This document shows positions 1-56,595 of a stretch of 56,595 nucleotides of DNA, piece after piece. The translations under genes and the position numbers were made by a program. Source of the stretch: an uncultured Alphaproteobacteria bacterium (GTDB taxonomy: Bacteria > Pseudomonadota > Alphaproteobacteria > CAAHEQ01 > UBA3637); assembly GCA_944392585.1 (NCBI GenBank), contig CALXXA010000053.1:1-56595 (forward strand), given 5' to 3'. The notes beneath the pieces were generated by a model. It made no database searches, was not told the DNA's origin, and was given only the letters and a program-made list of their open reading frames with translations. How positions within the stretch are numbered: the first letter of the stretch is position 1; each line of letters begins with the position of its first letter.

Positions 1-990
1 ACCGGAGACACCATCGAAGGAGAAATCAGAGCTCCCAAAGACGGCGAAAGATATTTCGCCATGTCCAAAATCAACAAAGTCAATCATGTTGATCCGGAAG
101 AATTACGCTATCGTGTCAACTTTGATAATTTAACGCCTCTTTATCCGAACGAAAAATTAAAAATGGAAAATGATACACCTTCCTCGACCGAACGTAAGGA
201 TTATACGGCACGCATCATTGACTTAATCTGCCCGCAAGGAAAAGGACAACGCAGTTTAATTGTAGCCCCTCCTCGTACGGGGAAAACAGTCATGTTACAA
301 AATATCGCTCACGCCATCACCGCAAACCATCCGGAAGTCTATTTAATCATGCTGCTGATTGACGAACGACCGGAGGAAGTTACAGATATGATTCGCTCTG
401 TCAAAGGAGAAGTTATCTCATCAACGTTTGACGAACCCGCCTCGCGGCATGTTCAAGTCGCTGAAATGGTGATTGAAAAAGCAAAACGATTGGTAGAACA
501 TAAAAAAGACGTTGTCATCTTATTGGATTCCATCACTCGATTGGCTCGAGCGTATAATACCGTTATCCCCTCTTCCGGGAAAGTCCTGACCGGAGGCGTG
601 GATGCAAATGCTTTACAAAAACCAAAACGCTTTTTTGGCGCTGCTCGAAACATAGAAGAAGGAGGCTCTTTAACAATATTCGGAACGGCTTTGATTGATA
701 CCGGATCTCGCATGGACGAGGTTATTTTTGAAGAATTTAAAGGAACCGGAAACAGTGAAATCATCTTGGATAGAAAAGTATCCGATAAAAGAATCTTCCC
801 CGCCATTGACATTACAAAATCCGGAACAAGAAAAGAAGAACTTCTTGTTGATAGAAACGAGCTCCCCAAGATGTGGATGCTTCGCCGAGTGTTGATGCCG
901 ATGGGTGTAACAGACGCTATGGAATTTTTAATTGAAAAATTAAAAGTCACCAAAAACAATCATGACTTTTTTGATTCGATGAACAGTTAA
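1..990 (+). CDS. rho: Transcription termination factor Rho (5'-truncated by window edge)
   Basis: Frame is open from base 1 ([21 protein letters not shown]...); Walker [37 protein letters not shown] motifs. Confidence 0.98.
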
Positions 991-993
991 AAC

Positions 994-1227
994 ATGAAAA
1001 ATTTTCTTTTCTTTTGGGCTGCTGGCATAGGCTTCACAAGCATGCAAATTTTTCTTTATTTAGAAAACGCATGGGCAAAAGCAGGCTTGATTTTTTTCAT
1101 GATTTTCGCCGTATGGATTTTCGCCAAGACACCGAAAGAATTTCAAATTATTTATTGGATTGTTTTGACGCTTCTGATAACGTTCTGGTATTATGGCGTC
1201 AAACCGTCTGACAGCTCATTTTTATAG
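994..1227 (+). CDS. Small hypothetical membrane protein
   Basis: 77 aa with ~3 hydrophobic segments; fills the gap between rho and mnmE on the same strand. Confidence 0.6.
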   Translation: MKNFLFFWAAGIGFTSMQIFLYLENAWAKAGLIFFMIFAVWIFAKTPKEFQIIYWIVLTLLITFWYYGVKPSDSSFL

Positions 1228-1238
1228 GAGGCTTTTTT

Positions 1239-2549
1239 ATGGATACGATATTTGCGCTTTCCACATCTCCCGGTCAGGCTGGAATAGCCGTCATACGCGC
1301 TTCAGGTCCTTGCGTTCATACCATTCTTCAAAAGGTTTGCCATATAACTCACCCTCGTCCCAGATATGCGTCTTTTGCGTCTATTTACGATCTTGACGGA
1401 GAAAAAATAGACGACGCTATTGTTTTGTTCTTTAAAGGTCCGAACAGCTTTACAGGAGAAAATGTCGTAGAAATCCAATGCCACGGATCCCGAGCCGTTA
1501 TTCAACATCTTTTAAAGACTCTCAGCCAAATCCCAAATTGCCGCCTTGCCGAACCCGGAGAATTCACAAAACGCGCCGTCTATCATCAAAAGATGGATTT
1601 AACCGCCGCCGAAGGATTAATAGACTTAATTCACGCAGAAACTCAAGCACAAAGAAAATGGGCCGTTAAACAAATGGGCGGCGTTTTACAAAAACTATAC
1701 GATGAATGGAGAGATACCTTAATTCATTCCTTATCCCTCATAGAAGCGTACATTGATTTCCCGGAAGAAGAAATTCCACAAACATATCTGGATGATATAT
1801 CTCGCGAAACACAAACTCTCATAGAGAAAATAGAATCCCACTTAGACGACAAAGGACGCGGAAAACGATTAAAAGAAGGTATTTCCATTGCCTTAACTGG
1901 AGCTCCCAATGTCGGTAAGTCTAGCCTGATGAATCAATTAGCTCAAAAAGACGTCGCCATTGTCTCTTCAACCGCGGGAACGACTCGAGATATCGTTGAA
2001 GTCTCCATGGACGTCAGCGGCTATCCCGTCACGTTCGCAGACACAGCCGGCTTACGCGAACCGACAGAAGAAATAGAAGCAGAAGGAATTAAACGAGCTC
2101 TTCACCGTATTCAAGAAGCAGATTTTGTCATCGCGATTGCAGACGCACAATCTTATCCCCATATTGATGAAGCGACACAAGAAGCCTTAAAAAACAATCC
2201 CCGCCACATTATTGTATGGAATAAAAGCGATTTAACGGAAAAAATACCTCATGAGTTATGTCTTTGCGCAAAAACAGGAGAAGGATTAGACGAATTATGG
2301 TATCAAATTACTTCCTTTGTTGTTGAAACAATGGGAACCGGATCGGAAATGATGTTGACGCGAGAAAGATACAAAACATCTTTAACAGATTGCTTAAACG
2401 CCTTAAAACGCTCTTTAACGGCGCCTGCATTAGAACTTCAAGCCGAAGAATTGCGTTTGGCCGCTCAAGCTCTGGGGAAAATTACAGGTCGCGTGCAAAT
2501 CAGCGAATTGTTTGATATCATATTCAGTACATTTTGTATTGGGAAATAG
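1239..2549 (+). CDS. mnmE: tRNA modification GTPase MnmE (TrmE)
   Basis: DTIFALST start, SFTGENVVEIQCHG, GAPNVGKSS, GTTRD, DTAG, NKSD, C-terminal FCIGK; AGGAGG RBS. Confidence 0.98.
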   Translation: MDTIFALSTSPGQAGIAVIRASGPCVHTILQKVCHITHPRPRYASFASIYDLDGEKIDDAIVLFFKGPNSFTGENVVEIQCHGSRAVIQHLLKTLSQIPNCRLAEPGEFTKRAVYHQKMDLTAAEGLIDLIHAETQAQRKWAVKQMGGVLQKLYDEWRDTLIHSLSLIEAYIDFPEEEIPQTYLDDISRETQTLIEKIESHLDDKGRGKRLKEGISIALTGAPNVGKSSLMNQLAQKDVAIVSSTAGTTRDIVEVSMDVSGYPVTFADTAGLREPTEEIEAEGIKRALHRIQEADFVIAIADAQSYPHIDEATQEALKNNPRHIIVWNKSDLTEKIPHELCLCAKTGEGLDELWYQITSFVVETMGTGSEMMLTRERYKTSLTDCLNALKRSLTAPALELQAEELRLAAQALGKITGRVQISELFDIIFSTFCIGK

Positions 2550-2576
2550 TCTTTTGATATAATATAAGGAAAAAAC

Positions 2577-4451
2577 ATGGATTATGACGTTATTGTTGTC
2601 GGAGGAGGACATGCAGGATGCGAAGCATGTACAGCTGCCGCTCGTCTTGGAGCAAACACCGCTCTCATCACGCATAAAATCTCATCCATAGGAGACATGT
2701 CTTGTAATCCAGCCATCGGAGGTCTTGGGAAAGGAACCGTCGTTCGTGAAATAGACGCCTTGGATGGCGTTATGGGGCGCATCATAGATGAAGCCGGTTT
2801 GCAATTTAGAATGTTAAACCTATCCAAAGGCCCTGCCGTTCAAGGTCCCAGAGCTCAAGCCGATAAAGATGAATATAAACGCATCATGCAAAAAACTTTA
2901 TTAAACTATCCCTGTCTGACCGTTATAGAAGCCGCTTGCGAAGGTTTAATTTACGATTCGGTCGGGAAAAGCGTTCTGGGCGTGAGATTGTCTGACGGAA
3001 AAGAGTTGAAAAGCACTTCTATTATAATCACGACGGGAACCTTTTTAAACGGCTTGATGCATCAGGGAGAAAATCAATTCATCGGCGGACGGTGGGGAGA
3101 TATCTCCTGCACCGGCATATCTCCCGACTTAAAGGCTTTAGGATTATCTATGGGCCGCCTTAAAACAGGGACACCCGCCAGACTTGACAAAAACAGCATC
3201 GATTGGACGCAAACAACCCTTCAACCAGGAGATATTTCTCCTCAACCCTTCTCTTTTTTAACTCCTTCCCTCCCTCAAGAACAAATCCCTTGCCATTTAA
3301 CACATACCACTCCGCAGACACATGCCGTCATCATGGCTAACATCTCCCGAGCTCCCATGTACAGCGGACAAATTAAATCCATCGGTCCTCGCTATTGTCC
3401 CAGTATCGAAGATAAACTCATGCGCTTCAAAGACAGAACTTCCCATCATATTTTCTTGGAACCAGAAACACGCAACGGCTCTTCTATTTATCCAAACGGT
3501 ATTTCAACTTCTCTTCCCATAGACGTTCAAGATGCTTTTTTAAGAACAATCCCCGGTTTACAAAACGTCAAAGTTCTTCGTTACGCTTACGCTATCGAAT
3601 ATGATTTTGTGGATCCTCGAGAATTGAAAAAAACATTGGAAACAAAAAAAATAAAAAACTTATTCCTCGCCGGTCAAATCAACGGAACAACAGGATATGA
3701 AGAAGCCGCAGGACAAGGCCTTGTCGCCGGAATTAACGCCGCTTTAAAAGCTTTAAATGCCTCAAAAGATTTCATCCTCGACAGAACAAACAGTTATATC
3801 GGCGTCATGATAGATGATATCACGACTTATGGAGTAGACGAACCTTACAGATTATTTACCTCCCGCGCCGAATACCGCCTGACCATTCGAGCCGATAACG
3901 CCGATTTACGACTGACTCCCATCGGTATTCAATTCGGATGCATCTCTTCCCAAAGAAAAAAAGCGTTTGAAGCCAAAAAAAGAACTTACCTCCAAATAAA
4001 AAAAGAAGTCCAAAATGTTTCTTTTTCTCCTAAAGACCTCGCTCATGCGGGAATAAACGTTAATCATGCCAACGGAAGACGATCCGCTTTCGAATTATTA
4101 AGCTATGCGGAAATATCTTGGAATGAATTAACACGATTAATCCCTTCTTTCGCAAATATCCGCTCCGACGTCGCCGAACAAATAGAAATTGAAGGCAAAT
4201 ACCAAGGCTATTTAGCACGACAAGAAGCAGACATTCGAGCCATGCAACGAGATGAAGCTCTTAAAATTCCGCCGGATATTAATTATTCGCAAATCGGTGG
4301 CTTATCTATTGAAGTTCAAATGCGGTTGGAAAAATCACGCCCGGAAACAATCGGTGCCGCTTTAAGACTTCCCGGAATAACTCCCGCCGCCATAACGGCT
4401 CTTTTAGGCTATGTTAAAGTCGTTAAAAACAATCCTTCTTTACTTTTATAA
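2577..4451 (+). CDS. mnmG: tRNA uridine 5-carboxymethylaminomethyl modification enzyme MnmG (GidA)
   Basis: [52 protein letters not shown]. Confidence 0.98.
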
Positions 4452-4474
4452 TAAAACATACTAAAGTTTATTCC

Positions 4475-6049
4475 ATGTTCTTTTTAAAAAATTTTTTTCA
4501 ATGGTTTTCTTTAAATAAAAAAAATGTGTCCAAGAAAATATTTGTTTTGCTGTTTTTTGCGGGCTGTCTTTCTTCCTTTGGCTTTCAACCTCATTCGTGG
4601 ATATTCATTTTATTTATCACCTTCGGCGTATTATTTTGGATTTTAAATAAATGCTCTGATAAAAAATCTTTTTTCGGAACGGGTTTTTGTTTCGGGTTCG
4701 GATTAGGAGCCTGTTCTTTATCCTGGGTCGCAAACGCTTTAACAATAGATATACAAACATTCGGATGGGCCATTCCTTTTGTCCCTTTAGGTTTTGGTCT
4801 GCTGTTCGGTTTGTTTTACGGAATCTCAACCTTGGCTTGTTATAAAAGCTCTCCCGGGTGGAAAAGATTGTGTGTCTTCGCCGGAGCGTTTACTTTGTCC
4901 GAGTGGGTTCGCAGTTGGATTTTCACCGGCTTTCCCTGGAACGTATTGGGAAACGTTTGGACTGTTTTTCCTCCTGTTTTGCAAACAGCCAGCGTTTTAG
5001 GCGTTTTCGGTCTTTCTTTCATCAGTATTTTTTTGTTTTCCGGGTTATATTTCCTTTTTTCACGTCAATATAAAATACTAACGCTTCTTTGCGTGTTTTT
5101 CCTTATTATCTCAAGCGCAGGGGCTATCCGTTTGTTAACGGCGGAAAAAGCCTCTATTTGGGGACTGACCGTTCGTTTGGTTCAACCTGCTATTCCCCAA
5201 AACTTAAAGTGGAACGCCGACACTGCCGAAGATCATTTAATGGAACATATTCATTTGTCTTTATCTCCGGGAGCTAAAAAAATCACTCACTTAATCTGGT
5301 CTGAAGTCGCTACTCCTTTCCTGTTGGATCAAGACGATTATGCCCGAGCAATGACTATCAGCGCCTTACATCAAGAAGAAACTTTAATCACAGGATCTTT
5401 AAGAAAAGCCTCCTCCTCTCAATTAAGTAACAGCATTTTGGTCATCAACGATGTCGGACAAGTCGTCTCTTATTATGATAAATCTCATCTTGTCCCTTTC
5501 GGAGAATATGTCCCTTTCCAAAAAATTCTCCCTATGCAAAAAATCGTCCCCATAACGTCTGATTTCAAAGCCGGAAAAGGACCTCAAACCATTTCAATTC
5601 CTGGCGCTCCTCCCGCCGGTCTACTCGTTTGTTATGAAATTATTTTCCCAGGAAACGTCATCGACAGAAAATACCGCCCCGATTGGTTGATAAACGTCAC
5701 CAATGATGGATGGTACGGTCTTAGCGCAGGACCCTATCAACACTTGGCCGCCGCGCAACTGCGCGCCGTTGAAGAAGGCTTACCCGTCGTTAGAGCCGCT
5801 GGTTCAGGTATCAGCGCCATCATCAATCCCTACGGACAAATAGAAAAAAGCTTAAAACTCGGAGAAAAAGGCGTCTTAGACGGTTCCGTCCCCCAAAAAT
5901 TACCGCCCACCTTTTATTCGTTTTATCAAAATAGTCTTATTTTATTCCTCGCACTCGTTTCCATTCTCATGGGACAAATCCGAAATAAAAAAAACACGCC
6001 TCTTCATTCTCTTCGCCCCTTCCAAAGTAACAAAAAGTCTATATTCTAA
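4475..6049 (+). CDS. lnt: Apolipoprotein N-acyltransferase
   Basis: Multi-TM N-terminus, TGFPWN; nitrilase triad IWSE, YDKSHLVPFGEY, VCYEIIF; TNDGW. Confidence 0.95.
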   Translation: MFFLKNFFQWFSLNKKNVSKKIFVLLFFAGCLSSFGFQPHSWIFILFITFGVLFWILNKCSDKKSFFGTGFCFGFGLGACSLSWVANALTIDIQTFGWAIPFVPLGFGLLFGLFYGISTLACYKSSPGWKRLCVFAGAFTLSEWVRSWIFTGFPWNVLGNVWTVFPPVLQTASVLGVFGLSFISIFLFSGLYFLFSRQYKILTLLCVFFLIISSAGAIRLLTAEKASIWGLTVRLVQPAIPQNLKWNADTAEDHLMEHIHLSLSPGAKKITHLIWSEVATPFLLDQDDYARAMTISALHQEETLITGSLRKASSSQLSNSILVINDVGQVVSYYDKSHLVPFGEYVPFQKILPMQKIVPITSDFKAGKGPQTISIPGAPPAGLLVCYEIIFPGNVIDRKYRPDWLINVTNDGWYGLSAGPYQHLAAAQLRAVEEGLPVVRAAGSGISAIINPYGQIEKSLKLGEKGVLDGSVPQKLPPTFYSFYQNSLILFLALVSILMGQIRNKKNTPLHSLRPFQSNKKSIF

Positions 6050-6148
6050 AAATCGTAGCATTTTTTACAATTATTAATTGACCTTCGTACATTTTTATGC
6101 TTTATTAGAATAGTTACGTATTCAAAAGTATGGTACGGAGAAAACAGA

Positions 6149-6637
6149 ATGCAAAAAAAGAAATCTTTAAGAGGTCGCGTGGATGGAGCCCCTAATCCAA
6201 TTGACATCCATGTTGGAAATCGTGTTCGGATGAGACGCACTTTATTAGGAATGAGCCAAGAAAAATTAGGCGAAGAATTAGGTCTCACCTTTCAACAGGT
6301 CCAAAAATACGAAAGGGGAATGAACCGAATCGGCGCAAGTCGCTTGTGGGATATCAGTAAAGTCTTAAATACTCCCATAGAATTCTTTTATGAAGGTATT
6401 AATGAAGATATTGAACAATTAAGTCCTCGGCATATCAATAAAACAGATCATGCGGAAGGTTTGGAAGAATGTATCGCCTCTTTGGACGGAGACCCTATGA
6501 ATAGAAGAGAAACATTGGAATTGGTTCGCGCTTATTATAAAATTCCAGATAGAAATCTGGCCAAAAAAGTATTTGAATTAACAAAATCTCTAGCGACTTC
6601 CTTTAATGCTTCCGAAATAGAAAAAGAAGAAAAATAA
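6149..6637 (+). CDS. XRE-family HTH transcriptional regulator (conserved lnt-adjacent alphaproteobacterial type)
   Basis: PNPIDIHVGNRVRMRR...SQEKLGEELGLTFQQVQKYERGMNRIGASRL. Confidence 0.9.
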   Translation: MQKKKSLRGRVDGAPNPIDIHVGNRVRMRRTLLGMSQEKLGEELGLTFQQVQKYERGMNRIGASRLWDISKVLNTPIEFFYEGINEDIEQLSPRHINKTDHAEGLEECIASLDGDPMNRRETLELVRAYYKIPDRNLAKKVFELTKSLATSFNASEIEKEEK

Positions 6638-6714
6638 CCAAAAGACAATATGCTTTTTTTCATCTTTTTTTCTTTGAACTTTCCGATTATTTTATTAAAC
6701 ATAAGGAATGTATT

Positions 6715-6927
6715 ATGAAAAATCATTTATCCGAAGATTTATTAGAATCATTAAATGTACTGGATTTATTGCAAGAAGAAGGACTTAAAATCGTCCCTGC
6801 GTATCCTACTTCCGCTATGTTAAAAGCCGGAGCTCAAATAACAGGTCTTTCAGAGGAAACCGTCAAAAAACTTTATCTTTCCATGTTAAGTTTTTCCGAT
6901 GAAGAAATTCCTGAACAGAAAAATTAA
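6715..6927 (+). CDS. Small hypothetical protein with phage-like VPxxPTxAMxxAG motif
   Basis: AAGGA RBS; KIVPAYPTSAMLKAG...LYLSML; convergent with the end of the lysis cassette. Confidence 0.6.
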   Translation: MKNHLSEDLLESLNVLDLLQEEGLKIVPAYPTSAMLKAGAQITGLSEETVKKLYLSMLSFSDEEIPEQKN

Positions 6928-7151
6928 AACGTCTTTTTCCTTTCCTCCAACTGACGTTTTAATTTATAAAGCCGATTCATCCAATCGACAAAATAGGGAT
7001 GGTTTTCATCATTAATGAACTGCAATTCGTATTTTACCTGCGGATGCGGTTCTGGAAAAGGAGGGCAGTTATAAAACTGCCCTTTTTGATTACAACTTGT
7101 CAATAAGATGCTTCCACCGATAACAAGGCAAACTCGCAATATCCAGGTCAT
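6924..7151 (-). CDS. Small lipoprotein, putative o-spanin (Rz1-like)
   Basis: Lipobox LLTS-C, Pro-rich CPPFPEPHP; overlaps the upstream ORF in another frame; last gene of the phage-like operon. Confidence 0.6.
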   Translation of the reverse strand: MTWILRVCLVIGGSILLTSCNQKGQFYNCPPFPEPHPQVKYELQFINDENHPYFVDWMNRLYKLKRQLEERKKTF

Positions 7152-7272
7152 TTTGTTGTACTTTTATCTGTTTTTCAAGGTTGTTATTCTTGTATTTCAT
7201 ATTCAAATATGCTTGAATTAACCGCCAAAGGCATATTTTTTGAAGGATTGTCACCCAAAAATTTCTAATCAT
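7090..7272 (-). CDS. Putative i-spanin (Rz-like)
   Basis: Weakly hydrophobic N-terminus plus coiled-coil NNNLEKQIKVQQNDLD; start overlaps the holin-like gene's stop and its 3' end overlaps the lipoprotein gene. Confidence 0.45.
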   Translation of the reverse strand: MIRNFWVTILQKICLWRLIQAYLNMKYKNNNLEKQIKVQQNDLDIASLPCYRWKHLIDKL

Positions 7273-7444
7273 TTTTCCGAGCTTGTCCTACATTTAAAGC
7301 CAAAACATCCAAAACAGATCGAATTTTTTGGAAAAAAGCATCATCTTTAGGAGTCGGTGTCAAAGCGCAAACAGCACTTGCCGCCGTAACAATAGAAGAA
7401 ATAGCTATTAAAATATCTTGTATATGCGTTATAATAAAGTTCAT
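7265..7444 (-). CDS. Putative holin-like phage membrane protein (59 aa, absent from the ORF track)
   Basis: Manual translation MNFIITHIQDILIAISSIVTAASAVCALTPTPKDDAFFQKIRSVLDVLALNVGQARKND; AAGGGG RBS; TPTPKDD...LALNVG motif typical of small phage membrane proteins. Confidence 0.7.
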   Translation of the reverse strand: MNFIITHIQDILIAISSIVTAASAVCALTPTPKDDAFFQKIRSVLDVLALNVGQARKND

Positions 7445-7485
7445 ATTTTTTCCCCTTTCAAAATAAAATAGTTCTTCTTATTTTT

Positions 7486-7743
7486 CTAAAATAAGTTAAA
7501 AAATAATTGAACCACTCCCATACAAATAGCGCTGATTGTCGTCAAAACGACCATTGACAACATATTTTTAATCGGCATCCATTCCGCGCGACTGATAAAC
7601 CTCTTTTCAGTTTCTTTTTGCAAATTCGCCGGTAAAATTGCTATTTGCTGTCTTAATAAATCGATTTGAGTTTTCATTTCCGCAATATCTTGTTGAACAG
7701 CATCCAATCGAGCCATTAATTTCCCCAATTCAATATCTTGCAT
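7486..7743 (-). CDS. Phage membrane protein (coiled coil + C-terminal TM; holin/XhlA-like)
   Basis: ELGKLMARLDAVQQDIAEMK coiled coil and C-terminal hydrophobic helix; coupled to the hydrolase stop. Confidence 0.6.
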   Translation of the reverse strand: MQDIELGKLMARLDAVQQDIAEMKTQIDLLRQQIAILPANLQKETEKRFISRAEWMPIKNMLSMVVLTTISAICMGVVQLFFNLF

Positions 7744-8174
7744 TAAATAACCTCTCTATAAAACAAGTGATTGCCTAATTGAGCGCATGGAATTAAATGC
7801 CTGGCCCATGCCGGGTGAACAGACACCGCGTGATAATGCGTCGCTCCACCTGTTGTGTCTTTCAAAGTTCCGCTGATTGCTCGCATTGCAACATGTCGGC
7901 ACAGATAAAAAAGAGGTTCTTGATCCGTTATATTTTGAATAATTTCAAAGTTAACGTCATTTGGATTCCAGCAAGAAAATTGAAAAGGTTTCAAACAAAT
8001 TTCCTTAACACTGTTTCCCCACCAATATCCTTCTTTTTCTCGTGCTATGGCCCATCTGTTCATAATCACGTTAGCAACAGCTTCAATTCCCGTTAAGCCT
8101 TCTCCTCTTGCTTCTCCATAAAGAGTCCTCGCTAAAACATCTTTATCCTCATATCGTTCTTGTAATGAATTCAT
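7743..8174 (-). CDS. SleB-like cell wall hydrolase (Hydrolase_2), putative endolysin
   Basis: LARTLYGEARGE, AVANVIMNR, QFSCWN, TGGATHYH, GNHLFY. Confidence 0.9.
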   Translation of the reverse strand: MNSLQERYEDKDVLARTLYGEARGEGLTGIEAVANVIMNRWAIAREKEGYWWGNSVKEICLKPFQFSCWNPNDVNFEIIQNITDQEPLFYLCRHVAMRAISGTLKDTTGGATHYHAVSVHPAWARHLIPCAQLGNHLFYREVI

Positions 8175-9607
8175 ATTCCTTCCTCCTTAGAAAACCGCCA
8201 ATCCGGCTTTACTTTTAACGAATAGCTTCTTCTGGGCAGCCGAACCGGAGCATTTAACAAACATCCCGCAACAGCATCCACACCGTCATCATGATCTTTG
8301 CTTAAAGGATGCCAAGCTTCCATTTCTTTATAAAAAGCTGTTGTTTTTATTCTTTCATGAACTTTTAAACAGCCGTTTGCCAATAAAACATCGAAAGCGT
8401 CCAGTATTCTTTGAGCTTTCGCAGAATGTGACGTATAAGGCAAAACAGCACATTGAAAAGCATTTTCTCTGAAAGTTCTCTTTAAAATCTCTGGTAAAAA
8501 CTTCCCGATGCCGTTTGTTTCTACATAGACAGCCGGTAAATGATTTTTCTTTGCAAAATCAAGGACTTGATAACACTGTCTTTTAGCAGATTCATCTGTG
8601 TCCTCAACAATCATATACCTGATGTCGTGTAAATAATAAAACCCCTCGTCATCTTGAAAAACACAAGCAATAACGCTTGCGTCGGCTTTCTGAGATTTCC
8701 CAAACGCCGGATCCCAAAAACAAGACGCTCCTGTCATTCGCTTACCGTCTATTTTTAATTCCGCCATTTGATTACACTCTGTGTAATCTATATCACTCTG
8801 ATACCACTTAAGATTTTTTACATTTAATCTACTTTCCGTTAAGTTTGTCGGTTCCAACAGCATCTGACTGGCAAACTTTGCCGGACCGGAACGTTTTCTG
8901 ATACTCTCTATTTTGCTTTGAGAAAATCTCTCCGGCCACCAGGAATCTCCCGTTTTTGTAAATATCGGCAGCTTTAAAACATTAAACCCAAATAAAAAGC
9001 CTCCCGGATCCACGCTATAAATCGTATCAAAAGCATGCGGCGTCCCAATGTATAACATAAAACCCGCCGGGACCAAAATAAAATCCAATTCCGATAATTT
9101 TAATCTTAAATCCTCGCGTTTTGCCGGTGTTTCACTTGTTTTCGGAACTTCCACATCATCACAAATAATTAAATCCGCTCGACATCCCGTGATATTAGCC
9201 CCAAGCCCTCTTGCCAATACGGAAGGATCTCTTAATTCCAAAGAACGGCGAACAGTAAATCGATCCGCCGCCCATTGATCTTTTTGAGACGGTTTTAAAT
9301 GTTTTGTCAAAGGATGCTTTTCTATAACGCGTTTAATATTGCGAACCATTTTTTTAGCCAGTTCATAATCAGCGGCCATAATTAAAACACGCATATTCGG
9401 ATTTTGCTTAAGCACCCAAGCACAAAACAATCCGACAAGAGTCGATTTACCCGAATTTCGAAAAGCCATTAAAAGTCCTGACTGACGATTTTCCCAGCAC
9501 TCTTTCAAATACCTGCAAATACGCCGATGATGTTTTGGAGTCGTTAAATTTTGAGTTTTATTCCAAATCCAAACAAATTCTGTTAAATCAACATTCATCT
9601 TCAACAT
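8171..9607 (-). CDS. Terminase large subunit (T7-like)
   Basis: Walker A AFRNSGKS, GCRADLIICDDVE Walker B, IGTP coupling motif, nuclease WDPA and HDDGVDA. Confidence 0.92.
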   Translation of the reverse strand: MLKMNVDLTEFVWIWNKTQNLTTPKHHRRICRYLKECWENRQSGLLMAFRNSGKSTLVGLFCAWVLKQNPNMRVLIMAADYELAKKMVRNIKRVIEKHPLTKHLKPSQKDQWAADRFTVRRSLELRDPSVLARGLGANITGCRADLIICDDVEVPKTSETPAKREDLRLKLSELDFILVPAGFMLYIGTPHAFDTIYSVDPGGFLFGFNVLKLPIFTKTGDSWWPERFSQSKIESIRKRSGPAKFASQMLLEPTNLTESRLNVKNLKWYQSDIDYTECNQMAELKIDGKRMTGASCFWDPAFGKSQKADASVIACVFQDDEGFYYLHDIRYMIVEDTDESAKRQCYQVLDFAKKNHLPAVYVETNGIGKFLPEILKRTFRENAFQCAVLPYTSHSAKAQRILDAFDVLLANGCLKVHERIKTTAFYKEMEAWHPLSKDHDDGVDAVAGCLLNAPVRLPRRSYSLKVKPDWRFSKEEGI

Positions 9608-9881
9608 CCTCTAATTCCGCCACAGCATTTCGCGCGGCCTGTATCCAATCACTTTCTTTGTCTTGAGACATATCTTTTCCCAAGTGGAAGCTCATCAGCT
9701 TCAATAAAGTCAACAGGTGGCTTAAAGCACTTTTACAGGCTTGTTGATAAGCCGAAAAAGATTTCGCATCTTCCGGCAGAGGCGTTTGACAAAAATCCAA
9801 ATAATCTTTCCAAACTGTTTTTATTTGAACCGGCAACTTACGTTTGAACTGCTTTTGCAGCTTTAAAAAGTTTTCGGTCAT
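9588..9881 (-). CDS. Hypothetical phage protein, possible terminase small subunit
   Basis: Small helical protein directly upstream of and overlapping terL; positional inference only. Confidence 0.45.
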   Translation of the reverse strand: MTENFLKLQKQFKRKLPVQIKTVWKDYLDFCQTPLPEDAKSFSAYQQACKSALSHLLTLLKLMSFHLGKDMSQDKESDWIQAARNAVAELEDVEDEC

Positions 9882-9891
9882 AAGAACCTCT

Positions 9892-10242
9892 TTACACCAA
9901 CATAGCCGTGCTGATTTGAGCGCTTCCTGATATCAGGCTTTTTAGATTTTTTTTACTTTGAGCACTTAAATTTGCTTTAATTTGTTGAGCGGCGGAAGAA
10001 GCTATCTGCTGATTTTTTTCATTTGTTTCTTTTGTCAGATTTTGAATAACCGCCGCACTGGATCCTGAATCTGGATCGATACCCAAAGCTCCCATTTTAG
10101 CGCGCTGAGAACTAATTTGCTTTTCTAAGAGATTTTGATTATTTTGTTGTTCCGTCCATGCGTCATTTTGAATAGCCCTCACTTGTGATTTATCCGTGCT
10201 TATTCCCAAAGAATTTTGTAAAACAGATTCTAAACTACTCAT
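9892..10242 (-). CDS. Putative internal virion (ejection) protein, T7 gp14-like
   Basis: Gln/Ala/Ser-rich with SSQRAKMGALGIDPDSGS motif; follows the tail tubular genes. Confidence 0.55.
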   Translation of the reverse strand: MSSLESVLQNSLGISTDKSQVRAIQNDAWTEQQNNQNLLEKQISSQRAKMGALGIDPDSGSSAAVIQNLTKETNEKNQQIASSAAQQIKANLSAQSKKNLKSLISGSAQISTAMLV

Positions 10243-12150
10243 TTAATTACTCACTTTCATTTCCGTTGTAACCGAGACCACTTTGCATGGTTTCGGTTTT
10301 TCACTTTTAATCCGCCATAAAGGCGTCATCCCGTCTCTCACCCATCCAAGCGCGTGTAAGCACACGTCTTTTGTTAAAGGTTCCTGATCCTTATCCATTT
10401 GAAAACCTCCGGAAAATTTTGGGATCATAACTTCTTGCAGACCATTTCCCACATCCATCTCCACAGAACTCGTCCTGACGACGCGTAATCGTGCTTGAAT
10501 CAAACGAACAGCCTTTAAAGGTCCCGCTCCCATATCCGAAGAAACAGGCGGTAAAGGAACTATCTCATGAGTGAACGCTAAACCTACTTCAATTTTTTGA
10601 CAGGCAAAAGGTATTGTTAAATAATCATTTTCTATTGTCATATCCGGAATAATAATTCCATCAGCAATAATTTTTACTTTTCTTCCCATCAAAGGAGACA
10701 TTCCCGACCACAACTCATGAGCTCCCTCATGATCTTCCCCCAACAAAGCGCAATCCGTAAAGACCTCGTCATCAAAAGTTTCCAAACATATTTCGTTTTG
10801 CCGCTTTGTTAAAACATAGACATCATCTCCGACAACGCCGACGGCGATAAAAAGACCTTGAGTTTCTTGATGACTCCACGCTAAAACGTTTTCTGTTCGA
10901 TAGTTTGTTAAAGTCGCCATGCTCCCATCTTGCATCACAACATAAACAATCCGTCTGTTTGCGTCATATGCCATATCTATCGGATATCGGATTAAATGAG
11001 ACGATAAAAGAGAAACATTTTTTGCTTGATACGCTTGTTCAATGTCTTGAAATAAAAACTCTCTGACTTCTCGACCGCTTGCCGCAACAAATAATGTCGC
11101 TCCGGACACATCTATGGGAGGAACGCTGGCATATAACGGAGATCCGACCAACGTCTGCCTTTTTAATTGAATATTTGTCGGAGTTAACGGATCTCCGGAA
11201 ACCATCCACTCAGCCCCGGAAGTAAAAATTTGTAAATGTCTTCCCGGAACAACCGCTCGAATAGCATTCACTTGATCCGATAAAATAGAAAATTCTATGG
11301 CTTCATCATCATTTCCTTCTCCCAAGTCAAAATTCATTATGCGAGCTGTCTTTGACAACCATAATCTGTTTGGTAAGTCTCTGGAACCGCCGATGACAAG
11401 CCTGCTCTGGAAAAAAGTCACCGAAGAAGGATAACCGCGGACGGAAGAAAACGCTGCTTCTTTCCAATCCGCCGTTTCAGAAACATCTTTTAAATCTTGT
11501 ATTACCTTCGCTTCGGCAATTTGAGAAGAAATAACATTAAAAATCTCTACTTCTCCTCCGTTTAGCCGAAAGCGAATTCCCACATGTCCTTCTTCAAAAA
11601 AAGGAGCCGAAGTACTCAAAGAAATGTTTCCCGACTGTTGAGAAGGTTTTATAGAAATGGTTGTGTCGCCAAACCGAGCATAAGGCTGCAATATGGCGCC
11701 GTCTTGAGATGTTTCATAAATCCAATTTGTCAAATTCCAAGTTTCACCGACTTGTCTTGTAATCATCACGGGAGGATAATTCGGATGCACAACAAGCAAC
11801 GTATCCGCGCTTTGCGTCCAATTCAAAAAAGGAATATCCTTTTCTTCCCACGGTGTTTGTAAAGTCGCTATCTGTTTTTGCGCACGAAAAATCCGAATCA
11901 AGTTCGGACAAACAACAAATAAATATGTTTGCTCTGTGTTAAAAGTAAAAGGAATTAATCTAACCGCATTTGGAATTTTTTCAATTAATCTTAATCCCGC
12001 TCTTCGCTCCACACCGCCGATAGCGTCGATAAATACATTTTTTAATGTAGCCGCTCCGTTGTCGTAACATGTCAAATCCGTTCTTCCCAACACGTCTTCA
12101 GATACTTCTCCGGAGGTAAAATTCGTTTTATGATGAATAACCTGGCTCAT
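10243..12150 (-). CDS. Tail tubular protein B / nozzle (T7 gp12-like)
   Basis: NFTSGEVS...GRTDL, GGVERRAG, QSADTL, GYPSSVTFFQSRLVIGG; start re-placed at MSQVI by ATGA overlap with the upstream gene. Confidence 0.85.
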   Translation of the reverse strand: MSQVIHHKTNFTSGEVSEDVLGRTDLTCYDNGAATLKNVFIDAIGGVERRAGLRLIEKIPNAVRLIPFTFNTEQTYLFVVCPNLIRIFRAQKQIATLQTPWEEKDIPFLNWTQSADTLLVVHPNYPPVMITRQVGETWNLTNWIYETSQDGAILQPYARFGDTTISIKPSQQSGNISLSTSAPFFEEGHVGIRFRLNGGEVEIFNVISSQIAEAKVIQDLKDVSETADWKEAAFSSVRGYPSSVTFFQSRLVIGGSRDLPNRLWLSKTARIMNFDLGEGNDDEAIEFSILSDQVNAIRAVVPGRHLQIFTSGAEWMVSGDPLTPTNIQLKRQTLVGSPLYASVPPIDVSGATLFVAASGREVREFLFQDIEQAYQAKNVSLLSSHLIRYPIDMAYDANRRIVYVVMQDGSMATLTNYRTENVLAWSHQETQGLFIAVGVVGDDVYVLTKRQNEICLETFDDEVFTDCALLGEDHEGAHELWSGMSPLMGRKVKIIADGIIIPDMTIENDYLTIPFACQKIEVGLAFTHEIVPLPPVSSDMGAGPLKAVRLIQARLRVVRTSSVEMDVGNGLQEVMIPKFSGGFQMDKDQEPLTKDVCLHALGWVRDGMTPLWRIKSEKPKPCKVVSVTTEMKVSN

Positions 12151-12716
12151 CCGCGCACTCCTATCAAAGGGAAATCCCAAATAGCATTCGGAATAGATTG
12201 CTGTCCGTCTATCAATTTTGCATTTTTAAACTCATCTTCTGCCGCCTTTGTTAAATATTCCGCTCTGGAAGTGCTTTCCGTTAAAGGCAAACAAAACTCC
12301 GCCGCCAATCTGGCAATCAAAGCCTGGTCAAAAAACGGTGGAAAGTTTATTTCTTGAGGACGAAAAACATATGTTAAAGTAATTTGCTTTTGATTCGCAT
12401 GCAGCTTATTCTCATGAATACGATAATCTACTCCTAATCCTCGCCGCCCCGAGCCACAAGAAATCGCTCGTAAAAAATCAGCCGGCAACGCAAATGCATA
12501 CTGATAATCGGCAAAAGGTTCCTCTTCCAACAAAGCTAATCCCGTTTGAGCCGTCGCAAAACGCCACGGATGTGCCGATAACATTGCATCTCTCACAGAT
12601 CCGTATAAATAAAAAGCCACATCTGCTTCCGCCGTTCCTTCATGAAAAGATGAAATACCTTGAGCCCCTATTTTAATTAACGCACGCGAACATAAAGCTA
12701 TCGCCGTAGATGCCAT
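12147..12716 (-). CDS. Tail tubular protein A / adaptor (T7 gp11-like)
   Basis: ALCSRALIKIG...RDAMLSAHPWRFA...YAFALPADFLR...FDQALIARLAAE; start re-placed at MASTA after AAGGAGG RBS. Confidence 0.85.
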   Translation of the reverse strand: MASTAIALCSRALIKIGAQGISSFHEGTAEADVAFYLYGSVRDAMLSAHPWRFATAQTGLALLEEEPFADYQYAFALPADFLRAISCGSGRRGLGVDYRIHENKLHANQKQITLTYVFRPQEINFPPFFDQALIARLAAEFCLPLTESTSRAEYLTKAAEDEFKNAKLIDGQQSIPNAIWDFPLIGVRG

Positions 12717-12734
12717 TTTTTCCTCCTTTTTTTT

Positions 12735-12765
12735 AAAAAAAAGGGACCTCTTTAAAAGGTCCCTT
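12735..12765 (-). terminator. Intrinsic terminator directly after the major capsid gene
   Basis: AAGGGACCT/AGGTCCCTT 9-bp stem followed by a U-tract on the minus strand. Confidence 0.8.
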
Positions 12766-12772
12766 CCACTCA

Positions 12773-13615
12773 TTAAGCCGCTTTATCTAAAATTTCAAAC
12801 TTGACGACACCTTTTGTATCAATCAAACACGCTCCTTGACTCATCATGTTGTTGACAAAATGAGCCGCATAATCTCCATGCCATGTAATGTCCGTCTTAA
12901 TGTCCATTCCAACAGCATGCCCCACCGCGTTTTTATGATAAATAAAACATGTATGCGAAGCCGTTTCTCCGGATCCAGACGCCGGTAATCCCGTGTGCAT
13001 AATAAAGTTAATTCCTAACCATTTACGACTTTCACACCCCGCAACAAACGGCGTTTTATTTCCAACATAATCCGCACTTGAAAATTCTTCAATCGACAAT
13101 AATTGATTCCATGCTTGAGGAGAAACTATTGCATATCGTTCTCCATCATCCGGAACATCCTCATTGTTCAATAAAGTAAAAGCTTCTAAAATCAAAGCTT
13201 TTGTTAAAGTTGTTGCACCAGATCCAACGCTTGTTGTTGTTGTCTTTAAAGCGTTAATAATCAATTCGTCCGTTTTACGACCTAAAGCATATGCTCCCGC
13301 TTGAGCAACAACTTTTCGTTCGTCATGCCCGACTTTCAATTCGTCCAAAGAATCAACCCATTCTCCCGCATAATAATCGCTTAAAACACATTCCTTAGGC
13401 GTATGCGACAACTTCATAGTCGGTACTTGCCCATTCCGCGTTTTTGTCGCTGCAACTCCTTTTCCTATTATCTGAAAAGTCGTAGACGCTCCTTGAATAT
13501 TGCTCTTGGAACGAACAGTTGATTTCAATTTAGACCCCATTTGACTATATGCATTCACCACTTCCGCTTGAAAGTGCTTGATAAAAGATTGATCTATTGA
13601 ATTTATTTCTGCCAT
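12773..13615 (-). CDS. Major capsid protein (podovirus type)
   Basis: FIKHFQAEVVNAYSQMGSKL, AYALGRKTDELII, LNNEDVPDDGERY, WLGINFI; AAGGAG RBS; lies between scaffold and tail tubular genes. Confidence 0.88.
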   Translation of the reverse strand: MAEINSIDQSFIKHFQAEVVNAYSQMGSKLKSTVRSKSNIQGASTTFQIIGKGVAATKTRNGQVPTMKLSHTPKECVLSDYYAGEWVDSLDELKVGHDERKVVAQAGAYALGRKTDELIINALKTTTTSVGSGATTLTKALILEAFTLLNNEDVPDDGERYAIVSPQAWNQLLSIEEFSSADYVGNKTPFVAGCESRKWLGINFIMHTGLPASGSGETASHTCFIYHKNAVGHAVGMDIKTDITWHGDYAAHFVNNMMSQGACLIDTKGVVKFEILDKAA

Positions 13616-13663
13616 TTATTTCTCCTTTTTATTTAAACCACGCTCAGTCTTTTTCGACTTCGC

Positions 13664-14356
13664 TTAAGATGATGGATATAACCGCCGAAATCCTTCCGTC
13701 ACCTGACGAACAAAATCAGGATCTTGTTCTTTCCAGTATTTCGGATCCATCATCATTTTTTGTAAACTCGCTTCATCCGTCGGCGTATATTTTTCTTGCC
13801 CATTTGACATAATTTTAGGTTCTTTGCTTTGCATCATGTTATATAAAGTCATGACTCCTTCATATGTTCCCGCCAACGCACTTAAAATCGCCGGCGAGAC
13901 ATTTTGCTTCGCCCATACGGCAAGTTGACGACTCACCTCATTCCATTTTTCTTCTCCGCCAAAATGCCTGATTAAGGCTTCTTTTTGTCTGTCGGACTCA
14001 TAATCCGCCGCTAACTCCTCAATAATAGGTAAAATTTTCGTCGCAGCTAAATCATAAACCGCTTGAACTTGCTTGTTTGTAAAACCTTGTTGAAACAACA
14101 ACTCATTAACTTGCGGATCACTGGATAATAATTTATGATGACATGTTATTTCGTATTGATCCGATGTCTCTGGAACGCCTAACGCTCTGTAAAAAGCCTG
14201 CTTTTGCTCTGTCGGCGTCGTCTCGTCCGGAATTAAAAACATATGTTTTGTTTTTTCGCGTAATTCCCGATACGCATTGTATAAAGCCTCCACGTCTATT
14301 TGACCATCCGATCCTTTAAACGTATCCATATTTGTTTCTTCCATTAAATTTTCCAT
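13664..14356 (-). CDS. Capsid assembly (scaffolding) protein
   Basis: Acidic protein, FYRALGVPE...Y, C-terminal MMDPKYWK...VRQV..GF.RLY; upstream of the capsid gene. Confidence 0.8.
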   Translation of the reverse strand: MENLMEETNMDTFKGSDGQIDVEALYNAYRELREKTKHMFLIPDETTPTEQKQAFYRALGVPETSDQYEITCHHKLLSSDPQVNELLFQQGFTNKQVQAVYDLAATKILPIIEELAADYESDRQKEALIRHFGGEEKWNEVSRQLAVWAKQNVSPAILSALAGTYEGVMTLYNMMQSKEPKIMSNGQEKYTPTDEASLQKMMMDPKYWKEQDPDFVRQVTEGFRRLYPSS

Positions 14357-14371
14357 ATTTTCTCCTTTTCT

Positions 14372-14635
14372 TTAAGACAACAGCGATCCTCGCCCTTGCT
14401 CTGTTAAAGCCTCTATATGAGACACCAATGCTCTTTGACCTTCTAAATAACGCATTTCGGTCTCGCTTGCAGATGAAGCCAATACGCGTTCTTTTGTTAT
14501 TTTCCTTAAATAATTCAAAATCTTAGTACCATCACTCGTCTGAAAACACCGCGCAAAAGAACGAGAAATCGAAAGTCTCTCATCTAAAACGGCTTCCGTC
14601 GTCGTATTATTTAAAAAAGACCAACCCGTTTTCAT
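14372..14635 (-). CDS. Bbp19-like small phage protein
   Basis: FQTSDGTKILNYLRK...EGQRALV..IE pattern between portal and scaffold. Confidence 0.7.
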   Translation of the reverse strand: MKTGWSFLNNTTTEAVLDERLSISRSFARCFQTSDGTKILNYLRKITKERVLASSASETEMRYLEGQRALVSHIEALTEQGRGSLLS

Positions 14636-16095
14636 TTATTTTCTCCCTCTTTTGAAACATTTTCCGCCGCTTTAATCAACTCCATCGGAACGTTCAGCGT
14701 TTCGCCAAGCCATCTCACAAAAGCCGGAACATCCAAACATTCATACGCTTGAGAACCCAATGCTCCCAAACTGGAAAGCCATGTCAAAGCATTATTCGCT
14801 TTTTCCGTGCTCTGTTTGCGCGCCAACGGAGATTGATATCCCACATCAACAATACGCCCGTCTATATATATCTCCGGAATTTCTCCCCGCCGCCTCAATA
14901 TACTGACGGCTCGCTCTATCAACGGATTGAGAAGTTCTATTTGTAAACGGCTGTAAGTGGCTCCCAACACCTCCACCATGTCGCTCGAACGCTCCAACAC
15001 CTCGGTCGCCGTCATTTTCGGATCCGTTATTTGTCCTAATTTATCCACCAACAGCGCATGTCTGATACGTGCTCGCAAGTCATTTAAAACCAATTGAGAA
15101 ACATCAAAACTCCCCGCTGCCTCTAAAGGAGTCAATCCTTTAGATCCAACAGCTTTCGGAATAATCGCTCCAGGAGTTAATCGAATATTCGCCGGATTCA
15201 AAACTCCGTCATCTTCCGCTTGCCAAATGCCGGTTACAGAGATTGTCGCATTTTTTAAAATCAACTCAACCACTTTATTAACGGTTTTAATGTCTGGTAA
15301 AGCCTTCATCACCGGAGAACGTCCATAAATCTCTCCGGGAGCCTTCAACCATCTAAACGTAATAAACGGCGACTCGGTAAAACGTCCTTCTTTTAATACC
15401 GTAAATTCGCCAGCTCCCTCATATGCAAAAATCCGATAATCATACCCTCCCTTCAAAGACGGAATAACAGCTTCTATAATATTCGCCTTTTTTTCCTTTT
15501 CTCTCATGTTCTCTTTAAAAGAAGAAGGAATGTCTTTTTCTCCAAATCGTTTTTCCATCTCCTCCAAGCTCATCTCATGATGCCGGAAAGTTACATCCAA
15601 ACGCCCTGTATTTCCTTCTTCAACATAAAGCTCGCTTAAAGGAACCGCCGTAAATTTAAAAGCAGAAGATCCTCCTATTTTTTCTTCTTCAAACAGCAAA
15701 CAAGCCGTTCCAACCGTCACTAAATCTAAAAAGCACTGATGCAGCTCAACAACAAAAGAAGATCTGTCAAAATGACCTTGAAGAATATTAGATATATTTT
15801 CAAGCCCTTGACTGGCTTGACGAGCAGCTTCTCCATATAAATCAGCACCAACGCATAAATCAAACCACCTGCTCCAAGCCGGCGTCAACTCCGATAACAT
15901 AGAAGCCGCTAATTGATCCACACTGTCAGGTGCCGTTCCATCAAACAACGTATCCGTTTGTAATACATTTTCACTCAATACACCTTCTCGTTGAGGCAGC
16001 GAAAAAGCATAACACTCTTTCCATGTGGATTCTAATTTGTCTCTGCGTGCTTTTGCTTTTAAAAATCTCTGATAAAGTTTTTCCGTTGAAATCAT
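14632..16095 (-). CDS. Portal (head-tail connector) protein, T7-type
   Basis: FDGTAPDSVDQLAASM...LTP..SRWF, GEIYGRSP..ALPDIKT, MTATEV; start re-placed at MISTE after GGGAG RBS. Confidence 0.9.
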   Translation of the reverse strand: MISTEKLYQRFLKAKARRDKLESTWKECYAFSLPQREGVLSENVLQTDTLFDGTAPDSVDQLAASMLSELTPAWSRWFDLCVGADLYGEAARQASQGLENISNILQGHFDRSSFVVELHQCFLDLVTVGTACLLFEEEKIGGSSAFKFTAVPLSELYVEEGNTGRLDVTFRHHEMSLEEMEKRFGEKDIPSSFKENMREKEKKANIIEAVIPSLKGGYDYRIFAYEGAGEFTVLKEGRFTESPFITFRWLKAPGEIYGRSPVMKALPDIKTVNKVVELILKNATISVTGIWQAEDDGVLNPANIRLTPGAIIPKAVGSKGLTPLEAAGSFDVSQLVLNDLRARIRHALLVDKLGQITDPKMTATEVLERSSDMVEVLGATYSRLQIELLNPLIERAVSILRRRGEIPEIYIDGRIVDVGYQSPLARKQSTEKANNALTWLSSLGALGSQAYECLDVPAFVRWLGETLNVPMELIKAAENVSKEGENK

Positions 16096-16096
16096 T

Positions 16097-16291
16097 TTAC
16101 TCTCCCAATAAAGTTTTACGCACAGGCGCGTCATCTTTTAAATTCAACAAACCTCTCATGGAAGTTTGCACTGTTTCCATTCCCGCTTGTCGAGCTAGAT
16201 AACTATTGTCGCGCTCACTTGTTTTTGCTTCCGAAACAACAACATTCGGAACTTTAGTGTCTATTCCTATTATTTCTTCAACTTTCTTCAT
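16097..16291 (-). CDS. Small phage protein upstream of the portal
   Basis: Ends TSMRGLL...RKTLLGE, a C-terminal pattern typical of the small pre-portal gene of podoviruses; first gene of the operon. Confidence 0.65.
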   Translation of the reverse strand: MKKVEEIIGIDTKVPNVVVSEAKTSERDNSYLARQAGMETVQTSMRGLLNLKDDAPVRKTLLGE

Positions 16292-16347
16292 TATTTTATC
16301 CTTTATTCAAAAGCTCTTATCCCGACAGACAAAACCAGAAGAGGTTT

Positions 16348-16379
16348 AACAAAAAACCTCCTGAAAAATCAGGAGGTTT
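16348..16379 (-). terminator. Leader terminator upstream of the structural operon
   Basis: Perfect 11-bp stem AAACCTCCTGA/TCAGGAGGTTT, 4-nt loop, U-tract on the minus strand. Confidence 0.8.
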
Positions 16380-16414
16380 AATTTGAATACACTTCTATCG
16401 GGTTACTAAAGACT

Positions 16415-16458
16415 CTTATACCACACTTTTATTCCTATGTCAAGGATTTTTTTCCTAT
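16415..16458 (-). promoter_or_regulatory. Sigma70-type promoter of the structural operon with overlapping operator-like sites
   Basis: Minus strand TTGACA(16443-16438)-N17-TATAAG(16420-16415) with extended -10 TG; GGAT-N4-TTCC at 16444-16455 and half-site TTCCTAT at 16432-16438. Confidence 0.75.
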
Positions 16459-16836
16459 TTTTAACAAATAGCAATATAATTGATAAGGCGTCCAAATTCG
16501 CCTATCGGTAATACCGACAAATCTTTTAGCCGTTTCGACACAAGTATAAGGCATAATTTTCATTTGATGTTTTGACGGCGGAGAAATGGTTGTTTCAACG
16601 ACGCGATAGCCATGAGCGAACAAAAAGTTTTTTAAATCGCCGTCTGTCACCAGAATTAAGTCGGTATAATGAGCCAAAGGATCGATTAAAACCCATCCGT
16701 TTTGAGAGTCTCCCAAAGCGACGACACAATGATAGAATCCTTTTTTTAAAAAGCGCATCCACCAAAAAGTCGGAGATCCTCCGAATCCGATTAAAGCCTT
16801 TGTTTGTCTAAAACCTCTGCATTTCGGGCCAATCAT
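16435..16836 (-). CDS. Hypothetical protein, possible permuted papain-like (NlpC/P60) cysteine hydrolase
   Basis: GFYHCVVAL (His) ... PYTCVETAKRFVG (Cys) ... WTPYQLY. Confidence 0.55.
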   Translation of the reverse strand: MIGPKCRGFRQTKALIGFGGSPTFWWMRFLKKGFYHCVVALGDSQNGWVLIDPLAHYTDLILVTDGDLKNFLFAHGYRVVETTISPPSKHQMKIMPYTCVETAKRFVGITDRRIWTPYQLYCYLLKIGKKSLT

Positions 16837-16845
16837 TTCAGCCCC

Positions 16846-17256
16846 CTAATGGTAATTACATTGTAAATACATTTCAGAGCTAAAATCATCCTCATCCGGC
16901 TGCACTATCCCTTTGCTTATCAATATCGGTTCCATCACAAATAAAGCATCTCTCCATAAACGACATTCATCAAAACTCGCGCCAAAAGAAATATGCGGCG
17001 GCATCTGCTCTAAACCATATTTTGATAAGACTCTGACATGATATTGCTTCAAAATCCCTTTCAATACCAATCTTTTCAAAACTATTAATATATCACTCGC
17101 TTCACAAGGCCTCGCCACACTCCTCCTCGCAGAAGAAAATCTTCCTCGATTTCCTTTATGCGTCTCACACCAACAACACCATAACCATGCCTCTTCCGCC
17201 GTATAAAACGGCTCACCTTGCCTGTAATCAGCTCTTAAGCCGGATTTTCTGATCAT
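16846..17256 (-). CDS. Hypothetical protein, candidate activator/antiterminator of the cluster
   Basis: Basic helical protein (PF.TAEEAW.W, RPCEASDI, RLWRDAL..MEP.L.SKGIV); divergent from the repressor; start re-placed at MIRKS after AAGGGAG RBS. Confidence 0.55.
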   Translation of the reverse strand: MIRKSGLRADYRQGEPFYTAEEAWLWCCWCETHKGNRGRFSSARRSVARPCEASDILIVLKRLVLKGILKQYHVRVLSKYGLEQMPPHISFGASFDECRLWRDALFVMEPILISKGIVQPDEDDFSSEMYLQCNYH

Positions 17257-17296
17257 TTTCTTTTCTCCCTTCATAGAACAAATCATGAACATTATA

Positions 17297-17397
17297 TGTA
17301 TAAGAAATTTTTTTCTCATTGTCAATAAAAAAATAGGTTTTTTTTCCTATTTACAAACAAAAATTCCTATGCTATATTGTTTTCAGGAATTTATTCA
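17297..17397. promoter_or_regulatory. Back-to-back promoters with repeated operator-like palindromes
   Basis: Minus TTGACA(17325-17320)-N17-TATACA; plus TTTACA(17350-17355)-N17-TATATT; ATAGG-N8-CCTAT at 17333-17350, GGAA-N4-TTCA at 17386-17397, TTCCTAT at 17364-17370. Confidence 0.65.
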
Positions 17398-17413
17398 AAA
17401 AAGGAAAAAAAAT

Positions 17414-18049
17414 ATGCATCTCTCTTATGTGGAAATTTGGAAAGGAATTGATCAACTCGCCTATACCAAAAAAATGTCTTTATCAGCTATGGCTCAAAAA
17501 GCCGGTTTGGATCCAACCGCTTTCAACAAAAGCAAACGCGTCGGACCTGACGGCAGAAAAAGATGGCTTTCAATGGAAAGTCTCAATAAAGTTCTCAACG
17601 CGACAAACACAACTCTTGATGAGTTCATCCGACTCACCGGCCAAAATATAGAACCTTCACGACAAACCATTCCTCTTTTAGGCTTCGCTCAAGCCGGATG
17701 CGACGGCTTCTTTGATGACGCCGGCTTTCCCATAGGCAGCGCCGGATGGGATGCTATTTCTTGTCCGATGAGCTTGGATAAAACCGCTTACGCTTTAGAA
17801 GTGTGTGGATCCAGCATGGAACCTGTCTATCGGGAAGGAGATCGTTTAATCGTCAGCCCGGATTCCGAAATCAGAAAAGGCGATCGAATTGTCTTGAAAA
17901 CAAAAAACGGTGAAGTCATGGTTAAAGAACTCAAAAGACAAACCGCCTCCTTCGTCGAATTAAAATCCTTAAACCCAGCTCATCCGGATCGTTCTTTCCC
18001 TATTCAAGAAATATCTTGGATGGCGCGCGTTTTATGGGTCAGTCAATAA
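17414..18049 (+). CDS. HTH + S24 peptidase (CI/LexA-like) repressor, conserved alphaproteobacterial type
   Basis: IWKGIDQLA...SLSAMAQKAGLDPTAFNKSKR..DGRKRW; Ala-Gly site AQAG; catalytic GSSMEP Ser and VMVK Lys; start re-placed after AAGGA RBS. Confidence 0.88.
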   Translation: MHLSYVEIWKGIDQLAYTKKMSLSAMAQKAGLDPTAFNKSKRVGPDGRKRWLSMESLNKVLNATNTTLDEFIRLTGQNIEPSRQTIPLLGFAQAGCDGFFDDAGFPIGSAGWDAISCPMSLDKTAYALEVCGSSMEPVYREGDRLIVSPDSEIRKGDRIVLKTKNGEVMVKELKRQTASFVELKSLNPAHPDRSFPIQEISWMARVLWVSQ

Positions 18050-18298
18050 AATTTCTTTTACAAAAAACACTTTATTCACAATAAACTATGAATAATATTT
18101 GATGTCTTCTCTTTGTTTTTCATAATATAAAATGAATTAATATATATTATTTTATTATTTTTACTTGTTAAGTTGTATTTTTTCTTTCCCTATGAGGTGC
18201 GCCAATTTAAAATTATTTCCCACTTTAATATGAAATTTAAAACAAACCTTGCGCTTTTTTAAAAATCTTCATATACTGATTAAAAAAAGGACTTTTTT

Positions 18299-19009
18299 AT
18301 GAGCTGTCGTGAAATTGTATGGGATACGGAAACAACAGGATTCGATCCTTTCTCCGGCGATAAGATTGTTGAAATCGGCGCCGTGGAGTTGATTAATCAC
18401 TTAAAAACAGGAAAAACTTTCCACAAATATATCAATCCTTTGCGCTCTATGAGCGAGGAAGTGATTCGTGTTCATGGATTAACAGAAGAATTTTTGTCTG
18501 ACAAGCCTATCTTTGAGGAAATTTGCAACGATTTTTTGGATTTTATCGGAACAGATTCTCATCTTGTCGCTCATAACGCCTCTTTTGATATGAAATTTAT
18601 TAATTATGAACTCCAACAAGTCGGCAAAAATCCTATTCCAGACGACCGCGTCATTGATACTCTTTTAATCGCAAAAAAGCTCTTTCCCGGAAAAAAAGTC
18701 AATCTAGACGAACTGTGTCGGCGTTTTCATATAGATAATTCCGCCAGAACCGTTCACGGCGCTCTGTTGGATGCAGAACTCTTGGCTGACGTTTATTTGG
18801 AACTCCTCGGAGGGAAAGAACCTTCCTTCCTTCTATCTCAAGAAGATTATTCTCCCTTTGATTTAACCGTCTCCTCGCAAAACAAAAAACGAGAACCTCG
18901 ACTTTTCTCCATCCCGGAAAAAGACTTGCAAAATCACTTGTCTTTTATTCATTCCATGAAAAATTCTCTCTGGCTGCAAAATGAAAAAAATGAAAAATCT
19001 CACAATTAA
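18299..19009 (+). CDS. dnaQ: DNA polymerase III epsilon subunit
   Basis: REIVWDTETTG, VAHNASFD, HGALLDAELLA.VYLEL.GG (DEDDh). Confidence 0.93.
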   Translation: MSCREIVWDTETTGFDPFSGDKIVEIGAVELINHLKTGKTFHKYINPLRSMSEEVIRVHGLTEEFLSDKPIFEEICNDFLDFIGTDSHLVAHNASFDMKFINYELQQVGKNPIPDDRVIDTLLIAKKLFPGKKVNLDELCRRFHIDNSARTVHGALLDAELLADVYLELLGGKEPSFLLSQEDYSPFDLTVSSQNKKREPRLFSIPEKDLQNHLSFIHSMKNSLWLQNEKNEKSHN

Positions 19010-19475
19010 AATCATACTCCTGTTCGGAAGCTTATTTTTTCAAACGCAACTCTCTTACGCTCAAATGATTGACGTCATGGGAAATATCGGTATCGGAAGC
19101 GTCTTAACAACACATGATATTCAAAATACAAACCGCATGAATCAACAAATGCAATCCCAAAATCTTCTTCACGCTCTTTCCATGAAAATCGCAGAAAATA
19201 TAACCTCTTACATGGGAAATTATCACAACATGCCTGATCAAAAAATCTCTGTCGGAAAAAATGTCATCACTTTAAAAGCAAATAACTCGGGACAAAATTT
19301 CTCGGCTTCCGTTCATAACGTTACTTCGTCAACTTGCCGACAACTCGTTTCTCATTATTGGGATGGCCTCGTTTCCATCTTGGTTAATAATAAAACATAT
19401 TCTCCGGCTCAAGCCCAAAAAGAAGTCAAAAACATTTGTCAAGGAAAAAACAATATTTCTCTTATATTTCAATAA
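18981..19475 (+). CDS. Secreted protein resembling a type IV pilin globular domain
   Basis: Signal peptide ending SYA-Q; degenerate MIDVMG..GI.SVL helix; C-terminal NV..STC.QL...VN...A...C...N.I.LIF two-Cys pattern. Confidence 0.5.
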   Translation: MKKMKNLTIKIILLFGSLFFQTQLSYAQMIDVMGNIGIGSVLTTHDIQNTNRMNQQMQSQNLLHALSMKIAENITSYMGNYHNMPDQKISVGKNVITLKANNSGQNFSASVHNVTSSTCRQLVSHYWDGLVSILVNNKTYSPAQAQKEVKNICQGKNNISLIFQ

Positions 19476-19520
19476 ATTAAATTAATGTTCAACAAGTTTA
19501 CAAAGAAAAAAGAGTTCTTC

Positions 19521-19715
19521 GTTCAAACACAACGGCTCACGGAAATAAGAGCCTGAAAAATCAGCGGTGATAAGCGGGCAGGGCGATGAAACTTACCTCT
19601 ATAAAATCAATATAAAGGAAGTCAATCCTATCACCAGAAATAAGCTGGGTGCGTCATCTTAATAAACGGAATATAGTCCCAAGCACACAGCAGAGATGCA
19701 TGCCGAGTGATGAAC
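19521..19715 (-). ncRNA. Unidentified multi-stem structured RNA candidate (~195 nt)
   Basis: GC-richer island with no long ORF; closing stem plus four internal stems; three mismatches become G-U wobbles only on the minus strand; U-tract follows at 19502-19512. Confidence 0.55.
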
Positions 19716-19815
19716 CTTGTTTTTTTATATAAAAGAACAAAAAACCATTCTCTTTTCCAAAAAAAAATAATTTTTTTAAAAAGAATTCTTTACAAAAAGA
19801 TATTTTTGTTTAAAA

Positions 19816-20523
19816 ATGTTTCACATGAAACAAAAAACAAATCATATTGAAACACAAAATATAAAAAATGAACTGTTTCACATGAAACAATTTTCTTTTT
19901 TATCTCAAAATACAATACATAAATTGCAAATTTATGAAAAGATGTTAAAAAAATGGCAAAATTCTATTAATCTTATTTCTAAAAATACCATTCCTTTTAT
20001 TTGGCAGAGACATTTTTTAGACTCCGCTCAACTTTATCCTTTCATTCCTTCTTCCGCAAGAAATCTCGTAGACCTTGGATCCGGCGCCGGCTTTCCAGGT
20101 CTTGTATTATCGATTATAGATCATGATCCTTTTAACAGAGACAGCCGAAAACCAACATCCGATCAAAGAACACCTCTTACCATTCACTTGGTTGAAAGCG
20201 ATAGCAGAAAAGCTTTGTTTTTAAAGGAAATCATTCGAGTTCTTTCTTTGGAAAACATAAAAGTTCTTAACGACAGAATAGAGGACCTCCCCCCTTTTGA
20301 TGCCGATGTCTTAACAGCACGCGCTTTAGCTCCTCTGCCCAAGCTTCTGGAATGGAGCCTCCCTTTTATGTCTTTAGAAAGCATTTGTCTTTTTTTAAAA
20401 GGAAATCATGTTCACGAAGAAATTGCTTCTTTAACCGAAAAATTTGATATATCTTTTTTAAATAGTTTAACTTCTCAAAACAGTTTTATTCTTCATATTC
20501 AAAGAAAAAGGCGTTCCTTATGA
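19816..20523 (+). CDS. rsmG: 16S rRNA m7G527 methyltransferase RsmG (GidB); true start may be 19882
   Basis: LKKWQNSINLIS, RHFLDS, DLGSGAGFPG, VESDSRK, ARALAPL; precedes parAB. Confidence 0.95.
   Translation: MFHMKQKTNHIETQNIKNELFHMKQFSFLSQNTIHKLQIYEKMLKKWQNSINLISKNTIPFIWQRHFLDSAQLYPFIPSSARNLVDLGSGAGFPGLVLSIIDHDPFNRDSRKPTSDQRTPLTIHLVESDSRKALFLKEIIRVLSLENIKVLNDRIEDLPPFDADVLTARALAPLPKLLEWSLPFMSLESICLFLKGNHVHEEIASLTEKFDISFLNSLTSQNSFILHIQRKRRSL
19817..19832. promoter_or_regulatory. parS: parS site
   Basis: TGTTTCACATGAAACA, 1 mismatch from TGTTTCACGTGAAACA; ~700 bp upstream of parA. Confidence 0.9.
19874..19889. promoter_or_regulatory. parS: parS site (second identical copy)
   Basis: TGTTTCACATGAAACA. 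Confidence 0.9.
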
Positions 20524-21329
20524 CAAAATCACCTCTTCAACATCAAACCCGTATTTTTTCCATTGCTAATCAAAAAGGCGGAGTCGGAAAAACAACAACG
20601 GCCGTTAATCTTGCGACGGCAGTTTCTTCCTTGAAAAAAAAAGTACTTCTCATTGATTTAGACGCTCAAGGAAACGCAACCATCAGTTTAGGCATTTCAC
20701 GTCAAGGAAAAAATCATAATTCTTACACCGTTCTCACAGGACAAGACTCTATTCAAAACGCAATCGTTCAAACATCTATCCCTTACTTATCTGTTTTACC
20801 TTCTGCAAAAGAACTCCTCGGATTGGATATTGAACTCGCTCATATTCCAAAACCTCAATTTTTCTTAAAAAACGCTCTTTGCGCTCCGGAATTAAATATA
20901 GACTATGTTTTTATTGATTGCCCTCCGGCCGTTGGATTAACAACAGTCAACGCTTTAACAGCCTCTCATGCCATCATAGTCCCTATCCAATGCGAATACT
21001 TAGCTTTGGAAGGCGTTGCAGATCTCATCAAAACAATCGAACGCGTACGTAAAAACTTTAATTCCTCTCTTGACTTACACGGCGTTCTTTTGACCATGTT
21101 CGACAACAGAAGCCGATTGTCTTCCTCTGTGGCCGATGATGTCCGCCGCTTTTTCGGAGATAAAGTCTATCAATCCGTCATTCCCAGAAACGTACGTATC
21201 CCCGAAGCCCCTTCTCACGGAAAACCCGTTCTCTTGTATGATTGGAAATGCGCCGGCTCTCAAGCTTATATCCGCTTGGCCGCAGAATTCTTAAAAAAAG
21301 AAAAGGAGTCTTTAAAAAATGAACACTAA
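20520..21329 (+). CDS. parA: Chromosome partitioning ATPase ParA
   Basis: NQKGGVGKTT, DLDAQGNAT, DCPP, QCEYLALEG, PRNVRIPEAPSHG. Confidence 0.96.
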   Translation: MTKSPLQHQTRIFSIANQKGGVGKTTTAVNLATAVSSLKKKVLLIDLDAQGNATISLGISRQGKNHNSYTVLTGQDSIQNAIVQTSIPYLSVLPSAKELLGLDIELAHIPKPQFFLKNALCAPELNIDYVFIDCPPAVGLTTVNALTASHAIIVPIQCEYLALEGVADLIKTIERVRKNFNSSLDLHGVLLTMFDNRSRLSSSVADDVRRFFGDKVYQSVIPRNVRIPEAPSHGKPVLLYDWKCAGSQAYIRLAAEFLKKEKESLKNEH

Positions 21330-22218
21330 AATTGGTCTCGGTAAAGGTCTATCCGCTATCATGGGTGAAATAGATGAAGCAAGCTCTATTATCCCGTCTT
21401 CTGATAAAAATAAAAACGCCATAGAGTTTATTGATTTAGAAAAATTATATCCCGGAAAATTTCAACCACGACAAAACTTTAAACCAGAAGATTTAGCGGA
21501 TCTTGTCTCTTCCATTAAAACAAAAGGCGTTTTACAGCCTCTTCTCGTGCGTTTACGACCGGGAGCTTTAGATACTTATGAAATTATCGCCGGAGAAAGA
21601 AGATGGCGCGCTTGTAAAGAAGCCGGATTACAACAAGTTCCCGTTATTATTAAACACTTTTCCGATCAAGAAACTTTAGAAGTCGCTTTGATTGAAAATC
21701 TACAACGACAAGATTTAAACCCCTTAGAAGAAGCACTTGCATATTCAAGATTGCTGCAAGAATTTCATCATACTCAAGAAGCACTCGCTTCCGCCGTCGG
21801 AAAAAGCAGATCTCATGTGGCTAATATGATCCGATTACTCGAACTTCCGGAAACAGTGAAAGAGTATCTTCAAAACGGTTCTTTATCCGTCGGACACGCT
21901 CGCGCTTTGCTCAATTCACAACATCCTGAAAAATTAGCAAAAAAAGTCATAGATCAATCTCTCAACGTACGCCAAACAGAACACTTGGCCATGACAGAAG
22001 GACAAAAAAAACCAAGAACTGTTAAAACAATCCCCGTCTCAGGACGAAAAGATAGTGATATTATGGCTTTGGAAGCTGAATTATCTTCACTGCTGAAAAC
22101 AAACGTTTCCATCAAATGGACCGGCAGAAACGGCAAAATAACTATTGAATGCAATGACTTAGATAAATTAGACCAGATATTACAAAGATTAACCTCAGGT
22201 GGACAAATCAATGAATAA
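21319..22218 (+). CDS. parB: Chromosome partitioning protein ParB
   Basis: GLGKGLSA, QPR, IIAGERRWRA, ENLQRQDLNPLEEA, GKSRSHVAN. Confidence 0.96.
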   Translation: MNTKIGLGKGLSAIMGEIDEASSIIPSSDKNKNAIEFIDLEKLYPGKFQPRQNFKPEDLADLVSSIKTKGVLQPLLVRLRPGALDTYEIIAGERRWRACKEAGLQQVPVIIKHFSDQETLEVALIENLQRQDLNPLEEALAYSRLLQEFHHTQEALASAVGKSRSHVANMIRLLELPETVKEYLQNGSLSVGHARALLNSQHPEKLAKKVIDQSLNVRQTEHLAMTEGQKKPRTVKTIPVSGRKDSDIMALEAELSSLLKTNVSIKWTGRNGKITIECNDLDKLDQILQRLTSGGQINE

Positions 22219-22368
22219 ACAAATTTCTTATTGAAAGTCTTAGCTTCTTCATGGAATTTTTTGTTGCTTCAAACTTTTGATTTTGATGTTTCAAACGCTT
22301 TAAAAAATTTCAACTTTTATTCTATTTTTTCTTTTATTTTCAATAAGATATTTAATTATCGTTTTTTT

Positions 22369-22629
22369 TTAACAACCGGCATGTTTGCATTGTCCGTTTT
22401 CATACCACTCGTCACATTGAAGAATCTCACACGACGGTTGACATATTCCTGTTAAACACTGCCCGTTTTCATACCACTTATTACATAAAAAAGAAGAGCA
22501 TGTTTCACAAGTCGTTTGTTGACACTGTCCGTTTTCATACCACCTTATACAAGTCGGAAAAGCACATGTTTGAGCCTTTACGGAAAAAAACATCATCCCT
22601 AATCCAAAAATAAATAAATACTTTTTCAT
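22369..22629 (-). CDS. Secreted Cys-rich repeat mini-protein (3 x C-x4-C-x2-WYENGQC-x4-C)
   Basis: GAGG RBS, signal peptide MKKYLFIFGLGMMFFSVKA; 12 Cys in the mature part. Confidence 0.75.
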   Translation of the reverse strand: MKKYLFIFGLGMMFFSVKAQTCAFPTCIRWYENGQCQQTTCETCSSFLCNKWYENGQCLTGICQPSCEILQCDEWYENGQCKHAGC

Positions 22630-22703
22630 AAAACCTCTCAATCTCATCAAGAAATAATGCTCAAAAAAAACAGCTTCAACCTGTACTTTAGTATGAGCTC
22701 TTT

Positions 22704-23300
22704 TCAAAAACCTTCTTTTTTCAAAAAAGCACTCAATTCGTTGATGGGTAATCCTTGAATGGAAGCTATATTTCCTTCCACTCTATCAAAAAGATCAATA
22801 TGATCTTCTATTTTTATCCCGCCTAAACACCCTATAACATTTTCACCTTCTTCTTTTAGGTAAGCATTTATTTCTTCCGTAGTCATTTTTTTTAATGTTA
22901 GCTTATTTTCATCTACTTGAAACCAAATGATTTTATTCGCTTTCATCACAACCGCCGCCGTTATTAAAATCTGTTGTTTCCCATTTAAAAATCGTAAAGT
23001 TTCGTAAACATCTTCTATTTTTTGAGGCTTATTCAATTGACGCTTTTCACATTCTATCATCTGATCACAACCTATCACGTAATCAGAAGGATATAAGGTG
23101 CTGATTTCTCCAGCTTTTGCTATCGCCAACAAAACCGCTATCGTAGAACTATTTGTATGTGCGTGACTTTCTTTAATCCGCCGCTCGTCAACACAAGACG
23201 GACATACTTGAAACGTATATCCAGCCTTTTTTAATAAACTTTGCCTTGTTGCGCTCCCAGAAGCTAAAATAAGATGTGGATATTGTGGATAACTCGGCAT
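22704..23300 (-). CDS. maf: Maf family nucleotide pyrophosphatase
   Basis: LILASGS..R..LL, VDE, KA, VIGCDQ, KP, IQGLP. Confidence 0.9.
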   Translation of the reverse strand: MPSYPQYPHLILASGSATRQSLLKKAGYTFQVCPSCVDERRIKESHAHTNSSTIAVLLAIAKAGEISTLYPSDYVIGCDQMIECEKRQLNKPQKIEDVYETLRFLNGKQQILITAAVVMKANKIIWFQVDENKLTLKKMTTEEINAYLKEEGENVIGCLGGIKIEDHIDLFDRVEGNIASIQGLPINELSAFLKKEGF

Positions 23301-23565
23301 TTTTTCAATTTTTTCCCTTTTTTATCCACACAACGCACATTTCATTCCCGTTTTTATTCACATATAAAAAAATTTTTTAACCTGTCTGTGCATCATGTGA
23401 ATCATTATTCTTTTAACCACTATATCCTTCCCAAAATCAAAAAGCAAGTTGTGGATAAAATTGTGCTTACATGTTGAATAAAATTGTGTCCACATTATGC
23501 ACAGGGATATACTACTACTACTATATTTATATATATTATTAGTAGGAGAAAGAGTTTGTGGATAA
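23275..23565. other. oriC: Chromosomal replication origin oriC
   Basis: Perfect DnaA boxes at 23284-23292, 23322-23330, 23450-23458, 23557-23565; near-matches at 23275, 23354, 23387, 23396, 23486, 23495; GGG spacer then (ACT)n DnaA-trios at 23511-23524 and an AT-rich stretch; close to parAB/parS and maf. Confidence 0.9.
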
Positions 23566-23566
23566 A

Positions 23567-25015
23567 TTAGATGACAATGGGAAAAGAAACCGTAAAAGTC
23601 GTTCCTTCCTTCGGAGAGCTTTGAATATCCATCAAAGCATCGTATTGTTTTAAAATTTCAGAAGTAATCGATAGTCCTAATCCCGTTCCCGAAATAGATT
23701 TTCCTTTTTGTTCTATACGAAAGAAACGTTCGCAAAGACGAGAAATATATTCTTCTTTAATGGGATTTCCTTTGTTGTGAACAGAAACGTTCATCCACTG
23801 TAAAGGCGTTTGTATGGTCTTACCGCTTTTATCCGAGACAAAAGAAGTTCCTTTTTCCAAAAACACAGAAACCGTAATGATACTATGACGACGACCATAC
23901 TTAATCGCGTTGTCAATTAAATTTTGAAACACACGAAAAAAATCTGCTGAACGACCTTTTATCGGCGGCGTTTCATGAATGATTTTTAAATCAATTTTCT
24001 TTTGATGAGTTTGCGCTTTCGGCGTAAGTTCTTGTATGACGGTTTTTAAAATTTCAGAAATGAATACGGTTTCTCTTTTTGAACTTTCTTCATTGAGCTG
24101 CAATCTTGATAAAGCCAATAAATCTTGAACTAAATCCGTCATGTGTTTTGTTTGAGATGACATGATTTGTAAAAAATTATTTCGTGCTTTTTCATCATCT
24201 TTAGCCGGTCCTTGTAAAGTTTCTATGGATCCGGATAAGACCGATAAAGGTGTTTTAAGCTCATGACTTGCGTTTGCAAAAAAAGCCGTTTGACTTTTTT
24301 CAAAAATTTTAAAAGCCGTCACATCTTGTAAAACAATCACAGCGATAGCTCCGTTTTTTGTCATGTCAGGAAGCTTTTCAATTAAGGCTTTTAAAAAAAT
24401 AGTTTTCTTCATTTTCTTGAAAATAATTTCATCAGTCTCTTTTTCCGAAATGCCTGTCAAGACGGCTTTCGTTTTGTGTAATAAAGAAGATTTGGTGAAA
24501 ATATCTTCTAATTTTTTAAAAATAATGCCGCCGCCCAGCATTTGTCTCGCCGCTAAATTGGCATTGACAATCATACTTTCTTTGTTAATCATAATCAAAG
24601 AATCCGGCAGATTTTCCAATATGGCTCCGTCCGAGAGCGTTTGCGCTTCTAATATCTTGTTCTTAATGAGTAAAGACATTTTTATTTGATTAAATGATTC
24701 AAATATTTTAAAAATCTCTCGCCTTCGGCTGAAAAATTTCGTTTCTTGAGAGGAAGTATCTCCGGTGGCTTCCGATTTCAAATACCTGACAAGTCTTTCT
24801 AACTCCTTGAAAAAAGGCCTCGCTAAAAAAAACGTCAATATAAAAGCCATACAAAATCCAAATAAAGCCGCCGTCCATTTAAGAGCATCAAAAATGACCA
24901 GTAAAGTAAGAGAAATTCCAGTCGGAAAAGTAAATAAAAGTATTCTGTCAAATGACATAAATACAAATTCTTTTGTATTTTTTTTCTTTTTTCTCATTTT
25001 TTTATTTCGCATCAT
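23567..25015 (-). CDS. phoR: Sensor histidine kinase, PhoR-like (start uncertain: 25015, 24997 or 24958)
   Basis: 2 TM, PAS-like region, [14 protein letters not shown]-box, [18 protein letters not shown]. Confidence 0.75.
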
Positions 25016-25056
25016 TTTTATTGATTTTTTATTTTTTTTATTTTAGGATACCTCTC

Positions 25057-27696
25057 ATGATAAATCAAACTGAAAAAGAAAATAAAACACATAAAATAAC
25101 GCCTATGATGGCTCAATATCTCAAAACAAAACAAGAATATTCCGATTATTTGTTGTTTTATAGAATGGGAGATTTCTACGAGATGTTCTTTGATGATGCC
25201 GTCATCGCCTCCAAAGTGTTGGATATTAACTTAACAAAAAGAGGAAAACATTTGGGAGAAGATATTCCTATGTGCGGCGTTCCTTTCCATGCTTATGAAA
25301 GTTACTTGGCTCGACTGGTCAAATCAGGATATAAAGTCGCCATCTGTGAGCAAATGGAAACACCGGAAGAAGCTAAAAAAAGAGGATCTTCTTCTTGCGT
25401 TAAAAGAGACGTAATCAGAATTGTTACTTCCGGAACATTAACTGAAGATACTCTTTTGGAATCGGATAAGCATAATTACTTGTTGGTTGTTTTTCAAGAC
25501 GCTACTCACGTCGGTTTGGCATGGGCCGATATGTCTACCGGAGACTTTTATACTCAATCAATTCTTCCCGGAAACTTAATGTCCGTACTGGAAAGATTAA
25601 ATCCAGGTGAAATTATCGTTCCGGATAATTTAGATCAAAATGAAGAATTAAAAACACCTTTGGATGAATACAGATATATTACAACAACTCTTTCTAATGT
25701 GCGTTTTTCCTATATGAACAGTAAAGAACGTTTGGAAAAAACATTCCATGTTTTTACAATGGATTCTTTTGGATCCTTTACACGCGCTGAAATTACGGCA
25801 GCAGGAACTTTGTTGGATTATATTTTCCTGACGCAAAAAGGAGTTTTTCCTAACCTGAAACAACCTCTGCGTTTAAACGAGGAACGATTAATGGGAATAG
25901 ACGCGACAACAAGACGCAGCTTGGAGTTGTTTAAGTCTTTGTCCGGAGATAAAAAAGGTAAAAGTTTGTTCCAAGTGATGAACAAAACAACGACTCACGC
26001 CGGAGCAAGACTTCTCGCAGAGTTTTTATCTGCTCCCATCAAAGATGTGGATGAAATTAATTCTCGTTTGGAATGTGTGAGTTTCTTTGTCCATGAAAAT
26101 GAAATTCGTCAAAAGCTCAGAGATATTTTAAAAGAACTACCTGATATGGACAGAGCTTTATCCCGCCTCTTGATTGGACGCGGCGGACCTAAAGATATGG
26201 CTATTGTGCGTGATACCTTAAAAATCATACCTAACCTTCGTTTGTTGTTCGCTCACGCGATTGTTCCGGAAACATTAATTTTTTACATGTCCGAAATGGG
26301 ATTTCAAGATGAGTTGGTAGATACTTTACAACAAGCCTTGCGTTGGGAGTTGCCTATTTCGACAAAAGAGGGTAATTTTATCTCAAAAGGATATAATAAA
26401 GGGTTGGATGAACTCAGATATCTTAAAGAGCATTCTCGAAAAGTTTTGGCTGATTTGCAAGTCAGATATATTCAAAAAACGGATATTTCTTCCTTAAAAA
26501 TCACGTATAACAATATCTTGGGGTATTTTATAGAAGTTCCCGCTCGTTTTTTTGCTAAAATGTCTCAACCGGAAATGAACTTTATTCATCGCCAAACATT
26601 GGCGACAACCGTACGCTTTACTTCGGAAGATTTAATGAATTTGGAAAAAAGCTTGTCCGAAGCGGAAGAACAAATGTTGGCCATAGAATTACGCTTGTTT
26701 AATGATTTATTGGATATGATTAAAGCTCGCATAGAAAACATTCGGCGAGCAAGTTACGCATTATCTTTTTTTGATGTTGTTTCTGCTTTGGGAGAGCTTG
26801 CCGTTCAAAATAATTATTGCCGTCCGACGATTGACGCTTCATTGGCGTTTGATATACAAAAAGGACGTCACCCCGTTGTTGAAGAAGCTTTAAAAGAACA
26901 GCAAACGTCTTTTTCTGCAAATAATTGTTCTTTGGAAGGTGAAACGGGACGGCTGTGGTTGTTAACAGGACCTAATATGGCCGGGAAAAGCACTTTTTTA
27001 AGACAAAACGCTTTAATAGCTATTATGGCTCAAATGGGTTCATTTGTTCCGGCTCAGTCGGCTCATATAGGCATTGTAGATAAAGTCTTTTCTCGCGTCG
27101 GCGCGTCGGATGACTTGGCCAGAGGTCAATCTACTTTTATGGTCGAAATGGTTGAAACAGCATCTATATTAAATCAATCCACAGATAAATCTTTGGTGAT
27201 TTTAGACGAAATAGGACGCGGAACGGCGACTTTTGATGGTTTATCCATCGCGTGGGCCGTTGTAGAATACTTGCATGATAAAATTCAATGCAGAACAATT
27301 TTTGCTACTCATTACCATGAGCTGACGGCTTTAAAAGAACAACTTAAAAATTTATCTTTACATACAATGATGATTAAAGAATGGAATGATGAAGTTGTGT
27401 TTTTACATACGGTCGCAGACGGAGCTGTGGATAAATCTTACGGCATTCATGTCGGAAAATTAGCCGGGTTGCCTCAAGCCGTCGTTAAACGCGCTGAACA
27501 AATCTTACAATCTTTGGAAAATGAAAAAAAGAAAAATCAATCCATCACAGATGATTTACCGCTTTTTTCCTGCGTTTTAGAAAAAGAAGAACCTGAACTT
27601 TCTCCTCTTCAACAAGAGCTCATGTTTGTTAATCCGGATAATTTATCTCCTAAAGAAGCTTTAGATGTTTTATATCGTTTGAAAAAATTAACTTAA
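25057..27696 (+). CDS. mutS: DNA mismatch repair protein MutS
   Basis: [51 protein letters not shown]. Confidence 0.97.
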
Positions 27697-27702
27697 ATAA
27701 AC

Positions 27703-28110
27703 TTACTGTTTATTTTTGTAGCGATGGAAAATATAAAAAAACGTCAATAAAATCGAAAAAAGTAAAAACGAAATAAAAAGACGGCCGTACATAAAAGAAC
27801 CTGTCGAAAAAATAGTGAAAAATGAATATCTTTCCAAATAAAGACTAAGCTTTTTAACCCACTCCGGCGTATAAATAAACATAAACAGCAAACTTCCAAA
27901 GTAAACGCTTATGGAAACTTCAAAAGATTGATAAATAAATAAAGTCAATTCTTTTTGGCTGATAAAGCGCAGGAGTATAATTATACAGCCCAATGCCGAA
28001 AGAATAAAAAGACTGGCAACCGAGAAAAAAACACATAACGTTCCTAGAAAAAATAAAAAAAACAGAAAAAAAATTTTGAAGTGATTCTTTATAAACAACG
28101 GTAACGACAT
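27703..28110 (-). CDS. Hypothetical membrane protein
   Basis: 135 aa, ~4 hydrophobic segments; only long ORF in the gap. Confidence 0.55.
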   Translation of the reverse strand: MSLPLFIKNHFKIFFLFFLFFLGTLCVFFSVASLFILSALGCIIILLRFISQKELTLFIYQSFEVSISVYFGSLLFMFIYTPEWVKKLSLYLERYSFFTIFSTGSFMYGRLFISFLLFSILLTFFYIFHRYKNKQ

Positions 28111-28233
28111 ATTTGACTCTCTTTTTTAACTTCTTTAAAAGATGGAACTTTTTAAGATATTCGTCAACTATAAAACAACATATTTTATAAAATCCTCTTT
28201 TTATATAAAGGTATATAAAAAAAGGCGTCTATT

Positions 28234-28881
28234 TTAAATTAATTTTTCTTTTTGTATTTGAATTAAAGCTTGTTTGATTAAAGGAATGGTGATTCGTCTT
28301 TTTAAAGATAACGCGTAAGCGTCTATAATGGAAACAATTTGATGAATTTCTTTATAAGAGCGATTTAAATGTGTCATTAAATATGAAATAACATCACTAT
28401 CGACATCCACATGTCTTTCAGTGAAGGCTTTACACAGCAGAGCCATCATTAAAGTGTCGTCTGGAGCGTGAATTTGAATGATAGGGATGGAATTGACGCG
28501 TGTTTTAAGATCCGGCAGTTTAAATAAAGGAACGGCTCTGGCGGTCATTAAAATCTGGCTTTTGTTTTCGCTGGCGTAATTGAACAGGTGGAACAGCGTT
28601 TTTTCCTGACAGAATTCATCGATGTCTTCAATGGAAGCGCGGCGAGGAAGAAAAGGAATATCAATTTCTTTTAAATTTTTTGCTTTTAAAATTGTGCTTG
28701 AAAAAATATGAGCCAAATGAGTTTTTCCAGATCCTTCGTCTCCGATAATCATAATCATGGGAAAAGACCAGGTGTTTTTTTTTATCCATGAAAAAGCTTC
28801 TTTATTACACGAAGAGACAAGAAAATCATCTTCTGTTTTTTGGACAGTGTAAGTTAAAGAAAAGGGCATTTGACAGATCAT
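28234..28881 (-). CDS. hda: DnaA regulatory inactivator Hda/HdaA-like protein
   Basis: DDFLVSSCN.EA, GDEGSGKTHL, LFHLFN, LPDLKTR, PDD.LM; downstream of the AI-2E gene as in other alphaproteobacteria. Confidence 0.85.
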   Translation of the reverse strand: MICQMPFSLTYTVQKTEDDFLVSSCNKEAFSWIKKNTWSFPMIMIIGDEGSGKTHLAHIFSSTILKAKNLKEIDIPFLPRRASIEDIDEFCQEKTLFHLFNYASENKSQILMTARAVPLFKLPDLKTRVNSIPIIQIHAPDDTLMMALLCKAFTERHVDVDSDVISYLMTHLNRSYKEIHQIVSIIDAYALSLKRRITIPLIKQALIQIQKEKLI

Positions 28882-29933
28882 TTTGAACCTATATAAAAAG
28901 AACTTTCTTTATAAGCTTTAATGATTGTTCTTAAAAGAACTCCTAAAACAGCCGTGACTGGAACCGCTAACAAGACGCCCATAAAACCAAATAAATAACC
29001 GCCGGCAAATAAAGCAAAAATAACCCACGCTGGATGTAATCCGACTTTGTCTCCGACAAGTTTCGGCGTCAATACATATCCTTCAATAAACTGACCGATT
29101 CCGAAAACAAATAAAATCCCGATGAAAACAGACCATGATGCGGATTGAGTGAAGGCTAATAACAAACTGATAAAAAAGCCGCTCAATGAGCCAACATAAG
29201 GAATAAACGATAAAACACCTGAAATAAAACCAACTACAAAACCTAAATCTAAACCGATCATGGTTAAACCGATACCGTAAAATAAAGCTAAAAATAAACA
29301 AACAATGGCTTGACCACGAATAAAAGCAGATAAAGTGATGTCTATTTCTTTCATCTGATCTTGGAAAAATAAAAGCTTGTTTTGAGGAATTAAACTTTGA
29401 GTTTTTTCAACAATCTTTGGCCAATCATTTAATATGTAAAATGTAATGACGGGAGTAATGATAATAAAAGTGATTATGTTAAATAAAACCATTCCTTGAC
29501 TGAATAAGTTTAATAATAATCCTCCGATTTTATTGAAGAAAGAAATAGATTGATGAGACATTGTCTCTTTAATATTTGTTATTTGATCTTCGGAAGCGTA
29601 ATCTTTAATCGTGTCAAACAAAGGTTGTAATTTTCCCCATAAAGCTCCGGCATATGTCGGGATTTTTTGTATAAAGCCGATTACTTGAGATTCTAAAACA
29701 GGCACAATAATTAAAAACCCTAATAAAATCATAATGATTAAAGCCGTAATAATTAAAACGGAAGCTACCGTTCTGGAACATCCTTTTTTTTCGAGCTTAA
29801 TGACAACAGGGTTTAAAATATAAGCTAGAATAAAGCTTAAAATAAAAGGCATTAATATACCGTTAAGAAGCCAAATTAATAAAGCAAAAACGATGAAAAG
29901 CGTTATCCAAAAAGCGTAAATTTTTTTATTCAT
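28878..29933 (-). CDS. AI-2E family transporter
   Basis: PF.LS.ILAY.LNP.V, FIRGQ, FIPYVG, LTPKLVGDKVGLHP, GVLLAVP. Confidence 0.9.
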   Translation of the reverse strand: MNKKIYAFWITLFIVFALLIWLLNGILMPFILSFILAYILNPVVIKLEKKGCSRTVASVLIITALIIMILLGFLIIVPVLESQVIGFIQKIPTYAGALWGKLQPLFDTIKDYASEDQITNIKETMSHQSISFFNKIGGLLLNLFSQGMVLFNIITFIIITPVITFYILNDWPKIVEKTQSLIPQNKLLFFQDQMKEIDITLSAFIRGQAIVCLFLALFYGIGLTMIGLDLGFVVGFISGVLSFIPYVGSLSGFFISLLLAFTQSASWSVFIGILFVFGIGQFIEGYVLTPKLVGDKVGLHPAWVIFALFAGGYLFGFMGVLLAVPVTAVLGVLLRTIIKAYKESSFYIGSK

Positions 29934-31311
29934 AAGAGGTCTCCTGTTGAGGCGGGTTATTTTCTATATTTGACGGGAATTGATTATTGTAAGGAAGAAT
30001 TTTTTCTTCTGTGTTGAAAATTTCAGAGCTTTCCGGTTGTGTTACGGAAGGAATGAGTTGATAATTTTCTGGTTGCATGACAGGAATGTGAGACATAGAG
30101 TTTTCTTGCAGAGGAATAAAAGAATCTTCCGAGATTATTGTCGTGTTTTCGTTTGATAGGTCTGTCGGAAGAGATAACGGTTCTGTTTCAAATGAAGAAG
30201 AGTGAACGGGAAGATGAAAAGATTCAATTTCTTCAACGGGAACATCTTTTAAATCTCGAAGCGTCCATAAATCTCCTTTGGCGGGAGATAAGAAAAGTTC
30301 TTCTTTTTTCAGAGCCTCTAAAAAAGGAGCTAATTCCCCGGCAAAGAAAATTTCTATTTGTGCTTGATCTTTGCGAACGGCTTTTACAATATATTGCTTG
30401 ATTAATTTAACTTGATCCAATCTTTTTCGAATTTGTATCCATTCACCCAGGTTTTGAATAGGAACGACTGTAACCAACGAAGAAGGATTATCAAAACGAA
30501 CGGCGTTTTGTTCTCTCCATTTTTCTTCCAATAAAGGAATGGTTCGTCGGCTGGCTCGTTCTAAAACGGCTTTTAACGGAGCATCCAAAGGTTCAAAAAA
30601 ATGAATGATGCCTATGTAAGAAGCTTCATTTTTAAAAGGGCGAACGGTTATTTTAACTTGGTGCAGCGATGCAAGGACGTCCGCTTGAACAACCAAAGCG
30701 TTTAAGGCTTGATAACGGCTGAAAAGAGGAGATATGTCTAAATTTTTTTCATCTTTTAAATTTTCTTCGGAAACATAAGCCATGTCTGTTAAATCGCCCA
30801 AAGGAACAACCAAAGGAATTAAATCACTGTTAAGAGATTCTTTTTTCCAAACTTGAAGCCAAGGATTATCTTCCTGCCATAACTGTAAATCAGCGTTTAT
30901 ATCTGGTCTGTACACTGGAAATATGATACTTTTATCCGCCGTGGAAGTAATATAAGGAACATGATATTCTTGAAAAAAAGTTTGGATGGCTTCTGGGTTG
31001 AATTGAACGCTGATGTCGGCTATGTAGCGAACAGAAGAGGTCTTTTCGTTGGATACGGAATAATCTTGCACTAAATTTAACATATCCTCGGTTGTCAAAA
31101 CCGGAAGTTCTTTCATGTCGGAAGGCAGAGTTAAACGTTCCAAAAGTTTATAAAAACCTCTTTCTTGAGCTTCTAAAACCGCTTTTTTCCGTGCCAGCGT
31201 TGCGTTTTCATCCGTAACGTCCACGGGAATATCCCGCACTAGGTACATATTGGCCTGAGCGGGACATATCCATGAACAAATTCCAAAGAAAAAAATAAAA
31301 AATTTTTTCAT
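29926..31311 (-). CDS. DUF2066-like exported protein
   Basis: Signal peptide; Y.V.DIPVDVT.ENA..AR..A..EAQ..GF..LL.RL; conserved position before AI-2E/hda; acidic low-complexity tail. Confidence 0.7.
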   Translation of the reverse strand: MKKFFIFFFGICSWICPAQANMYLVRDIPVDVTDENATLARKKAVLEAQERGFYKLLERLTLPSDMKELPVLTTEDMLNLVQDYSVSNEKTSSVRYIADISVQFNPEAIQTFFQEYHVPYITSTADKSIIFPVYRPDINADLQLWQEDNPWLQVWKKESLNSDLIPLVVPLGDLTDMAYVSEENLKDEKNLDISPLFSRYQALNALVVQADVLASLHQVKITVRPFKNEASYIGIIHFFEPLDAPLKAVLERASRRTIPLLEEKWREQNAVRFDNPSSLVTVVPIQNLGEWIQIRKRLDQVKLIKQYIVKAVRKDQAQIEIFFAGELAPFLEALKKEELFLSPAKGDLWTLRDLKDVPVEEIESFHLPVHSSSFETEPLSLPTDLSNENTTIISEDSFIPLQENSMSHIPVMQPENYQLIPSVTQPESSEIFNTEEKILPYNNQFPSNIENNPPQQETSYE

Positions 31312-31733
31312 TAACCGACTATTTCACTTCCGCTGAAGAAATAAGCTATTTCCGCAGCAGCCGTTTCTAATGCGTCTGAACCGTGAATACTGTTCTGAGA
31401 AAGCTCTATTCCAAATTCCTTGCGAATGGTTCCCGGCTCCGCGTTTAAAGGATTTGTAGCTCCCATAATCTGTCTGTTTAAAGTAACGGCATTTTCTCCT
31501 TCCAGGACTTGAACAACAACCGGTCCAGAGCAAATATAAGAAACAAGCTCTTCATAAAAAGGCTTATTAGCATGAACGCCGTAAAAATGTCGAGCCTGTT
31601 CGCGCGTCATTTTTATTCTTTTTTGAGCAATAATTCTTAAACCAGCCTGTTCTAAACGTGCATTGATGGCTCCGGTTAGGTTGCGAGCCGTCGCATCAGG
31701 TTTAATCATGGAAAAAGTTCTTTCAATAGCCAT
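31311..31733 (-). CDS. ndk: Nucleoside diphosphate kinase
   Basis: [31 protein letters not shown]. Confidence 0.97.
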
Positions 31734-31862
31734 TTTTTTCTCCTTTCAATTTAATGGGTTCTTTTCTTATACCTGTTTTTAGCTTTTTATGCAATAAAAA
31801 AAGGTTTTTGCTTTTTTTTAAAAAAAGCGTTATAACTCTATTTAAGACAAGGAGTACTTATT

Positions 31863-32198
31863 ATGTATGATGAAAATAACGTGTTTGCAAAGATTTTGCG
31901 TCAAGAGATTCCTTCAACTTTTATTTATGAAGATGATTATGTCGTTTCTTTTTACGACATTCATCCTAAAGCGCCGACACATGTATTGGTTGTGCCTAAA
32001 AAGCCATATATTGATTTGAATGACTTTATGCAAAAAGCAGAACAAGATGAGGTTTATCATGTATTAAAAGCCGTTCAAAAAGTGGCTCAACAGTTAGACG
32101 TTGTTCAAGCCGGATATAAAGTTCTTTTAAATGTGGGAAAAGGAGCCGGACAAGAAGTGCCTCATTTGCACTTTCATATTCTGTCAAATAAAAAGTAA
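31863..32198 (+). CDS. hinT: HIT family nucleotide-binding protein
   Basis: YDENNVFAKILR.EIP, DIHPKAP.H, GQEVPHLHFHI. Confidence 0.92.
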   Translation: MYDENNVFAKILRQEIPSTFIYEDDYVVSFYDIHPKAPTHVLVVPKKPYIDLNDFMQKAEQDEVYHVLKAVQKVAQQLDVVQAGYKVLLNVGKGAGQEVPHLHFHILSNKK

Positions 32199-32211
32199 AT
32201 ATCATGACGTC

Positions 32212-33165
32212 TTATTTTTTTAAATGAGCGCGCGGATGAGCCTGATTATAAACCGCTTTTAAATGAACGGTGTCTATTTCCGTATATCTTTGCGTAGCGG
32301 ATAAAGATGTATGACCTAATAATTCTTGAACGCTTCTTAAATCACTTCCCGCCGTGAGTAAATGCGTGGCAAAGCTATGCCTTAAAGCGTGCGGCGTCAC
32401 ACTTTCCGGTAATCCCAAATATAATCGTATCTTTCGAATCTGACGTTGAACGACTCCAGGATTTAATCGTTCTCCTCTGCTGCCGATAAACAAAGGAGCT
32501 TCGCATCCTTTTAAAGGACGTTCTTTTAAATAAGCTTCCAGCGTTTTTTTCACAATGTTTAGCAACGGTATCATTCGTTGTTTATTTCCTTTCCCGGTTA
32601 CGACTAAGACGTCGTTGGTTTTAGGAATGTCGGTGACGTTTAAAGCCAATGCTTCGGAAATACGAAGTCCGCAGCCGTATAATAAAGTTAATAAAGCAAC
32701 GTCTCTTAATCCTTGCCATTTTTCTTTTTGCATGGTTTGCGCGGCGTTTAACAAAGCTAAAGCATCTTCTTGATCCAGCGGCTTTGGCAGCGTTTTCGGC
32801 GGACGAGCCGGACGAACAACATGAACCGCCGTATTTTCTATATTATGGAATTTAGACAGAAAACGGTAAAAATTACGAATGGTTGACATGTTTCGTGCCA
32901 AAGAAGAACGTGAAGTATTTGAAGAACTTCTGTCAACAAGAAAAGACCTTAAATCTGTTACGCTTAAATCTTTTAGGTCTTTTAAATCTATCAGACGTCC
33001 GATGTCTTTAGATAAAAAATCCATAAATTCTCTTAAATCCAAAAAATAACTTTCAACCGTATGCGGCGATAAACGTCTTTCGCCGGAAAGCCATTCTTGC
33101 CAAGATTGAATGATTTCTTGTACTTTTCGAGTCGTTGTTTGTTGAAAATCCTTGAACTCTTGCAT
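32212..33165 (-). CDS. xerC: Tyrosine recombinase XerC
   Basis: LYGCGLRISE, GKGNKQR, TPHALRHSFATHLL, VQELLGH.SL.ATQRYT, AHPRA; divergent from priA. Confidence 0.85.
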   Translation of the reverse strand: MQEFKDFQQTTTRKVQEIIQSWQEWLSGERRLSPHTVESYFLDLREFMDFLSKDIGRLIDLKDLKDLSVTDLRSFLVDRSSSNTSRSSLARNMSTIRNFYRFLSKFHNIENTAVHVVRPARPPKTLPKPLDQEDALALLNAAQTMQKEKWQGLRDVALLTLLYGCGLRISEALALNVTDIPKTNDVLVVTGKGNKQRMIPLLNIVKKTLEAYLKERPLKGCEAPLFIGSRGERLNPGVVQRQIRKIRLYLGLPESVTPHALRHSFATHLLTAGSDLRSVQELLGHTSLSATQRYTEIDTVHLKAVYNQAHPRAHLKK

Positions 33166-33212
33166 GCTTTTATATACCTTTATAAAAGTATCATAAAAAA
33201 GAAAAAGTAAAA

Positions 33213-35165
33213 ATGCAAAAAATATCTGTTTTATTGCCTAAGCCGTTTTCCATATGCACTTATTTTGCCCCAGAAAAGCTTGAACCGGGAACTTTCGTCA
33301 AAGTTCCTTTCGGAAAGCAAATATGCGTCGGCGTGGTATGGGATACTCCTGTTCAAGAGGATTTTCCTCAAGAAAAAATCAAACCTGTTCAAACTGTTTT
33401 GAATTTACCGATAATGCCTCAAGTTCACAGGAGTTTTATAAATTGGGTCGCTTCTTATAACCTTTGTTCTTTAGGCGCTGTTTTAAAAATGGCTTTACCG
33501 ATTGATGATATTGATAAAAAAAGTAAAAAACCGCTCGTCTTTGACAAGCCTGATTTAAGTCCGAGTTCTTTTACTTTCTCAAACCAACAAAAAAAAGCAG
33601 TGGATGTTTTGACGCATGCGGTCGGGTTCCAAGTGACTTTATTGGACGGTGTGACGGGATCCGGCAAAACAGAGGTTTATTTTGAAGCCGTCGCAGAGGC
33701 TTTGCGACAAAATCACCAGGTTTTAGTCCTTTTACCGGAAATTACGTTGACTTCCGCATGGTTGTCTCGTTTCCAACAGAGATTTAAAGTCAAACCAGCT
33801 TGTTGGCATTGTGGGCTGACACCGAAAGTTCGCAGAGATACATGGCAGGCGGCTTTATCAGGACAAGCGCGCGTTATTGTCGGTGCTCGATCCGCTTTGT
33901 TTCTACCTTATGCCGATTTAGGACTGATTGTCGTAGATGAAGAACATGATTCGTCTTATAAACAAGAAGACGGTGTCGTTTATCAAGCTCGAGATATGGC
34001 CGTCGTTCGATCTTTTCTAGGACGAGTTCCTATTGTTTTAGCTTCCGCAACGCCTTCCGTCGAGACGTATTGCAACGTTTTAGAAGGACGGTATCAAACC
34101 GTTCAATTACCCGAAAGAATCGTTCAAGCCTCTTTACCGGAAAGACATGTCATTGATATGCGATCTAAAGAAAAACAAAAAGGATATTTATCTCCTTTGT
34201 TGATTGAAGCTATGCAAAAAGCTATTGAAAATCATGAACAAACATTGCTTTTCCTCAACAGAAGAGGGTATGCTCCTATGTTGTTGTGCAAAGCGTGCGG
34301 AGAAAAAATAAAATGTCCGAATTGTTCTGTCTTGTTGACAGAGCATAGAAAAAAAGGAATCATGAAATGTCATCATTGTGATTTTACGATTCATATTCCA
34401 ACCGTGTGTCCTGTTTGCGGAGAGAAAAACAGCTTTATTTCCTGTGGTCCGGGCGTCGAAAAATTAGAAGAAGAAGTCTCTCGGTTATTCCCAAACGCCC
34501 GCATTGAAGTCGTAACAAGCGACACTGTTTCAAAACCAGAGCAGTTTGAAAAAATAATCAATCGGTTAATGAATAACGAAACGGATATCTTAATCGGAAC
34601 GCAAATGTTGGCAAAAGGTCATCATTTCCCGAATTTAACGGTCGTCGGCGTCATTGACGCGGATTTTGGATTGGCCGGCGGAGATTTAAGAGCCTCTGAA
34701 AGAACTTTCCAATTATTGCAGCAAGTCTCCGGAAGAGCAGGGCGTTCTTATAAAAAAGGAAATACATATATTCAAACATACAGCCCTGAAAATGGAGTTA
34801 TTAAAGCAATTCAAGAAAATAACAGAAATGCTTTCATGTCCGCTGAAATTGAAGCAAGACGTTTATTAAAAATGCCTCCTTTCGGCAGATTGGCTTGTAT
34901 CGTTTTCAGCGGGAAAAAAGAAGAACGTGTTCAAAAAACCGCTCTCACTGTTATGGAAAAAGCTCCTTTTTTAAAAGGCGTCGAGTTTTTGGGGCCCGTT
35001 CAAGCACCGCTTTATCAACTCCGTGGAAAATACAGGTATAGAATTTTAATTAAATCCGATAAAAAAACACCTTTGCAAAAAATTATTCGTTCATGGCTGG
35101 ATGCTTGCCGCTTTCCGTCCGACGTCTCCGTTAAAGTTGATATCGATCCTTATTCTTTTTTATAA
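33213..35165 (+). CDS. priA: Primosomal protein N' (replication restart helicase)
   Basis: GVTGSGKTEVY, DEEHD, SATPS, two CxxC...CxxC clusters, QVSGRAGR, DIDP. Confidence 0.96.
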   Translation: MQKISVLLPKPFSICTYFAPEKLEPGTFVKVPFGKQICVGVVWDTPVQEDFPQEKIKPVQTVLNLPIMPQVHRSFINWVASYNLCSLGAVLKMALPIDDIDKKSKKPLVFDKPDLSPSSFTFSNQQKKAVDVLTHAVGFQVTLLDGVTGSGKTEVYFEAVAEALRQNHQVLVLLPEITLTSAWLSRFQQRFKVKPACWHCGLTPKVRRDTWQAALSGQARVIVGARSALFLPYADLGLIVVDEEHDSSYKQEDGVVYQARDMAVVRSFLGRVPIVLASATPSVETYCNVLEGRYQTVQLPERIVQASLPERHVIDMRSKEKQKGYLSPLLIEAMQKAIENHEQTLLFLNRRGYAPMLLCKACGEKIKCPNCSVLLTEHRKKGIMKCHHCDFTIHIPTVCPVCGEKNSFISCGPGVEKLEEEVSRLFPNARIEVVTSDTVSKPEQFEKIINRLMNNETDILIGTQMLAKGHHFPNLTVVGVIDADFGLAGGDLRASERTFQLLQQVSGRAGRSYKKGNTYIQTYSPENGVIKAIQENNRNAFMSAEIEARRLLKMPPFGRLACIVFSGKKEERVQKTALTVMEKAPFLKGVEFLGPVQAPLYQLRGKYRYRILIKSDKKTPLQKIIRSWLDACRFPSDVSVKVDIDPYSFL

Positions 35166-36020
35166 CTCTAAACAATTTTTAATGTAACGCATGGTGCGCC
35201 TCATCAAAGTCATGTAATGAGGCGGTTTATTTTTATACGACCACCCCATAGGCTCTGTGCGAATAACTTTATATTGATTGTTCGTTAAAAGTTGAAGCGT
35301 CTTTTTCTTCATATTCGGGTTGACTATTAAACACATTGGTTTTTTCTGAATTAAATTATTTTTTATTTTCTCCATGCTCTTAGGTCCTGTCAGCGTTTCC
35401 TCGTCTACAATCAAAGAAGAAGACCCTTTTAATCCCATGTACTCAAAAAGATACTGATATCCATCATGAAAAGAAATAATCGTAGGCGTGTTTTCTTGGG
35501 CAGAAAGTTGATTCTCTTTTAAAGTAGATATGATTTTTTTAAAATTTTGTGCGTTTTCAAGGTACGTTTTTTTATTTTTTGGATCGTAACTACTTAAAAC
35601 AGAAGCAATTTCATCAACCATTTTTTCCGCATTATTCGGATCTAACCATATATGAACGTCTTGTCTTTGATTCTTCCTGAGAGAAGGAAGAATTTTTAAG
35701 TCTTTTGTTTTTTCTATCAAAGGAACGGAAATGACGTCTTTTTTCGCTATGTTTTTTAAGGCTTTCGGCATGTAGGTTTCTAATTCGGGACTCACCCAAA
35801 AAATAATATCCGCTTTGCGAATGATTTTTGCTTCGCTCGTCTTTAGTTCATACGTGTGGTGCGATAAATGAGCTTTCTGATTAATCAATAAGGGAGTATC
35901 AACATTAAGCATAACCGATGAAACCAAAGAATATATCGGAGGAAATGTCGCCGCGACGGTAATGGCATGAGCCGTTAAATTCCAACTGACAAATAAAAAA
36001 AATAAGAATATATATTTCAT
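35160..36020 (-). CDS. znuA: Zinc ABC transporter substrate-binding protein
   Basis: Signal peptide, SHHTYEL, DVHIWLDP.NA, FHDGYQY; divergent from znuCB. Confidence 0.85.
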   Translation of the reverse strand: MKYIFLFFLFVSWNLTAHAITVAATFPPIYSLVSSVMLNVDTPLLINQKAHLSHHTYELKTSEAKIIRKADIIFWVSPELETYMPKALKNIAKKDVISVPLIEKTKDLKILPSLRKNQRQDVHIWLDPNNAEKMVDEIASVLSSYDPKNKKTYLENAQNFKKIISTLKENQLSAQENTPTIISFHDGYQYLFEYMGLKGSSSLIVDEETLTGPKSMEKIKNNLIQKKPMCLIVNPNMKKKTLQLLTNNQYKVIRTEPMGWSYKNKPPHYMTLMRRTMRYIKNCLEL

Positions 36021-36034
36021 TGACAGTCCTTATA

Positions 36035-36067
36035 TTGAAAAAAAAAAAACTTTGCTATAAAATAAAA
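36035..36067 (+). promoter_or_regulatory. Putative znuCB promoter with an A12 tract and a degenerate Zur-like box
   Basis: TTGAAA(36035-36040)-N17-TAAAAT(36058-36063); TGCTATAAAATAAAA resembles TGTTATAWTATAACA with 3 mismatches. Confidence 0.4.
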
Positions 36068-36094
36068 CAAAATATTTAAAAGGACAAGAAACAA

Positions 36095-36778
36095 ATGACG
36101 CTTATTGATATAAAAAATGTTTCTTTAATCTTAAAAGAAAAAGTTATCTTACAAAATATCTCGTGTTCTTTTGATAAAAATGAAATAACAACGATCATCG
36201 GTCCCAACGGCGGCGGGAAAACTTCTTTGATTAAGCTGATTCTCGGAATTTATAAGCCTTCTTGCGGTTTTGTTCGGAAGAAAAAAAATTTAAAAATAGG
36301 ATACATGCCTCAACGATTTCAAATTAATCCCATCGTTCCGATGACTGTTCGGAGATTTTTAAATGATGTCAACACGTTAGGACCTTTAAAAGCGTCTTAT
36401 TTAGCGGATTTTGACATGACCTCTTTGTCCGGAGGCGAAATGCAACGTGTCTTGTTGGCATATGCTTTGCAAAATAAACCAGATGTTTTGCTTCTTGACG
36501 AGCCGACTGCGGGATTGGATGTTTCCGGCGAACAGTCGTTATATCAATTTATTTTAGATTATCAGAAAAACTCTCAATGTTGTATCATTCTTGTTTCTCA
36601 TGACTTGCACTTTGTTATGAAACAAACAAAACGCGTTTTATGCCTTCATAAGCATATTTGTTGTTCGGGACTGCCGGAGACCGTTTCTTCAAACAGTTAT
36701 TATCAGTCTTTATTCGGTGTTCAAGTTCCGTATATTCATCACCATAATCACTCACATGAAAGGAACGATGATGAATGA
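36095..36778 (+). CDS. znuC: Zinc ABC transporter ATP-binding protein
   Basis: GPNGGGKT, IGYMPQR, LSGGEMQR, LLDEP, HICCSG.PE, His-rich C-terminus. Confidence 0.9.
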   Translation: MTLIDIKNVSLILKEKVILQNISCSFDKNEITTIIGPNGGGKTSLIKLILGIYKPSCGFVRKKKNLKIGYMPQRFQINPIVPMTVRRFLNDVNTLGPLKASYLADFDMTSLSGGEMQRVLLAYALQNKPDVLLLDEPTAGLDVSGEQSLYQFILDYQKNSQCCIILVSHDLHFVMKQTKRVLCLHKHICCSGLPETVSSNSYYQSLFGVQVPYIHHHNHSHERNDDE

Positions 36779-37604
36779 TTTTTTAATAAACGCTCTTTGG
36801 GCTTCCATAGGAATTGCTTTGTTGGCGGGACCTTTAGGGTGCTTAATGGTTTTTAAACGCGTGGCTTGTTTAGGAGATACATTGTCTCATGGTTCCGTCT
36901 TAGGCTTGTCTTTGGGCTTGCTTGTGGGAGTGCATCCTATGATAGCTTTAACTGCAGTGACTTGCGTGTGGGTCTCTTTCTTATGGATTTTGAACAAAAA
37001 CGAGACTGTTTCCACAGATGCGGCAATGGCTCTTTTGACGCAAAGCTCTTTAGCTGTTTCTATTTTGTTTTTTTATTTCGTTCCTTTTCAAGAAACAAGT
37101 TTAATAGAAGCTCTTGTTGGAAACATTTTAACAGTCGGAAAAGAAGATATTTTCTTAATATATGCAATGGATTTTGTTTTTGCCGTATTGCTTTTTTTCT
37201 TTTGGAAAAAGTGGATTTTAATAGCGATTCATCCGGATTTGGCTTTTGCGAAGCATATTCAAGTGCCTTTATTACAAATCCTTTTTTTAATAATGGTCGG
37301 GCTGTTTATTGCTTTTTCCATTCAAATGATGGGCGCTCTTTTAGTTCCTGCTTTCTTGATTATCCCAGCAGTTGCAGCACGCCTTTTCTCAAAAACACCC
37401 GAACAAATGGCTTTTTTAGCTTCCGTTATCGCTCTTTGTTCCGCTTTGAGCGGATTAGGTATTTCGTATCAGTTTGATATTCCAACAGGACCGACAATGG
37501 TTTGTATGACGGTTCTTTTCTATATTTTTTTAAGCCTCTTTAAACAATTGTTAAGAATAAAACAAGTATGCTTGTTTAAGAATTGGAAAGAAAGGAAAAA
37601 ATAA
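36768..37604 (+). CDS. znuB: Zinc ABC transporter permease
   Basis: AGPLGCLMV.KR.A..GDTLSH, GALLV.A.LIIPA..AR, DIPTGP. Confidence 0.9.
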   Translation: MMNDFLINALWASIGIALLAGPLGCLMVFKRVACLGDTLSHGSVLGLSLGLLVGVHPMIALTAVTCVWVSFLWILNKNETVSTDAAMALLTQSSLAVSILFFYFVPFQETSLIEALVGNILTVGKEDIFLIYAMDFVFAVLLFFFWKKWILIAIHPDLAFAKHIQVPLLQILFLIMVGLFIAFSIQMMGALLVPAFLIIPAVAARLFSKTPEQMAFLASVIALCSALSGLGISYQFDIPTGPTMVCMTVLFYIFLSLFKQLLRIKQVCLFKNWKERKK

Positions 37605-38731
37605 TGATTTTTGCGCCAAAACCTATTAAAAAAATATTCAAACCAGAGCAAAATAATCCAAAAGATATTTCCCCAGAATCCTTGGAAACTGAACAATCCT
37701 TGGAAACTGAACAAACTCCTCTTCCTTCCGCACCTATGGAACAAGCTCAAACCACTTCCTCGGAACCCATGAAAAAAATTGACGACGTGTGGTTTTCGGA
37801 TTTGTATTTTACTCCAGAAAAAATCGCTTATGTGCGAGATGGATGGTCTCAATTCGGTTTGAAAATATTTGAAGCTCCAGATCTAAAGGATTTCCACAAA
37901 GCATTGGAAGAAGGTTTCCAAGGAAATTCTAGTTACTCTTTAACTTACGGAACTTCTATGTATCGTATCGAGCGTATTAAAACGATTACAGGCGTCCATT
38001 ATACAGCGCGAAGAATGCCTCGTAAAATTCCGAATATTTATGAATTGGGAATTCCAGAAATTTTAGTCAATCAATTGATTTCCTTAAATACCGCAACCGG
38101 ATTAATCTTGTTTTGCGGACCAACAGGTATGGGAAAAACAACTACCGCAACGGCTTTATTAAAAACTTTCTTGGAAAATGAAGGTGGTTTCGCTTATACA
38201 ATTGAAGATCCTCCCGAAATGCCTCTGGACGGCGTATACAAATCTAAAAAAAGAGGTCTCGGATTATGTAAGCAAACCGAAGTGATTAATCATTGTTGGG
38301 ATGCCGGCTTAAAATCAGCTCTGCGAAGCAAACCAAGATATATCCTGGTCGGAGAAATTCGAACCCCAGAAACCGCCAGCGAATGTTTGCGCGCCGCTAC
38401 TTCCGGACATATGGTCATTTCCACTATTCACGCCAATAACTTAGAAGACGGTTTGAACGCTTTAATCAAATATGCGACATCAAGCGGCATGGGAGAAGAA
38501 CTCGCTTCCGATTTATTGGCCAGAGGTATTTTAGCCGTCGTTCATCAAACTTTAGTCGGTACAATTAAATTATCTCCTCAATTGCATTATTGTTTCGCTA
38601 ATCCAAATCCTTTGGAAGCTGACCAAATGCGTATGATTATCCGAGACGGAAAAATTAATTTAGGGACAATGATGGAACAGCAACAGGCTAAACTTTTACA
38701 AGGAAAGCCTTTGTTTAAAAAAGATTATTAA
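37604..38731 (+). CDS. PilT/DotB-like secretion or pilus ATPase
   Basis: GPTGMGKTTT, TIEDPPE, ALRSKP..ILVGEIR, GHMVISTIHA. Confidence 0.8.
   Translation: MIFAPKPIKKIFKPEQNNPKDISPESLETEQSLETEQTPLPSAPMEQAQTTSSEPMKKIDDVWFSDLYFTPEKIAYVRDGWSQFGLKIFEAPDLKDFHKALEEGFQGNSSYSLTYGTSMYRIERIKTITGVHYTARRMPRKIPNIYELGIPEILVNQLISLNTATGLILFCGPTGMGKTTTATALLKTFLENEGGFAYTIEDPPEMPLDGVYKSKKRGLGLCKQTEVINHCWDAGLKSALRSKPRYILVGEIRTPETASECLRAATSGHMVISTIHANNLEDGLNALIKYATSSGMGEELASDLLARGILAVVHQTLVGTIKLSPQLHYCFANPNPLEADQMRMIIRDGKINLGTMMEQQQAKLLQGKPLFKKDY
37677..37712 (+). repeat. 18-bp tandem duplication (SLETEQ x2)
   Basis: AATCCTTGGAAACTGAAC repeated twice, in frame. Confidence 0.9.
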
Positions 38732-38756
38732 ACACTTTTTTGTACGTCTCTTTATC

Positions 38757-38786
38757 CCCCGAAAAAGTTTATTTTCGGGGGTTTTT
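38757..38786. terminator. Intrinsic terminator between the convergent ATPase and thrS
   Basis: CCCCGAAAA/TTTTCGGGG stem followed by a T-run. Confidence 0.75.
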
Positions 38787-38805
38787 GAAAGAAAAATCAT
38801 TTTCT

Positions 38806-40737
38806 TTATTTATTCCGTGAAGGCATAACGGCTTCTTGTGTTAGCAGATTGATTAATTCTTCCAGATTTTTTGTTTCTTGCTTTTCTAGACCAAGCCGGC
38901 GGATTGTAACGGTTTTTTCTTTTTTTTCTTTTTCTACGATAACGGCGATAACAGGGATTTTCTTTAAAGAATGTTCGCGTATTTTATAGGTGATTTTTTC
39001 ATTTCTTAAATCTGCTGTTGCCGCCAATCCCGCTTGTTTAAGCCTTTCGGTAATATAAGACGCATAATCATTGACATCTGAACGAATAGGCGTTACAACG
39101 ACTTGTTCCGGAGAAAGCCACAGAGGTAATTTTCCCGCTAAGTGTTCTATTAAAATTCCTAAAAAACGCTCTATTGAACCGAACAAAGCTCTATGCAACA
39201 TAACAGGACGGTGTTTTTCTCCGTCTTCTCCAATGTAAGATATGTCAAACCTTTGCGGTAAATTCATATCCATCTGAATGGTTCCGCATTGCCATTTTCT
39301 GCCAAGAGCATCTTTTAAAATAAATTCTAGTTTCGGTCCGTAAAACGCTCCTTCCCCGGGATTAATTTCATATTTATACCCGTGGCGTTCCAGCGCGTTG
39401 GCAAGCGCTTTTTCTGATAGGTCCCAAACTTCATCCGAACCAATGCGATATATACTGTCCGGACGTGTAGATAAATAAATTTTGATATCTTCAAATCCGA
39501 AATCTTTATAAATATCCAGTATCAGTTTAATTGTATGCACACATTCTTCTTCCATTTGTTCCGGCGTGCAAAAAATATGTGCATCATCTTGTGTGAATTC
39601 TCTGACGCGCATTAGCCCCATCAAAGAGCCAGAGGCTTCATATCTGTTGACGATCCCAAATTCCGCCATTCTCAAAGGCAAATCTCTGTATGATTTTATT
39701 CCTTGTTTGTAAATAAGCAGACTTCCCGGACAACTCATCGGTTTGACACAAAAAACGCGACCGTCTTCTGTCTCTCCAGAGTAATTATGAGCCCCATACT
39801 TATCCCAATGTCCCGAAATTTCCCATAAACCTCTGTCCATTATCCGAGGCGTCGCTATTTCTATGTACTTATTGTTTTCTTGACGATGTCTCATGTAATC
39901 TATGAGCTTGCGATATATTTTATATCCTTTGTCATGCCAAAAAACAGCTCCCGGCGCATATTCCGGTTCAAAATGAAATAAATCCATTTCTTTCCCTATC
40001 TTGCGATGGTCTCTTTTCGAAGCTTCCTCCAGCAGAGTTAAATAGTCTTTTAAATCTTTCCTTTCTGCAAAAGCAACACCATATACCCTTTGCAACATTT
40101 CTTTTGTCGCGTCTCCGCGCCAGTAAGCGCCGGCGATTTTCGTCAGCTTAAATGCTTTTCCTAATTTCCCGGTGGAGGGTAAGTGCGGACCTCGACATAA
40201 GTCAATATAATCTCCTTGCTTATATACCGAAATAACTGCGTCCGACGGTAAGTCATTAATGATTTCTACTTTATACCGTTCTTTCTTTTCGCTAAAATAG
40301 TGAATAGCTTGTTCTCTGGACCATTCTTGGCGTTCTATCGGGAGATTTCTATCAACTATTTCTTCCATGCGGCGTTCTATTTTTTCCAAATCTTCCGTCG
40401 TAAAAGGATCTTCTTTGGCAAAATCATAATAAAAACCGTTCTCTATAACGGGACCGATGGTAACTTGAGTCCCAGGAAAAAGCTCTTGTACCGCTTGAGC
40501 CATAACATGAGCAGCTGTATGACGCAATATATTTAAGCCCTCAGTTGTTTTTGCAGTCACAATTGTAACAGAACTGTCTTCTGTTATTGGCGTTGTTAAG
40601 TCGGTTAATTTTCCGTTCACTGTGATTGCAAAAGCGGCTTGGGCTAAATTTTGACTGATATGTTGCGCTATTTCTAAGCCTTGTATAGGCTCTTTAAATT
40701 CCAAAACTGAATTGTCTGGTAATTTTATGTTAATCAT
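38806..40737 (-). CDS. thrS: Threonine--tRNA ligase
   Basis: TGS N-terminus, RHTAAHV, DLCRGPH, RDHRK.G, VKPMSCP, RVREFTQDDAH, GEGAFYGPK, HRALFGSIERF. Confidence 0.98.
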   Translation of the reverse strand: MINIKLPDNSVLEFKEPIQGLEIAQHISQNLAQAAFAITVNGKLTDLTTPITEDSSVTIVTAKTTEGLNILRHTAAHVMAQAVQELFPGTQVTIGPVIENGFYYDFAKEDPFTTEDLEKIERRMEEIVDRNLPIERQEWSREQAIHYFSEKKERYKVEIINDLPSDAVISVYKQGDYIDLCRGPHLPSTGKLGKAFKLTKIAGAYWRGDATKEMLQRVYGVAFAERKDLKDYLTLLEEASKRDHRKIGKEMDLFHFEPEYAPGAVFWHDKGYKIYRKLIDYMRHRQENNKYIEIATPRIMDRGLWEISGHWDKYGAHNYSGETEDGRVFCVKPMSCPGSLLIYKQGIKSYRDLPLRMAEFGIVNRYEASGSLMGLMRVREFTQDDAHIFCTPEQMEEECVHTIKLILDIYKDFGFEDIKIYLSTRPDSIYRIGSDEVWDLSEKALANALERHGYKYEINPGEGAFYGPKLEFILKDALGRKWQCGTIQMDMNLPQRFDISYIGEDGEKHRPVMLHRALFGSIERFLGILIEHLAGKLPLWLSPEQVVVTPIRSDVNDYASYITERLKQAGLAATADLRNEKITYKIREHSLKKIPVIAVIVEKEKKEKTVTIRRLGLEKQETKNLEELINLLTQEAVMPSRNK

Positions 40738-40837
40738 TATTTTTCCTTTTTTTAGTTTTAAACAAGATTTTTAATCTATAAAAAAAAATAAAAAAAGTCA
40801 AGAATTTTGAAATTATGGACTGAACAAAAAAGTTCTT

Positions 40838-41815
40838 TTATGGAGTAAGCGTTTTATTTTGATGTGCGAATGCAATCATATAATTTTTTTGTATCTCCGC
40901 CGCTTGCAACATTTTATTTTTAGTCCATGTGTTTCGTTCTTCCGAAATACTTCTGCGATGGATGCAACCGGCCGCGGCCGTGTAATCTTTTTTCTTCAGA
41001 GCCTGATAAAGTTTCGGCCATTTTTTAGGATTTAAATTTCCGGTGTTGTAATAAATGTCAAGCAAAGGTAAAATTGCTTCGTTTGGCATGTCTTTTAAAG
41101 CTATTTTTTGAGAAGACAATGCTTTTTCAAGCCCTTTAAAACAATTCTTGATATCTTTTTGACAGATTTTCTCCATAGACGACTGCGTTGCTTGATAAAC
41201 AAACTTCTTTTTATAATACCTCGCTAAATAGTTAAAGCTTTTTTGCTCTTTACGAATGTTTTTTATTTCTTCGTAATAAGCTTTCTTTTCTTTTGATGTT
41301 AATAAAAGAGTTTTATTGGTATTGTTTATAAAATCTATTTCCTTAAAGCGATCCCAGTTCTCTATATTAGATCCATACCCAATATGAATTAATCCAGAAG
41401 AATCTAAATATGGATGTTCTACCGGCTTTTTGTTAATACACTCAAACTCTTGAATGACGGGAAGTAATTGTTGACATAGATGATCACAACGGACCTCATA
41501 AGGTGTTTTTTCCGAAAGAACATTCGTTTGAGATAACGTTGCCCCTTGAACGGAAGAACCGACATGTAAAGCTGTTCCTTTGGATAACGTTGCCCCTTGA
41601 ACGGAAGAACCGGCATACGAAACCGTTCCTTCGGATAAAGAAGAGATTGTTTCTTCTGAAGGTTTTTTATTACCGATAACAGATTGAACGCAATGAGATG
41701 CTTTTATTTTGGGAAAATCTTCTTTGTTTACAGATTTCTCTTTTTTACATCCAGGGTATAATAAGACGGCAAGAGGCAATAAAAACTTTAAGCTTAATTT
41801 TTTTAATTTTTTCAT
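40838..41815 (-). CDS. Lipoprotein with C-terminal phage-lysozyme (GH24-like) domain
   Basis: Lipobox-like YPG-C; IQEFE...PYLDSSGLIHIGYG; LLDIYYNTG; WPKL..AL...DY.AAA; ERN.WT. Confidence 0.75.
   Translation of the reverse strand: MKKLKKLSLKFLLPLAVLLYPGCKKEKSVNKEDFPKIKASHCVQSVIGNKKPSEETISSLSEGTVSYAGSSVQGATLSKGTALHVGSSVQGATLSQTNVLSEKTPYEVRCDHLCQQLLPVIQEFECINKKPVEHPYLDSSGLIHIGYGSNIENWDRFKEIDFINNTNKTLLLTSKEKKAYYEEIKNIRKEQKSFNYLARYYKKKFVYQATQSSMEKICQKDIKNCFKGLEKALSSQKIALKDMPNEAILPLLDIYYNTGNLNPKKWPKLYQALKKKDYTAAAGCIHRRSISEERNTWTKNKMLQAAEIQKNYMIAFAHQNKTLTP
41532..41638 (-). repeat. 51-bp-period in-frame tandem repeat (GSSVQGATLS) in the linker
   Basis: Identical 30-mer GATAACGTTGCCCCTTGAACGGAAGAACCG at 41532-41561 and 41583-41612, plus a partial third unit. 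Confidence 0.9.
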
Positions 41816-41857
41816 GGTTCTTTCCGTTTTTAATGGTTTTTCTTATAAAAAATCAAA

Positions 41858-42583
41858 TCAGCGTGACAGTTCTCTTACTTTTCTATCCATTTCTTCAAAT
41901 TTTTTGCTTCTTACAAAAAAGGAATGATACTTTAATTTTTCTTTCCGAACCTCGTTATAATAAGGATGAGAAATGTTTCTTATAGAACATTCTTTAGCGG
42001 CGTCCAAAAGAGAGTTTTCGCGAAGAGCCGCGCAAAATTTTTTATATGTTTCCAATTTCCCGTTTGTTAATAATTCCGTTTGAAGGATAATGGCTTGAAC
42101 TTCCGGGTGGAAGGAAAGATAGTTAGGAATCAGATGAATTGCTTTTTTTTCAGCTTTTTTTAAATATTCCTTTGTGATGCGGCGAACATTTTCCGTATCT
42201 GTTCTGGCTATAATATGTTCTCCTCGTCTGAGTGAATTTATGACTTCTTTTTTTTCTTCAAAACTCAAAGGTTTCCCATGTTCTTCATACAAAAGAAGTT
42301 CTGATAGAACTTTTGGATCTTCGATAGGTGTTCCGAAGCCTATTTTAACTATACCTTCTTTTAAAAAAGGATTGTATTTCATGACGCCGGGCATATCCCG
42401 CAGAGATTCGTAAATTGAATCGATACGTTCTTGTTGTTTTTTTTGTTCAGGAGTTAGTTCTTCTTTTTTTATTTCTTTTCTAGGGAGAGGTTTTTTTTCC
42501 TCATAAGAACATCCTGTTCCAACCAATAAAGAAACGGCTGTCGCTATGGATAAAAAATTACGGAAAGTTATTTTCTTTTTCAT
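41858..42583 (-). CDS. Lipoprotein, degenerate lysozyme-like paralogue of the adjacent gene
   Basis: Lipobox GTG-C; G.VKIGFG, P.Y.SF.PEVQAII, YKKF.AAL.EN..DAAKE; no recognisable catalytic E/D/T. Confidence 0.55.
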   Translation of the reverse strand: MKKKITFRNFLSIATAVSLLVGTGCSYEEKKPLPRKEIKKEELTPEQKKQQERIDSIYESLRDMPGVMKYNPFLKEGIVKIGFGTPIEDPKVLSELLLYEEHGKPLSFEEKKEVINSLRRGEHIIARTDTENVRRITKEYLKKAEKKAIHLIPNYLSFHPEVQAIILQTELLTNGKLETYKKFCAALRENSLLDAAKECSIRNISHPYYNEVRKEKLKYHSFFVRSKKFEEMDRKVRELSR

Positions 42584-42740
42584 TAATTATGTCCTTAACC
42601 TAACAAAAATCTAACAAATTATTTATTTATTTTAACATAAAATCGTAAAAAAAACAATTAAAAAAAGAAGTGTTTTTTTTGTCTTGACTTTTGTCAGGCA
42701 AGATACTAAACTTTTACGTGTATTCAACAAGGAGGATAAT

Positions 42741-42935
42741 ATGTTTACAAAAATTTGCTTTTGGTTAATGGTTGTCGGAGGATTAAATTGGGGACTCGTT
42801 GGATTAATGGATTTTAATTTAGTGAGCACTCTTTTTGGATCTGTTTCGTATTTGTCTCAAGTCGTGTACGTTTTAGTTGCATTGGCTTCTGTTTGGGCGG
42901 CCTTAGTGGAATTAGGCCTTGTTCCGCGCAAGTAA
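42741..42935 (+). CDS. DUF378 family membrane protein
   Basis: LMVVGGLNWGLVG..FNLV..LFG...VYVLV; AAGGAGG RBS. Confidence 0.88.
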   Translation: MFTKICFWLMVVGGLNWGLVGLMDFNLVSTLFGSVSYLSQVVYVLVALASVWAALVELGLVPRK

Positions 42936-42955
42936 TATAAGCTCATCAAGATATT

Positions 42956-42986
42956 AAAAAAGGGCGCTTCAAACGCCCTTTTTTTT
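42956..42986. terminator. Bidirectional intrinsic terminator
   Basis: AAAAAAGGGCG-CTTCAAA-CGCCCTTTTTTT between convergent genes. Confidence 0.8.
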
Positions 42987-43503
42987 AACGACCTCTATTA
43001 TTGTATTTTCCTATGAAAGGAGCATTCTTAAGAGCGTTTTTATTTGCTTTTTCAAAATCTTTTGTCATTCTGTCTATAATTTGTTGATCTGTCTCTATTT
43101 TTTGCTTAACAGATGAGCCTCTACGGGATGTTTTTTGTGTTATATTTGTTTCCACGTTTGCGACCTGGTCCGTTTGTTGTGAAGAGGCGACGGTCGGATT
43201 ATATGTTTTATCCGTGACTAATTGATTTAAAATATTTGAAATATTCTGATTCCGCTGTGAAGAAAGAGGAATATAAGTAGATCCGTTATTTATTGAATTA
43301 GTTACTTTTTGAGCTGCTTTTGTTTTTTCTTTTGACGAATTCGGCTTTGGATACATCATTTTCAACATAGGAGTCATCAAAAGTTTGAGAGAAACAAAAG
43401 CCCCTATCACAAAAAGGACTTTTTTATGAGAAAGAATCTTTTTCATCAGACTTTCTTTAGGCGGTTTTTGATTGCTGTTCATTTTATTATATAGAGATGA
43501 CAT
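42985..43503 (-). CDS. Hypothetical protein with N-terminal membrane anchor
   Basis: AAGGAG RBS; single hydrophobic segment; polar low-complexity body. Confidence 0.65.
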   Translation of the reverse strand: MSSLYNKMNSNQKPPKESLMKKILSHKKVLFVIGAFVSLKLLMTPMLKMMYPKPNSSKEKTKAAQKVTNSINNGSTYIPLSSQRNQNISNILNQLVTDKTYNPTVASSQQTDQVANVETNITQKTSRRGSSVKQKIETDQQIIDRMTKDFEKANKNALKNAPFIGKYNNRGR

Positions 43504-43594
43504 TTTTAGCTCCTTTTTTTAGTAAATAATTCTTATTATACTCTTTTTTCAGTAAAAAATCAATATTATTTATGCGTCAAAAGGATAAGTAAGA

Positions 43595-44743
43595 TTATTC
43601 TTGAGAAACAATCTCGGAAGATTGTCCAATTTTTTGAACAAAATAATCTTCATCTGCTTTTTCCAAATGAATTTGATGAGCGTCAAAAAGCATTAAAAGC
43701 CGTTCAATCATTCGGCGTTGAAAATGATCTCTGTATCCATCCTCGGTTTCTTCCAACATTTCTCGAAATGTCTTAACGGCCAAGCGGATGGCAAAAAACA
43801 TTTCCTGAGGCAACTCGGCTTCTTGATAGAGCCTTTCCAATCCGAGAAGACCCGAGTCGTAAATTAAAATACGGGCATTCCGAATAGGAATACCCGCTTT
43901 AATAGCTAGAGCATATTCAAAAAATTTCATGTCGCCGATACAGACTGATCGTAAAATTAAATTTGGAGTTAATCTGTCAACGCTGTGTAAATGAATGACC
44001 AATGTCCTGACTTCCTCTTCCGTAGAGGTTTCCGATAAGTTTAAAATTGCTTTTTCTCGTGTTTGTGTCACCAACATCGTGATGACGGTAACAGGTAAAT
44101 CATGGTGCCGTAGTAATTGTTTGCGCAATTCATCAGAAACTTTTGTAATAACTTTCTCCAAAATAGAAACCGGAACTTTCGGGCGCATTAACAAAGGTTC
44201 ATGAATCTCATCACATGTTTCGAATTTGTCTAAAATCGTGTGATAAGAATTTTCCGAAATATCTGCTCCTTGATTCTTTATCAACGTGACAATCGGTCTT
44301 TCCCCTGCTTCTTCAATTAAATGCTCACAGACAAAAGACGAAACTTTTTGCCTTTTCGCAACAGCACATTGTTTTTGCTCGTCTTTCGTGCGTAAAATCT
44401 CGATTAAATCTTCTTCCGTGATAACGTCGGAGTATTGAATCATGGGAACAGCTACGGAAGAAACATCAAAAATAATTTTTTGTATGATGTCATACGGTAA
44501 AAAAGAGCATGTTTTTAAACTTTCAGCCAATTCTTCGCGAACACGCACTTCAATGTCGTTGCTGATGAGACGAAAAATATCTTCGGCAATTTGTTTTTCT
44601 TTTTGAGTAAGTTCTTTGAATTGATATTGTTCAGATACTTTTCGGGCTGTTGAAGAACGAATATCCGCAGATGGATTTTTTAATAATAAATCCACGTCTT
44701 TTTGGGTGAGCTTAGTTTTTAAAAAATCTTTTTGTTTAGCCAT
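43595..44743 (-). CDS. DUF2336 domain protein
   Basis: LL..PS...R...A.KV, D.EV.VR.ELAE.LK, VA.PM...S.V.TEEDL.EI, AVA.R..VS, NQGA.IS. Confidence 0.8.
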   Translation of the reverse strand: MAKQKDFLKTKLTQKDVDLLLKNPSADIRSSTARKVSEQYQFKELTQKEKQIAEDIFRLISNDIEVRVREELAESLKTCSFLPYDIIQKIIFDVSSVAVPMIQYSDVITEEDLIEILRTKDEQKQCAVAKRQKVSSFVCEHLIEEAGERPIVTLIKNQGADISENSYHTILDKFETCDEIHEPLLMRPKVPVSILEKVITKVSDELRKQLLRHHDLPVTVITMLVTQTREKAILNLSETSTEEEVRTLVIHLHSVDRLTPNLILRSVCIGDMKFFEYALAIKAGIPIRNARILIYDSGLLGLERLYQEAELPQEMFFAIRLAVKTFREMLEETEDGYRDHFQRRMIERLLMLFDAHQIHLEKADEDYFVQKIGQSSEIVSQE

Positions 44744-44833
44744 CCGCGTTGCCTTGTTTCAACACCCCTTTCAGCTTTCTTATAATAAAAACATAAAAAA
44801 GTAAAGTTTTTATTAAGAAAATATTTTTTTATG

Positions 44834-45517
44834 TTATTTGGACATGAGAGCATATCCCATGGAACGAACGGTTCTGATTAAATCTTTTTCTCCGGCGGCA
44901 TTGAGAGATTGACGTAACCGTTTTACATGAACGTCAACAGTCCGTAATTCAACATGAATGGCGTGTCCCCAGACTGCGGTGAGTAAATTTTCTCGAGAAA
45001 AAACCTTTTCCGGCGATCCTAAAAAAACTTCCAATAAGCGAAATTCCGTAGGTCCTAAATGAACAATTCTTTTTCCTCTGTAAACAAGTTTCTTTTCAAA
45101 ATCCATGACGATGTCTTTATATGAAGCTTTTTCTTTTTCTGGTTTAGGAGATGCGCGTCTTAAAAGCGCTTTAATTCTGGCCATTAATTCCGGTATGGAA
45201 AACGGCTTCGTTATGTAATCATCCGCACCGATGGATAATGCATTGACTTTGTCGTTTTCTTCTCCTCTTGCCGTTAGCATTATAATAGGTAAATGTCTTA
45301 AGGAATGATCTTGACGAAGCACCTTACAAATTTCTATCCCCGATACATGAGGAAGCATCCAATCCAGTAAAATTATGTCCGGACGGTCGGTATGCAGTTT
45401 TTCCAAGACTTTTTTCCCGTCTGTGACAAAAGACGTTTCAAACCCGTTTTTTTCAAGGTTGTATTTTAAGATGGTTACAAGAGCTTCTTCATCCTCAACA
45501 ATTAAAATTTTAGACAT
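44834..45517 (-). CDS. phoB: Phosphate regulon response regulator PhoB
   Basis: VEDE, LLDWMLP..SGIE, MLTARGEE, GADDYITKPFS, LGPTEFRLL, RTVDVHV.RLR. Confidence 0.88.
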   Translation of the reverse strand: MSKILIVEDEEALVTILKYNLEKNGFETSFVTDGKKVLEKLHTDRPDIILLDWMLPHVSGIEICKVLRQDHSLRHLPIIMLTARGEENDKVNALSIGADDYITKPFSIPELMARIKALLRRASPKPEKEKASYKDIVMDFEKKLVYRGKRIVHLGPTEFRLLEVFLGSPEKVFSRENLLTAVWGHAIHVELRTVDVHVKRLRQSLNAAGEKDLIRTVRSMGYALMSK

Positions 45518-45611
45518 TTTTTTTCCTTTCTTTTAAAGAAGATAAACTTTCCATTACGACAATAAGCTAAAGGGAAAAAACAAAAACGTGTTCTAAAAAA
45601 CAAACTTTCGG

Positions 45612-46268
45612 TCAAAATGATGAAGTTCCCGCTTTTTGTAAAAGCTGAATTGTTTTGCTCCAGTCGGAAGAGTTAAAAATATAACTGCCGGAGATTAATG
45701 TAGATGCTCCGTTTTCCACGCATAAAGGAGCTGACTTATCATTGATTCCACCATCTACTTGGATATTGATTCCGGATGCTTCCGTCATGGTTTTGATAAG
45801 AGATATTTTAGGCAATTGAGTAATTAAAAAGTCTTGCCCGCCGAAACCCGGTTCAACAGTCATAACAAGAACTAAATCCAAATAAGGCAAATAAGTTTCT
45901 AAAACAGACGCCGGGGTGCGAGGTTTCAACGATAAACCGGTTTTAATTCCTTTTGAACGGAGAAACTTCAACATAGGAATAATATCTTGTTCAACTTCCG
46001 CATGAAGCGTGATTTGATCCGAACCCGCATTGATAAAGTCTTCAAGAAAGTCTTGAGGGTTTGTCATCATTAAATGCACGTCTAGCGGTATGGAGGAATA
46101 AGGTTTGATGGCTTTCACAAGTAAAGGACCAAATGTTAAATTCGGAACAAAATGTCCATCCATTACATCTATATGAATAAGATCTGCTCCGGCGGCGCAG
46201 ACATTTTGAACGACATCTGCGAGATGAGCTATATCGGCAGACAGGATGCTGGGAGCAACGAGGGTCAT
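45612..46268 (-). CDS. rpe: Ribulose-phosphate 3-epimerase
   Basis: APSILSAD, HIDVMDGHFVPNLTFG, DVHLM, MTVEPGFGGQ, VDGGI. Confidence 0.97.
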   Translation of the reverse strand: MTLVAPSILSADIAHLADVVQNVCAAGADLIHIDVMDGHFVPNLTFGPLLVKAIKPYSSIPLDVHLMMTNPQDFLEDFINAGSDQITLHAEVEQDIIPMLKFLRSKGIKTGLSLKPRTPASVLETYLPYLDLVLVMTVEPGFGGQDFLITQLPKISLIKTMTEASGINIQVDGGINDKSAPLCVENGASTLISGSYIFNSSDWSKTIQLLQKAGTSSF

Positions 46269-46505
46269 TATAAATCTCCTTAGGTTGTAATAAGTTTAAT
46301 ATAACAGACTTTATGATATAGAGCAATTCTTTTTTATTTTTTCTAATTTATTTTTTATATCATTTGTTTTGAATGACTTAAATGATATATTAGAAAATAA
46401 TCGTAATTATTTTGTAATTACCAAAATGCAGTCTATCAAAATCAATCTATTTTTATATTGACCAAAAAATTTTTTGTGTTTTAATCTAATAAAAAAAGAG
46501 AAAAA

Positions 46506-46820
46506 ATGAAAAAACTTTATATTGATGATTTGCGGCGTCCGCCGGATTTATCGTGGGATTTGGTCAAAACAAACTCCGAGGCGATGACATATATAATGGA
46601 AAATGGATGTCCGGATGTTATTTCTTTTGATTATTGTTTAAGTGGCGGACAAACAATACGGCCTTTTGTTTTATGGTTGATTGACGAGGACAAACAACAA
46701 AAAGGAGCTTTTATTCCTTCTGCTTTTCGCTTTGAAGTGCATAGCAGCTCTGTTATCGGCGAAAATTGGATAAAGAAAACATTGTCTCAGTATCTTTCAA
46801 ATAGATTTAAACGGCTTTAA
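46506..46820 (+). CDS. Cyclic-phosphate-processing receiver-like domain protein
   Basis: KLYIDDLR.PP..W..V...EA..YI...G.P..ISFD, VHSS...G. Confidence 0.7.
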   Translation: MKKLYIDDLRRPPDLSWDLVKTNSEAMTYIMENGCPDVISFDYCLSGGQTIRPFVLWLIDEDKQQKGAFIPSAFRFEVHSSSVIGENWIKKTLSQYLSNRFKRL

Positions 46821-48252
46821 AAGGCGCTTGTTCTTGAGGCTTTTGAGAAACGGATCCTCCGATGGCTTTGTAAAAGCCGATAAAGTTGATAAGCAAATTA
46901 CCGTTAGATTGTATCATTTCCGTTTGTGCTTTGAGTCTATTTATTTCAGCTTCTAATAAAGTGCTGTAATCTATCAATCCTTGCTTATATTTGACAATCA
47001 TGAGCTCATAAGCTTCTTGCATTTCCGAAAAAGCCTGATGTGCGCTGATATTGCGGTTATATTCTTGAGCCAATGCCGTCATTGCGTTTTGAATTTCGGA
47101 TGCGGCTTGAAGCATGGTTTGTTCATAAGAAATAAGAAGTTCTTCTTTTTTAGCTTTTTGAAGTTCTATGTTTTGACGGAGTGCTCCAAAATTGAAAAGA
47201 GGCATTTGAACGCCGGGAACGATATTGTAGGTAAAACTGTTGTTTTGAAGAAGATTTGGAAATTGAACGGATTCAAACCCGACAAGAGCAGAAAGTGATA
47301 TTTTAGGAAATAAATGAGCGATGGCGACTCCGACAGAAGCGTTTTGTGCGATTAAATTTTCTTCGGCAATTTGTACATCTGGTCTGTTTTTAATGGTGTC
47401 AGCGGGTAATAAGTAAATATCTTTTACGTTAAAAGAGAAAGTTTTTAAAATTAAATTTTCTTGATTATTTTCCAATTCTTTATTTAACGCTTTGGGCAAC
47501 TGTCCGACAAGTAAAGACAACGCATTTGCGTAAGCTGTTTTTTGCGTCTTTAAAGAAGGAATTTCCATTTGAATTGTTTCTTTTAAGTATTCGGCTTGTT
47601 TTAGATCTATTTGATCGGCTAAGCCGGCGGTGTATTTTTCTAAAACGGTTTGATAAATATCAGATTGCAGCAAAAGGTTTTCTTCGGCATTTTTTAAAAG
47701 TTGTTGTGTCATGCGATAATTTATATAATTTTGAGCTGTTTCTGATTCTAGGGAAACGCTGATATTCTTTAATGAGGCTATAGAAGCTTTAACTTGAGCT
47801 TTTGCCGCTTCTGTTTGTCGGCGTGTGTATCCGAAAATATCAATTTCCCAAGAGGCGTCAAAACCGAGTTGATAATACTCTTCTTTTAAAAAGCTTTGTG
47901 TGTTTTGACTTTCTTTTAGATAATTATAAGAGGCTTGAGCATTTACTTCCGGCAAAGCATCTGTCATTGTCATGCGCAAATAAGCGCGGCTTTGTCGTAA
48001 TTGCGTTAAGGCTATGCGGATATCGGGATTGTTTTCATGGGCTTTTTGAATAAGCTTTTTTAAAATTGGATCGTTGATGTTTTCAAGCGAAATAAAAAAG
48101 GGTTTTGTTTTTGAGGGCTTTAAATCTAAAGCTTTTTTTATTTCCGGATCTGAAAAAATTTCCGTTTGTTTATAATCTGGGCCGACCGTGCAAGATAAAA
48201 TTATTAGGCAAAATGAAATTATGAAGGATGTGAAAAAAATTGTTTTTTTCAT
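46807..48252 (-). CDS. RND efflux outer membrane lipoprotein (NodT/OprM family)
   Basis: [10 protein letters not shown] lipobox, [27 protein letters not shown]. Confidence 0.92.
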
Positions 48253-51200
48253 AATTTTCTCCGTTTTTTATTCATTTTCAAAGCCGATTTTGTCCAAACC
48301 CGATTTGATATTGTGTCAAATACCGCGAATAAAGAAGGAATGAAAAAAATTCCAATCGTTGTTGCTAAAATCATTCCGAAAAAAACGGATGTTCCCAAAG
48401 ATATTTGACTGGCTGCTCCGGCTCCTTTCGCAACAACCATTGGAGAAACGCCTAATATAAACGTTAATGCAGTCATTAATACGGCTCTGTATCTTTCATC
48501 GGCTCCGGCTGCGGCGGCTTTAACGGTTGACATTCCTTTGCGTCTGTATTCCAATGTGAACTCTACGATTAAAATCGCGTTTTTGGAAGCGAGACCAATC
48601 AGCATGACTAAGCCGAGTTGTGCATATATCGATAAAGGCAATTCCATTAACGTTAATCCTATTAGAGCTCCCAAAATAGCAAAAACCGTTGAAAATATGA
48701 CTGAAAAAGCAATCATCCAACTTTCATATAAAGCAACTAAAAATAAATAGCCGAATAAACAAGCCAACGCAATTAAAATACCTACCAATCCTTCTGTTTC
48801 CACCTCTTGTAAGGACAAACCCGTCCAGGATATGTCATATCCTTCGGATAAATTTTTTGATATTTCTTGAACGTGGTTGATTGCCATTCCTGTGCTGACT
48901 TGTGGAGACGCTTGCGCCGTTACGGCGGCACTGATATATTGATTAAACCGGAAAACGGTTTTAGGAGATAAGACCGTTTTTAAGGTCGCAAAACTCTTTA
49001 ATTGAACCATTTTTCCCGTTCGAGTTTGAATATACATGTTTTCTATATCCGAGAAATCTCGGCGGTAATCAAAATCTGCTTGGATAATGACTTTATTTGT
49101 TTGTCCATCTAATGTAATATTGTTGACGTATCTTGACCCGAGGTTGTTTTGCAACGTTTCAAATAAATCCGAAACAAGAATTTGATATGATTCCAGCTTC
49201 GTGCGGTCTACATCTAGATATATGTGAGGCGTTCCAGGACGAAAGGTACTGAAAGCAATTAAAAAATCTGAGGAATTATTCATTTCTAGAAGTAGTTTTT
49301 CCAGCGTTTTGAATAATTCGTCCGTTGTGTACGAGGTGTTTACGGCGTTGAGTTGGAAAGATAAGCCGCTGCTGTTTCCGACTCCGGGAATTGCCGGTAA
49401 AGCGTAAACATTTATTTGCGCGTCCGGATGATGAGTAAATTCTTTTCTCATTTTATTCATAATACTATTCATGGAAAGATTTTTTGTCGTTCGTTCCGAC
49501 CAATTTTTTAGACCTAAAACGCCCATCCCTATATTTTCTCCGCTCCCGCCCAGAAGACTTTCTCCTGAAATTCCTATGAAAAAATCAACACCTGAAATGT
49601 CTAATGCTTCTTTTCCCATTGTTGATAATATGCTTTGAGTTTGATTAATGCTGGCGGTTTCCGGAAGTTGAATATTCGCAAATAAAACGCCTTGATCCTC
49701 TTGAGGAAGGAAAGAAGTCGGCGTTTTATAAAACATAAAACCAATGACGCCGATCGTCAAAACCGTTAAAAAACTTGTCAACATAAGACGATTGCTTAAA
49801 AAAACAACACCCGCCGTGTATTTTGATCGTGTTTTATCTAAAATATCATTAAACTTTTTGAAAAGAAAAAAAGGTTTTTTTTCTCTTGTCTCTTTCTTTA
49901 AAAAAAGAGCACATAAAGCAGGGCTTAAAGTCAATGCATTTATCGCTGAAAAAATAACGGCCGTGGCTATTGTAACTGCAAACTGTTGGTAAATTTTTCC
50001 AGTTATTCCAGCCATTAAACCGACCGGAATAAATATGGACAATAAAACCATTGTCGTCGCAATAATAGCACTTGCGATTTGTTCCATCGCTTTATCCGCA
50101 GCTCTTGTGGAATCTATTTTTTCTTTTTGCATTAAGTATTGTACACGCTCGACGACGATAATTGCATCGTCTACGACTAAACCTATTGCCAAAATCATCG
50201 CGAATAAAGTCAATATATTAATATCAAAACCCAGTAAGTATATAACAATAAACGTTGCGATTAATGAAACAGGAATTGTGATCATTGGAATAAATGTTGC
50301 TTTAATGTCTTGTAAAAACAAGAAAACAACCCCTATAACCAATAAGAATGTTAATGCGAGAGTTTGAATAATGCTTTGTATGGAAGAGCGGACAAAAAGA
50401 GTTGAATCATAGGCTATTTCAAAACGCATGTCTGGTGGGAAGGAAGCGCTGAGAAGGTCCATTGTTTTTTTGACTTCTGTCATGATGGATAAAGCGTTAG
50501 AGCCGGGTGTTTGGCTGAGACCTAAAATGACGGCGGGATCATCGTTGTAAGAAGCTTTAAGCGTGTAAGTGTCGGCTCCCATTTCTATCCGTGCGACATC
50601 TTTTAAGCGAATGATCCCTCCTGTATCGGAAGTCGTTAGAATAATTTGTTCAAAATCTTCTACGGTTTTCAGAAGTCCTTTAGCCAACAAAGTTAAAACA
50701 AGTTGTGTCTCTTTGGGACTGGGAGCCGATCCGATTTGTCCAATCGCCGCTTGAATGTTTTGTGTTTCAAGAACATGGACTACGTCTGATCCGGTTAATC
50801 CCAAAGAAGCTAATTTTATTGGATTTAGCCAAATGCGGACACTGTTTTGAGGACCATATATTGAAACTGTGCTGATGCCCGAAACGCGTTCCAGTGGATT
50901 TTGTATCATTGTGTACGCATAATTGGATAAGTATAAATCCGAGTATGAGTTATTGGGAGAACGTAAAACAAGCATCGCTAATATATTAGCTGATTGTGTT
51001 TTGACGGATAGGCCTTCTTGAGTGACAATATCAGGTAATTCGCTCATAACTTGCTGTAGTCTGTTTTCGACTTTAACCTGCGCCATATCCGGATCGGTTC
51101 CTATGTCGAAAGTGATGGTCAGTGTATAGTTCCCTTCATCCGTAGAGGTCGATTCCATATAGAGCATTCCTTCTACGCCGTTGAGTTCATTTTCTATCGG

Positions 51201-51395
51201 AATGGCGACTGTCTCACTGAGCACTTCTGCTCCGGCTCCTGGATAAACGGCGGAAACAATAACTTGCGGAGGCGTTATTTGCGGATATTGCGCTATTGGT
51301 AAGACGATAATTGACATGAGCCCTAATAGGACCATAACAATCGAAACAACAACAGCAAAACGAGGACGATGAATAAAAAAACTTGAAAAACTCAT
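48249..51395 (-). CDS. RND efflux permease (AcrB family)
   Basis: [52 protein letters not shown]. Confidence 0.95.
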
Positions 51396-52522
51396 AGATC
51401 ATCCTTCTTCTTTAAATCAGAGGAGGGTTGTTTACTTAATTCGATTTTTGTTTGATTTATTACAACGTCTCCCGGTTTTAATCCTTGTTCAATTAAAAAA
51501 TTCGATCCTACGGCCGGACCTATGATCACGGGGGTCTGATGAGGTTGATCTTCTTGAAGCGTGTACACAAAATGACCAGTCGGTTCTAAATGGACTAATC
51601 TTTGAGGAATTAAAATCGCTTTTTCTATCTTTTTTTCCAATAAAACAGTGACATAAGCTCCCGATAATAAAAGCTTTTCAGGATTGTTGAAATCAGCGTA
51701 TACATTTACGGAACTTGTTTGCGGCGTTACTTCGTTATTAAAAAATTGAACACTTCCGAGTTCTTTGAAAATAGAACCGTCTGCTAAACGTAATTTTAGA
51801 ATCCAGTCTTTAAAAGGGTGATGCGGATTCTTTGTCTTTTGTTCTAAATATACCTTGTCGGGAATAGAAAAAACAACGCGTATGGGAGTATATTGAATAA
51901 GTTTAATAAGAGCTTCTCCAGAAGGCGAAACATAATCTCCGGGAGTGACTTGAACATCTCCGACAAGACCGGGTATCGAGGCTGTTATGATTGTATATCC
52001 AAGATTAATAGCAGCCATTTCTTGAGCCGCTTGAGCAGAAGCAACATCGGCTTGCGCAGATAAATACGCCGTCTTCGCATTATCTAAATCCGTTTGTGAA
52101 ATCGCTTTTCCGCCGGCTTTTTGCATCCGTTCATAATAAATTTTCGCGTTTTCATAAGCTGCTTGACTTTGCAGAACTTTCGCTTCGCTCGAGGCTAAAG
52201 ACGCTTTGTATTCGTCTTGACGCAAAATAAACAAAGTTTCTCCAGCTTGAACCGTTTGTCCTCCTTGAACCAAAACTTGTTCTATATAGCCGGATATCAT
52301 CGGAACAACAGAAACAGAATGAAGCGGTATAACATATCCTATGTACGTTTCTTCTAATGTAACTTCTTCTTCGTGAACCGTCAGCGTGCGAAAAGTATCT
52401 TCTCCTTCGGCAGAAACCGGCGGTAAAAAATTTTGCCTCTTCTCATGGTATATGTAAAAACCTGCTCCGCAGATAATTGACAATAATAAAAAAATAATGA
52501 TGTCTTTTATGTTCTTGAGCAT
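51392..52522 (-). CDS. RND efflux periplasmic adaptor (membrane fusion protein)
   Basis: N-terminal anchor, ISGYIEQV...GQ.V..GE.LF, NLGYT.I.A.I.G.VG, GLKPGD. Confidence 0.92.
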
Positions 52523-52678
52523 AATTCCCCCTTTGAGGGGGAAATAATAATTAAAAACTTCTTTTTCAAGGCTTTTTTCCTTTTTTTATAAGCAGTTATG
52601 TATAAAGACCTACTTTTATATGAAAAAAATCTTGTCAAACGATTTTTTCCTCTCTATCTTTTAAAAAAGGAGATGTTT

Positions 52679-52918
52679 ATGTTACGAAAAATTGCGTTGT
52701 TTTTACTTCCATTCCTCGTTTTTTTAGGAATGCTCTCTTTGTTAATCATGGTATGGTATGTCGCTTTACCTATTTTAATTGTTTTGTTCATCATTTCATG
52801 GATTCGCTCCAGACAAATTCAGAAAATTTGGATGCGCTTTTATTCCTCTCCGGCCGGGAAACAAAGAAAAAAAGATGAGAATATCATTGATGCTGTTTAT
52901 GAAGAAATAAAAGAATAA
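52679..52918 (+). CDS. Small membrane protein
   Basis: AAGGAG RBS, two hydrophobic helices, C-terminal IIDAVYEEI. Confidence 0.65.
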   Translation: MLRKIALFLLPFLVFLGMLSLLIMVWYVALPILIVLFIISWIRSRQIQKIWMRFYSSPAGKQRKKDENIIDAVYEEIKE

Positions 52919-52935
52919 AAAATTTATTAAAATCC

Positions 52936-53748
52936 ATGCAAAATCAGATTCCTAAAATTGCTTTTTGTTATGACTTCGATGGGACTTTATTTCCCGGAAA
53001 CGTCTTGATTAAAAGCTTAAACGCAGAAATAAACGATATCTGGGAAAAAGGATATCAACATTCTTTAAAAAACGCCAGCGAATCCATGTTGTCTTGTATG
53101 TACGCTTTGTTAAAAGAAGCTGAAAAACATAAAATTTCTTTTACTCGACAGACAATGCGAGAAATAGGCGCGGAAATCAAATTCTACGATGGCGTACCTA
53201 CATGGTTTGACCGAATTAACTCTTATGCCGCCGCTAAAGGACTGTTAGCAGAACATTATATTATTTCCGCAAATTTGGAAGAGATTATTAAAGGAACTTC
53301 CATTTCGGCTTTTTTTAAAAGAATTTACGCCTCTTCTTTCGTCTACAATCTCCGAGGAAGACCGGTCTGGCCCGCAAGAGTGCTTAATTATACGACAAAA
53401 ACACAATATCTCTTTAGAATTAATAAAGGATGTTTAGATATCAATGATTTCAATGTAAATTCTGTTATCTCTCAGAAAGACAGAAGAATTCCTTTTTCTC
53501 AAATGGTTTACATCGGAGACGGACTGACAGATATTCCTTGCATGAAAATAGTCAAAGAAAAAGGAGGTCTTTCTATCGCCGTTTATAACCCTGAAGTAGA
53601 AAAACAAGTAAATATCGCTCATAAGCTGTTGAATGATGAAAGAGTAAATGTTATTTCTCCTTGTGTCTATACACCTCATTCTTTTATAGAAAAACAAGTT
53701 AAAATTTTTATTGATAAAATAAATGCAAAATTTAAAAAACTATCTTGA
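52936..53748 (+). CDS. HAD-superfamily hydrolase
   Basis: YDFDGTL, HYIIS, TTKTQYLFRINKG, YIGDGLTDIPCM. Confidence 0.88.
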   Translation: MQNQIPKIAFCYDFDGTLFPGNVLIKSLNAEINDIWEKGYQHSLKNASESMLSCMYALLKEAEKHKISFTRQTMREIGAEIKFYDGVPTWFDRINSYAAAKGLLAEHYIISANLEEIIKGTSISAFFKRIYASSFVYNLRGRPVWPARVLNYTTKTQYLFRINKGCLDINDFNVNSVISQKDRRIPFSQMVYIGDGLTDIPCMKIVKEKGGLSIAVYNPEVEKQVNIAHKLLNDERVNVISPCVYTPHSFIEKQVKIFIDKINAKFKKLS

Positions 53749-53798
53749 ATAATTCCATAAATATCTCTATTTCTCTTAAAAAAAGAAAGGAAAATAGT

Positions 53799-54821
53799 AT
53801 GATGCTTTGTTTGTTCTTTGATGTGGATGCTCTTTCTAAAGATTTTTTACTCAATCATCCCGTAACAGGATGTCAATCCGTCTTCTTTGAAAAGGAATTT
53901 AATAATCCTGAAACTTTGACGTTGGAGCCGTATAAAAACGCTCAAGTCATTTCTGTTTTTCCTCACTCAGAGGCACTTAAAAACAGTTACTTGGACTTTT
54001 TTCCAAACTTAAAACTTATTGCAACACGATCAACAGGATTTAATCATATTGATTTAGAATATGCTCGGAAAAGAAATATCTCCGTCGTTCACGTCCCTCA
54101 TTACGGCGAGATTACCGTCGCAGAGTTTACAATCGGAACAATGATCGGCTTGTCTCGTAAAATTTACAAAGCGAAATCTCAAATGAAGGCAAATAACGTT
54201 CATATCAACGAATATATCGGGTTTGATTTGTTTAATCGAACTTTGGGCGTTATCGGAACAGGAGCTATCGGACAACATGTCATTAAACTTGCGAAAGCTT
54301 TCGGAATGAAAATTCTCGCCTTTGATCCGTTCCCTCATCAAGCTGTCATGGATTTAGGTGTTGATTATGTGAGTTTGACCGAATTATACAAAAATGCGGA
54401 TATTATTACATTGCATTGTCCTGCGACAAAAGAAAATTATCACTTATTGGATGAAACAGCTTTTTCTCAAATGAAACAAGGCGTCTGTATCGTGAATACG
54501 GCTCGAGGCAGCTTGATTGATACGGAAAGTTTGTATAACGCTTTAAAGTCCGGGAAAGTCGGCGGAGCCGCTTTGGATGTCCTTGAAAATGAAGATATTA
54601 TTACTCAGCGAGAAATTTCAACGGATATGAATACTCAAGAGCATGACTTTTTTATAGATTCTGTCATTAACTTTAAAATGATGCAGCTGGATACGACACT
54701 CATTACGCCGCATATTGCGTTTAATACAACAGATGCCGTTCACAGGATATTACAGACAACCGTGGAAAATATTCAGGCTTTTGAAAAAGGGCAAATTCTT
54801 CATTCTGTTTTTCATAACTGA
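53799..54821 (+). CDS. D-isomer-specific 2-hydroxyacid (D-lactate-like) dehydrogenase
   Basis: TRSTGFNHID, GVIGTGAIG, LHCP, NTARG, LDVLE.E, TPHIAF. Confidence 0.9.
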   Translation: MMLCLFFDVDALSKDFLLNHPVTGCQSVFFEKEFNNPETLTLEPYKNAQVISVFPHSEALKNSYLDFFPNLKLIATRSTGFNHIDLEYARKRNISVVHVPHYGEITVAEFTIGTMIGLSRKIYKAKSQMKANNVHINEYIGFDLFNRTLGVIGTGAIGQHVIKLAKAFGMKILAFDPFPHQAVMDLGVDYVSLTELYKNADIITLHCPATKENYHLLDETAFSQMKQGVCIVNTARGSLIDTESLYNALKSGKVGGAALDVLENEDIITQREISTDMNTQEHDFFIDSVINFKMMQLDTTLITPHIAFNTTDAVHRILQTTVENIQAFEKGQILHSVFHN

Positions 54822-54939
54822 TATCTTTTTACAGATTGATTTGATTCTAAAAAGATGCTGATAACCGCAGTCGCTTCGGATAAAAACAGCTTTTACACGA
54901 CTGTCTGATTTTCTGATGATGCGCTTTATAAAAAGTATT

Positions 54940-56217
54940 TTATCGAGACTTTTTCGTTATAACATGAGCGACTAAAACAGTCGTTGTTGTATGAGGTTCT
55001 GAGAAACGATCAAAATATTTCCAAAAAGAATCACTTTTTTCACGTATATCCGGCGTCATTTGTTGTTGGACGGTTTTTTTGAAAAAAGCCATTTCTTGAG
55101 CGTTCATAGATCTTTTTACATTATTTTGAGTAATGGAAAAACCGGTGATGGTGGTTGCATTAAAATAAGTGTTTCCGACACAAAATGCAAAGCCGACGCA
55201 TTGTTCGGATAGCTTTTTTTGAGGGGAAGTTTCTATAATACAAGGTAAAAAAGAACGCACATTAGTCTGATAAATAGCATCAGATGTGTTAAAGACGGTT
55301 TGATATTCTTCCGAATTAGAAAAGACTCTGTTAATTAACTTGCTTAGTAAAGTATCAAACCGAAGCGCGCTGTTGATCAAAGGAGATCCTTCTATTTTTT
55401 TAGGTAAAAAGCCTAAATCTTGCCCCCCGCGAATAGCTTCGATAATCGGTTTTTTTATGTTTTTTAAATCTTTTTCCGTCATCGGACGTTCAATAAAAGG
55501 ATTTTGAACAGAGGCAACTCGGAAAGATAAAATAGGAATCTCTCCATCAAAAGACTGCTTTCCGTTAATTTTTTCCAACCGAACACGGTATAAAAATTGT
55601 TCATGTTTCAATTCAACGCCCGGAGAAGTTCCTTTTAGTAAAGAGACATTCGCCAATCTGGGATCTTTTTCCTTTGCTTTTTGAAATTCAATAGGATTAA
55701 CAGGTTTTTGTTTTTGCCAAGCGTAAGGAGGTTGCTGTTTGCTTAATTGATTTTCTTGATATTCTTTGAATACAGAGGATATTCCGGAAATCGCTTCTTT
55801 TAAAGAGTCAATGGTTTCTTTTTCGGTTTTTTTAGGGATAATGGAAATACCGGCTTCTTGAGAAGTTTCTTTTTCCGGCAAGACGATTAAAGCTCCTCTG
55901 AAAGAAGCGGTTGTATCATTTCCAGAAGGGTGAATTAACTTTAAGACGATGCGTTGTGCAAAAGGCTTTACTTCGGCAATTTTTTGAGCAGTGACAGGAT
56001 CTTTCAATGCTTGAGAAACAAAGCTTTTTAAGAGTTTTTGATCGGCAGCGCTGGTTTGCTCGGCAAATTGGAATGGAGTAGGTAAAGAAGCTTCTTTTTG
56101 TTCCAATTTTGTTGGCGGCAGAGGCTTTCCCGAAAAAGCAGCTTCCGCCGAGGACGAATGAGCAAATAATAAAGAAGCTGCCGTTGATAGCGAAAGTATT
56201 TTACTTTTTAAACTCAT
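54940..56217 (-). CDS. Secreted hypothetical protein
   Basis: GGAG RBS, signal peptide ending AEA-A; 425 aa; no family recognised. Confidence 0.75.
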   Translation of the reverse strand: MSLKSKILSLSTAASLLFAHSSSAEAAFSGKPLPPTKLEQKEASLPTPFQFAEQTSAADQKLLKSFVSQALKDPVTAQKIAEVKPFAQRIVLKLIHPSGNDTTASFRGALIVLPEKETSQEAGISIIPKKTEKETIDSLKEAISGISSVFKEYQENQLSKQQPPYAWQKQKPVNPIEFQKAKEKDPRLANVSLLKGTSPGVELKHEQFLYRVRLEKINGKQSFDGEIPILSFRVASVQNPFIERPMTEKDLKNIKKPIIEAIRGGQDLGFLPKKIEGSPLINSALRFDTLLSKLINRVFSNSEEYQTVFNTSDAIYQTNVRSFLPCIIETSPQKKLSEQCVGFAFCVGNTYFNATTITGFSITQNNVKRSMNAQEMAFFKKTVQQQMTPDIREKSDSFWKYFDRFSEPHTTTTVLVAHVITKKSR

Positions 56218-56595
56218 AAGAACTCCATTTCAAAAATTGCTTTACGTTTATGTGGTTGCAGTTACGATTATTCTTACAGACCGCTCATTATTTTTACCTC
56301 TTTGCCGGATGTCCGTATCCAAGCCTGTAAAGGATAAAGATATTTCCTTTTTTGCTTCAATATGCATACGGCCAACCGGTGACTTGAATTTTTCTATATT
56401 TTCCTGATCTTAACCTCTCTTTTTTCTCGCAAAACCACAAACATCTCACAAATTATCGAAGTCGTAACGCAAATTATTTCAAACGCTGCTTCAAGCTTTT
56501 GTTACTTTAATTGTTTTGAGCGTTCATTTCGTTTGTTTATCAAACTCCTTCAAAATTTTTCTACGTATGCGGAAAAACAAAGAAAGATTTTAAGG

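Follow-up and report, generated by a model that had tools for sequence, protein, structure and literature searches.

The question raised by this locus is why a bacterial chromosome carries, between core genes, the head, short-tail and packaging genes of a T7-like phage. The window, which is the whole stretch of 56,595 nucleotides that was analysed, comes from an uncultured alphaproteobacterium, a gut bacterium with a genome of 1.16 Mb. The list of open reading frames (ORFs), Pfam and PHROGs together identify a minus-strand array of 10.4 kb (positions 6924-17325) of particle genes in T7 architecture, with a divergent HTH-S24 gene beside it (longest ORF 17285-18049). A sequence-only reading of the window had proposed a podovirus-type module, domesticated and similar to a gene transfer agent (GTA), rather than an active prophage. 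Synteny, distribution, tree comparison, selection and the lack of autonomy support that proposal, and we consider it probable, if not assured, that the array is a particle module of podovirus origin, domesticated and vertically inherited, and as such a GTA-like element. Judged by its genes, it is likely a new kind of GTA, found in hundreds of related species.

The gene array described in the sequence-only reading was recovered with the ORF list, Pfam and PHROGs, the TerS by position only (Table 1). The T7-like virion module is complete, with gp8-type portal, gp9 scaffold, gp11/gp12 tubular proteins and gp17-type fibre adaptor. The host chromosome thus contains phage-derived particle, packaging and lysis genes, as is characteristic of GTAs.

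Table 1. Features of the particle gene cluster and its control region, with positions in the window.
Feature	Position	Strand	Basis
Four small lysis-region genes o7486, o7265, o7090, o6924	6924..7743	-	translations
SleB-type cell-wall hydrolase (endolysin)	7743..8174	-	PF07486 E 1e-18; phrog_938 E 6e-22
TerL	8171..9607	-	phrog_38 E 3e-88; PF17289 E 1.5e-12
Putative TerS, 97 aa	9588..9881	-	position only; phrog_31793 of unknown function
Small internal-virion (gp14-like) protein	9892..10242	-	phrog_418 E 2e-5, weak
Tail tubular protein B/nozzle	10243..12180	-	phrog_376 E 7e-134; PF25675 E 5e-6, below cut-off
Tail tubular protein A/adaptor	12147..12773	-	phrog_394 E 1e-45
Major capsid protein, 280 aa	12773..13615	-	PF19821 E 1e-71; phrog_3437 E 5e-75
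Scaffolding protein, T7 gp9 type	13664..14356	-	PF05396 E 3e-13
Bbp19-like small protein	14372..14635	-	PF25181 E 1e-12
Portal, T7 gp8 type, 487 aa	14632..16095	-	PF12236 E 6e-129
Small pre-portal gene, 64 aa	16097..16291	-	ORF
Late promoter, short leader and intrinsic terminator	16348..16443	-	sequence, terminator scan
o16435, 133 aa, predicted permuted papain-like (NlpC/P60-YiiX type) cysteine hydrolase	16435..16836	-	model
o16846, 137-aa helical protein, candidate Q/AlpA-like antiterminator	16846..17259	-	weak fold likeness; Atlas lead
Divergent early regulatory region	17260..17413	.	promoter-like sites on both strands (promoter scan)
HTH-S24 (CI/AlpR/LexA-like) repressor, predicted self-cleaving	17414..18049	+	PF00717 E 1e-22; phrog_4 E 2e-28

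The starts of two structural genes probably differ from the ORF calls. The portal ORF was called at 14632-16134 and its start is probably 16095, because relatives have a stop upstream. For tail tubular protein A a start at 12716 is likely, giving 189 aa and matching the ORF lengths in relatives. The pre-portal gene had no family match in Pfam or PHROGs and is present in part of the relatives only (10 of 80 named loci; dN/dS 0.14). Capsid proteins are 91-93% identical within the genus (dN/dS 0.027). At the position of the gp14-like protein, locus L114 encodes a protein matching T7_gp14 (Pfam: PF24072) below the cut-off (E 7e-4). The putative TerS has no relative in the PDB, and its gene always immediately precedes that for TerL, even in L075 and L101, where the locus is rearranged. 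The TerL translation has a GKST P-loop and a Walker B motif with DD.

Each of the four small lysis-region genes encodes one predicted membrane helix or a lipobox, judging from the translations. The product of o7486 is holin-like with a C-terminal helix, that of o7265 has one helix, and o7090 and o6924 overlap as a pair, the latter spanin-like with a lipobox. Matches among these genes are to phrog_1193 (E 3e-4) and phrog_9685 (E 1e-15). Both o7486 and o7265 are family-wide, o7090 is confined to the genus and o6924 also occurs in a few other loci.

The tail-fibre gene is located on another contig of the host genome (G000:C33), out of sight of the sequence-only reading. It lies beside genes for an acyl-ACP thioesterase and an MFS transporter, and the N-terminus of its product matches phrog_1640 (E 1.5e-26). 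It occurs in 46 of the 53 element-bearing and in 2 of the 27 element-free family genomes. All 46 family carriers have it outside the cluster, 42 on other contigs and four at a distance of 10-38 kb. In free-living relatives the fibre gene sits within the cluster; it lies inside the cluster in Caenispirillum, M. molischianum, Terasakiella and Haematospirillum.

The array is flanked by mnmE, gidA, lnt and XRE on one side and by dnaQ, gidB, parA and parB on the other, which agrees with the core-gene flanks lnt/XRE and dnaQ reported earlier. The junction of lnt/XRE and cluster recurs with identical layout on a 19-kb contig of a separate study. The sequencing runs found were bulk metagenome contigs, none of them from viromes or particles. 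No matches to integrase, replication or RNA polymerase families were found among the 20 cluster and flank ORFs scanned with Pfam and PHROGs, no direct repeats of at least 14 nt bracket the cluster and no tRNA was found within positions 1-30000, so the absence of these genes and of an att repeat claimed from the letters holds. RNA polymerase, DNA replication genes and the gp15/gp16 core are likewise missing among the ORFs of 6924-18049, and neither Pfam nor PHROGs identified gp15/gp16-like ejection proteins among the cluster ORFs. In five of five complete genomes of relatives, no tyrosine recombinase was found within 20 kb of the cluster. By gene scan, att and tRNA searches, unlinked fibre gene and recombinase search, the element has no means of self-propagation, a further characteristic of GTAs.

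The array had also been described as close to oriC and parS, with a raised gene dosage as the consequence. In the host genus this proximity is found: the cumulative GC skew is lowest at about 24-25 kb of the window, and the cluster is 1.8 kb from two sites (19817 and 19874) which, by the consensus, we take to be parS-like. It does not extend to the other genera of the family, and gene dosage is therefore not a general feature of the element.

Besides the structural genes, the cluster includes a control region. The S24 protein probably starts at ATG 17414 and not at 17285, the start of the longest ORF. Its translation shows a GSSM serine motif, a lysine downstream and an Ala-Gly site, and the gene adjoins the cluster in 73 of 80 named loci. 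A second S24 protein, probably LexA, and RecA are encoded elsewhere in the genome. The early region contains an 18-nt motif at 17335-17352, and a copy that differs in one of the 18 bases abuts the late promoter at 16443-16460; this shared motif is the one lead to a Q-binding element. Among 20 scanned loci, 4 to 6 have an AGGA-N6/7-TCCT-like word in both early and late regions, which is a lead only. Control by an SOS-cleavable CI-like repressor is prophage-like and counts against the GTA reading.

The helical protein o16846 probably starts at ATG 17259 and is encoded in 74 of 80 named loci (dN/dS 0.089). Comparing its AlphaFold model (pLDDT 88) with VIA-align gave phage 21 Q (6jnx_P, Z 6.1 over 90 aa) and AlpA (7xyb_G, Z 5.7 over 89 aa), followed by sigma region 4, all of these matches lying inside the noise range for helical proteins; the Foldseek E-value was 3.3. 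The nearest named Atlas cluster, 'putative Q protein' (0.80), is likewise a lead only, and sequence similarity to the AlpR-AlpA or lambda/21 Q counterparts is undetectable. The late promoter consists of TTGACA (16443-16438), a 17-nt spacer and TATAAG (16420-16415), and a terminator hairpin (16379-16354) with a T run follows. All 13 family loci compared have this promoter-leader-hairpin layout, with stem sequences that differ, and so do 7 of 17 from outside the family. A strong promoter with an intrinsic terminator close behind it, ahead of the late genes, is the Q-type layout, and its position downstream of a weakly Q/AlpA-like protein suggests SOS-triggered antitermination.

The second early gene, o16435, is present in 76 of 80 named loci (dN/dS 0.031). 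Its model (pLDDT 91) aligned with TseH (6v98, Z 8.0 over 110 aa), YiiX (2if6, Z 6.5) and a cysteine peptidase (3kw0, Z 6.0), with the following match at Z 4.6, and Z 6-8 lies inside the stated noise range of VIA-align. All 32 sequences compared retain His36 and Cys99, and the Atlas lead is Peptidase_C92 (0.78).

From these parts a possible course of events can be put together. DNA damage would activate RecA and the S24 repressor would cleave itself, so that an early transcript encoding o16846 and the hydrolase o16435 could be made. Acting like Q or Pseudomonas AlpA, o16846 would allow RNA polymerase to pass the terminator about 40 nt past the late promoter, and read-through would open the 16-gene late operon, as the layout and the weak fold likeness suggest. 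Portal, scaffold and capsid would build the head and tubular proteins A and B the short tail, which the separately encoded fibre would join. TerS and TerL would load the heads with DNA present in the cell, and this would be mostly host DNA because the element cannot replicate. Hydrolase, holin and spanins would then lyse the producer. We infer that the particles package and transfer host DNA. As no gp15/gp16-type ejection proteins are encoded, uptake by the recipient through ComEC, DprA and RecA, as for RcGTA, is proposed and the delivery route is conjecture; RecA, ComEC and DprA are present in the 1.16-Mb genome but also in most control genomes, and are therefore permissive only.

The evolutionary evidence comes from relatives. 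Of 80 genomes from the host family, 53 carry the cluster, each in a single copy, and presence is all-or-none by genus, with 10 genera carrying it and six without. Carriage is 100% within the 10 genera, whose genomes measure 0.7-1.5 Mb. Among 401 genomes sampled from the class it occurs in 51, and in a second family in 86 of 121; the species collection gave at least 584 matches. Conserved synteny, species-tree congruence and purifying selection, the checks named in the sequence-only reading, all came out in favour of its proposal. Gene order is collinear across the 18 loci fetched, with all genes intact in each. The tree of portal, major capsid protein, tubular protein B and TerL shares 14 of 23 splits with the RpoB tree (shuffles: mean 0.2, maximum 3), with a patristic correlation of 0.89, and 0.94 within the family; with 35 genomes, 18 of 32 splits are common. 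The congruence is broad and not exact: under the AU test a topology identical to that of RpoB is rejected (p 0.0004). A weak test based on names, in which NCBI genus labels were mapped on a portal tree for 80 named loci, gave six changes (shuffles: mean 7.8, minimum 5), so that the labels cluster barely better than chance. Between the species G001 and G002, cluster-wide dN/dS is 0.051 with all genes within 0.009-0.14, and dS is 0.66, equal to that of rpoB (0.62). A second species pair gave 0.094, the small ORFs being counted in both pairs. The element is thus inherited vertically with its host under purifying selection. The distribution, genus-consistent and single-copy, also favours the proposal, with the qualification that the sister genus (G009) has a clean empty site. 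This is best read as one of about five lineage losses on the RpoB tree, which show that the element is dispensable.

The same evolutionary evidence would fit a killer particle or a site-directed packaging device in place of a random GTA, a reading we regard as unlikely, though the likeliest of the rivals. In the killer version the domesticated particles serve as a bacteriocin-like weapon, as PBSX does, and strain-specific targeting predicts what the fibre shows, namely C-terminal parts that differ in length and type among relatives, from at least 338 aa here and 363 aa in L114 to a 708-aa form with a pectate-lyase fold in L128. A pure killer is at odds with the dN/dS of 0.04-0.07 for terminase, portal and scaffold, which argues that DNA filling matters. 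In the site-directed version, packaging would run from a fixed site in the cluster into the adjoining chromosome, similar to lateral transduction, and would favour oriC-proximal genes in the host genus, where the parS-like sites are near. T7-type terminases normally cut at specific concatemer junctions, which suggests site-specific initiation, so random packaging is not assured. The oriC proximity on which this version draws is not conserved across genera.

That the cluster is a helper module packaging another specific mobile element, such as a satellite, plasmid or island, is improbable. It has structural and packaging genes without its own replicon and a small putative TerS of unknown role, but no conserved partner element lies beside the cluster in the loci compared, and full tyrosine recombinase genes in the genome number only three, with one further fragment; by score, two of these are likely XerC/D.

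An active temperate podophage family, reinfecting its hosts with replication and integration encoded elsewhere or supplied by the host, is very improbable. In its favour, the CI-like repressor and the divergent promoters are typical of prophage control, 474 IMG/VR contigs with portal relatives are listed as viral, a portal of 54% identity is encoded on a 5-kb scaffold from a human faecal virome, and the Atlas clusters of o16846 and o16435 homologues are mostly labelled viral. Against these stand the single genus-consistent copy, the host-like tree and dS, the lack of att repeat, tRNA and nearby recombinase, and the unlinked fibre. Moreover, genes of host type lie inside the cluster in relatives, encoding a 1265-aa hybrid histidine kinase and arrays of peptidoglycan (PG)-binding proteins, and IMG/VR proviral calls from isolate genomes span only 15-25 kb, beginning 2-3.4 kb upstream of the portal. 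Identity to any phage record is at most 35% for the portal, which is 30-35% identical to Pelagibacter podophages, and at most 32% for TerL. The lack of replication and integration genes and the absence from 27 of 80 family genomes, sister genus included, speak for a defective remnant decaying without function, but this reading is most improbable, being contradicted already by the intact genes, by retention throughout 10 genera with small genomes and by the low dN/dS in both species pairs. A decaying or mobile prophage was accordingly rejected on the single genus-consistent copy, the RpoB-like tree, the rpoB-equal dS and the dN/dS of 0.05.

The GTA-like reading can be compared with known systems. 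RcGTA (Rhodogtaviriformidae), described in part in PMC9662315, is likewise a set of phage-derived genes for head, tail, packaging and lysis that lacks replication and integration. Both are inherited vertically across orders and kept by purifying selection, both have the attachment gene apart from the cluster, and in both cases ComEC and DprA are available for uptake. In contrast to the T7-type portal, scaffold and tubular proteins of the element, RcGTA is siphovirus-like with an HK97-family capsid and a prohead protease; the RcGTA-type capsid (Pfam: PF05065) had no match in the host genome, while the Caulobacter control matched. RcGTA is controlled by CtrA, GafA and quorum sensing, whereas the element appears to be under SOS/CI-like control with antitermination.

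BaGTA of Bartonella (Bartogtaviriformidae) is another GTA from the Alphaproteobacteria; it co-evolves with its host, and its particles are reported as short-tailed or tail-less (PMC9662315). Its cluster runs from TerL (1344 bp) and portal (1863 bp) onward to the tail fibre, and it depends on an adjacent run-off replication origin (PMC3610622, PMC9662315). By the published gene order and sizes (PMC3610622), the element is set apart by its order portal-scaffold-capsid-tubular A/B-TerS-TerL and its 487-aa T7-type portal. FpGTA of Faecalibacterium prausnitzii, described as the first podovirus-like GTA-like element, likewise belongs to a gut bacterium, is proposed to be podovirus-like and occupies two loci; compared by its description only, it differs in its Firmicutes host and its experimental packaging data (PMC12946183).

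The nearest true phages are T7-like/HTVC010P-like podoviruses, which share with the element the order portal-scaffold-capsid-tubular A-tubular B-internal protein-fibre-TerS-TerL. The element differs in having no RNA polymerase, DNA polymerase, primase/helicase or gp15/gp16, and in being chromosomal, single-copy and 10.4 kb long against 34-40 kb. In its control region it resembles the programmed lysis system AlpR-AlpA-alpBCDE of Pseudomonas aeruginosa and the Q antitermination of phages lambda and 21: the gene for an S24 repressor of the self-cleaving type points away from that of a small positive regulator, and a strong promoter with a close terminator precedes the effector operon. The fold likeness of o16846 to 21 Q and AlpA is weak and within the noise range. 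Unlike in the AlpR-AlpA and Q systems, the target operon of the element encodes a whole particle.

A cluster of 17 tightly packed minus-strand ORFs, accompanied by a divergent repressor gene, was identified in the 1.16-Mb source genome (G000; 55 contigs, completeness estimate 100%), of which the window is contig C53. The sequence-only reading had described a podovirus-type head and tail module free of mobility genes, and this description was accurate according to the ORF list and the Pfam and PHROGs annotation. Among the cluster ORFs, no integrase, excisionase, replication protein or RNA polymerase was found with Pfam and PHROGs; no direct repeat of 14 nt or longer brackets the cluster and there is no tRNA within 30 kb in the window. 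The GC content of the cluster (0.36-0.43) lies inside the window's own range. The start codons of the portal, of o16846, of the S24 protein and of tubular protein A were revised.

Features of the cluster, its flanks and selected related loci (window unless another record is named)
Feature	Position	Strand	Basis or remark
Left flank: mnmE, gidA, lnt, XRE regulator, o6715			
gidA	2577-4451		
Cluster ORFs (17)	6924-17325	minus	ORF list
HTH-S24 repressor		plus	divergent from cluster
o16846 and o16435		minus	upstream of late genes; conserved, no family match
Small pre-portal gene		minus	upstream of portal
Portal, T7 gp8-type		minus	PF12236, E 6e-129
Bbp19-like protein		minus	Pfam/PHROGs
Scaffold, T7-type		minus	Pfam/PHROGs
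Capsid protein		minus	PF19821
Tail tubular proteins A and B		minus	Pfam/PHROGs
Internal-virion (gp14-like) protein		minus	weak Pfam/PHROGs match
97-aa gene (putative TerS, o9588)		minus	TerL always next downstream
TerL		minus	Pfam/PHROGs
SleB-type hydrolase		minus	Pfam/PHROGs
Four small genes after hydrolase		minus	membrane helix or lipobox
Right flank: dnaQ, gidB, parA, parB, maf			
gidB-parA-parB	19816-22218		
parS-like sites (2)	19817, 19874		
GC-skew minimum	near 24-25 kb		
Fibre gene, G000	C33 1-1016		cut by contig end
Holin, G186	L114 6040-6444		PF11351
Scaffold-capsid insert, G177	L125 7156-18800		
Sensor histidine kinase, G121	L126 8981-12778	cluster strand	
XRE regulator, G009	L189 9750-10157		looks degraded
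Fibre-adaptor homologue, G015	L192 7159-7656 (contig C10)		no cluster

In Alphaproteobacteria gidA usually adjoins gidB-parA-parB. In the window, the two are split by lnt, the XRE regulator, the cluster and dnaQ. The proposed proximity of the cluster to oriC and parS holds for the window, as indicated by the parS-like sites and the skew minimum, and fails beyond the genus, where the gidB-parAB neighbourhood is not conserved. The lnt gene adjoins the element in many genera, on varying sides. MAG contamination as the source of the cluster was rejected, since lnt, gidA and dnaQ are found on the same contigs in several genomes. The window's strain is present in chicken-gut and bird metagenomes from several studies, and a 19-kb contig from one other study is collinear from gidA over lnt and XRE to the cluster, with 113 differences. 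Contig joints that skip 8-17 kb (e.g. 3711 to 20563) were not counted as excision; their sides are only 20-34 nt long with 90% likeness, and organisms other than the window's, with gidA, gidB and parA side by side, are their probable source.

At a cut-off of E 1e-100 or better, one portal orthologue each was detected in 53 of the host family's 80 species genomes; the family makes up the whole order. Its presence is all-or-none by genus: it occurs in g1 (3/3, plus the window's genome), g12 (5/5), g6 (3/3), g3 (10/10), g4 (21/21), g11 (6/6) and four genera with a single genome each, and was not found in g2 (0/21), g9 (0/2) and four further single-genome genera. Even bins that are 59-63% complete yielded the portal. 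An even sample across the class gave a single copy in 51 of 401 genomes, or 47 of 308 genera, consistent within families, and 86 of 121 genomes (71%) have a single copy in the family to which an Azospirillaceae-labelled MAG belongs. A scan with one genome per species confirmed at least 584 stretches out of 600 candidates. The best 80 of these at least 584 stretches belong to animal-gut alphaproteobacterial MAGs, Magnetospirillum, Paramagnetospirillum, Telmatospirillum, Caenispirillum, Terasakiella, Haematospirillum, Magnetovibrio and others, with portals 54-61% identical to that of the window. The nearest real phages are Pelagibacter podophages, with 30-35% identity in the portal and at most 32% in TerL. 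A portal search against plasmids gave nothing above 30% identity and no alphaproteobacterial replicon.

Six loci (L037, L059, L068, L080, L084 and L112) with portals of 55-60% identity come from MAGs titled Lactobacillales, Bacteroidota, Solirubrobacterales, Lactobacillaceae and Mycobacteriaceae, and mislabelling or mis-binning is the probable cause. Human faecal samples are the source of a 5,084-bp unverified 'Bacteriophage sp.' scaffold (L193, MT838907.1), which encodes a portal 54% identical to the window's and could represent packaged host DNA or contamination of the virome preparation. Two genomes of the host family, G002 (contig C2, L031) and G010 (contig C1, L032), contain a second, distant podovirus-like head-tail cluster, whose portal, capsid and tubular proteins A and B share 26-38% identity with the window's; these may be true prophages.

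Conserved synteny, congruence with the species tree and purifying selection had been proposed by the sequence-only reading as checks on domestication, and all three were borne out, the second broadly. The gene series is collinear with all frames open in 18 fetched loci from the host family and two other families; three of these loci are cut by contig ends. The shared order is S24 repressor, o16846, o16435, portal, Bbp19, scaffold, capsid, tubular A, tubular B, small genes, TerL, hydrolase and membrane genes. Among 80 named loci the portal is found in 80, the scaffold in 77, o16435 in 76, o16846 in 74 and the S24 protein in 73, and counts for later genes fall mainly since the loci stop 10 kb downstream. 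Seven loci of one gut-MAG clade (L075, L078, L080, L101, L102, L103 and L110) have the order S24, o16846, o16435, TerS-like, TerL, hydrolase and then portal to tubular B.

Larger free-living genomes carry cellular-type genes between scaffold and capsid. In G121 this gap holds a 1265-aa hybrid sensor histidine kinase with PAS, HisKA, HATPase and receiver domains. In G177 a 12.6-kb insert encodes six PG_binding_1 paralogues on the strand of the cluster, with genes for Sel1-repeat proteins in between on the opposite strand. Interruptions of this kind are easier to reconcile with a locus maintained by the host than with a genome that needs packaging.

A concatenated tree of portal, capsid, tubular B and TerL from 26 genomes was compared with the RpoB tree. 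Both trees have 14 of 23 splits in common (label shuffles: mean 0.2, maximum 3 in 1000). They recover identical genus groupings and the same two major family clades, and place the three nearest outgroups in the same order. Between element and RpoB, patristic distances are correlated (r 0.89 overall, 0.94 for the family; slope about 1.8). A larger comparison, of 35 genomes representing 18 families, gave 18 shared splits out of 32, deep host clades included (shuffles: maximum 2). Two findings speak against strict co-divergence: a topology identical to that of RpoB is rejected by the AU test (p 0.0004), and NCBI genus names cluster weakly on the portal tree of the 80 named loci. The latter was given little weight, as a genus name is missing for 57 of these loci and several of the MAGs have wrong titles.

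Element-free genomes (G009, which is sister to the window's genus; G010; G015; G007; and those of the genera g9 and g2) nest among carriers on the RpoB tree, which implies about five losses in the family. In G009 the site is empty, with lnt-XRE-o6715 running directly into mnmE-gidA and no remnant in between. The XRE regulator beside lnt in this genome looks degraded, with a 68-aa open frame and three TAA codons within the match.

Two genome pairs show purifying selection. Between G001 and G002, 3393 codons of the cluster give an overall dN/dS of 0.051, with per-gene values from 0.009 to 0.14, small ORFs included, and a dS of 0.66 compared with 0.62 for rpoB; between G008 and G022 the dN/dS is 0.094 (dS 0.077 versus 0.11). 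The equal synonymous divergence, the single copy and the genus-wide fixation in genomes of 0.7-1.5 Mb rule out, as the main explanation, a remnant in decay as well as a circulating prophage. Vertical inheritance and domestication of the element are highly probable.

Between tubular B and TerS, the sister lineages G186 and G167 encode a gp14-like protein, a fibre or spike whose N-terminal adaptor resembles that of T7 gp17 (phrog_1640), DUF6127, lysozyme and holin. The G186 holin matches PF11351 'GTA_holin_3TM' (E 1e-20) and is absent from the window's cluster, where the same stretch has two small genes only. A fibre homologue of G000 was found on the 4.2-kb contig C33 (E 7e-48; adaptor region 43% identical; phrog_1640 E 1.5e-26) beside an acyl-ACP thioesterase and an MFS transporter. 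Its gene runs into the contig end, as in several other genomes, which suggests strain-variable C-terminal parts that break assemblies. Of the 53 family genomes with the element, 46 have the adaptor, and of the 27 without it, two do (one strong, one weak match); related genomes are non-independent samples in these counts. In all 46 the fibre lies outside the cluster, 42 times on other contigs and four times at 10-38 kb behind host genes, whereas in Caenispirillum, M. molischianum, Terasakiella and Haematospirillum it is inside, about 6-8 kb downstream of the portal. The gut lineage has therefore dispersed an essential virion gene, which is incompatible with a self-transmitting phage. The cluster-free genome G015 has a fibre-adaptor homologue (44% identity, E 3e-42), perhaps a remnant or a piece of a different element.

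The control of the element looks prophage-like. The translated S24 protein contains the serine and lysine motifs and the Ala-Gly site, and G000 also encodes RecA and a separate LexA-like protein. That the S24 protein is the host LexA was rejected, as an S24 gene on contig C34 scores better. A near-consensus late promoter (TTGACA-17-TATAAG) lies between o16435 and the late genes, overlapping the o16435 stop codon, and is followed about 40 nt downstream by a GC-rich 11-bp hairpin with a T run. This promoter-leader-hairpin layout, with differing stem sequences, is found in all 13 family loci scanned and in 7 of the 17 from elsewhere, and is the same arrangement as PR'-tR' of phage lambda. One copy of an 18-nt motif lies in the early divergent region and another abuts the late -35 element; some relatives have similar sequences.

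For o16846, the structural model (pLDDT 88) resembles phage 21 Q (Z 6.1), Pseudomonas AlpA (Z 5.7) and then sigma region 4, all with weak scores, and the Atlas lead to Q proteins (0.80) is likewise weak; none of 31 homologues matched PHROGs. PDB profile searches gave no significant match for o16435, o16846 or o9588, nor did Foldseek against PDB return anything at E 0.001 or below for the o16435 and o16846 models. The o16435 model (pLDDT 91) is similar to cysteine hydrolases of the permuted NlpC/P60-YiiX type (TseH Z 8.0, YiiX Z 6.5, 3kw0 Z 6.0), with His36 and Cys99 invariant, and the predicted enzyme could serve in cell-wall cutting or protein processing. We infer that an SOS-cleavable S24 repressor and o16846, as a candidate Q/AlpA-like antiterminator, would switch the element on.

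Judged from its genes, the element is most likely a particle module that was derived from a podovirus and domesticated; every feature open to a test on sequence is GTA-like. That it makes particles which carry host DNA and benefit the lineage through transfer appears reasonably likely. T7-type terminases are usually site-specific. No gp15/gp16 ejection apparatus was found among the cluster ORFs, so entry into recipients may rely on ComEC and DprA, both encoded in G000, as for RcGTA.

The genetic basis and formal classification are known for only three GTA lineages (PMC9662315), and the first podovirus-like GTA-like element was reported in 2026 from a Firmicute (PMC12946183). GTA homologues in reduced Rhodospirillales and Holosporaceae symbionts were described with RcGTA as the reference and include siphovirus-style tail components, for example tail stopper and terminator. 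No described podovirus-type GTA in Alphaproteobacteria was found in the literature searched, partly as excerpts and with the Rhodospirillales GTA-homologue tables (PMC9254644, PMC9662315) outside the search; this absence is limited evidence of novelty. Azospirillum lipoferum strains are reported to release particles that contain random host DNA, about 10 kb in size, and no firm assignment of the genes responsible has been made (PMC3899980). The element may be the genetic basis of these particles, a lead that comes from its being very common in the family with the Azospirillaceae-labelled genome.

There is a little less than an even chance that the element is a third, independently domesticated alphaproteobacterial GTA family of T7-architecture podovirus origin, with one vertical copy in about 1/8 of the sampled species (including cultured Magnetospirillum, Caenispirillum and Terasakiella), switched by an SOS repressor and a Q/AlpA-like antiterminator, perhaps the basis of the A. 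lipoferum particles, and further domesticated in the 1-Mb gut lineage where the fibre moved out. If true, a T7-architecture element would be fixed in hundreds of alphaproteobacterial species and GTA-type exchange would be expected over a wider range, including streamlined animal-gut symbionts, magnetotactic bacteria and plant-associated bacteria. The forms with the fibre in the cluster and with the fibre dispersed would be a natural series for the change from phage to host organelle. As cultured carriers exist, the GTA question is directly testable. Virus-detection pipelines now score such loci as proviruses, and prophage counts are therefore inflated in the carrier clades.

Among the known agents, BaGTA (Bartonella) is unlike the element in gene order and portal size, and FpGTA (Faecalibacterium prausnitzii) has a Firmicute host, in contrast to the alphaproteobacterial host of the element. 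The RcGTA-type capsid is absent from G000, and RcGTA shares with the gut-lineage element the condition of a dispersed virion gene.

Follow-up and report, generated by a model that had tools for sequence, protein, structure and literature searches.

The segment at 16292–16458 of the window, by which we mean the whole stretch of 56,595 nucleotides analysed here, is probably a late-gene control cassette that works like the lambda Q/pR'-tR' and AlpR-AlpA/PalpB-tB systems, with the small protein P0002 as its antiterminator. The window belongs to an uncultured alphaproteobacterium whose genome (G000) amounts to 1.16 Mb in 55 contigs. Read on the minus strand, the cassette would consist of an operator-like site, an extended −10 sigma-70 promoter, a leader of ~60 nt with two boxes, and a terminator that precedes the first late gene. 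In the mechanism that we propose, DNA damage would make LexA leave a GTTC-N7-GTTC box on the early promoter and would make the divergently encoded HTH-S24 repressor cleave itself. The early operon would then produce P0002, which would join RNA polymerase started at the late promoter in such a way that the hairpin is ignored, and the polymerase would continue into a T7-like particle operon and, on contig C33 of the same genome, into an unlinked tail-fibre gene. Without P0002, the late promoter would yield just an RNA of ~60 nt.

The late promoter, its leader and its terminator

The late promoter (16415..16443, minus strand) can be read directly as the TGn-extended TTGACA-N17-TATAAG of the original prediction, with the −35 TTGACA at 16443–16438, a spacer of 17 nt (16437–16421), the TGn element at 16423–16421 (T16423, G16422) and the −10 TATAAG at 16420–16415. 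A consensus scanner skipped it because the scanner requires T as the last base of the −10, which is a G here. Promoter-like matches are as common in the region as in shuffled sequence (11 against 11.5 expected), and the match by itself therefore proves nothing. An operator-like site, TAGG-N8-CCT (16443..16457, minus strand), adjoins the −35 and overlaps its first T, at about −36 to −50 relative to the predicted start. The last codons of P0003, the gene upstream, overlap both this site and the −35, and the P0003 frame closes within the operator; its counterparts in other genera have their stop codon in these same DNA words, which places the conservation at the level of the DNA and not of the protein. 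The spacer holds a second half-site, ATAGGAA (16432..16438, minus strand), 20 nt from the first, which is genus-specific, being present in the window genome and its three same-genus relatives (G000–G003) and absent from other genera. The window contains 17 occurrences of ATAGGAA against 9.4 expected, and four of the copies form two pairs with 20-nt spacing, one of them by the late promoter, the other further upstream in the divergent control region.

Transcription would start near 16407/16408, where the predicted start region coincides with leader box 1 (16403..16408, minus strand; TAGTAA here, CAGTTA or GTTA in relatives). Leader box 2 (AAGTGTAT; 16387..16394, minus strand) follows at a constant distance from the −10. 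Beyond it lies a predicted intrinsic terminator (16348..16379, minus strand), a stem of 11 pairs (16379–16354), five of them G-C, closed by a 4-nt TTTT loop and followed directly by T6 (16353–16348), as is characteristic of such sites. The perfect 11-bp hairpin with a U-tract some 30 nt past the predicted start is thus where it had been described, its span covering both stem and T-run. Given a start near 16407/16408 the hairpin begins at ~+29, and the terminated RNA would measure about 58–61 nt. Terminator-like sites are enriched between 14000 and 19000 (12 against 4.3 ± 2.0 in shuffles). From the T-run to the ATG of the first late gene (16291) there are 56 nt, which include a ribosome-binding site, AAGGA, at 16303–16299.

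The leader as a whole is predicted to fold well (RNAfold MFE −35.7 kcal/mol, z −4.0, with equally good folds in 0 of 200 shuffles), and the predicted fold uses an outer stem, CCCGAUAGA/UCUGUCGGG (16321..16402, minus strand), that encloses the terminator and in which CCCGA (16402–16398) pairs with TCGGG (16325–16321). A comparable outer stem (CCCGGC/GCCGGG) is predicted in one same-genus genome (G001, L163) and not in another (G003, L165). A second AAACCTC copy (16341..16347, minus strand) is able to pair with the 3' arm of the terminator and takes part in an alternative hairpin of nine pairs at 16362–16339; it falls into an alignment gap in G001–G003 and hence is not conserved, and it presumably cannot prevent termination, because it is transcribed after the T-run. 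Of the further leader structure that had been envisaged, both the AAACCTC copy and the CCCGA/TCGGG pair are present and the outer pair folds, but the AAACCTC copy is not kept in relatives. Attenuation by alternative RNA structure was considered and rejected, as nothing upstream is complementary to the terminator's 5' arm and the downstream AAACCTC copy is late and unconserved; a leader peptide was likewise rejected, since the leader has no ATG and the GTG at 16392–16390 opens merely four codons. Rfam 15 returned no family at gathering score (27 matches at E ≤ 10, the best at 22.9 bits against 54.3). A small first hairpin holds box 2 in its loop in many units, is not structurally conserved and has at most 3 bp in the window. 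A canonical pause element resembling a −10, with A as its second and T as its sixth base, was not seen in the initially transcribed region on inspection of 37 units: neither box 1, (C/T)AGTTA, nor box 2, TAT(C/T)(C/T)N, has T at position 6, and the leader may instead carry a non-canonical pause signal.

Comparison with relatives carries most of the weight. Three genomes of the same genus match a 1404-nt region at 72–73% identity; the late promoter is nearly unchanged in all four same-genus genomes, and the block from the operator to ~+30 is almost invariant in the three relatives, while the flanking coding DNA varies. The terminator stem is AAACCTCCTGA/TCAGGAGGTTT here, CCCTCTGAT/ATCAGGGGG in two of the relatives and CCCTCGGTA/TACCGAGGG in the third, so that at least four base pairs have changed on both sides and none is broken. 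RNAalifold, run on a MAFFT alignment, recovers the hairpin with two double changes, and the cells it scores as 'broken' reflect a one-column register shift in the fourth sequence. The leader hairpin, whose conservation in orthologous clusters had been named as a check, is in this way kept within the genus with compensatory changes.

Across the family, the 19-mer TAGGAAnAnAnTCCTTGAC, with at most one mismatch, occurs in 48 of 80 genomes at one to four copies each, ~96 matches in total against 3 for a reversed-pattern control. Among 37 non-redundant family units the promoter spacer is 17 nt long in 36 and TGn is present in 36; GTT[AG] stands 6–8 nt past the −10 in 26, and a GTNTAT-like word 21–22 nt past it in 25. 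Neither the leader beyond its first ~30 nt nor the spacer is conserved in sequence between genera. Of 30 units, each from a different genome and taken from 30 loci with the 19-mer, 28 have a terminator-like hairpin within 170 nt, whereas 150 windows drawn at random from these loci gave 21; in the two exceptions (L174, L185) a hairpin and T-run are visible by eye and were missed by the rule on account of a long loop in one and an A-tract pairing with the T-run in the other. The order of predicted promoter, terminator and gene is thus shown by comparison to be conserved. It is this conservation, and not the promoter match, that lifts the late cassette above chance. The view that chance alone accounts for a promoter match and a hairpin in intergenic DNA rich in A and T has the shuffle count in its favour; it is refuted by a conservation far above that of the flanking coding DNA, by the recurrence of ~96 matches against 3 and by the fixed spacing, and we give it practically no credence.

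Taken together, a strong promoter, conservation at the 5' end and a terminator also form a complete small transcription unit, and the segment could be read as the gene for a small RNA of ~60 nt with a function of its own, its position before late genes being secondary; lambda pR' likewise yields a short RNA. Every unit examined, however, lies directly upstream of, and co-directional with, a phage-type gene that has no other promoter, and the loss of conservation between genera past the first ~30 nt, together with the lack of an Rfam match, also speaks against such an RNA. We regard it as very improbable as the main function, and it is compatible with the antitermination cassette that we favour.

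Probable read-through into the late operon and further copies of the cassette

The late operon (7743..16134, minus strand), annotated with Pfam and PHROGs, spans ~9 kb of T7/BPP-1-type particle genes. It encodes a T7-type portal (Head-tail_con, E 6e-129), a Bbp19-like protein, a scaffold, a capsid protein (E 1e-71), two tail proteins, a small internal virion protein, a 97-aa ORF, the large terminase and an endolysin; the same two resources revealed no replication, integration or large internal-core genes. Terminator-like sites within the operon are not in excess (11 against 8.4 expected), and neither are minus-strand promoters. The first late gene, P0004 (64 aa; 16097..16291, minus strand), has homologues of 51–81% identity that stand ahead of the portal gene at 8 of the 15 loci inspected, in several genera. 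P0004 ends in ...LLGE, high-GC relatives carry proline-rich inserts, and no family was found for it.

A separate promoter between the hairpin and 16291 would have spoken against a leader terminator that has to be crossed. The consensus scan of the minus strand lists no promoter-like site from the T-run to 16291, and in orthologous units (L179, L167, L029, L176) the T-run ends just ~12–22 nt before the start codon, which leaves no space for another promoter. As no other promoter fits, late transcripts would have to cross the terminator, and the comparative anatomy strongly supports the conclusion that the late genes very probably depend on read-through.

The hairpin could nevertheless owe its existence to the genes upstream. 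If there were no dedicated antiterminator, a leaky hairpin might end the P0002-P0003 operon and damp the late promoter, and the repressor (and LexA) would regulate the promoters. The 55 nt from the P0003 stop to the hairpin are usual for the terminator of an operon, and on contig C33 the unit likewise comes shortly after the end of a host gene on its strand; moreover, operator-like sites sit on the promoters and the fold evidence for P0002 as an antiterminator is weak. A terminator that merely ends upstream transcription would be expected to stand before the promoter, whereas the promoter comes before the terminator in 28 of 30 units from ~10 genera, an order that suggests design in the sequence promoter, terminator, gene. 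An 11-bp stem with T6, or the two tandem terminators found in three loci (L064, L170, L176), would in addition allow little read-through for an operon of 9 kb. We therefore judge the leaky-hairpin explanation unlikely and retain regulated read-through as the preferred reading.

The cassette occurs a second time in the window genome, on contig C33, where a promoter, a leader with a related box and a hairpin with T9 precede a tail protein gene (phrog_1640, E 1e-25; locus L036, 3–1082, minus strand). This tail gene, the tail-fibre gene of the T7-like cluster at 7743–18049, is thus placed on another contig and adjoins host-like ORFs, which resemble an acyl-ACP-thioesterase and a transporter and were named from their translations, not by family search. 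The C33-type variant of the 19-mer is found once in each of the other three same-genus genomes, in one of them (L162) with the same gene start. The genes that follow cassette units in other genera are a lysozyme-like gene, those for a peptidoglycan-binding and for an ankyrin-repeat protein, and more tail genes, and in this gut family the tail-fibre and lysis genes seem to lie dispersed behind copies of the cassette. The cassette thus appears to mark a small regulon of main cluster and unlinked loci, and, including as it does unlinked tail-fibre and lysozyme-like genes, it offers a means of finding scattered particle parts in fragmentary genomes.

With this gene content and its tail-fibre gene elsewhere, the T7-like cluster resembles a domesticated particle system more than a prophage, and it is a candidate for a gene transfer agent of podovirus type. 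Its surroundings provide some further observations. An lnt gene lies near the cluster, at 4475–6049 (plus strand) in the window and at 8501–9985 of locus L196 in a genome of another genus (G005), where lnt adjoins the repressor gene; this hints at a conserved chromosomal position near lnt. Past the endolysin end of the cluster, ~1.1 kb (6638–7742) contain no ORF of at least 90 aa, and an XRE-type HTH gene is found beyond at 6149–6637 (plus strand).

P0002, its neighbour P0003 and known antitermination systems

The best candidate for a dedicated antiterminator, and on balance the likely one, is P0002 (136 aa; 16846..17256, minus strand), a candidate protein of Q21/AlpA-like type. Its gene ends 403 nt upstream of the late −35 with only P0003 in between, and the order P0002, P0003, late unit is the same in 15 of 15 other family loci and in 50 of 50 viral loci. 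P0002 is present in 53 of the 80 family genomes and so is the repressor, in the same genera save for one fragment; all 48 motif-bearing genomes carry P0002, and the 27 genomes without P0002 carry no motif. As the genomes are kin and the genes adjacent, this co-occurrence shows one system and not an independent association. In IMG/VR loci with a P0002 relative, whose GC content ranges from 0.33 to 0.73, P0003 is adjacent in 50 of 50, a T7-type portal follows in 49 and the repressor is seen upstream in 34. Several of 16 high-GC viral loci inspected have, by eye, TTGAC, a −10, a leader word like CCAGAAsTGyrTC and a hairpin with T-run; by strict rule a terminator-like site is found in 17 of 48 viral loci against 22 of 144 controls.

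Neither P0002 nor P0003 belongs to a Pfam or PHROG family. Pfam searches with P0002 and 16 or 75 aligned members gave scattered single-member hits, with no family shared, none a Q family and none pointing to GafA, GafY or GafZ; a PDB sequence search with the 16- and 75-sequence profiles gave no hits at E ≤ 10, and tblastn of cultured phage records no match to P0002. The protein Atlas places P0002 with unnamed clusters at 0.97 and with a 'putative Q protein' cluster only at 0.80, which is a mere lead. A zinc site was considered and dropped: the family alignment shows conservation of C28, C30 and C98, but in the wider alignment C51 alone is invariant. With 536 clusters at 50% identity the family is a large one. 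If P0002 is indeed the antiterminator, it would found a family without recognised sequence likeness to Q, AlpA or GafZ, and promoter-loaded antitermination would extend to Alphaproteobacteria and to T7-like elements, in a system as simple as one promoter, one hairpin and one protein of 136 aa.

P0003 (133 aa; 16435..16836, minus strand) is predicted to be a cysteine hydrolase of the circularly permuted, papain-like (YiiX/TseH-like) kind, in which His36 and Cys99 are invariant. Its gene always stands directly after the candidate antiterminator gene in the 50 viral loci.

Read-through might alternatively be regulated by something other than P0002, be it P0003, a host factor of GafA/GafZ or NusG type, or a put- or nut-like leader RNA. 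The leader boxes are conserved in sequence at fixed positions, and box 2 sits in the loop of the small first hairpin in many units, which recalls boxA/boxB or put elements. These leaders share with lambda N/nut and HK022 put a set of conserved elements situated after the promoter and ahead of the first terminator and, in many units, a small hairpin with a conserved loop; they differ in that the elements stand at a fixed distance from the −10 and the hairpin structure is not conserved, and no N-like protein was found. A similar leader word moreover occurs in Hyphomicrobiales GTA leaders without P0002, and P0003 accompanies P0002 in every viral locus. Against this, the structure of the first hairpin is not conserved, no Rfam match at threshold was found, and the best structural matches of P0003 are the cysteine hydrolases TseH and YiiX and not nucleic-acid binders. 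A factor other than P0002 thus seems to us quite unlikely.

A close parallel to the proposed antitermination by P0002 is the lambdoid Q cassette (lambda, 21, 82), in which the gene for the factor likewise lies immediately upstream of its target unit and the promoter is followed by an intrinsic terminator and then by the late genes. In contrast to lambdoid Q, and especially to Q of phage 21, P0002 has no sequence similarity and no Pfam Q family, the P0003 gene stands between regulator and promoter, no canonical −10-like pause element was found, and the conserved site by the −35 seems to be that of the repressor and not of the antiterminator; what is controlled is a T7-like cluster that lacks replication genes, with further copies of the cassette at unlinked loci. 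With the Pseudomonas aeruginosa AlpR-AlpA-PalpB/tB self-lysis circuit the present system shares an HTH and S24 repressor, putatively self-cleaving, encoded beside the antiterminator candidate. AlpA has a binding element between −35 and −10 and requires a −10-like CACGAT at −1 to +5, neither of which is evident here: the ATAGGAA half-site in the spacer is confined to this genus, and (C/T)AGTTA at about −1 to +5 has A at +1 and no T at +5. The cargo, furthermore, consists of particle genes and not of lysis genes alone, and the LexA-type box would provide a second input. We hold that the system works like Q and AlpA, but we do not place it in either family, as sequence membership is lacking and no canonical pause element was found.

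A third parallel is provided by gene transfer agents. In Caulobacter, according to the account in PMC11150451, GafY and IHF activate the GTA and GafZ antiterminates, which agrees with the activation plus antitermination named in the original prediction. Caulobacter GafY/GafZ and Rhodobacter GafA resemble the present arrangement, as described there, in a repressor tier followed by an activator/antiterminator tier, in a particle cluster that needs processive terminator read-through and in accessory genes that are controlled together with it from elsewhere (PMC11150451). The Caulobacter GTA promoter has a weak −35 and −10 and needs GafY and IHF, whereas the promoter here is near consensus; its terminator consists of three 150-bp repeats after the first gene, in place of a simple leader hairpin, and the GafZ site is a palindrome between −35 and −10 (PMC11150451). 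Models of GafZ show no similarity to Q or AlpA, as the authors state (PMC11150451). In its anatomy, the cassette is closer to Q and AlpA than to GafYZ.

The repressor, its probable operator and a link to RcGTA-type clusters

Divergent to P0002 lies the gene for an HTH-S24 (cI/LexA-like) repressor (17414..18049, plus strand), recognised by Peptidase_S24 (E 1.2e-22), HTH_26 (E 0.0044) and phrog_4 repressor (E 1.9e-28). The repressor probably starts at M44 (17414) of a longer ORF (17285–18049), because the early promoter lies inside the latter. This promoter, TTGACA-N17-TATACA (17297..17325, minus strand), is followed by a GTTC-N7-GTTC box at 17290–17276, and such a box lies just 3' of the early −10 in 11 of 16 loci, the window included. 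GTTCN7GTTC is listed as the Caulobacter SOS box in PMC9578287. A scan of the window genome for SOS boxes gave 23 matches against 15 for the control and is uninformative, the pattern having been poorly chosen. In two loci from two genera (L006, L009) a full TAGG-N8-CCTA lies between the −35 and −10 of the P0002 promoter in place of the GTTC-N7-GTTC box, to judge by the sequence a clear repressing position.

The divergent control region itself contains an operator, TAGG-N8-CCTA (17334..17349, minus strand), and a half-site, ATAGGAA (17364..17370, minus strand). In its extended form the site reads AATAGG-N8-CCTATT and spans 17351–17332, and AAATAGG-N8-CCTATTT is conserved in G001–G003. Viewed on the plus strand, these sites abut and enter the repressor promoter (17350–17378), a TTTACA-17-TATATT with TG whose −35 the operator adjoins. 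Orthologues of the repressor, at 52–60% identity and with one clear best match each, occur in five of five distant alphaproteobacterial genomes, with TAGG-N8-CCT within ~110 nt upstream in four and a variant with three mismatches in the fifth; P0002 was found in none of these five (Hyphomicrobiales or Acetobacteraceae; E ≤ 0.1), and none showed a T7-like module beside the repressor gene. Within the window's family, the repressor is confined to genera that carry the T7-like cluster (53 of 80 genomes). As the site lies upstream of repressor orthologues where P0002 was not found, TAGG-N8-CCT(A) is most simply taken as the repressor's own operator rather than as a site of the antiterminator.

At both promoters the predicted operator lies at about −36 to −50, which is the geometry of lambda OR2 relative to PRM, and occlusion-type repression of the late promoter is possible, not assured. 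Of the double lock that the original prediction proposed, the requirement for read-through is thus strongly supported by the conserved anatomy and P0002 is available as the candidate for the dedicated antiterminator, while repressor occlusion stands only as a possibility. A literature search, judged by titles and abstracts, brought up neither such a repressor nor an alphaproteobacterial agent of podovirus type.

A scan of species genomes for the 19-mer of operator and −35 yielded at least 120 loci, with one match per locus listed, and among the matches listed the majority belong to Hyphomicrobiales (Mesorhizobium, Hoeflea, Rhizobium, Brucella, Ancylobacter). Downstream of the motif these loci have N17, TAGGnT and a leader word resembling GTCGGAAAAGTG, and in all three Hyphomicrobiales loci checked the large terminase starts ~600 nt downstream. 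In Brucella pituitosa (L062/L195, G096:C1:783700-801700) the motif stands in front of a complete cluster of RcGTA type that comprises portal, S78 protease, HK97 capsid, GTA-gp10, DUF2460, BR0599 and GTA_TIM. In the family of the window, GTA_TIM (PF13547) was found in none of 80 genomes, with Caulobacter as a positive control; an RcGTA-type structural cluster was not found by this marker, and the cluster here is T7-type. One design of operator and −35 would so serve two unrelated particle clusters. That the operator is common to Hyphomicrobiales RcGTA-type promoters points to a DNA-damage-linked regulator of gene transfer agents. A broader proposal is tentative: the HTH-S24 repressor might form a switch common to the Alphaproteobacteria, acting through TAGG-N8-CCTA on the promoters of RcGTA-type and of T7-like, replication-less clusters, the latter behaving like a second gene transfer agent, of podovirus type, and adding a new, sequence-orphan family of Q21/AlpA-like antiterminators that is always paired with a permuted papain-like hydrolase.

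The Hyphomicrobiales leaders have a terminator-like site in 27 of 82 cases against 18 of 165 controls, an enrichment that by this rule is far from universal. A strict palindrome test of the Hyphomicrobiales promoter spacers gave 36 of 82 against 16 of 82 shuffled, which is suggestive only. In these Hyphomicrobiales loci, that of Brucella pituitosa and about 80 others among the matches listed, the spacer holds a conserved CGTGACG-like palindromic core that recalls the Caulobacter GafZ site.
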